Shown one piece after another: positions 1 to 32,000 of a stretch of 32,000 bases of DNA. Under the pieces are notes generated by a model. It worked only from the letters and a program-made list of their open reading frames with translations, did not search any database and was not told the origin of the DNA. The position numbers and the translations under genes are program-made. The stretch is from Thalassobaculum fulvum. GTDB lineage: Bacteria > Pseudomonadota > Alphaproteobacteria > Thalassobaculales > Thalassobaculaceae. The stretch is from positions 33,231 through 65,230 of the forward strand of contig NZ_BMZS01000012.1 in the NCBI RefSeq assembly GCF_014652915.1, in the 5' to 3' direction. Positions within the stretch are counted from its first letter, which is position 1. Every line of letters begins with the position of its first letter.

Positions 1-507
1 GCCGAGTTCCTGATCGAGAAGAAGAAGGCCGGCCAGTTCCGGACCTTCTGGAACGGCTTCCAACAGGGCGTGGACCTGCTGGCCTCGGGCGAGGTGGCGA
101 TGATGTCGTGCTGGGAGCCGATCCAGCGCGTCGCCGCCAAGAAGTCCGGCCAGGACATCGTCTACGGGACGATGAAGGAGGGCCATCAGGTCTGGAACAA
201 CATCCTCATGCTGACGACGGACGCGGCCAAGGCCGGCAAGGACGAGGCGTTCTACAAGGTCGCCGACACCGTTCTGTCGCCCTGGTACACGACGCGCCAG
301 CTGTCGCGCTTCGGCTTCGCGTCGCTGACCACCGGGATGGTCGACTACATGGAGGCGCACGCCGGCGAGTTCGACGTGGCCGATCTCAAGGCGACTTTGA
401 AGCGCAAGGAGCAGCGCTACGCAGTGGCCGGCAACGCTTGGCAGAACGTCTATCCGACGCATCTGCGCACCTACCAGGAATGGTGGTCGCGGGTCCAGGC
501 CGCCTGA
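1..507 (+). CDS. Periplasmic solute-binding protein of a PotD/PotF-type ABC importer (5' end outside window)
   Basis: Frame 1 is open from nt 1 (AEFLIEKKKAGQFRTFWNGF...) and runs into ORF 70..507. Two permease genes and an ATPase gene follow 10 nt downstream. Family call rests on overall resemblance and operon context only. Confidence 0.75.
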   Translation, partial: AEFLIEKKKAGQFRTFWNGFQQGVDLLASGEVAMMSCWEPIQRVAAKKSGQDIVYGTMKEGHQVWNNILMLTTDAAKAGKDEAFYKVADTVLSPWYTTRQLSRFGFASLTTGMVDYMEAHAGEFDVADLKATLKRKEQRYAVAGNAWQNVYPTHLRTYQEWWSRVQAA

Positions 508-517
508 GGCAGGGACG

Positions 518-1426
518 GTGAAGGCTTCGGGGCCAGGGGGTGCCGGGCGCGGCATCCTCTGGCGCCGGCTCGTGGCCGACGACGGTCCCGGCCGGCTGCT
601 GTTCTATCTGCCGGCCGTCTTCATGACGGTGTTCTTCCTGGTACCGCTCGGGCTGACCCTGGTCTGGAGCGTGTTCGAGCGCACCATGTTCTGGATGAAG
701 CCGGGGTTTACGCTCGCGGCCTACGGCGACTTCTTCCTGTCCGGGCGGATCGACAGCTTCCTGAACTCGGTGCAGTCCGGGCTGGCGACCGTGGCGCTGG
801 CGTTCGCGCTCGGCTTTCCGATCGCGGTGTTCGTGCGCCGCTCGCTGCCGCCGGCGGCGCAGCACAAGGCGGTGCTGCTGTTCATCCTGCCGTTCATGAT
901 CTCCGAGGTGATCAGGCTGTTCGCCCTGCGGCCGGTGCTGGGTCGCAACGGCATCATCAACGACGCGCTGATCGGCAGCGGGCTGATCGACGCGCCACTG
1001 GACTGGCTGATCTTCACCCCGACCGGGGTGGTGATCGGCGAGGTGCTGTCGTTCCTGCCGTTCATGGTGTTCTGCGGGTTCCTCGCGATGGAGGGGGTCC
1101 CGGATTACGTCTTCGAGTTGTGCAGCGACCTGGGCAGCGGCGTCGTGCGGACCTTCGTGCGGGTGATCGTTCCGCTGGCGGCACCGGGCATCTTCGCCGC
1201 GACGCTGTTCATCTTCGTCAACAGCCTCGGGCTGTTCCTGGTGCCCGACTTGCTGGGCGGCCCCGGCGCCGCCAACGCCGGGACCCTGGTGGTGAACGCG
1301 ATCTCGGCGCTCGACTTCCCGCTGGCGATGGCGATCGCCGCCGTGATGGTGGCGATGATGATCGTGCTGCTGCTGATCGGCCACCGGCTGTTCGACATCA
1401 CCCGCATCCTGCAGCCCTACCGCTAG
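518..1426 (+). CDS. ABC transporter permease (PotB-like)
   Basis: 302-aa ORF with a GTG start just after the binding-protein stop. Multiple hydrophobic spans (LLFYLPAVFMTVFFLVPLGLTLVW, VIGEVLSFLPFMVFCGFLAM). Operon position fits. Confidence 0.85.
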   Translation: MKASGPGGAGRGILWRRLVADDGPGRLLFYLPAVFMTVFFLVPLGLTLVWSVFERTMFWMKPGFTLAAYGDFFLSGRIDSFLNSVQSGLATVALAFALGFPIAVFVRRSLPPAAQHKAVLLFILPFMISEVIRLFALRPVLGRNGIINDALIGSGLIDAPLDWLIFTPTGVVIGEVLSFLPFMVFCGFLAMEGVPDYVFELCSDLGSGVVRTFVRVIVPLAAPGIFAATLFIFVNSLGLFLVPDLLGGPGAANAGTLVVNAISALDFPLAMAIAAVMVAMMIVLLLIGHRLFDITRILQPYR

Positions 1427-1439
1427 AACCGCGGCCGCC

Positions 1440-2264
1440 ATGACCCACGACTACGAGAATCCCTGGGGATACCGGCTGAAGTGGCTGTACATGCTGACGG
1501 TGGTCGGCGTGCTGATGCTGCCGGTCTTCTATACGCTCTACATCTCGTTCAACTACGGCGGCTTCGGTGCCGCCGAGTACGAATTCACCTGGCTCTGGTA
1601 CCGGACCCTGTTCGAGAACCAGGAGATCCGCACCACCCTCGGCTGGACGGCGCTGATCGCCGTCATCGTGGTGGCCTGCACCATCCCGCTGGCGCTGCTG
1701 GCGGCCAAGTTCTACCAGCGCACCCGCTTCAAGGTGCCGTTCGTGTTCCTGATGCTGATGCCGCTGTTCGTGCCGGCCGACGTCACCGCCGCCGCCCTGC
1801 TGGTGTACTTCAAGAACCTCAACACCCTCACGGAGTCGGTGCTCGGGCTGGCCATGTTCGAGCTGTCGCTGTGGACCGCGGTGATCGGCCAGATCACCTG
1901 GTGCCTGCCTTACGCCTTCGTGGTGATCCTGGTGACCATGGCCCGGTTCCGGCCGGAACAGGCCGAGGCCGCCCGCACCTGCGGGGCCAATGCCTGGCAG
2001 GCGTTCTGGCACGTCGAGTTCCCGCAGATCCGGGCCGGGGTGTTCGCCTCGACGGCCTTCGTGGCGATCCTGTCGTTCAACGAGTACGTCCGCACAAACT
2101 TCCTGAAGGGCGGCTTCGACACGTTCCCAACCTATCTGGTGTCCTACATGCTGAATACCGGGATGACGCCCGAGGTCTATGCCATGGCCGGGCTGTTCAC
2201 CGTCGTGTCGATGAGCGTGGTGATCGTCGTCCTGGCCACCACGATGCTGCGGGAGCGGTCATGA
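1440..2264 (+). CDS. ABC transporter permease (PotC-like)
   Basis: 274-aa hydrophobic multi-span ORF. Its stop overlaps the ATPase start (ATGA at 2261-2264), indicating translational coupling. Confidence 0.85.
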   Translation: MTHDYENPWGYRLKWLYMLTVVGVLMLPVFYTLYISFNYGGFGAAEYEFTWLWYRTLFENQEIRTTLGWTALIAVIVVACTIPLALLAAKFYQRTRFKVPFVFLMLMPLFVPADVTAAALLVYFKNLNTLTESVLGLAMFELSLWTAVIGQITWCLPYAFVVILVTMARFRPEQAEAARTCGANAWQAFWHVEFPQIRAGVFASTAFVAILSFNEYVRTNFLKGGFDTFPTYLVSYMLNTGMTPEVYAMAGLFTVVSMSVVIVVLATTMLRERS

Positions 2265-3361
2265 CGGTCCAGGAGAGCGCCGCCCGAACCCGGCCGGTGC
2301 CGGCGGTCGAGGCCGAGGGCATCGCCAAGAACTACGGGTCGGTGACGGCGCTGAAGCCGACCAGCTTCGCGATTCCGGCGGGCAGCTATTTCGTGCTGCT
2401 GGGGCCGAGCGGCGGCGGCAAGACCACCACCCTGCGGATGATCGCCGGTCTGATCCGCCCGACCGGCGGCCGGGTGCGGATAAACGGGGCGGACGTGACC
2501 GATCTGCCGGCGGACCGTCGCGACACCTCGATGGTGTTCCAGGGGGCAGCCCTGTTCCCGCACATGACGGTCGAACAGAACGTCGCCTACGGGCTCACCC
2601 TGCGGCGTCTGCCGCGCGACCGGATCCGCTCCGAGGCGCTGGAGATGCTCAAGCTGGTCGGGCTGGCCGGGTTCGAACGTCGGCGTCCGCACGAGCTTTC
2701 CGGCGGCCAGCAGCAGCGGGTCCAGCTTGCCCGCGCGCTGGTCCTGAAGACCTCGGTGATCCTGCTCGACGAGCCGCTGGCCGCCCTCGACGCCCAGCTT
2801 CGCCGCGACATGTGCTTCGAGCTGAAGCATATCCAGGAAAGCGTCGGCATCACCTTCGTGCACGTGACCCACAACCAGGAAGAGGCGATGACCGTGGCCG
2901 ACGAGATCGCCCTCATCGCCGACGGCGAACTGGTCGAGCGGGGCACGCCCGAGCACATGTACGAGACGCCGGAGCGGCGCTTTACCGCCGGGTTCATCGG
3001 CGAGAACACGCTGCTGGACGGCATCATCCACGGCCACGGCCAGGAGGCGCGGCTGGTGATCGCGGAGGGGCTCGAGATCCCGCTTCCGAACGCTCCGGTG
3101 GGCGAGGGTCGGCCGGCGTCCGTCTCGATCAAGTCGGAGGACTTCCGGCTCGCCCCCGAGGCGGTTGACGCCGTAAGCGCCCCGGTCGAGGTGGTCGACG
3201 TGTTCTATCTCGGCTTCTCGACGGTCATGCACGTTCGGTTGCCGGACGGCCGGCCGGCTACCGTGCGCTCCACGACCGGCGCCCTGCCGACCCGCTTCCG
3301 GAGCGGCGACCGTGCCGTGCTCTCGTGGCGCCCGGAGGCGGTACGCCTTCATCTCGCCTGA
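2261..3361 (+). CDS. ABC transporter ATP-binding protein (PotA-like)
   Basis: ATG 2261 lies in the frame of ORF 1481..3361; the upstream 260 codons overlap the permease and are not coding. Walker A GPSGGGKTT, signature LSGGQQQRVQLARAL, Walker B ILLDEPLAALD, H-loop VTHNQEEA, plus a C-terminal regulatory tail. Confidence 0.9.
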   Translation: MTVQESAARTRPVPAVEAEGIAKNYGSVTALKPTSFAIPAGSYFVLLGPSGGGKTTTLRMIAGLIRPTGGRVRINGADVTDLPADRRDTSMVFQGAALFPHMTVEQNVAYGLTLRRLPRDRIRSEALEMLKLVGLAGFERRRPHELSGGQQQRVQLARALVLKTSVILLDEPLAALDAQLRRDMCFELKHIQESVGITFVHVTHNQEEAMTVADEIALIADGELVERGTPEHMYETPERRFTAGFIGENTLLDGIIHGHGQEARLVIAEGLEIPLPNAPVGEGRPASVSIKSEDFRLAPEAVDAVSAPVEVVDVFYLGFSTVMHVRLPDGRPATVRSTTGALPTRFRSGDRAVLSWRPEAVRLHLA

Positions 3362-3363
3362 GC

Positions 3364-3384
3364 CGTCTGCTGCGGCAGAGCGGC
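3364..3384. terminator. Weak candidate bidirectional hairpin between convergent genes
   Basis: ccgtctgc-tgcg-gcagagcgg forms an imperfect stem (5 bp, one bulge, 3 bp). No T-run follows. It lies between the ATPase stop (3361) and the GFA gene stop (3421). Confidence 0.25.
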
Positions 3385-3420
3385 ATCTCGTGCGGGCCGC
3401 AGTCTCGTGCGCTTCTATGC

Positions 3421-3813
3421 CTACTCCTCGAACCGGCTGGTCGCGTCGCGGTCGCGCTCGTACCGCCGCTCGAGCGGAAACGGCGGCAGCCAGGATTCCC
3501 GGCGGACCGTCCAGAGCTCATAGGTCGGCGTCAGCTGGTCCGGGGCGTCCATGGAGCCCAGGTTGACCTCGGTCTCGTCGCCGCTGCGCCCGAACACGGT
3601 GGAGCCGCACTCGGGGCAGAACGACCGGCCGGCGTATTCGCGCGTCTCGCCCTCGATCGTCACCGCCTCGCTGGGAAAGATCGCCGAGGCGTGAAACAGC
3701 GCGCCGTGATGCTTGCGGCAGTCGAGGCAGTGGCAGAGGCCGACCCGGTACGGGCGCCCCACGGCCACGAACCGGACCTTGCCGCACAGGCAGCCGCCGG
3801 TGAACCGGCCCAT
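3421..3813 (-). CDS. GFA-family (glutathione-dependent formaldehyde-activating / CENP-V-like) Zn-binding protein
   Basis: 130 aa from ATG 3813 inside ORF 3421..4878(-). The cysteine pattern GGCLCG, CHCLDCRK, CPECGS is typical of the GFA fold. Confidence 0.8.
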   Translation of the reverse strand: MGRFTGGCLCGKVRFVAVGRPYRVGLCHCLDCRKHHGALFHASAIFPSEAVTIEGETREYAGRSFCPECGSTVFGRSGDETEVNLGSMDAPDQLTPTYELWTVRRESWLPPFPLERRYERDRDATSRFEE

Positions 3814-3869
3814 GTCGCGTCTCCATCCGTGTCGATCGGCCCGGATCGTAGCAGCGTATCCCGTGGGGC

Positions 3870-5480
3870 TTAACCGTCGTTCAGGATCAGGTCGCTGGCG
3901 CGTTCGCCGACCATCATCGACGGCGCGTTGGTGTTGCCGGACGGGATGGTCGGGAAGATCGAGGCGTCCGCCACCCGCAGCCCGCCCAGGCCGTGCACCC
4001 GCAGGGTTGCGTCCACCACGTCGCGCGCCGGGTCGGGGCCCATGCGACAGGTGCTGCACGGGTGGTACACGGTCACGCCGGTCTCGCGGACGTAGGCCAG
4101 CAGTGCCTCGTCGCCGTCCACGGACGGGCCGGGCAATTCCTCCTCGGCGATCAGCGCCTGCATCGCCGGGGCCGCGGCCAGCCGGCGCATGAACCGCACG
4201 CCCTCCAGGTTCTCCCGCAGGTCGTGCTCGGTCGCCAGGTAGTTCGGCTGGATCAGCGGCGGCTCGCTCGGGTCGGCCGAGCGCAGCCGGAGGTGGCCGC
4301 GGCTGGTCGGCCGGCACTGCGAGATGCTGGTCAGGAAGGCCGGGAACGGGTCCGGGTTCATCAGCGGCCGGGTGCCCGGTGGCGCCTTGCGGTAGCTGAC
4401 CGGCGAGAAGTACAGCTGGATGTTCGGGCGGCTCAGTTCCGGCCGGGTGCGGATAAAGCCGCCGGCCTGGTTGAGGCTGAGCGCCAGCGGGCCGCGCCGC
4501 GCCAGCACGTATTTCAGACCGGCCCACAGCTTGCCGTACCAGGGATGAAGCTGCTGGTTCAGGGTCGGCCGGGTCGAGCGGTAGATGAAGTCGACGCAGT
4601 AGTGGTCCTGCAGGTTGCGGCCGACCGCCGGGCTGTCGTGCACCACCGTCAGCCCGAGCGCCGCCAGCTCGGCGGCCGGCCCGACCCCGGACAGCATCAG
4701 CAGCTGCGGCGAGTTGATCGCACCGCCGGCCAGCACGACCTCGCGCGCGGCGCGTGCCGTCTCGGTCCGGTCGCCGCGGCGATACTCGACCCCGACCGCG
4801 CGCCGCCCCTCGAACAGGATCCGGGTCACCGTCGCGCCGGTCTGGATCCGCAGGTTCGGGCGGCCGCGGGCCGGCCACAGCCAGGCCCGCGCAGCCGACA
4901 TCCGGCGGCCCTGGTGGATCGTCAGGTGGTAGGGGCCGACGCCCTCCTGGCTGGCCCCGTTGAAATCGCGGTTGCGCGGCACGCCGAGCGCCTCGCCGGC
5001 GGCCATGAAGCTTTCGCAGCTCTCGTGCAGGTCGGGCTCAGGGCAGGACACGTGCAGCGGCCCGTCGCCGCCGTGGTGCTCGCTCGCGCCCCAGGCATGG
5101 CTCTCCATCCGCCGGTAGACCGGCAGCACGTCGTCCCAGCCCCAGCCGGGGTTGCCGGCGGCCGCCCAGTCCTCGTAGTCCTCGGCCTGGCCGCGGATGT
5201 AGACCATGGCGTTGATCGAGCTCGATCCGCCGAGCACCTTGCCGCGTGGCCAGTAGCTGCGGCGCCCGCCGGTCGCGGCATCGCCCTCGGCCATGTACAT
5301 CCAGTTGACCGCGGGGTCGTAGAACGACTTGCCGTAGCCGATCGGTACCTGCAGCCAGAACCGCCGGTCGTCGCCGCCGGCCTCGAGCAGCAGCACCGAA
5401 TGCCGGCCGCTCTCCGACAGCCGGGCGGCCAGCGCCGACCCGGCCGAGCCGGCGCCGACGACGATGTAGTCGTAGCTCAA
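3870..5480 (-). CDS. GMC-family FAD oxidoreductase (choline/alcohol dehydrogenase-like)
   Basis: 536 aa from TTG 5480, with GGAGG upstream and a TTGA overlap with the stop of the upstream gene. N-terminal FAD fold YDYIVVGAGSAGSALAARLSE..LLLEAGG, then GKVLGGSSSINAMVY, and a C-terminal HPCSTCRMG...ASIFPTIPSGNTNAPSMMVGERASD. Confidence 0.9.
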   Translation of the reverse strand: MSYDYIVVGAGSAGSALAARLSESGRHSVLLLEAGGDDRRFWLQVPIGYGKSFYDPAVNWMYMAEGDAATGGRRSYWPRGKVLGGSSSINAMVYIRGQAEDYEDWAAAGNPGWGWDDVLPVYRRMESHAWGASEHHGGDGPLHVSCPEPDLHESCESFMAAGEALGVPRNRDFNGASQEGVGPYHLTIHQGRRMSAARAWLWPARGRPNLRIQTGATVTRILFEGRRAVGVEYRRGDRTETARAAREVVLAGGAINSPQLLMLSGVGPAAELAALGLTVVHDSPAVGRNLQDHYCVDFIYRSTRPTLNQQLHPWYGKLWAGLKYVLARRGPLALSLNQAGGFIRTRPELSRPNIQLYFSPVSYRKAPPGTRPLMNPDPFPAFLTSISQCRPTSRGHLRLRSADPSEPPLIQPNYLATEHDLRENLEGVRFMRRLAAAPAMQALIAEEELPGPSVDGDEALLAYVRETGVTVYHPCSTCRMGPDPARDVVDATLRVHGLGGLRVADASIFPTIPSGNTNAPSMMVGERASDLILNDG

Positions 5481-6997
5481 GACGACCTCCCCCCGCCGGG
5501 CCGCGCCGGCTGCTCCGCCATCGCGGTCAGCAGCCGGGCGAGCGTGTCGACCCCGGCCTCGATCTCCGCCGGCTTGATGCCGCTGAAGCCCAGCACCAGG
5601 CCGTTCAGCGCCACCGGCTCCAGGCAGAACCGCCGGATCGGCGCCACCGTGATGCCGGCCGCGTCGGCGCGCCGGGCGACCTCGGCCTCCGGCAGGTCGG
5701 CGCGCAGGTGGCCGATGGTATGCAGACCGGTATCCGCCTCGACCACGTCCAGCAGCCCGGCCAACCGCTCGCGAGCCACGTCGATCAGCACCCGGTGGCG
5801 CTCCATGTAGGTGCGCCGCATGCGCCGCAGATGCGTCGCGAAATGACCCTCGTCCATGAACCCGGCGACGATCGCCTGGGCGTTCGAGGGGGCGCCCGGC
5901 AGGTAGGCGTTGAACACCTGCCTGAAGGTGTCGACCAGCGGCGCCGGGGCCAGCAGGTAGCCGAGGCGCAGCGCCGGGAACAGCGTCTTGCTGAAGGTCC
6001 CGACGTACAGCACGCGCTCGGCCCGGTCGACGCTCTTCAGGGCCGGCAGCGGGTGGCCGCCGTAGTGGAACTCGCCGTCGTAGTCGTCCTCGACGATCCA
6101 GGCATCGGCGGCCTCGGCGGCCGCCAGCAGCTGGAACCGCCGGGTCAGGCTCATGGTCACGCCGAGCGGCTGCTGGTGCGACGGCGTGACGAAGGCGAGA
6201 CGGAAGTCCGGCGCCGCCGCCTGGGCGTGCTCGACCACCATGCCGTCCCCGTCGACCGGCACCGGCACCAGCTCGGCGCCGGCCGCCACCAGGGCGTTGC
6301 GGGCGCCGATCGCGCCGGGGTTCTCGAACCACACCCTGTCGCCCTGGCGCAGCAGCACCGTGCCGATCAGGTGGAAGGCCTGCTGGGCGCCGTTGACGAT
6401 GAAGATCTGCTCGTCCTCGCAGGCGATCCCGTGGGTCGCCCTGAGGTGGGCGGCGATCGCCCGGCGCAGCGGAGCGTAGCCGGTCGGGTCGCCATAGCCG
6501 AGCACGACGTCGCGCTTGCCGCGCCAGTGCTTTGCGGTCTGGCGTGCCCACTGGGCGACCGGGAACATGTCGAGGGCGGGCAGGGCGGTGGTAAAGGCCC
6601 GCACGGTGTGCGGCAGCCGCTCGGCGAAGGCCGGCAGCGGCGGCCGGCGATCCCGATCGGGCCCCGACTCGACCGGCGCCCTGGCGGGAACTTCCGGCCC
6701 GCTCGACGGCACCGGCCGGTTGGAGTCCAGCGCCGGGCTGACGAAGGTGCCGGCGCCGGTCCGCGACTCGACCAGCCCTTCGGCCACCAGCCTCTCGAAC
6801 ACCTCGACCATGGTGGTGCGCGACACGCCGAGCTCGTTCGCCAGCGTGCGGGTCGCCGGCAGCCGGTCGCCGGCGCGCAGGCCGCCGGCCAGGATGATGT
6901 CGCGCACGCCGTTGGCGATCTGGCTGGCCAGCGGGCGCGGCGAGGCCGGGTCGATCTTCACCGACTGCAGCAGTGCGCCGCCGGCCCGCTTGACCAT
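5477..6997 (-). CDS. MocR-subfamily GntR transcriptional regulator (wHTH fused to an aminotransferase-like PLP domain)
   Basis: N-terminal GntR wHTH ([41 protein letters not shown]) plus a ~350-aa fold-type-I aminotransferase-like domain ([18 protein letters not shown]; [18 protein letters not shown] with the expected Lys). Start placed at ATG 6997 (AGGGGG upstream). The ORF track's TTG 7030 is an alternative. Confidence 0.85.
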
Positions 6998-7028
6998 GCA
7001 TGCCCCCTGCCGGCGGTCCGCCGGCCAC

Positions 7029-7085
7029 AAAATGGACTTCTACATTGTCGAAAATGGACCTTAAGTTCAAAGCCAATTTACGGCC
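7029..7085 (+). promoter_or_regulatory. Conserved operator/promoter element, copy 1 (putative MocR-type regulator binding site)
   Basis: aaaatggacttctacattgtcgaaaatggaccttaagttcaaagccaattta aligns with 9877-9932. The 18-nt core ttgtcgaAaatggacctt (7045-7062) matches 17/18. An internal direct repeat AAAATGGAC(T/C)T starts at 7029 and 7051 (22-nt period). It lies in the divergent region between the regulator gene and the enolase-family gene. Confidence 0.5.
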
Positions 7086-7170
7086 GTCTTGGAGGCGTCA
7101 CGGCGGGCAGGCTGGGCGAGTTCGCGCCAGGCTCGGGCGCGGTGACGGGGAGCGGATCGGAAGCACAGCC

Positions 7171-8280
7171 ATGAAGATCAGGACCATCGAAACCTTCGCG
7201 ACGCGCGACATCGGCTTCGTCCGGGTGACGACCGACGACGGCAGCCAGGGCTGGGGCCAGGTGTCGCCGTACCAGTCCGACATCTCCTCGCTGGTCCTGC
7301 ATCGCCAGGTCGCCCCCTATGCGCTCGGCGCCGACGCCATGGCGATCGACCCGCTCGTCGACCTGATCGTGGAGCGCGAGCACAAGTTCCCGGGTTCCTA
7401 TCTGCGCCGGGCGATCGGCGGCCTCGACACCGCGCTCTGGGACCTGCACGGCAAGCTGGCCGGCAAGAGCGTGTGCGAGCTGCTCGGCGGCACCCCGCGG
7501 CCGCTCCGGGTCTACGCATCCAGCATGCGGCGCGACATCTCCCCGGCGAACGAGGCCGAGCGGCTGGTCCGGCTGCGCGACGAATGCGGCTACGACGCCT
7601 TCAAGATCCGGGTCGGCAGCGAGTACGGCCACGACGTCGACGAGTGGCCGGGCCGCACCGAGGAACTGCTGCCGACGATCCGCAAAGCGCTCGGCGACCA
7701 GGCCGTCCTGCTGGCCGACGCCAACAGCTGCTACACCCCGGCCCGTGGCATCGAGGTCGGCCGGATGCTGAACGACCACGGCTTCGTCCATTTCGAGGAG
7801 CCCTGCCCGTACTGGGAGCTGGAGTGGACCAAGCAGGTGCGCGACGCCCTCGATCCGCTGGCGATCCAGGTGACCGGCGGCGAGCAGGACTGCGACCTGG
7901 CGCAGTGGCGCCGGATGGCGGCAATGCGGGCGGTCGACGTTCTGCAGCCCGACATCTGCTACCTCGGCGGCCTCAGCCGGACCCTGCGGGTCGCCAAACT
8001 GGCGGAGATCACCGGGCTGCCGTGCACGCCGCACTCCGCCAACCTGTCGATGGTGACGGTGTTCACCCTGCACATGATGGGCGCGATCCCGGCCGCCGGG
8101 CCGTATGTCGAGTTCACCATCGAGGACGCCGAGACCTGCCCGTGGCAGTTCGACCTGTTCACGCCGGCGCTGGTGGCGCGCGACGGCAAGGTGCAGATTC
8201 CGGACGGCCCCGGCTGGGGGGTCGAGATCAACCGCGACTGGCTCGAGCGGGCCGACTACCAGGCCAGCACGCTCGACTGA
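7171..8280 (+). CDS. Enolase-superfamily enzyme (mandelate racemase / muconate lactonizing enzyme family; dehydratase or epimerase of unknown substrate)
   Basis: 369 aa from ATG 7171, in frame with ORF 7000..8280. Barrel-domain motifs FKIRVG, LLADAN, HFEEP, GGEQD, DVLQPD, TPHS match the positions of the metal ligands and acid/base residues of the family. Confidence 0.85.
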
Positions 8281-8300
8281 CGCTCCGGGGGCGCCGCACC

Positions 8301-9596
8301 ATGACCGCCGACATCTTCACGTCCGACTTCAAGCCGACGCCGTACTGGTGGGAGCGGACGCCGCGTCCCGACCTCGGCACCCCGGAGCTGCCGGCGACGG
8401 TCGACGTGGCGGTGATCGGCTCCGGCTACACCGGCTTGTGCGCCGCTCTGCAGACCGCGCGCGGCGGACGCTCCACCCTGGTGCTCGACGCCGAGGACGC
8501 CGGCTGGGGCTGCAGCTCGCGCAACGGCGGGCAGATCAGCACCAGCATCAAGCCGGGCTTCGCCGAGCTGGCGCGCAGGCACGGCCCCGAGACCGCGCGC
8601 GCGATCCTGCGGGAGGGCCGCAACGCGCTGGCCTGGATCGAGGCGTTCGTCGGCGAGGAGGGTATCGATTGCGACTTCCGGGTGCCCGGCCGGTTCCATG
8701 CCGCGCATTCGGCCCGCAAGTACGAGGAGCTGGCCCGCGAGATCGCCGACCAGCCGAAGGGGCTGGAAGTGCCGGCCCATGCGGTGCCGCGGTCCGAGCA
8801 GCACCGCGAACTCGGCACCGACGCCTACTTCGGCGGGGTGGTGTTCGAGAAGCACGCCTCGCTCGATCCCGGGCGGTTCCACCAGGGCCTGCTGGAGCGG
8901 GTCGGCGCGGCCGGTGCCGCGGTGGTGCCGCACTGCCGGGTCGACGCGGTCGAGCGCGACGGTGCCGGCTTCGTGCTGACCACCGCCCGCGGCAGGGTCC
9001 GGGCCCGCGACGTGGTGGTGGCGACCAACGGCTACACCGGACCGGCGACCGGCTGGCTGCGCCGCCGGGTGATCCCGATCGGCAGCTACATCATCGCCAC
9101 CGAGCCACTGGCGCCCGCGGTGATGGACCGGCTGATGCCGACCGACCGGATCGTCAGCGACAGCCGCAAGGTGGTCTACTACTACCGGCCGTCGCCAGAC
9201 CGCACCCGCATCGTGTTCGGCGGCCGGGTCTCCAGCGACGAGACCGACCCGCTGAAGAGCGCGCCGCTGCTGCGCCGCGACCTGGTCGCCCTGTTCCCGG
9301 AGCTGGAGCGGGTGAAGGTCTCGCACTCCTGGATGGGGTTCGTGGCCTACACCTTCGACACCCTCGCCCATGTCGGCCGCCACGACGGGCTATACTACGC
9401 CATGGGCTACTGCGGCTCTGGGGTGTCGATGGCGGCCTATCTCGGCACCCGGGTCGGCCAGCAGGTGCTCGGCCTGGCCGAGGGTCGCACCGGCCTCGAC
9501 GCCGTGCCGTTCCAGACCCGGCCGCTCTATACCGGACGGCCGTGGTTCCTGGCCGCCTCGGTCGCTTGGTACCGCTGGCGCGACCGCTTCGGCTGA
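8301..9596 (+). CDS. FAD-dependent oxidoreductase (DAO family; gamma-glutamylputrescine/amine oxidase-like)
   Basis: 431 aa from ATG 8301, in frame with ORF 7473..9596. N-terminal dinucleotide-binding fold VDVAVIGSGYTGLCAAL. Starts 20 nt downstream of the enolase-family gene. Confidence 0.85.
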   Translation: MTADIFTSDFKPTPYWWERTPRPDLGTPELPATVDVAVIGSGYTGLCAALQTARGGRSTLVLDAEDAGWGCSSRNGGQISTSIKPGFAELARRHGPETARAILREGRNALAWIEAFVGEEGIDCDFRVPGRFHAAHSARKYEELAREIADQPKGLEVPAHAVPRSEQHRELGTDAYFGGVVFEKHASLDPGRFHQGLLERVGAAGAAVVPHCRVDAVERDGAGFVLTTARGRVRARDVVVATNGYTGPATGWLRRRVIPIGSYIIATEPLAPAVMDRLMPTDRIVSDSRKVVYYYRPSPDRTRIVFGGRVSSDETDPLKSAPLLRRDLVALFPELERVKVSHSWMGFVAYTFDTLAHVGRHDGLYYAMGYCGSGVSMAAYLGTRVGQQVLGLAEGRTGLDAVPFQTRPLYTGRPWFLAASVAWYRWRDRFG

Positions 9597-9655
9597 GCGG
9601 CCGAGGGCTGCGGCACAGGCGAGCCTCCCCGCTATTGCTTCTCCGGTGTTGCGTC

Positions 9656-9797
9656 CCCCTTGTCGTCATTCCGGAGCGGACCGCCGGCGGCGGGACGCAT
9701 CCGGAACCCACGGGCTGGCTCCGGCGCCCGTCGCGCCGTGGGTTCCGGATCAGCCGCGCCTCCGGCACGACTGTCCGGAATGACGGCGAGGAGGGGG
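9656..9797. repeat. Nested palindromic intergenic element (REP/RIME/MITE-like)
   Basis: Outer inverted repeat cgtcattccgga (9664-9675) / tccggaatgacg (9774-9785), flanked by ccccc / ggggg. Inner perfect 15-bp inverted repeat atccggaacccacgg (9699-9713) / ccgtgggttccggat (9736-9750). TCCGGA-type motifs recur throughout. Confidence 0.6.
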
Positions 9798-9876
9798 CGG
9801 GCCGCTCTCCGGTTGTGGCGATCCACACCAGTCACCGGCTTCCGACGCGCGGCGTCACACCGTCTCCACACAATCC

Positions 9877-9932
9877 AAAGTGGTCTGATTTTTTGTCGAC
9901 AATGGACCTTTTCGTGAAACCAATCGACCGCG
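9877..9932 (+). promoter_or_regulatory. Conserved operator/promoter element, copy 2
   Basis: aaagtggtctgattttttgtcgacaatggaccttttcgtgaaaccaatcgaccg. The core ttgtcgaCaatggacctt lies at 9893-9910, with the same 22-nt spaced half-sites as copy 1. It sits ~158 nt upstream of the binding-protein ATG; copy 1 sits ~142 nt upstream of its gene. Confidence 0.5.
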
Positions 9933-10034
9933 CAGGCTCTCGATGATCGGGAGACTCAGGCCGCAACACCTCCGATCGGGGGCGGATACGGGCGTCACGG
10001 CGGCCATTCGAAAACCACGAAGGAGGAGTGCGAC

Positions 10035-11117
10035 ATGGGGGCTTACCGAAGCATCGGCCGACGCGTGATCCTGCGCACCGCGCTCGGCGCGGCAGCGGCG
10101 GTTCTTGGGGCGGGGGTGTTCGCCGGCCCGGCGGCGGCCGACGGCACCGTGACCGTGGCGTCCTGGGGCGGCTCGTACCAGAAGGCCCAGAGCCTGGCGC
10201 TGTTCGGGCCGGCGGCGAAGGCGATGGGCATCACCGTCAAGGAAGAGACCTATGGCGGCATGTCCGACGTCCGCCTCAAGGTGAAGGCCGGCGCGGTGGC
10301 CTGGGACATCGTCTCCAGCGGCTCCGGCAGCGCGGCCCGGGCGGCCGCCGAGGGCCTGCTCGAGAAGCTCGACTTCTCGGTGATCGACGTGTCGACCTTC
10401 TACCCGACCCTGAAGACCGACTACTGCGTCGGCAGCGACGTGTTCTCGACCGTGCTGGCCTGGAACACCGCGACCTACGGCGACAACGGGCCGAAGAGCT
10501 GGGCCGATTTCTGGGACGTCAAGAAGTTCCCGGGCAAGCGGGCCTACCGGGCCGGCGTCGCCGGGGCGCTCGAGCCGGCGCTGATGGCCGACGGGGTGCC
10601 GGCCGACAAGGTCTACGAGGTGCTGTCGAGCGAGGGCGGCATCAAGCGCGCCGTCGACAAGATCCGCGAGCTGAAGCCGCACATCGCGGTGTGGTGGAAG
10701 TCCGGCGCCCAGCATGCCCAGCTGATGAAGGACGGCGAGGTCGACATGACCACCGGCTGGAACGGCCGCTTCGACGTTGCCGCCAAGGACGGCGCCAAGG
10801 TCGCCTACACCTTCAACCAGGCGCTGCTCGACTACGACTGCTTCGCGATCCCGAAGGGCGCGCCGAACAAGGACCTGGCGATGAAGTTCATCGCCGAGAT
10901 GAGCAAGCCGAAGATCCAGGCCAACCTGCCGCTGCACATCACATACGGGCCGACCAACAAGAAGGCCTACGAACTCGGCACGATCGACGACAAGCTGGCG
11001 CGCGCCATGCCGTCGCATCCCGACAACGCCAAGCTGCAGCTGCCGATCGACCTCGACTGGTACGCCAAGTACGAGCAGGCGGCGGCGGCCATGTACCAGG
11101 ACATGCTGACCGAATAG
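10035..11117 (+). CDS. Periplasmic solute-binding protein, PotD/PotF-type ABC importer
   Basis: 360 aa with AGGAGG upstream of ATG 10035. N-terminal signal peptide (GRRVILRTALGAAAAVLGAGVFAGPAAA/DG). Followed by an ATPase and two permeases. Confidence 0.9.
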   Translation: MGAYRSIGRRVILRTALGAAAAVLGAGVFAGPAAADGTVTVASWGGSYQKAQSLALFGPAAKAMGITVKEETYGGMSDVRLKVKAGAVAWDIVSSGSGSAARAAAEGLLEKLDFSVIDVSTFYPTLKTDYCVGSDVFSTVLAWNTATYGDNGPKSWADFWDVKKFPGKRAYRAGVAGALEPALMADGVPADKVYEVLSSEGGIKRAVDKIRELKPHIAVWWKSGAQHAQLMKDGEVDMTTGWNGRFDVAAKDGAKVAYTFNQALLDYDCFAIPKGAPNKDLAMKFIAEMSKPKIQANLPLHITYGPTNKKAYELGTIDDKLARAMPSHPDNAKLQLPIDLDWYAKYEQAAAAMYQDMLTE

Positions 11118-11125
11118 CCTGTCCG

Positions 11126-11168
11126 GGCGGAGGCGGCGGCCCCTGCGTCGCCTCCGCCGTTTTCTTTC
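11126..11168 (+). terminator. Intrinsic terminator/attenuator hairpin between binding-protein and ATPase genes
   Basis: Perfect 10-bp GC stem ggcggaggcg (11126-11135) / cgcctccgcc (11149-11158) with a 13-nt loop, followed by gttttctttc. Confidence 0.65.
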
Positions 11169-11226
11169 GCTCGGCCGGGCCCGCGGGCCGTCGGGCGGTC
11201 GGCCCGTGCGACCCGCCAGCAGGACC

Positions 11227-12318
11227 ATGACCGGAACCGACTCGCTTCCCATCTCGATCGCCGGAATCACCAAGCGCTACGGCGACGTCTACGCGCTCGA
11301 CCACGTCGACCTCGAGGTCCGCAGCGGCGAGTTCCTGACCCTGCTCGGGCCTTCCGGCTCCGGCAAGACCACCCTGCTGATGGCGCTCGCCGGGTTCACC
11401 CGGCCGGACAGCGGCAGCATCCGGTTCGGCGACCGCGAGATCGTGCTGACCCCGCCGCACCGCCGCGACGTCGGCATGGTGTTCCAGAACTACGCGCTGT
11501 TCCCGCACATGAGCGTGGCCGGCAACGTCGGCTATCCGCTGCGCCTTCGGAAGGTGGCCAAGGCCGAGATCGCCGCGCGGGTCGAGCAGGCGCTGGAGAC
11601 CGTCAAGCTCGCCGGCTACGGCGAGCGCCGGGTCGACCAGCTGTCCGGCGGCCAGAAGCAGCGGGTGGCGCTGGCCCGGGCCATCGTGTTCCGGCCGCGC
11701 ATCCTGCTGATGGACGAGCCGCTGTCGGCGCTCGACAAGCAGCTTCGCGAGCACATGCAGATCGAGCTGCGCCAGCTGCACGAGCGGCTCGGCATGACCA
11801 CGGTGTACGTGACCCACGACCAGCGCGAGGCGCTGACCATGTCGGACCGGATCGCGGTCATCAACCACGGCCGGCTGATGCAGCTCGACGCGCCGCGGCG
11901 GATCTACGACCGGCCGGCCAACCGGTTCGTGGCCGACTTCATCGGCGAGTCGACCTTCCTGGACGTCGAGCGCGACGGCGACACCGTCCGCTTCGGCGGC
12001 CGGCCCATGGCGGTCGGCTGGATGCCGGAGGGCGACGGCCCGGTGCAGCTGCTGATCCGACCGGAGCGGCTGGCCCTGCTGACCGGCGAGGCGCCCGACG
12101 GCATGAACCGCTTCGAGGGGCGGGTGCAGGCCATCGTCTACCAGGGCGACACCGCGCTGGCCTACGTGGCGCTCGCCGACGGGCCGGAGGTTGCGCTGCG
12201 GGCCGGCACCCGGACCGGCACCGCTTTCGACCGGCTGGCCCGCGGCGACACGGTGACGCTCGGCCTGCACCGGGACGACGCGGTCCTGGTGCCGGTCGAG
12301 GGGGGCGGGCGGCGATGA
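11227..12318 (+). CDS. ABC transporter ATP-binding protein (PotA-like)
   Basis: Walker [10 protein letters not shown], signature [15 protein letters not shown], Walker [13 protein letters not shown]-loop VTHDQREA. Start taken as ATG 11227; GTG 11206 is possible. Confidence 0.9.
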
Positions 12319-13205
12319 CCGCCGTCGACCTGGAACCGAACGCGGACGACCTGCGTCGCCAGGGCGACCGTGAGCGCTGGGCGATGCTCGGCCTCGCCTC
12401 GCCGGCGGTGCTGACCGTCCTGGTCATCATGGTGCTGCCGGTCGGCTGGCTGTTCTATCTGTCGTTCATCGGCGAGTCCGGCGGGTTCTCGCTGGAGAAC
12501 TACGGCCGGATGCTGGAGAGCAAGGCCTATGGCCGGATCTTCTGGACGACGTTCGAGGTCAGCTTCCTGACCACCGGGATCTGCGTCCTGCTGGGCTATC
12601 CGCTGGCCTACTTCTTCGCCCAGCTGCCGCGACGCGCGGCCGCGGTCTGCATGCTGACCGTGCTGCTGCCGTTCTGGACCTCGCTGCTGGTCCGCACCTA
12701 TGCGTGGCTGGTGCTGCTGCAGCGCAAGGGGCTGGTCAACACCTGGGCGATCGATCTCGGCCTGTGGGACGAGCCGCTGGCGCTTGTGCACAACATGACC
12801 GGCACCTTGATCGGCATGGTGCACATCATGCTGCCGTTCCTGGTGCTGCCGCTGTACGGCGCCATGAAGGCGATCAGCGGCGACTACGTGCGGGCGGCGG
12901 CCAATCTCGGCGCCGGGCCGACGGCGGCGTTCTGGGGCGTGTTCTTCCCGCTGTCCCTGCCGGGGTTGTTCGCAGGATCGCTGATCGTGTTCGTGCTGTG
13001 CCTCGGCTTCTTCGTGACCCCGGCGGTGCTGGGCGGCGGCCGGGTGATCATGGTGTCCATGCAGATCACCACCAACATCGAGCTGTTCTTCAACTGGGGG
13101 GCGGCCAGCGCGCTCGGCGTGGTGCTGCTGGCGATCACGCTGGGCATCCTGTTCGCGGCGTCGCGGCTGCTGCGGCTCGACGCGGTGCTGGGCGGGGGGC
13201 ACTGA
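12315..13205 (+). CDS. ABC transporter permease (PotB-like)
   Basis: 296-aa multi-span hydrophobic ORF. ATGA overlap with the ATPase stop. Confidence 0.85.
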   Translation: MTAVDLEPNADDLRRQGDRERWAMLGLASPAVLTVLVIMVLPVGWLFYLSFIGESGGFSLENYGRMLESKAYGRIFWTTFEVSFLTTGICVLLGYPLAYFFAQLPRRAAAVCMLTVLLPFWTSLLVRTYAWLVLLQRKGLVNTWAIDLGLWDEPLALVHNMTGTLIGMVHIMLPFLVLPLYGAMKAISGDYVRAAANLGAGPTAAFWGVFFPLSLPGLFAGSLIVFVLCLGFFVTPAVLGGGRVIMVSMQITTNIELFFNWGAASALGVVLLAITLGILFAASRLLRLDAVLGGGH

Positions 13206-13206
13206 G

Positions 13207-14022
13207 ATGCGGTGGCTCGACCGGCCGGCCGGCGACACGCAGATCACCCACCGCCAGCGGCTGTGGCTTTACGCCCTGGCCGGCATCATCATGGTGCTGC
13301 TGGTGGCGCCGACCATCATCGTGATCCCGATGTCGTTCTCGGCCTCGCAGTACCTGGAGTTTCCCCCGCGCGACTGGTCGCTGCGCTGGTACGAGCACTA
13401 TCTCGGCGAGCCGGAGTGGCTGGCGGCGACCGCGACCTCGCTGAAGGCCGGGCTGCTGACCATGCTGGTGGCGACGCCGATCGGCACCATGGCGGCCTAC
13501 GGGCTGCACGTCTCCGGTCACTGGCTGGCGCGCTGGCTGTTCATCCTGCTGATCACCCCGATGATGGTCCCGGTGATCCTGATCGCGATCGGGGTGTTCT
13601 ACGCCTTCGTCCAGCTCCGGATGGTCAACACCCTGTTCGGCCTGGTGGTGGCGCACACGATCCTGGCGCTGCCGCTGGTGCTGATCGTGGTCGGAGCGGC
13701 GCTCAAGAGCTACGACTTCAACCAGGAGTTGGCGGCGCGCAGCCTCGGCGCCTCGCGGCTGAAGGCGTTCCTGACCGTGACCCTGCCGCAAATCCGGTTC
13801 TCGGTGGTTACCGCCGCGCTGCTGGCGTTCCTGACCTCGTTCGACGAGGTGATCGTGGCGATGTTCGTGTCCGGCGGCGATAACTCGACCCTGACCCGCA
13901 ACATGTTCAACTCGCTGCGCGACCAGATCGACCCGACGATCGCGTCGATCTCCACCATCATGATCGTGGTGTCGTCGACCGCCCTGGTCCTGGCCCAGCT
14001 GTTCGGGCGCTCGAAGAGCTGA
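13207..14022 (+). CDS. ABC transporter permease (PotC-like)
   Basis: 271-aa multi-span hydrophobic ORF that starts 2 nt after the preceding permease. Confidence 0.85.
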   Translation: MRWLDRPAGDTQITHRQRLWLYALAGIIMVLLVAPTIIVIPMSFSASQYLEFPPRDWSLRWYEHYLGEPEWLAATATSLKAGLLTMLVATPIGTMAAYGLHVSGHWLARWLFILLITPMMVPVILIAIGVFYAFVQLRMVNTLFGLVVAHTILALPLVLIVVGAALKSYDFNQELAARSLGASRLKAFLTVTLPQIRFSVVTAALLAFLTSFDEVIVAMFVSGGDNSTLTRNMFNSLRDQIDPTIASISTIMIVVSSTALVLAQLFGRSKS

Positions 14023-14078
14023 CGGCTGCGGCCTATGATCCCGGGCAACGGGTGATTCGTGACCGGCGGGAAGCGACC

Positions 14079-14867
14079 ATGGCAGCGAACGACAACTGGG
14101 GCTGGAAGGCCCGCATCGGCATGTTCATCGTCAGCAGCGAGGCGGTGCCCGAGGCCGAGTGGTGGGCGATGGCGCCGCCGAGCGTGTCGGTCCATGCCGC
14201 CCGGGTGACCGCGCGGGCGCCGTGGGCGACCTGGAACGCGGACCGCAGCGGCGTCGAACTCGCCGACGACGTGGTACGCGGCGCCCGGCAGTTCGCCGCC
14301 ATGCGCCTGACCGCCGCGGTGATCGGCCACAGCTCCAGCAGCGTCCTCGGCGGCAAGGGCTGGGACGAGGCGGTGGTCGAGAGCCTGTCCGCGATGCTCG
14401 CGCCGGGGACCGCGGTCACCACCAACGGCCTCGACAGCCAGGCGGCGATGCGCGCCGCCGGGATCCGGCGGCCGTTCGTGGTGGTGCCGGCCTGGTTCGA
14501 CGAGGCGTTCGCGGCGGCGGCCGCCGGCTACTACGCCGATCGCGGGTTCGCGCCCGCCGGGCACCTGCGCTACGACCCGGGCCGCAAGTGGCGGGACATG
14601 GCACCGGGCGAGCTGTACCCGGCCGGCATGGGCTTCGAGCAGGAGGTCGAGCCGCTGTACGCGCAGATCCGGGCCGCCTGTCCGAAGGACGCCGACGGGG
14701 TGTTCATCGCCGGCACCGGGTTCCGCTGCGTCGCGATCCTGGAGGCGCTCGAGCAGGATCTGCAGCGGCCGGTGCTGTCGGCCAACCAGGTCAGCCTGTG
14801 GCACTGCCTGCGGCTGACCGGCGTGCGCGCCCCGGTCACCGGCTACGGCAGCCTGTTCGACCTTTGA
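14079..14867 (+). CDS. Asp/Glu/hydantoin-racemase-superfamily protein (maleate isomerase / arylmalonate decarboxylase-like)
   Basis: 262 aa from ATG 14079; GTG 14052 is possible. Resembles maleate cis-trans isomerase family proteins as I remember them (ARIGMFIVSSEAVPEAE..., ...GVFIAGTGFRCVAILEALEQDLQRPVLSANQ). The family call is by eye only. Confidence 0.65.
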   Translation: MAANDNWGWKARIGMFIVSSEAVPEAEWWAMAPPSVSVHAARVTARAPWATWNADRSGVELADDVVRGARQFAAMRLTAAVIGHSSSSVLGGKGWDEAVVESLSAMLAPGTAVTTNGLDSQAAMRAAGIRRPFVVVPAWFDEAFAAAAAGYYADRGFAPAGHLRYDPGRKWRDMAPGELYPAGMGFEQEVEPLYAQIRAACPKDADGVFIAGTGFRCVAILEALEQDLQRPVLSANQVSLWHCLRLTGVRAPVTGYGSLFDL

Positions 14868-14873
14868 ATTGCC

Positions 14874-16310
14874 TCAGGCATCCGGCGGCCAGTGCTGGGC
14901 CCACGGCGCCAGGATCTCGAACGCGGCCGCCAGGTCGATCAGGCGCTGCTCGTCGAACCAGCGGCCGACGGCATGCAGCCCGGCCGGCAACCCGTCGGGG
15001 CTGAAGCCCATCGGGATGCTGATCGCAGGATGGCCGGTGTGGTTGAAGGTGCCGGTGTAGCCGTACCAGTTCGCCCTGATCGGGCCGGCGACCTCGCCGT
15101 TGATGGTCATCGGCTCGTCCTGCCCGTGGTCGTAGGGCGGCGGCGGGGCGGAGACGGTCGGGGTGACGATCAGGTCGTGGTCGTCGAACAGCGCCTGCAC
15201 CCGGCGGAACAGGCCGGAGCGGATTGCGGGCGCGCCCTGGACGGTCAGCAGGTCCTGGTTCCGGCCCTCCTCCAGCGCCGCCACCAGCGACGGGTCGAGG
15301 CGGTCGCGGTCGGTGTCCAGCAGGTGGTCGAGCCGGGCGCGCTGGTAGGCGCGCATGGCGGCGAACTGCGCCGGCTTGGCCCAGTCGAAGTCGTCCGGTC
15401 CGTCGGCCAGGGTGGCGCCGTGCCGTTCCAGCGTCGCCAGGTGGCCATCCAGCAGCCGCTCGACGTCGCGGTCGACCATGCGGTTGCCCATGCGCCGGAA
15501 CACCAGGATCCGCAGGCCGTCGAGCCGTCGGATCGGGTGGTCGGACACGCCGAACCCGGTTTGCGGTACGGCGATCGACCACGGGTCGTCGTTCCAGGCC
15601 CCGTTCGTCACCGTCAGGCCGGCGGCCAGGTCCGCGGCGGTCCGGCTGGCCAGACCCAGGTTGATGAAGCTGGAGAACAGCTCGACCGCGGTCTCGTTCG
15701 GGATCCGCCCGAGGGTCGGCTTCAGGCCCAGCACCCCGCAGGCGCTGGCCGGGATCCGCGACGACCCGGCGCCGTCGGTGGTGACCGCCAGCGGGCCGAA
15801 GCCCATGGCGACCGCTGCCGCCCCGCCGCCGCTGGAGCCACCGGGCGAGCGCCCGGTGTTCCACGGGTTGCGGGTGTAGCCGTGACGCGGGCTGTTGGTC
15901 AGCGCCTTGTGCCCGAACTCCGGGGTGTTCGACTTGCCGACCAGCACCGCGCCGGCCCGGCGCAGGCGGGCGACCGCCTCGGCGTCGAAATCGGGCACAT
16001 TGCCGGCGAAGGCGTGCGACCCGTAGGCGGTCTCGACGCCCCTGGTCACGACCAGGTCCTTCACCGAGAACGGGACGCCGGCCAGCGGGCCGGGATCGCG
16101 CGCCGAGGCGACAGCGGCGTCGACCGCCTTGGCGGCGGCGAGCGCACCGTCACGGTCGACCGTGGCGTAGGCGTTCACCACCCGGTCGGCCCGTTCGATC
16201 CGGTCGAGCACGGCGGTCGCGACCTCGACCGCGGAGAGCTGTCGGGTCCGGACGGCGTCGGCGACCGCGGTCGCCGGCCATTGCCAGATTTCGGGCGTCG
16301 AATGTGGCAT
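14874..16310 (-). CDS. Amidase (amidase-signature family)
   Basis: 478 aa. Gly/Ser-rich signature GRSPGGSSGGGAAAVA and the upstream conserved Lys region (FSVKDLV). Convergent with the preceding gene across a 6-nt gap. Confidence 0.9.
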   Translation of the reverse strand: MPHSTPEIWQWPATAVADAVRTRQLSAVEVATAVLDRIERADRVVNAYATVDRDGALAAAKAVDAAVASARDPGPLAGVPFSVKDLVVTRGVETAYGSHAFAGNVPDFDAEAVARLRRAGAVLVGKSNTPEFGHKALTNSPRHGYTRNPWNTGRSPGGSSGGGAAAVAMGFGPLAVTTDGAGSSRIPASACGVLGLKPTLGRIPNETAVELFSSFINLGLASRTAADLAAGLTVTNGAWNDDPWSIAVPQTGFGVSDHPIRRLDGLRILVFRRMGNRMVDRDVERLLDGHLATLERHGATLADGPDDFDWAKPAQFAAMRAYQRARLDHLLDTDRDRLDPSLVAALEEGRNQDLLTVQGAPAIRSGLFRRVQALFDDHDLIVTPTVSAPPPPYDHGQDEPMTINGEVAGPIRANWYGYTGTFNHTGHPAISIPMGFSPDGLPAGLHAVGRWFDEQRLIDLAAAFEILAPWAQHWPPDA

Positions 16311-16508
16311 GTCGGACTCCTCCCTCCGGTCGTTGTTGCTCGCGACCTCGGCCCGATTCCGGCCGGGCGTCGACCGAGTATTCCCGGAACCGGGCTGCCT
16401 GTCGCGTAGAGTAGGGCCGGCGGCGCGGGGTGCGCGAATCTGGTCGACGGAGCGGGGGTCGGCCGGGTACGCCTACGGATGCCCGTCCGTGGATCGTCGA
16501 GGACCCCC

Positions 16509-17840
16509 ATGAGCTACGTGTTCAACCGCGATACCCGTGCCGACATGCCGATCGTCGTCCGCGGCGACGGGATCTGGATCGAGGATTCCACGGGCAAGCG
16601 CTACATCGACGCGTCCGGCGGGGCGGCGGTGTCCTGCCTCGGCCACAGCCACCAGCGGGTGATCGACGCGGTGCGCGAGCAGGTCGGCAAGATCGCCTTC
16701 GCCCACACCGGGGCGTTCTCCAGCGAGCCGGCCGAGGCCCTCGCCGAGGCGGTGGTGACCAGCGCGCCGGGCCGGATGGCCAAGGCGCTGTTCGTGAGCG
16801 GCGGCTCGGAGGCGAGCGAGGCGGCGATCAAGCTGGCCCGGCAGTACCACGTCGAGCGCGGCGAGCCGGGCCGGCACCGGATCATCGCCCGCCGCCAGAG
16901 CTATCACGGCAACACCCTCGGCGCGCTGTCGGCCAGCGGCAACATGGCGCGCCGGGCGCTGTACCAGCCCTACATGCAGGACTGGAGCCACATCGCGCCC
17001 TGCTATCCGTATCGCGGCCGCAGCCACGACGAGACCGAGGAGGAGTACGGCCTGCGGGTCGCCGACGAACTCGAGACCGAGATCGAGCGGGTCGGCGCCG
17101 AGACCGTGTCGGCCTTCATCCTGGAGCCGGTGGTCGGCGCCACCCTCGGGGCGGTCGCGGCGGTGCCGGGCTATCTCGCCCGGGTGCGCGAGATCTGCGA
17201 CCGCCACGGCGTGCTGCTGATCTTCGACGAGGTGATGTGCGGCATGGGCCGGACCGGCACCCTGTTCGCCTCGGAGCACGACGGCGTCGTGGCCGACATC
17301 TACACCGCCGCCAAGGGCCTGGGCGCCGGCTACCAGGCGATCGGCGCGGTGATCGCGTCGGAGAAGGTGTACGGCGCGATCCACGACGGTAGCGGCTTCT
17401 TCCAGCACGGCCACACCTACATGGGCCACCCGGTCGCCTGCGCGGCGGCGCTGGCGGTGCAGACCGCGATCCGCGAGGAGGGGCTGCTGGGGCGCGTGCA
17501 GGCCGGTGGGGCCAAGCTGCGCACCATGCTGGAGGAGCGCTTCGGCAACGACGCCCATGTCGGCGAGATCCGCGGGCGCGGCTACTTCCTGGCCATGGAG
17601 CTGGTGGCCGACCGGGCGACCAAGCAGCCGTTCGACCCGTCCCTGGCGATCCACAACCGGGTCAAGAAGGCGGCGATGGACCTCGGCCTGATCTGCTACC
17701 CGATGGGCGGGGTGATCGACGGCAAGTCCGGCGACCACGTGCTTGTCGCCCCGCCGTTCATCACCAGCGACGACGAGCTGGCGGAGATCGTCTCGCGGGT
17801 CGGGCAGGCGGTCGACCGGGCGATCGCGTCGACCCGCTGA
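16509..17840 (+). CDS. Class III (omega-) PLP aminotransferase
   Basis: 443 aa from ATG 16509; ATG 16479 is possible. Motifs SGGSEASEAAIKLARQY, FDEVMCGMGRTG, and the PLP-Lys context YTAAKGLGAGY. Confidence 0.9.
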   Translation: MSYVFNRDTRADMPIVVRGDGIWIEDSTGKRYIDASGGAAVSCLGHSHQRVIDAVREQVGKIAFAHTGAFSSEPAEALAEAVVTSAPGRMAKALFVSGGSEASEAAIKLARQYHVERGEPGRHRIIARRQSYHGNTLGALSASGNMARRALYQPYMQDWSHIAPCYPYRGRSHDETEEEYGLRVADELETEIERVGAETVSAFILEPVVGATLGAVAAVPGYLARVREICDRHGVLLIFDEVMCGMGRTGTLFASEHDGVVADIYTAAKGLGAGYQAIGAVIASEKVYGAIHDGSGFFQHGHTYMGHPVACAAALAVQTAIREEGLLGRVQAGGAKLRTMLEERFGNDAHVGEIRGRGYFLAMELVADRATKQPFDPSLAIHNRVKKAAMDLGLICYPMGGVIDGKSGDHVLVAPPFITSDDELAEIVSRVGQAVDRAIASTR

Positions 17841-17967
17841 CCTCGGGCCGCTGAGTTCGCGCTGCCATCGTACCGTCACGGTTCGTGCGGCATTGTGCGG
17901 CCGTTTCGTCGACGGTCACGGTGTGGTTTGATCCTGGTCGCGGGAGACGCTGGACGTGGGAGATGCC

Positions 17968-19089
17968 ATGGCCAATAGCGAACCGGTCGTCCTGGACGTC
18001 GATGGCCTGTCGGCGCTGTTCGAGGCGCTGAAGCGGCGCGGCTACCGGGTGGTCGGCCCGACCGTCCGTGACAAGGCGATCGTCTACGACGACCTCGACA
18101 GCCCAGCCGATCTCCCCGAGGGCTGGACTGACGAGCAGGACGGCGGGCACTACCGCCTGCTGCGCCGCGACGACCGGGCGCTGTTCGGCTACGTGGTCGG
18201 GCCGCAATCCTGGAGGCAGTTCCTGCACGCCCCGCGGGTCGAGCTGTGGCACGGCACCAAGAGCGGCGACGGCGTGCGGATCGAGGCCGATCCGATGCCG
18301 TCCGAGCCGCTGGCGTTCGTCGGCGTGCGGGCCTGCGAGCTGCAGGCGATCGCGGTGCAGGACCGGGTGCTGATGGGCGGTGCCTATGTCGACCCGCACT
18401 ACCGGGCACGGCGCGAGGGCGCGTTCCTGGTCGCGGTCAACTGCGGCCGGGCCGGCGGCACCTGCTTCTGCGTGTCGATGGAGACCGGGCCGAAGGCGAC
18501 GGCCGGCTTCGACCTGTCGCTGACCGAGCTGCTGGACGGCGACGGCCACCGCTTCCTGGTCGAGACCGGCACGGACACGGGTCAGGCGGTCCTGGCGGAG
18601 CTGCCGCACCGGCCGGCGGCGGCCGCCGAGATTGCCGCCGCCGCGGCCGTCGTCGAGCGCGCGGCGGCGTCGATGGGCCGCGAGATGCGGTCGGACGACG
18701 TCCGCGACCTGCTGATGCGCAACCTGGAGCACAGGCGCTGGGACGACGTCGCGGATCGCTGCCTTAGCTGCGGCAACTGCACCATGGTTTGCCCGACCTG
18801 CTTCTGCACGACGGTCGAGGAGACCAGCGGCCTGACCGGCGCGGAGAGCGCGCGGTCGCGGCGCTGGGATTCCTGCTTCACCATGGATTTCTCCTACATC
18901 CACGGCGGCAGCGTGCGGTCGAGCACCAGATCGCGCTATCGCCAGTGGATGACCCACAAGCTGGCGACCTGGCACGACCAGTTCGACATGTCGGGCTGCG
19001 TCGGCTGCGGGCGCTGCATCACCTGGTGTCCCGTCGGGATCGACATCACCGAAGAGGTGCGTGCGATCCGGGGCGATGGACCCAACTGA
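17968..19089 (+). CDS. hyhB: Group 3b-type [NiFe]-hydrogenase beta subunit (AsrA-like 4Fe-4S protein)
   Basis: 373 aa from ATG 17968 with GGGAG upstream. Two ferredoxin-type motifs, [16 protein letters not shown] and [14 protein letters not shown]. Size and position match the beta subunit of sulfhydrogenase-type enzymes. Confidence 0.85.
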
Positions 19090-19101
19090 GGGAGGACGGT
19101 C

Positions 19102-19569
19102 ATGGAAGCCCACGGTCTCGATCGCATCCTGCGCGAGCACCGGTTCTTCGCCGGGTTGGACGAAGAGTCCTGCGGCGTGGTCTGCGGCTGCGCCAAGAAC
19201 GTCCGCTTCGAGGCCGGTGAGTACCTGTTCCGGGCCGGCGAGCCGGCGGACCAGTTCTACCTGCTGCGGCACGGCCGGGTGGCGCTGGAGGTGGCGGCCC
19301 CCGGGCGCGGCGCGGTGACGTTCCAGACCGTCGGCGAGGGCGAGATCGTCGGCGTCTCCTGGCTGATCCCGCCTTACCGCTGGACCTACGACGCCAAGGC
19401 GGTCGAGCTGGTCCGGGCGATCGCCATGGACGCCGCGTGCCTGCGCCGGAAGTGCGAGGCCGACCACGATCTCGGCTACGAGATGATGAAGCGGTTCGTC
19501 CCGGTGCTGGTCGATCGCCTGCAGAACACCCGGCTGCAGATCCTCGACGTCTACGGTCCCAACGGCTGA
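19102..19569 (+). CDS. Stand-alone cyclic-nucleotide-binding (CAP/FNR effector-type) domain protein with no output domain
   Basis: 155 aa. Beta-roll pattern FFAGLDEE...[31 protein letters not shown]...GEGEIVG...[11 protein letters not shown]. It lies 12 nt after hyhB and 7 nt before hyhG. Confidence 0.8.
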
Positions 19570-19576
19570 CGCCGCC

Positions 19577-20407
19577 GTGACGATCTTCGACCCGATGCTG
19601 CCGCGTATCGCCCGCACCCGCCGTCGCCGGCGCGACGGGCCGGCGGTGTGGACGCTCGACATCGAGATGGCGGAGGGCGGGCCGCCGGCGTTCGCACCGG
19701 GCCAGTTCAACATGCTGACGGCCTTCGGCGTCGGCGAGGTGCCGATCAGCGTCAGCGGCGATCCGGCCGACCCGAGCCGCCTGGTGCACACCATCCGCGC
19801 GGTCGGTCCGGCCTCGACCGCGCTGGCCCGGCTCGGACCCGGCGAGGTGCTGGGCCTGCGCGGGCCGTTCGGGGTCGGCTGGCCGATGGAGCAGGCGGTC
19901 GGCCGCGACGTGGTGGTGATCGCCGGCGGCCTCGGCCTGGCACCGCTGCGCCCGGCGCTCTATCGGCTGCTGGCCGAGCGCGAGCGCTACGGCAGCATCG
20001 TGCTGCTGTACGGCACCCGCAGCCCGGAGGAGATCCTGTTCCGTCGCGAGCTCGAGTCCTGGCGGCGCCGGCTGGACATCGACATCGAGGTGACGGTCGA
20101 CCACGCGGTCGGCGACTGGCGCGGCCATGTCGGCGTGGTGACCACGCTGATCCCGCGCTCGGCCTTCGAGCCGTCTAGCACTGTCGCCCTGGTGTGCGGG
20201 CCGGAGATCATGATGCGGTTCGCGATCGCGTCGCTGCAGGATGCCGGGGTCGCCGACGACGCCATCTATCTGTCGATGGAGCGCAACATGAAGTGCGCGG
20301 TCGGGCTGTGCGGGCACTGCCAGATGGGGCCTGTGCTGGTGTGCCGCGACGGGCCGGTCTTCCGGTACGACCGCATCCGGAGCATCCTCGGGGCGAGGGA
20401 GATCTGA
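19577..20407 (+). CDS. hyhG: Group 3b-type [NiFe]-hydrogenase gamma subunit (FAD/NAD(P)-binding, AsrB/PyrK-like, 2Fe-2S)
   Basis: 276 aa with a GTG start. Ferredoxin-reductase-type fold ([17 protein letters not shown]) and a C-terminal cluster motif [20 protein letters not shown]. Confidence 0.85.
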
Positions 20408-20408
20408 C

Positions 20409-21191
20409 GTGGCGGAAACGGCCCGAAAGCCCCGGCTCGGTGTGTGGAAATTCGCATCCTGCGACGGCTGCCAGCTCAGCCTGCTCGACTGCGAGGACGA
20501 GCTGCTGGCGGTCGCCGGCGCCGTCGACATCGCCTACTTCCCGGAGGCGACCCGCGGCGACGTGAAGGGCCGCTACGACCTGGCGCTGGTCGAGGGCTCG
20601 ATCACCACGCCGCACGACGCCGAGCGCATCCGCGACGTGCGCCGCTGGGCCCGCACCCTGGTGACGATCGGCGCCTGCGCCACCGCCGGCGGCATCCAGG
20701 CGCTGCGCAACTTCGCCGACGTCGCCGAGTACGCGGCGGTGGTGTACGCCCGGCCCGACTACATCGACACATTGGCCACCTCGACGCCGATCGCGGAGCA
20801 TGTCCCGGTCGACTTCGAGCTGCGCGGCTGCCCGATTTCCAAGCACCAGCTGGTCGAGGTGATCGCGGCGTTCCTGGCCGGGCGGCGGCCGGTCACCCCG
20901 GCCCACAGCGTGTGCGTCGAGTGCAAGCTGCGCGGCAACGTCTGCGTGACGGTGGCGCACGGCACCCCGTGCCTGGGGCCGGTGACCCATGCCGGCTGCA
21001 ACGCGCTGTGCCCGTCCTACGACCGTGGCTGCTACGGCTGCTACGGCCCGAAGGAGACCCCGAACCCGGCTGCTCTCGGCGACAAGTTGCAGGAACAGGG
21101 CATGGATGCCGACGCGCTGCGGCGGGTCTACCGGACCTTCAACGCCGCCGCACCGGCGTTCCGCGAGGAGAGCGAGCGCCATGGCCCGTAA
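20409..21191 (+). CDS. hyhS: [NiFe]-hydrogenase small (delta) subunit, NuoB/20-kDa-like
   Basis: 260 aa with a GTG start. N-terminal [26 protein letters not shown], and a C-terminal Cys-rich region [12 protein letters not shown]...[24 protein letters not shown]. Confidence 0.9.
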
Positions 21192-22488
21192 GACCATCAA
21201 GGTCGACTACATGGCGCGCGTCGAGGGCGAGGGCGCGCTGAAGGTGGTGGTGCGCGACGGCAAGGTGCAGTCGGCGGCGCTCAGCATCTTCGAACCACCG
21301 CGGTTCTTCGAGGCGCTGCTGCGCGGCCGCGCCTTCAGCGAGGCGCCGGACATCACCGCGCGGATCTGCGGGATCTGCCCGGTCGCCTACCAGATGAGCG
21401 CGGTGCACGCGATGGAGAACGCGCTCGGCGTGGCCGTCGACGGCCCGCTGCGCGACCTCCGCCGGCTGCTGTACTGCGGCGAGTGGATCGAGAGCCACGG
21501 GCTGCACGTCTACATGCTGCACGCGCCGGATTTCCTCGGCTACGACAGCGCGATCCACATGGCCAAGGACCATGGCGACGTGGTGCGCCGCGGCCTCGAC
21601 CTGAAGAAGGTAGGCAACGAGATCCTCACCGCGGTCGGCGGCCGGGAGATCCACCCGATCAACGTCAAGGTCGGCGGGTTCTACAAGGTGCCGCGCAGGC
21701 GCGACCTGCAGCACCTGGCCGAACGATTGAAAGGCGCGCGCGACGCGGCGCTGGAGACCGTGCGCTGGGTGGCCGGCTTCGACATTCCCGACCGCGAGCG
21801 CGACTACACCTTCGTGGCGCTCCGTCATCCGGACGAGTACCCGTTCAACGAGGGACGCATCGTCTCGAACCGCGGCCTGGACATCGCTGCCGCCGAGTAC
21901 GACGCGCATTTCCAGGAGATCCACGTCCGGCACTCGACGGCGCTGCAGTCGCGGATGCGAGCCGACGGCTCGGCCTATCTGGTCGGCCCGCTGGCCCGCT
22001 ACAGCCTGAACTTCGACCGGCTGTCGCCGCTGGCCCGGCAGGCGGCGCGCGAAGCCGGGCTCGGCTCCACCTGCCGCAACCCGTACCAGAGCATCGTGGT
22101 GCGCGCGGTCGAGACCCTGTACGCCTGCGACGAGGCGCTGCGGATCATCGAGAGCTATCGGGAGCCGGATGCGCCGGCAGTCCCGGTCGAGCCGCGTGCC
22201 GCGACCGGCTATGCCGCGACCGGTCATGGGGCGACCGAGGCGCCGCGCGGGTTGCTGTACCACCGCTACCGGCTGGAGGCCGACGGCAGCATCGCCGACG
22301 CCCTGATCGTGCCGCCGACCTCGCAGAACCAGGCGAGCATCGAGGAGGATCTGGCGAGCTACGTGGAGAGCTTCCTGGACCTTCCCGACGAGGCCCTGCA
22401 GCACCGCTGCGAACAGACCGTGCGCAACTACGACCCGTGTATCTCCTGCGCGACCCATTTCCTGCGCCTCGACATGGACCGGGAGTGA
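21181..22488 (+). CDS. hyhL: [NiFe]-hydrogenase large (alpha) subunit, group 3-like
   Basis: 435 aa from ATG 21181, overlapping hyhS by 11 nt. N-terminal Ni-binding motif [10 protein letters not shown] and C-terminal DPCISCATH, followed by the 9-aa cleavable tail FLRLDMDRE. Confidence 0.95.
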
Positions 22489-22492
22489 CGGC

Positions 22493-22966
22493 GTGAGCGG
22501 GCGGCGCATCGTGATAGGCATCGGCAACCCGGACCGGGGCGACGACGGAGTCGGCCGGCTGGTCGCGCGCAGCCTCGATGGCCGGCTGCCGGCCGATGTG
22601 GAGGTCGTCGAGGCGGACGGCGAGGCGACGGCGCTGCTGGCGCACATGGACGGGGCCGAAGCGGCCTATCTGGTCGACGCCTGTGCCTCGGGCGCGGAAC
22701 CGGGCACGGTCCGTCGGTTCGACGCCGCGGCCGCTCCGCTGCCGCAGGCCGCCTTCGGGCTGTCGACCCACGGCTTCGGCCTGGCCGAGGCGATCGAGCT
22801 GGCCCGGGCGCTGCGGCAACTGCCGGCGCGCTGCGTGGTGTATGCGATCGAGGGGGCCGGGTTCGAGACCGGGGCGCCGCTGTCGGATGCGGTTGCCGAG
22901 GCGATCCCGCAGGTCCAGGAACGCCTGTGCTGCGAGATCGAACAGCCGGCCGACGTTGGGAGCTGA
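22493..22966 (+). CDS. Hydrogenase maturation endopeptidase (HycI/HoxW family)
   Basis: 157 aa with a GTG start. Motif IVIGIGNPDRGDDGVGRLVA and a later STHGFGL. Lies immediately after the large subunit. Confidence 0.9.
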   Translation: MSGRRIVIGIGNPDRGDDGVGRLVARSLDGRLPADVEVVEADGEATALLAHMDGAEAAYLVDACASGAEPGTVRRFDAAAAPLPQAAFGLSTHGFGLAEAIELARALRQLPARCVVYAIEGAGFETGAPLSDAVAEAIPQVQERLCCEIEQPADVGS

Positions 22967-22968
22967 CC

Positions 22969-23232
22969 ATGCACGAAGCCTCGCTGATGACCGGCCTGAT
23001 GCGACGGATCGAGGAGGTCGCCGCCGCCGACCGTGCCGTGAAGGTGGTCGGCGTGTCGGTCCGGCTCGGTGCCCTCAGCCACATGTCGGCGGAGCATTTC
23101 ACCGAGCATTTCGAGCAGGCCGCCGCCGGGTCGATCGCCGAGGGCGCGCGGCTGCAGATCGAGCTGTCCGAGGACCAGACGGCGCCCTGGGCGCAGGACA
23201 TCGTGCTCGAGAGCGTCGAGATCGAGACCTGA
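22969..23232 (+). CDS. hypA: HypA-like nickel metallochaperone lacking the Zn-finger domain
   Basis: 87 aa from ATG 22969. N-terminal MHE nickel-binding motif, and collinear with HypA (…VVGVSVRLGALSHMSAEHFTEHFEQAAAGSIAEGARLQIE…). It has no cysteine at all. Confidence 0.7.
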   Translation: MHEASLMTGLMRRIEEVAAADRAVKVVGVSVRLGALSHMSAEHFTEHFEQAAAGSIAEGARLQIELSEDQTAPWAQDIVLESVEIET

Positions 23233-23237
23233 CGGCG

Positions 23238-25553
23238 ATGCCGGCGGCCGGACCCCTGGGGCAGGCACGACCCGGCGAGCGCCGGCGGCTGCGCATGGTG
23301 GTGCGCGGCGCCGTGCAGGGCGTGGGGTTCAGGCCGTTCGTGCATCGCACCGCCAATGCGCTCGGACTCGCCGGCTGGGTGCGCAATACCGCGGCCGGCG
23401 TGGCGATCGAGGCCGAAGGCCCGGCCGACAGGCTTTCGGTCCTGGTCGACACGGTGCTGCACCGGTCGCCGGCACCGGCATCGATCGACGGGGTGGATCT
23501 CGACGAAACAGAGCCTGTGGGCGGCTCGGGCTTCGCGATCCGGGACAGCGAGACCGGGGGTGCGCACGTTGCCCGGGTACTGCCCGACCTTGCGACCTGC
23601 AACGACTGCCTGCGCGAGCTGTTCGACCCGGCCGACCGCCGCCACCGCTACCCGTTCGTCAACTGCACCCGGTGCGGACCGCGTTACAGCATCGTCGAGG
23701 CCGTGCCCTACGATCGGTCGCGCACCAGCATGCACCGGTTCGCGATGTGCCCGGCCTGCCAACGGGAGTACGATGATCCGGCCGACCGCCGATTCCACGC
23801 CGAGCCGAACGCCTGTCCCGGGTGCGGGCCGCGTCTCGACCTGTGGAGCCCCGACGGCACGTCGCTGGCGCGCGACGACGACGCGCTGCAGGCCGCCGCG
23901 GCCGCGATCCGCGCCGGGAAGATCGTCGCGGTCAAGGGGATCGGCGGGTTCCACCTCCTGGTCGACGCCCGCGACGAGGCGGCGGTCCGGCGCTTGCGGG
24001 CCGCGAAGGCCCGTCCGTCCAAGCCGTTCGCGATGATGTTCCCGACCCTGGCGACGGTCCGCGAGGCCTGCCGGCCGGAGGTCGAGGAGGAGCGGCTGCT
24101 CGGCGATCCGGCGCGACCGATCGTGCTGATCCGACGGGCCGCGCAGTCGGGGCTCGCCCGGTCGGTGGCGCCCGACAACCCTCGTCTCGGCGCCCTGCTG
24201 CCGTACGCGCCGCTGCATCACCTGCTGATGCACGATCTCGGCTTCCCGGTGGTCGCGACCAGCGGCAATCGCGGCGACGAGCCGATCGCGACCGACGAGC
24301 ACGATGCGCTGCGGCGGCTGGCCGGGATCGCCGAACTGTTCCTGGTGCACGACCGGCCGATCGTCCGTCCGGTCGACGACTCCGTGGTGCAGGTCATGTG
24401 CGGTCGGCCGCAGGTCCTGCGCCGGGCCCGCGGCCTGGCGCCGAACCCGGTGGTTCACGGCGGCCTGCCGGACGGCATCCTGGCCTTCGGGGCGCATCTG
24501 AAGGCGACCGTCGCGCTGACCGTCGGCGGCAACCTGGTGGCCAGCCAGCATCTCGGCGACCTGGAGACCGGGCCGGCCCGGGACGCCTACCGTCAGGCGC
24601 TCGACGACGTCGCCCGGCTGCACGAGGCCCGGCCGCGGCTGGCGGTCCGCGACGCGCACCCGGACTACGCGTCGTCGCGGGCGGCGGAGGAGGCGGGCGT
24701 GCCGGTCGTGGCGGTGCAGCACCACGTCGCGCATGTCGCCGCCTGCATGGCCGAGCACGGCCTGGCGCCGCCGGTGCTCGGCGTGGCCTGGGACGGCACC
24801 GGGTACGGCCCGGACGGCACGGTGTGGGGCGGGGAGTTCATCCGGATCACCGAGGCCGGCTGGCAGCGGGTCGCGCACCTGCGGCCGTTCCGGTTGCCGG
24901 GCGGCGAGGCGGCGGCGCGCGAGCCGCGGCGCTCGGCGCTCGGCCTGCTGGCCGAGGTCTATGGACGGGGGGCGTTCGGGATGACCCGCCTCGCCGCGGT
25001 CGCAGCGTTTGCGCCGGCCGAGCGCGAGGTCCTGCGAAACGCCCTGGCTCGCGGGCTGAACGCGCCGTGGACCACCAGCGCCGGCCGGCTGTTCGACGGT
25101 TTCGCGGCGCTGTGCGGCCTCGTCCAGCGCGCCAGCTACGAAGGCGAGGCGGCGTCGGCGCTGGAATGGGCGGCCGAGGGCTCGCGGACCGGGCGCAGCT
25201 ACGACATGCCGGTGGTCGAGCGCGGTACGGCGCCGTTGGTGGTGGACTGGGGACCGGCCGTCGTCGCGGCGCTCGCGGACCGGGCGGACGGAATGCCGCC
25301 GGCGGCGGTCTCGGAGGCCCTGCATAACGGTCTGGCGCGGGCGATCGTCGCCGTCGCGGTCCGGCTGGAAGCACAGCGGATCGTGCTGACCGGCGGCTGC
25401 TTCCAGAACCGCTGCCTGACCGAAGCGACGGTCGCCGGGCTGCGCACCGCCAACCGCCAGGTGTTCTGGCATGGCCGGGTGCCGCCGAACGACGGCGGGA
25501 TCGCTGTCGGGCAGGCCGCCTGGGCCGCGTGGCGCCCGAGGAAGGAGGCCTGA
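23238..25553 (+). CDS. hypF: Carbamoyltransferase HypF
   Basis: 771 aa from ATG 23238. Acylphosphatase domain ([14 protein letters not shown]), two Zn-finger pairs (CNDCLREL...CTRCGPRY; CPACQREY...CPGCGPRL), YrdC-like [15 protein letters not shown], and a Kae1-like C-terminus ([11 protein letters not shown]). Confidence 0.95.
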
Positions 25554-25555
25554 CC

Positions 25556-25810
25556 ATGTGCCTGGCGGTTCCCGGCCGGGTTCTCGACGTCGCCGGCGAC
25601 GAGCCGATCCTGCGGGTCGGCCGGGTCGACTTCGGCGGCATCGTCAAGCAGATCAACCTCGCCTTCGTGCCGGAGGCGCAGGTCGGCGACTACGTGCTGG
25701 TGCATGTCGGCTTCGCCATCACGGTGATCGACGAGGCCGAGGCCGAGCGGGTGTTCCGGCACCTGGAGGAGATCGGCGAGCTGGTCGTCGAGGAGGACGG
25801 TGCGGCATGA
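25556..25810 (+). CDS. hypC: Hydrogenase assembly chaperone HypC/HupF
   Basis: 84 aa starting MCLAVPGRV, with the essential N-terminal Cys2. Start derived from the frame of ORF 25529..25810. Confidence 0.9.
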
Positions 25811-26916
25811 GGTTCCGCGACGAGTACCGCGACGCGGCGGCGGCCCGGCGGCTCGCCGACGCCATCGCCCGGACCGCGACCCGGCCCTGGACGCTGATGG
25901 AGGTGTGCGGCGGTCAGACCCATGCCATCGTCCGGTTCGGCATCGACGAGCTGCTGCCCGACGGCCTGTCGCTGGTGCACGGCCCCGGCTGCCCGGTTTG
26001 CGTCACCCCGGTCGAGTACGTCGACAAGGCGATCGAGATCGCCGGCCGGCCGGGCGTCGTGCTGTGCTCGTTCGGCGACATGCTGCGGGTGCCGGGCAGC
26101 GCCGGCGACCTGCTGGCCGCCAAGTCCCGTGGTGCCGACGTCCGGGTAGTGTACTCGCCGGCCGACGCGGTCGCGATCGCGCGGGCCGAGCCGGAGCGCG
26201 AGGTGGTGTTCTTCGCCGTCGGCTTCGAGACCACGGCCCCGGCGAACGCGATGGCGGCGGTGCTGGCCCGGCGGGAGGGCCTGGGGAACTTCTCGATGCT
26301 GGTGTCGCACGTCCTGGTGCCGCCGGGGATGCGGGCGATCCTGGAGGCGCCGGGCAACCGGATCGACGGCTTCCTGGCCGCCGGCCACGTGTGCACTGTG
26401 ATGGGGTTCGAGGAGTACGAGCCGATCGCCGCGTCCTACCGGGTTCCGGTCGTGGTCACCGGCTTCGAGCCGGTCGACATCCTGGAAGGCGTCTACTGGT
26501 GCGTGCGCCAGCTCGAGGCGGGACGCGCCGAGGTCGAGAACCAGTACGCCCGGGCGGTCCGGCGCGAGGGCAACCGGGCGGCAATGGCGACCATGCGCGA
26601 GGTGTTCCGCGTCGTGCCGCGGCGCTGGCGCGGCATCGGCGACATCGCCGACAGCGGTCTCGGTCTCGCCGAGGCCTATGCCGGGTTCGACGCCGAGCGC
26701 CGGTTCGGCCCGGTCCTGCTGGAGGCGGAGGCCGCCGGCGAGTGCATCAGCGGTGCGGTGCTGCGCGGCGAGCGCCGGCCGACCGACTGCCCGGCGTTCG
26801 GCACGCGCTGCACGCCCGAGCATCCGCTGGGCGTCACCATGGTGTCGTCGGAGGGCGCGTGCGCCGCCTATTACCGTTACCGCGGGGCGGCCGCGGTCGC
26901 CGGGGGGCGGCGATGA
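25807..26916 (+). CDS. hypD: Hydrogenase maturation factor HypD
   Basis: 369 aa from ATG 25807 with an ATGA overlap with hypC. Motifs [25 protein letters not shown]. Confidence 0.95.
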
Positions 26917-27962
26917 GCGGTCCGGAGTTCCCGATGTCGTGCCCGTTGCCGACAGGAGACGGCGAGACCGTGCAGATGGCGCATGGCGGCGGCGGCCGGG
27001 CGATGGCGCGGCTGCTCGACACCGTCATCCGGCCGGCCTTCGACGATGCCGAGCTCGACCGGCGTCACGACGGCGCGGTGGTCGAGGTCGGCGGGCCGGC
27101 GGCGTTCACCACCGACAGCTACGTCGTCCGCCCGCTGTTCTTCCCCGGCGGCGACATCGGCACCCTGGCGGTCTACGGCACGGTCAACGACCTGGCGATG
27201 TGCGGCGCCCGGCCGCTGTACCTAAGCGTCGGGCTGATCCTGGAGGAAGGGCTGCCGCTCGACACCCTGCGGCGGGCCGTCGCCTCGATGCGCGACGCCG
27301 CGCGCGCGGCCGGGGTGCGGCTGGTCACCGGCGACACCAAGGTGGTCGACCGCGGCAAGGCCGACGGCCTGTTCGTCAACACCGCCGGCATCGGCCGGGT
27401 GGTGGCGCCGGCGCCGGTCGGGCCGGCGGCGGTGCGGTCGGGCGACGCGGTGATCCTCAGCGGCGACATCGGCCGGCACGGCATGGCGGTGATGGCGGCG
27501 CGCGAGAACCTTGGGTTCGAGACCGTGATCGAGAGCGACTGCGCGCCGGTGGCGGCACCGGTCCTGACCCTGCTGGAGGCAGGGGTCGCGGTCCACTGCC
27601 TGCGTGACCTGACCCGCGGCGGCCTGGCCAGCGCCGCCGTCGAGATCGCCGAGACCGCCGGCCTGGCGCTGGCGTTCGACGAGGCCGCCGTGCCGGTCCG
27701 CGACGACGTGGCGGCGGCGTGCGAGCTGCTGGGCCTCGACCCGCTCCATGTCGCCAACGAGGGGCGGTTCCTGGCCATCGTCGACCCCGCGGACGTCGAC
27801 AGGGCGGTCGCCATACTGCGGGACCATCCGGTGTCGGCGGGGGCGGTGGCGATCGGCGAGGTGCGCGACGGCCCGGCCGGGCGGGTGACCTGCCGTGGTC
27901 CGCTCGGCGTCGACCGGGTGGTCGACATGCTGAGCGGCGAACAGCTGCCTCGCATCTGCTGA
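26913..27962 (+). CDS. hypE: Hydrogenase maturation factor HypE (carbamoyl dehydratase)
   Basis: 349 aa from ATG 26913 with an ATGA overlap with hypD. PurM-like fold and the diagnostic C-terminal PRIC. Confidence 0.95.
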
Positions 27963-28007
27963 GCCACGTGCCAAGATGCGGGCAGCCTGCAGCGGGAGGA
28001 CGGCGGC

Positions 28008-29372
28008 ATGACGGTCAGTCTCGGCTTCTACGGCGGGGTCGGCACGGTCACCGGCTCCAAGTTCCTGGTCGATGCGCCGGGTCGCCGGATCCTGGTCGAC
28101 TGCGGGCTGTTTCATGGCTTCAAGCCGTTGCGCGGCCGCAATTGGGAGCCGTTGCCGTTCGAGCCGGTATCGCTCGACGCAGTGGTGCTGACCCATGCGC
28201 ATCTGAGTCATTCCGGGCATCTGCCGATCCTGGTGCGCGACGGGTTTCGCGGTCCGGTCTACGCGACGTCGGCGACCCGGGACCTGTGCGAGATCCTGCT
28301 GCGCGACACCGGCTACCTGCAGGAGCGCGACGCCGAGTATGCCAACCGGCAGGGCTTCTCGCGGCACCACCCGGCACTGCCGCTGTTCTCCGAGGCCGAC
28401 GCGATGGCGGCGCTCGAGCGCTTCGTGCCGGTGCCGTTCGGCGAACCCTGGGCACTGGACGGCGGGGCGACGCTGCACTTCCGGCCGTCCGGCCATCTCC
28501 TGGGATCGGCCTCGGTCGCGCTCGACGTCGCCGGCGCCAGCCTCCTGTTTTCCGGCGATCTCGGCCGCTGGAACAGCGCGACCATGCTCGACCCGGCGAC
28601 GGTGGAGCGCGCCGACGTCCTGGTGGTCGAGTCCACATACGGCGACCGCATCCACGAGCCGGGAGACCCGGAGGACCGGCTGGTCGAGATCATCAACCGG
28701 GTTGTCGGCCGCGGCGGCACCATCCTGATCCCCGATTTCTCCGCCGGCCGCGCCCAGACCATGCTGTTCCACCTGTACCGGATGAAGGCGGAGGGCCGGA
28801 TCCCGGACGTCCCGGTCGTCGTCGACAGCCCGCGGGCGATCAACGCCGGGGAGATCTTCGGGCGGCACCTGGCCGACCACCGCCTGACCGCCGCCGAGTG
28901 CCGGGCCGCCTGCAATCTCGCGACCTATGTCCGTGACGACGAGGCGTCCCGGGCGCTCGACTCCGACCCGACGCCGAAGCTGGTGATGTCGGCCAGCCCG
29001 ATGGCGATGGACGGCCGGGTCCTGCACCACCTGACGCACCTGGCCCCGGACCCGCGCAACGCCATCCTGTTCACCGGCTACCAGGCCGGCGGCACGCGCG
29101 GCGCCAAGCTGATCGCCGGCGCCGACGCGGTGAAGATCCACGGGCGGATGGTGCCGGTGCGCGCCGAGGTCGCCAACCTGCATTGGCTGTCGTCGCACGC
29201 CGACGCCGACGAGATCATGCGGTGGCTCGACGGGTTCCGGGAGCCGCCGCGCCGGACCTTCGTGGTGCATGGCGAGGGCGACGCCCCGGCCGCGCTTCGG
29301 GCGCGGATCGCGGAGGATCTCGGCTGGTCGTGCGAGATCCCCGAAGACGGCAGCGTCGTGGAGCTGGGCTGA
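28008..29372 (+). CDS. Metallo-beta-lactamase-fold, beta-CASP-family protein (RNase J/CPSF-like hydrolase)
   Basis: 454 aa with GGGAGGA upstream. MBL motifs ILVDCG, THAHLSHSG, SGHLLGSA, LFSGDLG. Beta-CASP-type VVESTYG and the C-terminal LSSHAD. Confidence 0.85.
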   Translation: MTVSLGFYGGVGTVTGSKFLVDAPGRRILVDCGLFHGFKPLRGRNWEPLPFEPVSLDAVVLTHAHLSHSGHLPILVRDGFRGPVYATSATRDLCEILLRDTGYLQERDAEYANRQGFSRHHPALPLFSEADAMAALERFVPVPFGEPWALDGGATLHFRPSGHLLGSASVALDVAGASLLFSGDLGRWNSATMLDPATVERADVLVVESTYGDRIHEPGDPEDRLVEIINRVVGRGGTILIPDFSAGRAQTMLFHLYRMKAEGRIPDVPVVVDSPRAINAGEIFGRHLADHRLTAAECRAACNLATYVRDDEASRALDSDPTPKLVMSASPMAMDGRVLHHLTHLAPDPRNAILFTGYQAGGTRGAKLIAGADAVKIHGRMVPVRAEVANLHWLSSHADADEIMRWLDGFREPPRRTFVVHGEGDAPAALRARIAEDLGWSCEIPEDGSVVELG

Positions 29373-29375
29373 GCC

Positions 29376-30908
29376 ATGACCGGACCGTCGGAACTTCCGG
29401 GGGCAGGGTCGCACCGCGGGCTGCGGGTCCGGCGCCTCGGCATCGACACCCACCAGGAAGCGGTCGTCTACATGCGGCAGGACTGCCCGGTCTGCCGGGC
29501 CGAGGGCTTCCTGACCCACCCGCGGGTCCGGGTGCGCAGCCGGACGGCGTCGGCCATTGCGACGATCAACCAGGTCGTCAGCGGGCTGCTGCGGCCGCTC
29601 GAGGTCGGGCTGTCGGAGTCGGCCTGGCAGCGGCTCGGGGTCGCCGAGGGCGACGAGGTGTTCTTCAGCCATCCCGCACCGCTCGACTCGCTCAGCCTGC
29701 TGCGCGCCAAGATCTACGGCAGCCGGTTCGGGGACCGGGCGCTGGCGACCATCATCGGCGACATCGGTGCCGGCCGGTATTCCGACATCCATCTGGCGTC
29801 GTTCATAACGGCGTGTGCGGCGCGCGGGCTGGACGACCGCGAGATGCTGGAACTGACCCGTGCGATGGTCGCCTCCGGCGACCGGCTCGACTGGGGCGCC
29901 GGGCCGGTGGTCGACAAGCACTGCGTCGGCGGCCTGCCCGGCAACCGGACCACGCCGATCGTGGTGTCGATCGTCGCCGCCTGCGGCCTCACCATGCCGA
30001 AGACCTCGTCGCGCGCCATCACCTCGCCGGCCGGGACCGCCGACACCATGGAGACCATGGCTCCGGTCGACCTGGACCTGCCCGACATGCGGCGCGTGGT
30101 CGAGCAGGAGGGCGGTTGCGTGGTGTGGGGCGGTGCGGTCCGTCTCAGCCCGATCGACGACACCCTGATCCGGGTGGAGCGGGCGCTCGACATCGACAGC
30201 GAGGGACAGCTGGTCGCCTCGGTGCTGTCCAAGAAGGCGGCGGCCGGCTCGACCCATCTGGTCCTGGACCTGCCGGTCGGTCCGACGGCGAAGGTGCGGA
30301 GCGACGTCGACGCGGCGCGGCTGGAGGCCGCACTGACGCTCGTCGGGACCAGCCTCGGCATGCGGGTACGGTGCATCCGGACCGACGGCCGCCAGCCGGT
30401 CGGGCGCGGCATCGGCCCGGCGCTGGAGGCGCGCGACGTGCTGGCGGTCCTGCAGGACCGGGCCGACGCGCCTGCCGACCTGCGCGACCGGGCGCTGGCG
30501 CTGGCCGGGGCGCTGCTGGAACTCGGCGGGGCCGCCGCTGCTGGGGCCGGCGCCGCTGCCGCCGGTGCGGTGCTGGCGGACGGCAGGGCCTGGCGCAAGT
30601 TCCAGGCGATCTGCGAGGCCCAGGGCGGGATGCGGATGCCGCCGGTCGCCGCCTACCGTCATCCGGTGACGGCGGCGAAGGGCGGCCGCGTGACCGGCAT
30701 CGACAACCGGGCGATCGCCAAGGCGGCGAAGCTCGCCGGGGCGCCGTCGGCGAAAGCTGCCGGTCTCGACCTGCACGTCCGGCTGAACCAGACGGTGGCG
30801 GCCGGCGAGCCATTGTTCACCCTGCATGCGGAGTCCCAGGGCGAGCTCGACTACGCCCTGGACTACGTGTCGACCCATCCGCTCGCGGTGCGGGTCGAGG
30901 AGGCCTGA
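29376..30908 (+). CDS. Thymidine-phosphorylase-family protein, long form (AMP-phosphorylase-like)
   Basis: 510 aa starting 3 nt after the MBL gene. Core motif DKHCVGGLPGNRTTPIVVSIVAACGLTMPKTSSRAITSPAGTADTME. Carries an N-terminal extension of ~85-100 aa relative to DeoA-type enzymes. Confidence 0.85.
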   Translation: MTGPSELPGAGSHRGLRVRRLGIDTHQEAVVYMRQDCPVCRAEGFLTHPRVRVRSRTASAIATINQVVSGLLRPLEVGLSESAWQRLGVAEGDEVFFSHPAPLDSLSLLRAKIYGSRFGDRALATIIGDIGAGRYSDIHLASFITACAARGLDDREMLELTRAMVASGDRLDWGAGPVVDKHCVGGLPGNRTTPIVVSIVAACGLTMPKTSSRAITSPAGTADTMETMAPVDLDLPDMRRVVEQEGGCVVWGGAVRLSPIDDTLIRVERALDIDSEGQLVASVLSKKAAAGSTHLVLDLPVGPTAKVRSDVDAARLEAALTLVGTSLGMRVRCIRTDGRQPVGRGIGPALEARDVLAVLQDRADAPADLRDRALALAGALLELGGAAAAGAGAAAAGAVLADGRAWRKFQAICEAQGGMRMPPVAAYRHPVTAAKGGRVTGIDNRAIAKAAKLAGAPSAKAAGLDLHVRLNQTVAAGEPLFTLHAESQGELDYALDYVSTHPLAVRVEEA

Positions 30909-31828
30909 TGCGACCGCTCGTCCTGCCGCTGCCGGGCAACGAGGATTTGGCGGCCGATCTCACGGCCCGGCTCGGCGCCGAGGCGGGCGCGCTGCAGGTC
31001 CGCCGGTTCCCGGACGGCGAGACCTATGTGCGGCTGCTGACCGAGGTGGCCGGAAGACAGGTGGTCCTGGTCTGCACTCTGGACCGGCCCGACGACCGCC
31101 TGCTGCCGCTGGTGTTCGCGGCGGCGACGGCGCGCGAGCTGGGGGCCGAGAGGGTCGGACTGGTGTGCCCGTATCTCGGCTACATGCGCCAGGACAAGCG
31201 GTTCCAGCCGGGCGAGGCGATCAGCTCGGCGATCTTCGCCCGACTGCTCGACCCCTGGATCGACTGGCTGGTCACGGTCGATCCGCATCTGCACCGCCGG
31301 TCTTCGCTGTCCGAGATCTACGCGGCTCCCGCCGACGTCCTGCATGCCGCGCCGGCGATCGCCGCGTGGATCCGCCGGGAGGTGCCGCGGCCGCTGCTGG
31401 TCGGGCCGGACAGCGAGAGCGAGCAATGGGTGTCGGCGGTCGCCCGGGACGCCGCCGCTTCGTATGTGGTGCTCGAGAAGACCCGCCGCGGCGACCGCGA
31501 CGTCGAGGTCTCGGTCCCGGAGGTCGTGCGCTGGCGGGACCACACGCCGGTCCTGGTCGACGACATCGTCTCGACCGGCCGGACGATGATCGAGACCATC
31601 GGCCACCTGAGGCGCGCCGGCCTGGCGGCACCGGTCTGCATCGGCGTCCACGCCGTCTTCGCGGGCGACGCCTTCCGCGAGATCGCCGCCGCGGGCGCCG
31701 GGCGGACGGTCACCTGCAACTCGATCCGACACCCTTCGAACGCCATCGATCTGGGGCCGCTGCTGGCGGACGCGGTCCGGTCGCGTCTGGCGTCGGGGCA
31801 GTCGCCGAAGAGGCCCTCGCGGCCCTGA
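30908..31828 (+). CDS. prs: Ribose-phosphate pyrophosphokinase family protein
   Basis: 306 aa from ATG 30908 with a TGATG overlap with the upstream stop. Motifs RFPDGETYVRL, PYLGYMRQDKRF, VTVDPHLH, and the PRPP/ribose-P loop VLVDDIVSTGRTM. Confidence 0.85.
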   Translation: MRPLVLPLPGNEDLAADLTARLGAEAGALQVRRFPDGETYVRLLTEVAGRQVVLVCTLDRPDDRLLPLVFAAATARELGAERVGLVCPYLGYMRQDKRFQPGEAISSAIFARLLDPWIDWLVTVDPHLHRRSSLSEIYAAPADVLHAAPAIAAWIRREVPRPLLVGPDSESEQWVSAVARDAAASYVVLEKTRRGDRDVEVSVPEVVRWRDHTPVLVDDIVSTGRTMIETIGHLRRAGLAAPVCIGVHAVFAGDAFREIAAAGAGRTVTCNSIRHPSNAIDLGPLLADAVRSRLASGQSPKRPSRP

Positions 31829-31900
31829 TCGACCCGTGCCGGCCGCGGCGGGCGGCGGGTTGCTCAACCTTGACAGGCGGGGCTAAGGTCCCACTTGGTC

Positions 31901-32000
31901 ATGATGCGATCGACAGAAACCAGCGATCTGCTCACCGAAACGCCCCTGCACCTGATCGATGGCGTCGTAGAGGGCGGGGTCGACCTGCGGGTGTTCCGCC
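31901..32000 (+). CDS. Possible 5' end of an unidentified CDS (strand ambiguous)
   Basis: ATGATG at 31901 opens a frame to the window end (MMRSTETSDLLTETPLHLIDGVVEGGVDLRVFR). Its GC3>GC1>GC2 pattern is coding-like. The exact reverse-complement frame (31883-31999, ending in TAG) is also open, so strand and reality are uncertain. Confidence 0.3.
   Translation, partial: MMRSTETSDLLTETPLHLIDGVVEGGVDLRVFR

Follow-up and report, generated by a model that had tools for sequence, protein, structure and literature searches.

A cyclic-nucleotide-binding-fold protein encoded between the beta and gamma subunit genes as a proposed fifth subunit of bacterial group 3b [NiFe]-hydrogenases

Analysis of a 32,000-nucleotide stretch of the Thalassobaculum fulvum genome (the window) revealed an open reading frame on the plus strand (19102-19569, ATG start, 155 amino acids) that separates the beta gene from the gamma gene in an operon for a group 3b [NiFe]-hydrogenase and whose product is a stand-alone protein with the cyclic-nucleotide-binding (CNB) fold. 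Relatives of this CNB protein were found in at least 598 species-level genomes (profile scan with a tight 12-sequence alignment as the query), and the gene is a conserved, uncharacterized fifth gene of bacterial 3b operons. A literature search for a 3b-linked CNB gene returned two passing mentions only and no functional study. On balance we favor the view that bacterial group 3b hydrogenases contain the protein in stoichiometric amount as an accessory (fifth) subunit, which would act post-translationally by tuning or activating the transfer of electrons between NAD(P)H and H2. The operon and the signals around the CNB gene were annotated as follows.

17956-19089, plus strand: hyhB/hydB, Fe-S (beta) subunit (Pfam Fer4_22; NCBIfam sulfhyd_HydB, 7.9e-44; PDB 9NEZ_B, 7.9e-40)
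19090-19096, plus strand: strong Shine-Dalgarno sequence GGGAGGA, read from the sequence, 5 nt 5' of the CNB ATG and directly 3' of the hydB stop
19102-19569, plus strand: CNB-fold protein, stand-alone, 155 aa, proposed fifth subunit of bacterial group 3b hydrogenase (reading frame, Pfam, AF2 and synteny)
19577-20407, plus strand: hyhG/hydG, FAD/NAD(P)-binding [2Fe-2S] (gamma) subunit (Pfam NAD_binding_1 and DHODB_Fe-S_bind; NCBIfam hydrogenase subunit gamma, 1.5e-59)
20409-21191, plus strand: hyhS, small (delta) subunit (Pfam Oxidored_q6; NCBIfam sulfhyd_ShyD, 6e-51)
21181-22488, plus strand: hyhL, [NiFe] large (alpha) subunit, group 3b type (NCBIfam sulfhyd_ShyA, 2.2e-86)
22493-22966, plus strand: large-subunit maturation endopeptidase (Pfam HycI; TIGR00072, 3.7e-34)
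22927-23232, plus strand: hypA (Pfam HypA)
about 23238-25553, plus strand: hypF (analogy with locus L001; acylphosphatase-like N-terminus)
25556-25810, plus strand: hypC (reading frame)
about 25807-26916, plus strand: hypD (Pfam HypD)

The operon belongs to group 3b. Its best NCBIfam matches are the sulfhydrogenase alpha, beta, gamma and delta models, all below the equivalog cut-offs, so that the window subunits are homologues and not equivalogs of these proteins. The best PDB matches of HyhL are likewise group 3b enzymes (Thermococcus kodakarensis 5YXY, 8.7e-68; Pyrococcus furiosus 9NEZ_D, 2.5e-63), which rank above Mvh (group 3c), the NAD-reducing type (group 3d) and Frh. The CNB gene lies 12 nt after hydB and 7 nt before hydG, the gaps given in the initial annotation, and its GC3 is 0.94, versus 0.92-0.94 in the adjoining genes. 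In orthologous operons the gene ends mostly overlap or lie very close to each other, which suggests that translation of the CNB gene and its operon neighbors is coupled. A promoter scan of 17500-27500 found no promoter-like site, and a terminator scan found no terminator on the coding strand.

Only one Pfam domain, PF00027 (cNMP_binding), was detected in the CNB protein (E 5.4e-15, residues 34-120, 87 of 89 model positions; 55.6 bits against a curated cut-off of 27.5), and the scan returned no HTH and no other output domain. The AF2 model (pLDDT 87.9, pTM 0.82) has a complete CNB fold, and Foldseek matched it with probability 1.00 to many CNB domains, with 3MDP at the top (TM 0.90) and the CRP/GlxR sensor domains next. 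Both the sequence and the eight-stranded beta-roll with its flanking helices therefore place the protein in the CNB superfamily. The model ends with a long helix:

19465-19554, plus strand: long C-terminal helix, residues 122-151, counterpart of the CRP/FNR dimerization helix (AF2; alignment with the C-helices of MtbCRP and GlxR)

Residues R139, L140, Q146, D149 and Y151 of this helix are at least 95% conserved, and the CNB protein is probably a dimer. No winged-helix DNA-binding domain follows the C-helix. Pfam and AF2 thus agree with the initial description of an effector beta-roll alone, without HTH, kinase or other output domain, and the accompanying statement that the protein is not a transcription factor holds as well, because the DNA-binding domain is absent. 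The protein shares the effector-domain fold and the long dimerization helix with the CRP/FNR factors (Escherichia coli CRP, Mycobacterium tuberculosis CRP, Corynebacterium glutamicum GlxR and FNR), but at 155 residues it is without their winged HTH (Pfam and AF2), without the cAMP-contacting Glu/Arg and without an FNR-type Cys set. Members of the CNB family are 150-160 aa long.

Among the best 80 loci, HydB lies directly upstream and HydG directly downstream of the CNB gene in 78, and the small and large subunit genes come next wherever the contig reaches far enough. These 80 loci come from Proteobacteria, Acidobacteriota, Gemmatimonadota, Planctomycetota, Nitrospinota, Binatia, Bacteroidota, Chloroflexota and Actinomycetota, and the gene order is identical on Burkholderia and Rhodococcus plasmids. 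When the look-up started from HydB, the CNB gene was present in all five loci (5/5). A CNB-only reading frame between the B and G genes, which the initial annotation had proposed to look for in other 3b loci, is therefore recurrent. As to the co-evolution that it had also raised, the distance matrices show co-divergence: the correlation between the CNB protein and HyhL (r = 0.80) falls inside the range of true subunit pairs (0.74-0.82), although such a mirror-tree value may simply arise if the whole operon is inherited together. The CNB protein is as conserved as its neighbors, with a mean pairwise identity of 0.60 against 0.61 for HydB and 0.60 for HydG. In the other 2 of the 80 loci, close relatives (61-64% identity) are found outside hydrogenase operons, and more distant clades (35-45% identity) show no hydrogenase link. 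One of these, a single-domain clade (35-40% identity), came from metagenome contigs examined for the context of tandem two-domain relatives, which also yielded one truncated contig; its genes have unrelated neighbors, for example MarC, chaperonin and LexA genes. The two exceptional loci and the unlinked clades speak against a fifth subunit, as does the consideration that the pocket could be ligand-free.

The four-subunit 3b enzymes (P. furiosus sulfhydrogenase I/II, T. kodakarensis Hyh and M. smegmatis Hyd3) have homologous alpha, beta, gamma and delta subunits, but the CNB gene is absent from these enzymes and their operons. In the structure of P. furiosus sulfhydrogenase I (9NEZ), beta and alpha match the window subunits and no chain matches the CNB protein, in support of the statement in the initial annotation that archaeal operons have no gene at this position. 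In M. smegmatis Hyd3 (MSMEG_3931-3927), the beta gene MSMEG_3931 adjoins the gamma gene MSMEG_3930 with no CNB gene between them; consistent with this gene order, a homology search with the Rhodococcus orthologue obtained matches in Rhodococcus, Nocardia and Kribbellaceae and no mycobacterial match. Since P. furiosus sulfhydrogenase I and M. smegmatis Hyd3 work without the CNB protein, it is not needed for core catalysis.

In addition to the stand-alone gene, several joined forms were detected. Natural HydB::CNB fusions make up a separate lineage of 12 clusters, with the CNB domain at the C-terminus of HydB; they are 539-546 aa long and share 49-76% identity with the query fusion P0183. The AF2 model of a natural fusion has a pTM of 0.66 and a linker pLDDT below 50, and gives no confident docking geometry. 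The single fusion operon examined is a complete hydrogenase operon with a second, free CNB gene, and so encodes two CNB domains. One cluster is a CNB::HydG fusion, and five family members carry tandem domains with the signature kept in both repeats, which makes them, to judge from their sequences, covalent dimers. A 720-aa 'triple fusion' (P0282) was discarded as an assembly artefact, because its contig carries many frameshifts. We concluded that the protein is probably a physically associated accessory subunit of the hydrogenase because of the synteny (78/80 and 5/5), the subunit-level conservation, the co-divergence and the recurrent HydB fusion; these comparisons of sequences and gene order point in the direction that the initial annotation had taken.

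The strongest conservation in the protein lies in the segment that corresponds to the phosphate-binding cassette:

19333-19401, plus strand: degenerate phosphate-binding-cassette loop, residues 78-100, 23 residues (alignment and conservation)

The family signature of the loop is G-x-S-W-L-x-P-P-Y-R-W-x-[FY]-D-A-[RK]-A, and 11 of its 23 positions are at least 95% conserved, versus 4 of 47 in the beta-roll core. The loop sequence had been given correctly at the outset; the loop is, however, not longer than usual, as had been supposed, since HMMER and hhalign align it ungapped to GlxR and HoxI, and the difference lies in its residues.

The CNB protein could instead be an assembly factor or structural pseudo-receptor, which would fold the HydB/HydG module, load cofactors into it or bridge the two subunits with no sensing. 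The loss of the canonical ligand contacts, the placement of the gene between the two genes that it would serve, and core catalysis without a CNB protein in the archaeal and M. smegmatis enzymes are consistent with such a role. However, the stable HydB fusion in a diverged lineage argues for a permanent and not a transient association. Furthermore, the most conserved parts of the protein are the pocket loop and the hinge and lid helices, which make up the allosteric relay of CNB domains, a distribution that one would expect of a working sensor more than of a scaffold. We regard an assembly or structural role as rather unlikely.

The window protein has cysteines at positions 24, 28, 30, 113 and 118, exactly as the initial annotation had listed them:

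19171-19185, plus strand: Cys24 and Cys28 codons, lineage-specific and not a family feature (conservation counts)
19189-19191, plus strand: Cys30 codon, just before beta-1 (conservation counts)
19438-19455, plus strand: Cys113 to Cys118 (C-x4-C), in helix alpha-B, residues 111-120 (helix from the AF2 model)

Conservation was counted in 84 hydrogenase-linked sequences and in 108 diverse family representatives. C24 is present in 13/84 and C28 in 10/84 of the hydrogenase-linked sequences, and each in 1% of the diverse representatives. C30 is found in 81/84 (and in 78% of the broad family), C113 in 81/84 and C118 in 77/84; each of these three is thus 92-96% conserved, and all three occur together in 75/84. 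Only C30, C113 and C118 are therefore a family feature, and by these sequence counts they are conserved in the main (proteobacterial-type) clade only. All three are missing from the hydrogenase-embedded Rhodococcus orthologue, and C30 and C113 from both fusion-lineage copies. The redox idea of the initial annotation had been staked on conservation of the cysteines among orthologues, which holds for C30, C113 and C118 within the main clade and fails for C24 and C28.

These residues might form a thiol switch, in which C30 and C113, perhaps together with C118, would form a reversible disulfide at the alpha-A/alpha-B hinge that alters the subunit's conformation and thereby adapts the enzyme to O2 or redox state, in the main clade only. 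Such a switch is compatible with the fifth-subunit explanation. C30 and C113, both at least 95% conserved in the main clade, co-occur across the 108 representatives (both in 67, neither in 20, one only in 21; counts without phylogenetic weighting). The AF2 model places C113 and C118 within the hinge helix alpha-B and C30 where the N-terminal helices end, and in CNB domains the N-terminal helices and alpha-B pack against each other. However, the co-occurrence was counted without correction for phylogeny, and the aerobic Rhodococcus and Nocardia orthologues are without these cysteines, so we consider the switch doubtful.

To the usual ligands of the fold the pocket appears poorly suited. In the ungapped alignment with GlxR, the T. 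fulvum protein has V85 at the canonical Glu column and W94 at the canonical Arg column. Across the 84 hydrogenase-linked sequences the Glu column holds A, W, V or L and the Arg column is W94 in 83/84, while R93, one position ahead of the Arg column, is present in 71/84 and replaced by Q, K or H in 13/84. The family thus lacks the cassette Glu and Arg with which functional cAMP/cGMP receptors contact the ribose 2'-OH and the phosphate, respectively, and binding of cAMP or cGMP is unlikely because both are replaced; the early caution that such binding was not assured is borne out. A true cAMP/cGMP receptor using the usual pocket, which would couple the hydrogenase to a cAMP starvation or hypoxia signal, would explain why the Pfam cNMP_binding match passes its gathering score and why the nearest folds are cAMP-bound CRP, GlxR and PKA domains, and R93 might compensate for the missing Arg. 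However, with the Arg column 99% Trp, and R93 itself variable, we judge it improbable: known cases with such substitutions lose cNMP binding, as in trypanosome PKA regulatory subunits, whose altered cassettes are cAMP-independent and bind nucleosides (per PDB titles).

An FNR-like O2 sensor with an Fe-S cluster on its cysteines had been suggested by the five cysteines of the window protein, and the high conservation of C30, C113 and C118 is in its favor. However, an FNR-type [4Fe-4S] sensor has four Cys ligands, three of them N-terminal and one in the beta-roll (C20/C23/C29/C122 of E. coli FNR), and only three remain once the non-conserved C24 and C28 are set aside. Their positions also mismatch those of the ligands: the residue aligned with FNR C122 is I107, neither C113 nor C118, and the N-terminal ligands of FNR lie ~20 residues upstream of beta-1, while C30 is only 3 residues before it (a MAFFT --keeplength alignment of the FNR N-terminus was an artefact and was left out). 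Moreover, partial Cys combinations are common among the 108 representatives (CC- 23, --C 13, C-C 10), and the Rhodococcus orthologue and the fusion copies depart from the set as described above. The FNR analogy was rejected on both Cys conservation and position, and an Fe-S sensor is very improbable. Hardly credible, finally, is a trans-acting transcriptional co-regulator paired with a separately encoded DNA-binding protein, which would suit the automatic annotation of the CNB protein in many sources as 'Crp/Fnr family transcriptional regulator' (others, by analogy, have 'HoxI'), but the HTH is absent, no conserved partner regulator was seen near the CNB gene in the loci examined, no CRP/FNR-type box was seen 5' of the operon, and the position inside a structural operon and the fusion to the Fe-S subunit fit a DNA-directed role poorly.

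Two known proteins bear comparison with the CNB protein. HoxI of Cupriavidus necator/Ralstonia eutropha H16 (group 3d, HoxFUYHI2) is also a stand-alone CNB protein of ~17-19 kDa without an output domain, its gene is likewise part of an operon that encodes a cytoplasmic, NAD(P)-linked [NiFe]-hydrogenase, and the canonical cassette Arg is missing from it too; the initial annotation had not mentioned this precedent. In its enzyme HoxI occurs as a dimer, and both a regulatory role and an NADP(H) site are ascribed to it. For the CNB protein, a comparable dimeric association has indirect support from the gene fusions, the two-copy operon and the tandem-domain relatives. On HoxI, a passage in PMC12319191, citing Burgdorf 2005, has it as thought to supply the NADP(H)-binding site. 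However, HoxI is 18-20% identical to the CNB protein (20% by BLASTP), the family profile matches HoxI (hhalign, E 2e-9) barely better than E. coli CRP (3e-7), and tblastn on pHG1 at E<=1e-3 did not find HoxI. The hoxI gene stands at the operon end after hoxW and not between structural genes, and HoxI partners the Complex-I-like HoxFU diaphorase, whereas the partner of the CNB protein would be the AsrAB-like HydB/HydG module. HoxI retains the cassette Glu (GELGF), where the CNB family has W/A/V and another conserved signature, and its distribution is narrow (it is missing even from Hydrogenophaga SH), whereas the CNB gene is nearly universal in its clade. Orthology was rejected on the low identity, the near-CRP-level profile match, the tblastn miss and the operon position; as far as sequence comparison can tell, HoxI is an analogue with no relation by descent. 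The closest solved relative is 3MDP (Gmet_1532 of Geobacter metallireducens; structural genomics, function unknown), a stand-alone CNB protein of 142 aa (E 1.8e-14, 32% identity, rmsd 1.7 Angstrom at the TM of 0.90), which shares the loop pattern G-V-S-x-L-I-x-P-Y-x-x-T. It probably belongs to a wider, non-hydrogenase branch of the family, because W87, R93, W94, D97 and the Cys set are missing.

As a fifth subunit, the CNB protein would most likely be a built-in sensor or regulatory subunit, by analogy with HoxI. We infer that it would probably dimerize via the long C-helix and dock beside HydG and close to the ferredoxin domain at the HydB C-terminus, on the half of the enzyme that forms the electron-transfer/diaphorase part. 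The pocket appears to be under the strongest selection in the protein, though the Glu and Arg that hold cAMP/cGMP are lost, and most likely binds another small molecule (candidates are NAD(P)H, NADP+ or another nucleotide or nucleoside) or serves as a docking surface. In this way the subunit would tune or activate NAD(P)H <-> H2 electron flow on the same principle as the HoxI2 of the group 3d soluble enzyme, and in the main clade the C30, C113 and C118 thiol set at the alpha-A/alpha-B hinge may add redox sensitivity. We extend this tentatively, as a possibility somewhat short of probable, to the proposal that most bacterial 3b enzymes are five-component, the extra subunit being an independently recruited dimeric pseudo-cNMP receptor that binds a non-cNMP metabolite (e.g., NADPH/NADP+ or a nucleoside) and/or senses redox via the Cys pair, and directly switches NAD(P)H-dependent H2 production on or off.

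Few hydrogenases are as widespread in soil and aquatic bacteria as those of group 3b, whose presumed role in aerobes is to release excess reductant as H2 under hypoxia. To our knowledge, all 3b biochemistry and structure comes from enzymes without the CNB gene (Pyrococcus, Thermococcus and M. smegmatis), and hence the textbook composition is of four subunits. The names 'Crp/Fnr family transcriptional regulator' and 'HoxI' in databases are corrected for the CNB protein by this analysis. If it is a true fifth subunit, it should be included when bacterial 3b enzymes are expressed heterologously and purified, and gentle conditions are advised because HoxI is lost from its enzyme at high salt and high pH. 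The 3b family would then represent a second, independent recruitment of the CNB fold as a hydrogenase subunit, convergent with the HoxI principle, and a further CNB pocket re-tuned to a ligand other than cAMP/cGMP. Metabolites or redox state may then control the activity of 3b enzymes directly, beyond transcriptional control alone, and the CNB protein would be a point at which fermentative H2 evolution by aerobic bacteria of soil and water is under direct allosteric control.

The CNB gene of the alphaproteobacterium Thalassobaculum fulvum lies within a run of hydrogenase genes that share its strand, which in the window reads as follows.

17956-19089, + strand, hydB-like gene, Fe-S subunit
19090-19096, GGGAGGA, right behind the hydB stop codon and 5 nt 5' of the ATG of the CNB gene
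19102-19569, + strand, CNB gene, ORF of 155 codons with an ATG start
19577-20407, + strand, hydG-like gene, FAD/NAD(P)/[2Fe-2S] subunit
20409-21191, + strand, small subunit
21181-22488, + strand, [NiFe] large subunit
22493-22966, + strand, maturation protease
3' of the maturation protease, + strand, hypA, hypF, hypC and hypD in that order

The third-position GC of the CNB gene (0.94) is like that of the adjacent genes, and Pfam found a cNMP_binding domain (residues 34-120, E 5.4e-15) and no second domain in its product. The ORF, the gaps of 12 nt and 7 nt around it, the five cysteines (24, 28, 30, 113 and 118) and the loop sequence are as the initial annotation described them. The best model matches of the four structural proteins are sulfhydrogenase alpha, beta, gamma and delta, and the solved group 3b enzymes (T. 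kodakarensis 5YXY, P. furiosus 9NEZ) outscore Mvh, NAD-reducing and F420-reducing hydrogenases. The operon is therefore assigned to group 3b. Simple scans of window 17500-27500 detected neither a promoter-like site nor a terminator on the coding strand. The 115 nt 5' of hydB hold AC[C/G]GTCACGGT twice, 40 nt apart, and GTGCGGC twice (direct repeats at 17872-17882 and 17912-17922, also 17886-17901), which may represent a candidate operator; no CRP/FNR-type box was found in this region. Behind the hydrogenase genes (22927-28009), hypA, hypF, hypC and hypD are the only hyp genes, so hypB and hypE must be located elsewhere in the genome or beyond the window. The first gene past them (27173-28009, - strand) has no Pfam match. 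Unrelated neighbours (5477-7030, - strand, and 28008-30908, + strand) include a MocR/GntR-aminotransferase fusion regulator, a beta-CASP metallo-beta-lactamase-fold RNase and, directly 3' of the hyp genes, a thymidine-phosphorylase-like protein.

The CNB-protein family comprises 3144 matches among 90%-identity clusters and 240 clusters at 50% identity (E <= 1e-30), nearly all members being 150-160 aa long, and scanning a single genome of each species confirmed at least 598 relatives. Among the best 80 of these loci (54-80% identity), a HydB homologue immediately precedes the CNB gene and a HydG homologue immediately follows it in 78, with small subunit, large subunit and protease next where the contig extends far enough. 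The loci are spread over Alpha-, Beta- and Gammaproteobacteria, Acidobacteriota, Gemmatimonadota, Planctomycetota, Nitrospinota, Binatia, Zixibacteria, Bacteroidota, Chloroflexota and Actinomycetota. On the annotated plasmids of Burkholderia thailandensis and Rhodococcus qingshengii (36% identity), the gene order is identical and the gene ends overlap. Look-ups starting from HydB, meant to guard against circularity, found the CNB gene between the B and G genes in all five cases (KSB1, Bipolaricaulia, Fraserbacteria and two metagenome contigs). In 56 complete loci, mean pairwise identity is 0.60 for the CNB protein, 0.61 for HydB and 0.60 for HydG, and the distance matrices of the CNB protein and the large subunit correlate at r = 0.80, inside the span for pairs of accepted subunits (0.74-0.82). 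These values show co-inheritance and equal purifying selection and are not proof of contact.

In the two exceptions among the 80 (L055 and L068), the CNB gene lies among glycogen, storage and stress genes, and neither the Streptomyces paralogues nor a clade of 35-40% identity is linked to hydrogenases in the loci examined. The hydrogenase-embedded proteins therefore form one orthologous group within a wider stand-alone CNB family. Genes of the kinds found in hypoxia or dormancy regulons, and genes for storage-carbon use, often surround both CNB-carrying hydrogenase operons and free paralogues (contigs L001 4314-5784; L002 1077-1655 and 11391-14447; L100 1-2683; L003 5686-9296; L055 1245-8041). 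Their products include universal stress proteins, CBS-domain proteins, a NarL/DosR-type two-component pair (Response_reg+GerE, PAS-HisKA_3 kinase), wax-ester synthase, trehalose-phosphatase, glycogen phosphorylase, glucose-6-phosphate dehydrogenase, ferritin and phasin. Such surroundings agree with the reported hypoxia-induced role of Hyd3 in M. smegmatis. On metagenome contig L101 (1-2347), a HoxH-type (group 3d-like) hydrogenase directly precedes the 3b operon; a 167-aa ORF that lacks a Pfam match follows this hydrogenase, at the spot expected for hoxW or hoxI.

The confident AlphaFold2 model of the CNB protein, built with an 82-sequence alignment (pLDDT 87.9, pTM 0.82), consists of the following parts.

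Residues 3-12 and 21-28, N-terminal helices
Residues 31-110, beta-roll
Residues 111-120, hinge helix alpha-B
Residues 122-151, helix alpha-C, 30 residues

Structurally, the top match is 3MDP, a Geobacter protein of unknown function (TM 0.90, 1.7 Angstrom, 32% identity). The M. tuberculosis CRP and C. glutamicum GlxR sensor domains come next, and no hydrogenase-complex chain is among the matches. HydB::CNB fusions of 539-546 aa form 12 clusters (90% identity). With 49-76% identity to the query fusion P0183, they represent a real diverged lineage rather than an assembly error. The fusion operon examined contains the HydB::CNB gene, a second, free CNB gene, hydG, the small- and large-subunit genes, the protease gene and hypF, and so has two CNB domains. 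A CNB::HydG fusion was found in one cluster, and the family signature GWSWLxPP is present in both repeats of five tandem two-domain proteins. These arrangements and the CRP-like C-helix point to a dimer that would lie near the HydB C-terminus and the HydG N-terminus. Physical association with the hydrogenase is the best-supported step, and we regard it as probable. On 148-153 kb metagenome contigs (L085/L086 7001-9184), the free CNB gene of the fusion lineage lies directly behind the fused one. Identity to the window protein is 47% for one copy and 40% for the other, suggesting a heterodimer born of duplication. Some relatives of the CNB subfamily, the five two-domain proteins above among them, consist of two, three or even five tandem CNB domains and nothing else (P0121, 840 aa; P0167, 532 aa; P0122-P0145, 300-350 aa). 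A 720-aa 'triple fusion' was set aside on account of frameshifts in its contig.

In the solved structure of P. furiosus sulfhydrogenase I, the CNB protein has no matching chain, in line with the initial annotation's view that archaeal operons have nothing at this position. The M. smegmatis beta and gamma genes have adjacent locus tags (MSMEG_3931 and MSMEG_3930; PMC2799521), and the homology search with the Rhodococcus orthologue recovered actinobacterial orthologues from Rhodococcus, Nocardia and Kribbellaceae and none from mycobacteria. The protein has gone undescribed because the enzymes behind present knowledge are without it, and core catalysis therefore does not need it. A pure scaffold or assembly factor is one rival reading, and a transcriptional co-regulator is another. 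The transcription-factor name in public sources is wrong because the protein carries no DNA-binding domain, as the initial annotation maintained. In NCBIfam its top match, the CNB insert of family 2B encapsulin shell proteins, scores far below cut-off (E 6.6e-8). The literature yielded no functional, structural or comparative study of the 3b-linked gene, only two mentions beside public annotation: one paper, on a methanotroph, gives the equivalent gene the name 'HoxI' (PMC12319191), and another, on Rhodococcus equi, lists it and makes no comment (PMC13332983).

A canonical cAMP sensor is an unlikely alternative. The Glu of a canonical cassette touches the ribose and its Arg the phosphate, whereas the window protein has V85 in the Glu column (A, W, V or L across the family) and W94, found in 83/84 orthologues, in the Arg column; R93, one position ahead, is kept in only 71/84. 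Binding of cAMP or cGMP, already doubted for this atypical cassette, is thus unlikely. The loop had also been thought to be longer, which the ungapped alignment to GlxR and HoxI (the CNB-domain subunit of the Cupriavidus necator H16 group 3d soluble hydrogenase) refutes. It is the best-conserved segment (11/23 positions conserved at >=95%, vs 4/47 in the beta-roll core), with hinge helix alpha-B and portions of alpha-C next, and the conserved residues W87, P90, P91, Y92, W94, D97, A98, R115 and K117 are non-canonical. The classical ligand/hinge/lid relay is therefore under strong selection, with non-canonical chemistry. The pocket likely binds something else, or its surface acts as an interface.

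An FNR-like cluster is not supported, since the cysteines concerned are unconserved or misplaced: of 108 diverse family representatives, 1% have C24 and 1% have C28, FNR C122 aligns to I107, the FNR N-terminal ligands have no counterpart, and the Rhodococcus orthologue lacks C30, C113 and C118. The conservation on which that analogy depended holds among hydrogenase-linked sequences for C30 (81/84), C113 (81/84) and C118 (77/84; all three in 75/84) and fails for C24 (13/84) and C28 (10/84), which are a local peculiarity. Both fusion-lineage copies are without C30 and C113, and partial combinations of the three are common in the wider family. C30 and C113 occur together in 67 of the 108 family representatives, singly in 21 and not at all in 20. 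C30 lies where the N-terminal helices end and C113 in alpha-B, so that a thiol switch may operate in the main clade.

We favour, with somewhat better than even confidence, an accessory subunit that is dimeric and sits on the HydB/HydG module. Its re-tuned pocket would take a ligand other than cAMP or cGMP, and we infer that this is most likely a pyridine nucleotide or a metabolite related to one and that the loaded subunit would modulate enzyme activation or electron flow. In the main clade, thiol-based redox input may add to ligand input.

The CNB protein resembles HoxI in architecture and genomic logic. Membership of the HoxI family was ruled out by 20% identity, by a CNB-family profile to which HoxI (E 2e-9) is little better a match than E. 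coli CRP (E 3e-7), and by the position of pHG1 hoxI after hoxW, closing hoxFUYHW. The cassette of HoxI keeps Glu and has His for Arg, and PMC12319191, citing Burgdorf 2005, describes HoxI as a presumed NADP(H) binder. That a soluble hydrogenase can carry a CNB subunit is already known from HoxI, and the CNB gene is an independent, far more widespread version of this principle on a different diaphorase module.

Follow-up and report, generated by a model that had tools for sequence, protein, structure and literature searches.

What is the function of three genes that follow one another closely behind the hydrogenase maturation gene hypE in Thalassobaculum fulvum, and do they belong to the hydrogenase or form a unit of their own? 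The window used for this analysis is the whole stretch of 32,000 nucleotides (71% G+C) from this bacterium, and neighbourhoods of related genes in other genomes were compared with it. An earlier note on this DNA had assigned the three products to a beta-CASP hydrolase, an AMP-phosphorylase-like enzyme and a PRPP synthetase, and these family assignments are upheld by Pfam, NCBIfam, PDB and Foldseek matches.

The three genes and their products

All three ORFs lie tightly packed on the forward strand, 45 nt 3' of the end of hypE at position 27962. The spacer (27963..28007, +) carries a Shine-Dalgarno-like GGGAGGA at 27994-28000, 7 nt 5' of the ATG of ORF1 (28008..29372, 454 aa). A gap of 3 nt (GCC) separates ORF1 from ORF2 (29376..30908, 510 aa), which is joined to ORF3 (30908..31828, 306 aa) by TGATG, where the stop codon TGA (30906-30908) and the start codon ATG (30908-30910) have one base in common; GAGGAGG is present 5' of this ATG at 30897-30903. 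The coordinates and junctions reported earlier all proved exact when the sequence was read again. Since GC3 is 0.92 in ORF1 and ORF2, Pfam and NCBIfam matches are strong and synteny extends across phyla, these are real genes and not chance ORFs of DNA with high G+C content.

On the basis of its Pfam domains (Beta-Casp, 6e-31, with RMMBL and Lactamase_B) and best PDB match (2dkf, TTHA0252, 2.8e-79), ORF1 is classified as a member of the TTHA0252-type beta-CASP ribonuclease family, with an MBL, beta-CASP and RMMBL composition. Its motif 2 reads HAHLSH, with Ser67 in place of the Asp of the zinc-binding HxHxDH; this Asp is present in 46/46 orthologs and ligates Zn2 in TTHA0252. Of 96 positions with 95% conservation or more, ORF1 departs from the family at 10, Ser67 included (ortholog median, 1), and the same deviating residues occur in an independent relative (locus L090), while HAHLSH is found also in a further relative (L094). 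Because Ser replaces the Zn2-ligand Asp and nine other conserved positions are changed, ribonuclease activity of the window ORF1 is doubtful, as judged from its residues. The gene remains under purifying selection in the T. fulvum clade (dN/dS = 0.19) despite the Ser substitution.

ORF2, of the thymidine phosphorylase (TP) superfamily, is AMP/NMP-phosphorylase-like and scores above the cut-off for NF003338 (683 bits) and TIGR02645 (593 bits), and its score for TIGR03327 (AMP_phos) is 469 bits, below the equivalog cut-off of 535. An additional N-terminal domain precedes the TP core and a PYNP_C domain, and ORF2 deviates at none of 115 conserved family positions; C37-x-x-C40 in its N-domain shows no variation across a family alignment of 21 sequences. 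The best PDB match is the AMP phosphorylase of Thermococcus kodakarensis (4ga5, 2e-104) with 39-44% identity, as compared with 26-29% for TP/PyNP. In a Foldseek comparison, the AF2 model (pLDDT 88) gave TM values of 0.90/0.93 to 4ga5_A over 500 columns including the N-domain, and of 0.67-0.72 to TP/PyNP. The predicted structure therefore has the full architecture of an archaeal AMP phosphorylase, and the earlier description of ORF2 as the long, archaeal-type TP form is confirmed.

ORF3, a predicted ribose-phosphate diphosphokinase (PRPP synthase, Prs) of the PRK07199 subfamily, matches NF005537 with 436 bits (cut-off 322) and has 1u9y, a ribose-phosphate pyrophosphokinase, as its best PDB match (3e-40). 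Family-conserved motifs are FPDGE, YMRQD, DPHLHR, GPDxESxQW, KxRxGD and DDIxS, and by sequence it is a class-III-like PRPP synthase, closest to the archaeal class III enzymes.

Recurrence and neighbours of the operon

Neighbourhoods were surveyed in 80 species genomes having the phosphorylase gene, with one locus each and partners sought within 10 kb. In 61 of the 80 loci, Prs is the next gene 3' of the phosphorylase gene and has the same orientation; at a distance of up to 10 kb it is present in 71. With Prs as the seed instead, 64 of the 74 metagenome loci that could be evaluated have the phosphorylase gene directly 5' of it. The triad, above all the phosphorylase-Prs pair, is syntenic across many phyla, with start and stop codons overlapping in several relatives and surrounding genes varying, and the idea that these genes recur as a unit is thus borne out. 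The beta-CASP gene joins the pair in about half of the cases, being directly 5' of the phosphorylase gene in 41/80 loci and anywhere in the locus in 50/80; it is absent from the other 30, four of which are too short upstream to tell. In addition, 126 plasmids carry the phosphorylase gene, and 49 of these are conjugative. The triad of T. fulvum is a copy of a widespread, self-contained, horizontally mobile bacterial operon, whose core is the phosphorylase with a dedicated Prs.

Some defence and counter-defence systems use Prs-like and nucleotide-cleaving enzymes, and the plasmid location and variable contexts would suit an operon for anti-phage defence or phage counter-defence, which depletes or reconstitutes nucleotides. 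We give this reading next to no probability: none of the three proteins has a PADLOC match at E <= 0.01, only one partial match was obtained in the IMG/VR collection of 2.9 million viral contigs, and the genes around the operon serve metabolism and metal homeostasis instead of defence.

The tight pairing of Prs with a TP-fold enzyme (61/80, 64/74) is also the pattern expected of a dedicated PRPP supply beside a PRPP user. The operon might then work in the synthetic direction, with Prs supplying PRPP (or R15P derived from it) and the TP-fold enzyme acting as a base-ribosylating transferase that makes a nucleotide or nucleotide-like product. Anthranilate phosphoribosyltransferase (TrpD) is a TP-fold relative, and the ORF2 model matches TrpD enzymes in Foldseek at 1e-12 to 8e-14 (TM about 0.5/0.75); ORF2 also has a weak match (2e-10) to TIGR01245 of the TrpD family, and AMP phosphorylase could in principle also run in reverse. 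However, with only 14-20% identity to TrpD, ORF2 stands much nearer to AMP phosphorylase, and no candidate acceptor-base biosynthesis genes recur beside the pair. We regard synthesis as unlikely.

A copper-type P1B ATPase gene is the commonest neighbour (34 loci) and is often accompanied by MerR, ICMT, YHS or DUF2933 genes; a nucleotide-salvage model does not explain this association. Genes for a phosphoketolase-like protein (11 loci), archaeal type II GAPDH (10), acetate kinase (8) and PPK2 (7) are also recurrent, and these fit energy and pentose-phosphate metabolism. Gene families shared by six or more of the 80 loci include neither R15P isomerase nor RuBisCO, and a search of all locus ORFs for RuBisCO signatures gave no match.

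Relation to the hydrogenase genes

The upstream genes are, as had been stated, those of a group-3b-type NiFe hydrogenase and its maturation, and form a co-directional block (17956..27962, +). They are the Fer4 beta subunit (17956-19089), a cNMP-binding ORF (19102-19569), the gamma (19577-20407), small (20409-21191) and large (21190-22488) subunits, hycI (22493-22966), hypF (about 23238-25553), hypC (25529-25810), hypD (25807-26916) and hypE (26913-27962); the best match of the large subunit is sulfhydrogenase ShyA/HydA. A sequence scan found no terminator-like or promoter-like site between hypE and ORF1. Since the gap is only 45 nt, the Shine-Dalgarno sequence is strong, a terminator-like site is missing and the junction with its spacer is kept in L090 and L094, read-through from the hyh-hyp transcript is the most likely arrangement in T. 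fulvum and its closest relatives, where the operon is placed directly behind hypE. The triad would thereby share the expression conditions of the hydrogenase, with no functional part in its maturation.

The spacing and the conserved junction could also be taken to mean that the triad assists the hydrogenase or its maturation, for instance by handling nucleotides from HypF or HypE. The distribution of the triad largely refutes this reading, which we consider very improbable. Within 10 kb of the phosphorylase gene, 0/80 species loci gave a match to the hydrogenase subunits or HypF; a single locus (L024) has a HypE match, which is on the other strand at a distance of about 6.5 kb. In relatives whose ORF2 is 81-82% identical, the triad is in unrelated contexts with no hydrogenase linkage, and of the metagenome loci seeded on Prs, L094 alone carries hyp genes. 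The linkage was found only in two very close relatives, L090 (95.7% nucleotide identity) and L094 (91-94% amino acid identity). It is confined to the closest relatives (about 91-96% identical) and is not a property of the module.

Proposed function and low oxygen

We put the probability at about one half that the module combines phosphorolysis of NMPs to base plus ribose-1,5-bisphosphate with PRPP synthesis and serves nucleotide and ribose recycling in energy limitation. Judging from homology, the beta-CASP ribonuclease would release 5'-NMPs from RNA, the phosphorylase would convert NMP and Pi to free base and ribose-1,5-bisphosphate, by which AMP and other NMPs would be removed with both phosphate esters kept, and Prs would make PRPP, so that bases and ribose could be used again or enter pentose-phosphate catabolism. 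The role may be this recycling together with control of the adenylate pool when growth is arrested or energy is limited, as in low oxygen. The flow from RNA through NMP and ribose-bisphosphate to PRPP is plausible on family assignment; for none of the three families did the searchable literature yield an assayed bacterial enzyme. Because the canonical substrate of Prs is ribose-5-phosphate and not the bisphosphate, the phosphorylase and Prs steps are not obviously consecutive, and no R15P isomerase or RuBisCO that would consume ribose-1,5-bisphosphate recurs near the operon.

Low-oxygen control has been shown in one organism only, Bradyrhizobium diazoefficiens, a soybean symbiont. There, microoxia raises the mRNA and protein levels of the operon bll3117 (TP family), bll3116 (Prs) and bll3115 (MBL) (PMC6515984), which is FixK2-dependent and has a FixK2 box at -74 (PMC9104804). 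These findings support the suggested link of triad-type genes to low oxygen. No FNR-type box was found in the window, and elsewhere one lies upstream of the operon in 2/78 loci, with no enrichment outside the Bradyrhizobium lineage.

A related possibility is an adenylate energy-charge valve, a phosphorolytic counterpart of AMP nucleosidase (Amn), in which the pair would act chiefly on AMP: the phosphorylase removes AMP accumulating as ATP falls, Prs rebuilds PRPP for adenine re-capture upon recovery and RNA decay is outside the core function. Many loci do without the beta-CASP gene, which is atypical in T. fulvum, and PPK2, which can rephosphorylate AMP/ADP from polyphosphate, is close by in some loci, as are phosphate-handling genes (PhoU_div, PHO4, CYTH-CHAD). 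Induction in microoxia (PMC6515984) agrees with such a role, but the archaeal homolog is not AMP-specific, CMP or GMP being preferred in some preparations (PMC8376864). The valve overlaps with NMP phosphorolysis plus PRPP synthesis and does not exclude NMP recycling; as a separate explanation, we consider it rather unlikely.

Comparison with known systems

The archaeal AMP phosphorylase (DeoA, TK0353; PDB 4GA4/4GA5/4GA6) of the pentose bisphosphate or AMP metabolic pathway has the three-part architecture of ORF2, and GG(V/L)PGN(K/R)T, PKTSSRAITSxAGTAD, ERALxID and S(K)K are near-identical in the printed alignment. ORF2 differs in being bacterial, mesophilic and below the AMP_phos equivalog cut-off. 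Its family has the invariant N-domain CxxC, which is presumably absent from the archaeal N-domain; the aligned archaeal part starts only at residue 44. The archaeal partners are R15P isomerase and type III RuBisCO, whereas those of the bacterial phosphorylase are Prs and often a beta-CASP ribonuclease. The T. kodakarensis enzyme is reported to convert all NMPs and dNMPs to base and R15P (PMC8376864, citing Sato 2007, Aono 2012).

The class III PRPP synthase of Methanocaldococcus jannaschii (PDB 1U9Y/1U9Z) and ORF3 have FPD(G/N)E, PYLxYxRQDK, (D/N)PH, PD, EKTR and DDI(V/I)STG in common, while the PRK07199 subfamily has its own invariants (the DPHLHR insertion, GPDxESxQW and GD after the KxR loop) and goes with the phosphorylase gene as an accessory Prs copy. 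ORF1 has the MBL/Beta-Casp/RMMBL set of TTHA0252 and other beta-CASP ribonucleases (RNase J, aCPSF, CPSF-73, Cas14) with no extra N-terminal domains, and differs from TTHA0252-type enzymes by Ser67 and the nine further substitutions.

In the C-P lyase pathway, the MBL-fold phosphodiesterase PhnP forms ribose-1,5-bisphosphate and the kinase PhnN forms PRPP. By analogy only, the triad likewise groups a hydrolase of the MBL fold with an enzyme that forms PRPP, with ribose-1,5-bisphosphate implied as the intermediate. Unlike ORF1, however, PhnP is not a beta-CASP protein, and PhnN belongs to the P-loop kinases and is no homolog of Prs. The gene families that recur in the loci include no phn genes.

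The parallel that the earlier note drew with low-oxygen-activated loci of Burkholderia is only partly right. In the accessible parts of the reports on the lxa locus of B. cenocepacia, a 'metal-dependent RNase'/MBL gene (BCAM0300), a possible counterpart of ORF1 by its description, is 30-fold up in low oxygen, and the gene lists have no TP-like or Prs gene; FtsH-like peptidase, cation ATPase, acetate kinase and PHB genes are included (PMC3721108, PMC4981469), and members of these families are also seen beside the triad in some loci. Locus L083, with FtsH, acetoacetyl-CoA-reductase-like, thiolase and cation-ATPase genes, resembles lxa in content. The B. diazoefficiens operon, orthologous as judged by annotation, unites the same three families and has its own FixK2 box, whereas the T. 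fulvum triad has no FNR-type box and is positioned after hypE. Its order is TP-Prs-MBL as against MBL-TP-Prs in T. fulvum, and both orders occur among the surveyed loci.

Gene layout

The triad lies behind hypE in a window of 71% G+C and consists of ORF1 (28008-29372), encoding a beta-CASP protein of the MBL fold, ORF2 (29376-30908), encoding an AMP-phosphorylase-like member of the thymidine phosphorylase (TP) superfamily, and ORF3 (30908-31828), encoding a PRPP synthase (Prs) homolog. hypE ends at 27962, and the 45-nt spacer before ORF1 carries GGGAGGA 7 bases 5' of the ORF1 ATG; ORF1 and ORF2 are separated by GCC, and the TGA of ORF2 and the ATG of ORF3 have one base in common, with GAGGAGG just 5' of it. 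The coordinates and junctions given in the earlier note are hereby confirmed in full, and a protein named "putative thymidine phosphorylase [Thalassobaculum fulvum]" matches the product of ORF2 with 100% identity. A promoter and terminator scan of 16000-32000 found no promoter-like or terminator-like site between hypE and ORF1 and no convincing one 3' of ORF3. With a spacer of 45 nt and no terminator-like site, the triad would most simply be read through from the hyp genes.

The genes 5' of the triad are those for the Fer4 beta subunit, an ORF with a cNMP-binding domain, the gamma subunit, the small and large NiFe hydrogenase subunits, hycI, hypF, hypC, hypD and hypE. The large subunit has its best match in sulfhydrogenase ShyA/HydA and is thus of group 3b type. 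The 155-aa ORF between the beta and gamma genes (19102-19569) consists of a cyclic-nucleotide-binding domain alone; it lacks a DNA-binding domain and matched no NCBIfam model. About 270 nt (22967-23237) lie between hycI and the most likely hypF start, and the ORFs scanned along the hyh-hyp run included neither hypA nor hypB.

The phosphorylase and the PRPP synthase homolog

The ORF2 product has a TP-superfamily core and, at its N-terminus, an extra domain of about 85 residues. Its AF2 model (pLDDT 88) was superposed on full-length 4ga5_A over 500 columns (TM 0.90/0.93, rmsd 2.4), N-terminal domain included, in line with the earlier view that the long TP form is of the archaeal type; TP/PyNP gave lower TM values, of 0.67-0.72, and TrpD one of about 0.5. 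The best solved relative is the AMP phosphorylase of Thermococcus kodakarensis (2e-104), and TP/PyNP proteins of solved structure are 26-29% identical. The broader models TIGR02645 (593 bits, cut-off 434.6) and NF003338 (683, cut-off 434) are passed, the AMP_phos equivalog TIGR03327 is missed (469, cut-off 535), and the classical TP/PyNP models TIGR02643 (153 vs 571), TIGR02644 (192 vs 409), NF004490 (210 vs 269) and NF004747 (146 vs 559) are not reached. ORF2 has no change at any of the 115 positions that 95% or more of 79 orthologs share. A C-x-x-C pair at residues 37-40 (29484-29495), in the N-terminal domain, is invariant in a 21-sequence family alignment, lies in a helix of the predicted model and may be a redox or metal site; the archaeal AMP phosphorylase presumably lacks this pair. 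All NMPs and dNMPs are substrates of the archaeal enzyme, which splits them by phosphorolysis into the base and ribose-1,5-bisphosphate (PMC8376864). No assay of any bacterial AMP-phosphorylase-like member was found in the literature searched.

ORF3 scores above the curated Prs models NF005537 (436 against 322 bits), which defines the PRK07199 subfamily, and TIGR01251 (187 against 113 bits). Its closest structure is PRPP synthase 1u9y (3e-40), which we take to be the class III enzyme of Methanocaldococcus jannaschii. ORF3 has all of the Prs motifs, namely FxDGE (as FPDGE), RQD(K/R) (in YMRQDK), the DxH histidine (in DPH), the K-x-R loop and DDxxxT, the loop for ribose-5-phosphate (DDIVS), and also GPD; at least 80-95% of 65 orthologs keep them, and they align with 1u9y. 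One of 51 positions with at least 95% conservation deviates. A Gly-to-Arg change in the ribose-phosphate loop (STGRT) was considered as a signature of bisphosphate use but rejected, as the family shows no conservation at this position. For the PRK07199 subfamily, too, no assay, such as one of the conversion of ATP and ribose-5-phosphate to AMP and PRPP, was found in the literature searched. At two MAG loci (L002, 11491-12402, and L026, 11509-12402), the Prs-like frame is interrupted by a stop codon, which could be an assembly error or mark a pseudogene.

Each of the three proteins belongs to a known family, and the assignment by homology firmly supports an NMP-phosphorylase-type enzyme together with a PRPP synthase.

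The beta-CASP protein and its altered zinc motif

The domain set of ORF1 is complete, with MBL (Lactamase_B, 1.3e-10), Beta-Casp (5.9e-31) and RMMBL (2e-16) domains in Pfam, and its closest PDB match is 2dkf, the Thermus thermophilus ribonuclease TTHA0252 (2.8e-79), followed by Cas14, archaeal CPSF and CPSF-73. The zinc-binding motif 2, at residues 63-68 (28194-28211), is HAHLSH instead of an intact HxHxDH, with Ser (S67) at the position of the Asp, which in TTHA0252 is a ligand of the second zinc. This Asp is present in 46/46 aligned orthologs and in the compared loci L081-L089, L091 and L093, and the Ser is fixed in L090 and L094, the two relatives in which the linkage to hyp genes is kept. 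ORF1 deviates at 10 of 96 positions conserved to at least 95% (ortholog median, 1); all ten residues recur in L090, and HAHLSH also in L094.

Decay into a pseudogene was considered as an explanation and rejected, since the frame is intact, the variant residues are common to close relatives, and dN/dS between the window and L090 is 0.19 for ORF1, compared with 0.06 for ORF2, 0.17 for ORF3 and 0.20 for hypE. The low ratio, the ten residues in L090 and the HAHLSH motif in L094 indicate that the variant has been maintained, under purifying selection. The competence of ORF1 as a two-zinc nuclease is nevertheless in doubt from its motif, and this weakens a first step from RNA to NMP, in the T. fulvum genome in particular.

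Recurrence and mobility

A neighbourhood check of the kind proposed in the earlier note was run with one genome per species, using an alignment of ORF2 relatives as the seed and placing the other genes by tblastn. The 80 loci so obtained belong to Alpha-, Beta- and Gammaproteobacteria and to MAGs that carry the labels Bacteroidota, Planctomycetota, Acidobacteriota and Gemmatimonadota. A Prs gene is found directly 3' of the phosphorylase gene on the same strand in 61 of them and within 10 kb in 71; a beta-CASP gene is directly 5' on the same strand in 41 and anywhere in the locus in 50. All three genes are held by 45/80 loci, 31 of them in the exact order MBL-TP-Prs, and the median gaps are 23 nt from TP to Prs and 54 nt from MBL to TP. 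The reciprocal test, seeded with the Prs family in metagenomes, placed a phosphorylase gene directly 5' in 64 of 74 evaluable loci, so that recurrence as a unit has held up. In Pfam-annotated relatives, stops and starts within the triad overlap and the flanking genes are otherwise unrelated, and the phosphorylase gene was found on 126 plasmids, of which 49 are conjugative. The triad is an autonomous, mobile module with the phosphorylase-Prs pair as its invariant core, and the two genes are almost always co-inherited and probably co-translated.

A general link of the triad to hyh and hyp genes was not borne out. The hydrogenase subunits and HypF of the window matched in 0/80 species loci, HypE matched in one, on the opposite strand at a distance of about 6.5 kb, and in relatives with an 81-82% identical ORF2 the triad sits between transporters and unrelated genes. 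The arrangement hypE-spacer-triad is kept in only two near relatives, L090 (95.7% nucleotide identity with the window over 5.1 kb) and L094 (ORF1-3 91-94% identical). The adjacency is therefore recent and clade-specific, a local feature and no general rule, and it should not be over-interpreted. An accessory role of the triad in hydrogenase function, as its place behind hypE might suggest, is essentially excluded by this distribution. The same grading applies to a role in phage defence, which was also considered and rejected; PADLOC gave no match at E <= 0.01, and a viral-contig scan gave one partial match.

Several conserved "neighbour" ORF clusters were antisense shadows of real genes in high-G+C DNA, and neighbours were counted after their removal. 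The most frequent is a copper-type P1B ATPase (34/80 loci), for which there is no evident reason, followed by an ICMT-like methyltransferase (19), an MFS transporter (13), DUF6629 (12), a very divergent phosphoketolase-like protein (11; 135-154 bits against cut-offs of 777-1518), a MerR regulator and an archaeal type II GAPDH (10 each), acetate kinase (8), and PPK2 and a UbiB-like kinase (7 each). These recurrent neighbours fit a theme of energy, pentose-phosphate metabolism and stress. The phosphoketolase-like gene (L089, Agrobacterium plasmid pAtCFBP6623a, 5269-7638; L033, 6205-8634), annotated as "xylulose 5-phosphate 3-epimerase", lies between Prs and MBL-TP or directly 5' of the triad, and its product may not use the substrate of an ordinary phosphoketolase. 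The order ATPase-Prs-phosphoketolase-like-MBL-TP is found on plasmids of Agrobacterium and Rhizobium. On Acidovorax plasmid p1-T1 (L088, 863-18257), the triad is part of a long co-directional array that runs from PPK2 and the ATPase to GAPDH. The genes of this Betaproteobacterial array (L088, 863-18257; L048, 16011-17066) are PPK2, Cu-type P1B ATPase, MFS, LemA, two TPM proteins and the triad, and then a trypsin-like peptidase, VTT, DUF6629, a methyltransferase, a dehydrogenase, a UbiB-like kinase and archaeal type II GAPDH.

Low-oxygen regulation

In Bradyrhizobium diazoefficiens, bll3117, bll3116 and bll3115 are annotated as thymidine phosphorylase family, ribose-phosphate pyrophosphokinase and MBL fold metallo-hydrolase, respectively, and both their transcripts and their proteins are raised in microoxia (PMC6515984). 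A single FixK2-dependent operon with a FixK2 box at -74 is predicted for them (PMC9104804), a direct target of this low-oxygen regulator. Their orthology to the triad is proposed because of the annotation and because the order TP-Prs-MBL is found among the loci compared here. The window has no exact match to the FNR/FixK-type box TTGA-N6-TCAA, and its five matches with two mismatches are all away from the operon. Elsewhere, an FNR-type box is present in 2/78 operon upstream regions, one of them in a Xanthobacteraceae MAG, near the background rate of the same loci, and a general FNR-box signature of the operon was rejected on these counts. The low-oxygen link proposed earlier thus stands for the B. 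diazoefficiens operon but finds no FNR-type box in the window, and low-oxygen control, shown in this one organism, is plausible for the triad in T. fulvum. A weak half-site, TTGATCCTGGTCGC at 17927-17940, lies about 20-30 nt 5' of the first hydrogenase gene; its first half is a perfect FNR/FixK half-site and its second half is poor. The distance to the start codon is too short for a class II promoter of the standard kind, and the match is probably not significant.

The earlier note also mentioned similar genes in low-oxygen-activated loci of some Burkholderia. The low-oxygen-activated (lxa) locus does contain an MBL-type gene, BCAM0300 ("metal-dependent RNase"), which is 30-fold induced, but the gene lists in the main texts and tables give this gene only, with no phosphorylase or Prs gene, and lxa as a home of the triad was rejected as far as these lists go (PMC3721108, PMC4981469).

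Proposed function

We give a probability of about 0.5 to the reading that the triad is a module by which cells short of energy recycle nucleotides and ribose. NMPs, supplied by RNA turnover or as AMP from adenylate kinase, would be phosphorolysed to the base and ribose-1,5-bisphosphate, and either PRPP would be regenerated for re-use of the base or the sugar would enter pentose-phosphate catabolism. The bisphosphate might be linked to Prs through a phosphatase or mutase, or the Prs homolog might itself take the bisphosphate as a substrate, or AMP from Prs might serve as the phosphorylase substrate. Less probable rival readings of the same enzymes are a synthetic direction, in which PRPP would be consumed, and a pure valve for the removal of AMP.

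A more specific and rather improbable joint reading is an ATP-sparing shunt, which is not described in bacteria. The phosphorylase would turn any NMP into the base and ribose-1,5-bisphosphate, and the PRK07199-type Prs homolog, with its invariant DPHLHR and GPDxESxQW, would convert the bisphosphate directly to PRPP or, alternatively, run in reverse to ATP; the family-invariant CxxC of the phosphorylase N-domain would be a redox switch confining activity to reducing, low-oxygen conditions. If this were true, RNA-derived nucleotides would yield PRPP or ATP at lower energy cost in hypoxia. Nothing found so far for the triad runs against expectation.

Comparison with known systems

AMP/NMP phosphorylase and ribose-1,5-bisphosphate metabolism are usually regarded as archaeal, with candidate phyla in addition, and as tied to type III RuBisCO. 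Here, a close bacterial relative of the archaeal enzyme occurs in three classes of Proteobacteria and in MAGs labelled as four further phyla. No ORF of the 80 loci has a RuBisCO signature, and neither ribose-1,5-bisphosphate isomerase nor RuBisCO is among the gene families recurring in at least 6 of the loci. At the core of the unit is an AMP-phosphorylase-like enzyme of archaeal type that has its own Prs and, in these loci, no RuBisCO partner; this is new, as are the wide spread and mobility of the unit, the local nature of its hydrogenase link and the atypical beta-CASP partner in the T. fulvum clade.

No characterised bacterial enzyme or named pathway for the triad was found in the literature searched, in agreement with what the earlier note had supposed; the only papers found, two expression studies in Bradyrhizobium, have described the operon as a microoxia-induced, FixK2-dependent unit and left its function uncommented (PMC6515984, PMC9104804). 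The findings point to an uncharacterised route of nucleotide and ribose-phosphate handling when respiration fails, and bear on the hypoxic persistence of rhizobia and opportunistic Burkholderiales. At one marine locus, the triad is accompanied by FtsH, a reductase, a thiolase, a cation ATPase, PPK2 and phosphate-handling genes, a gene content reminiscent of lxa.
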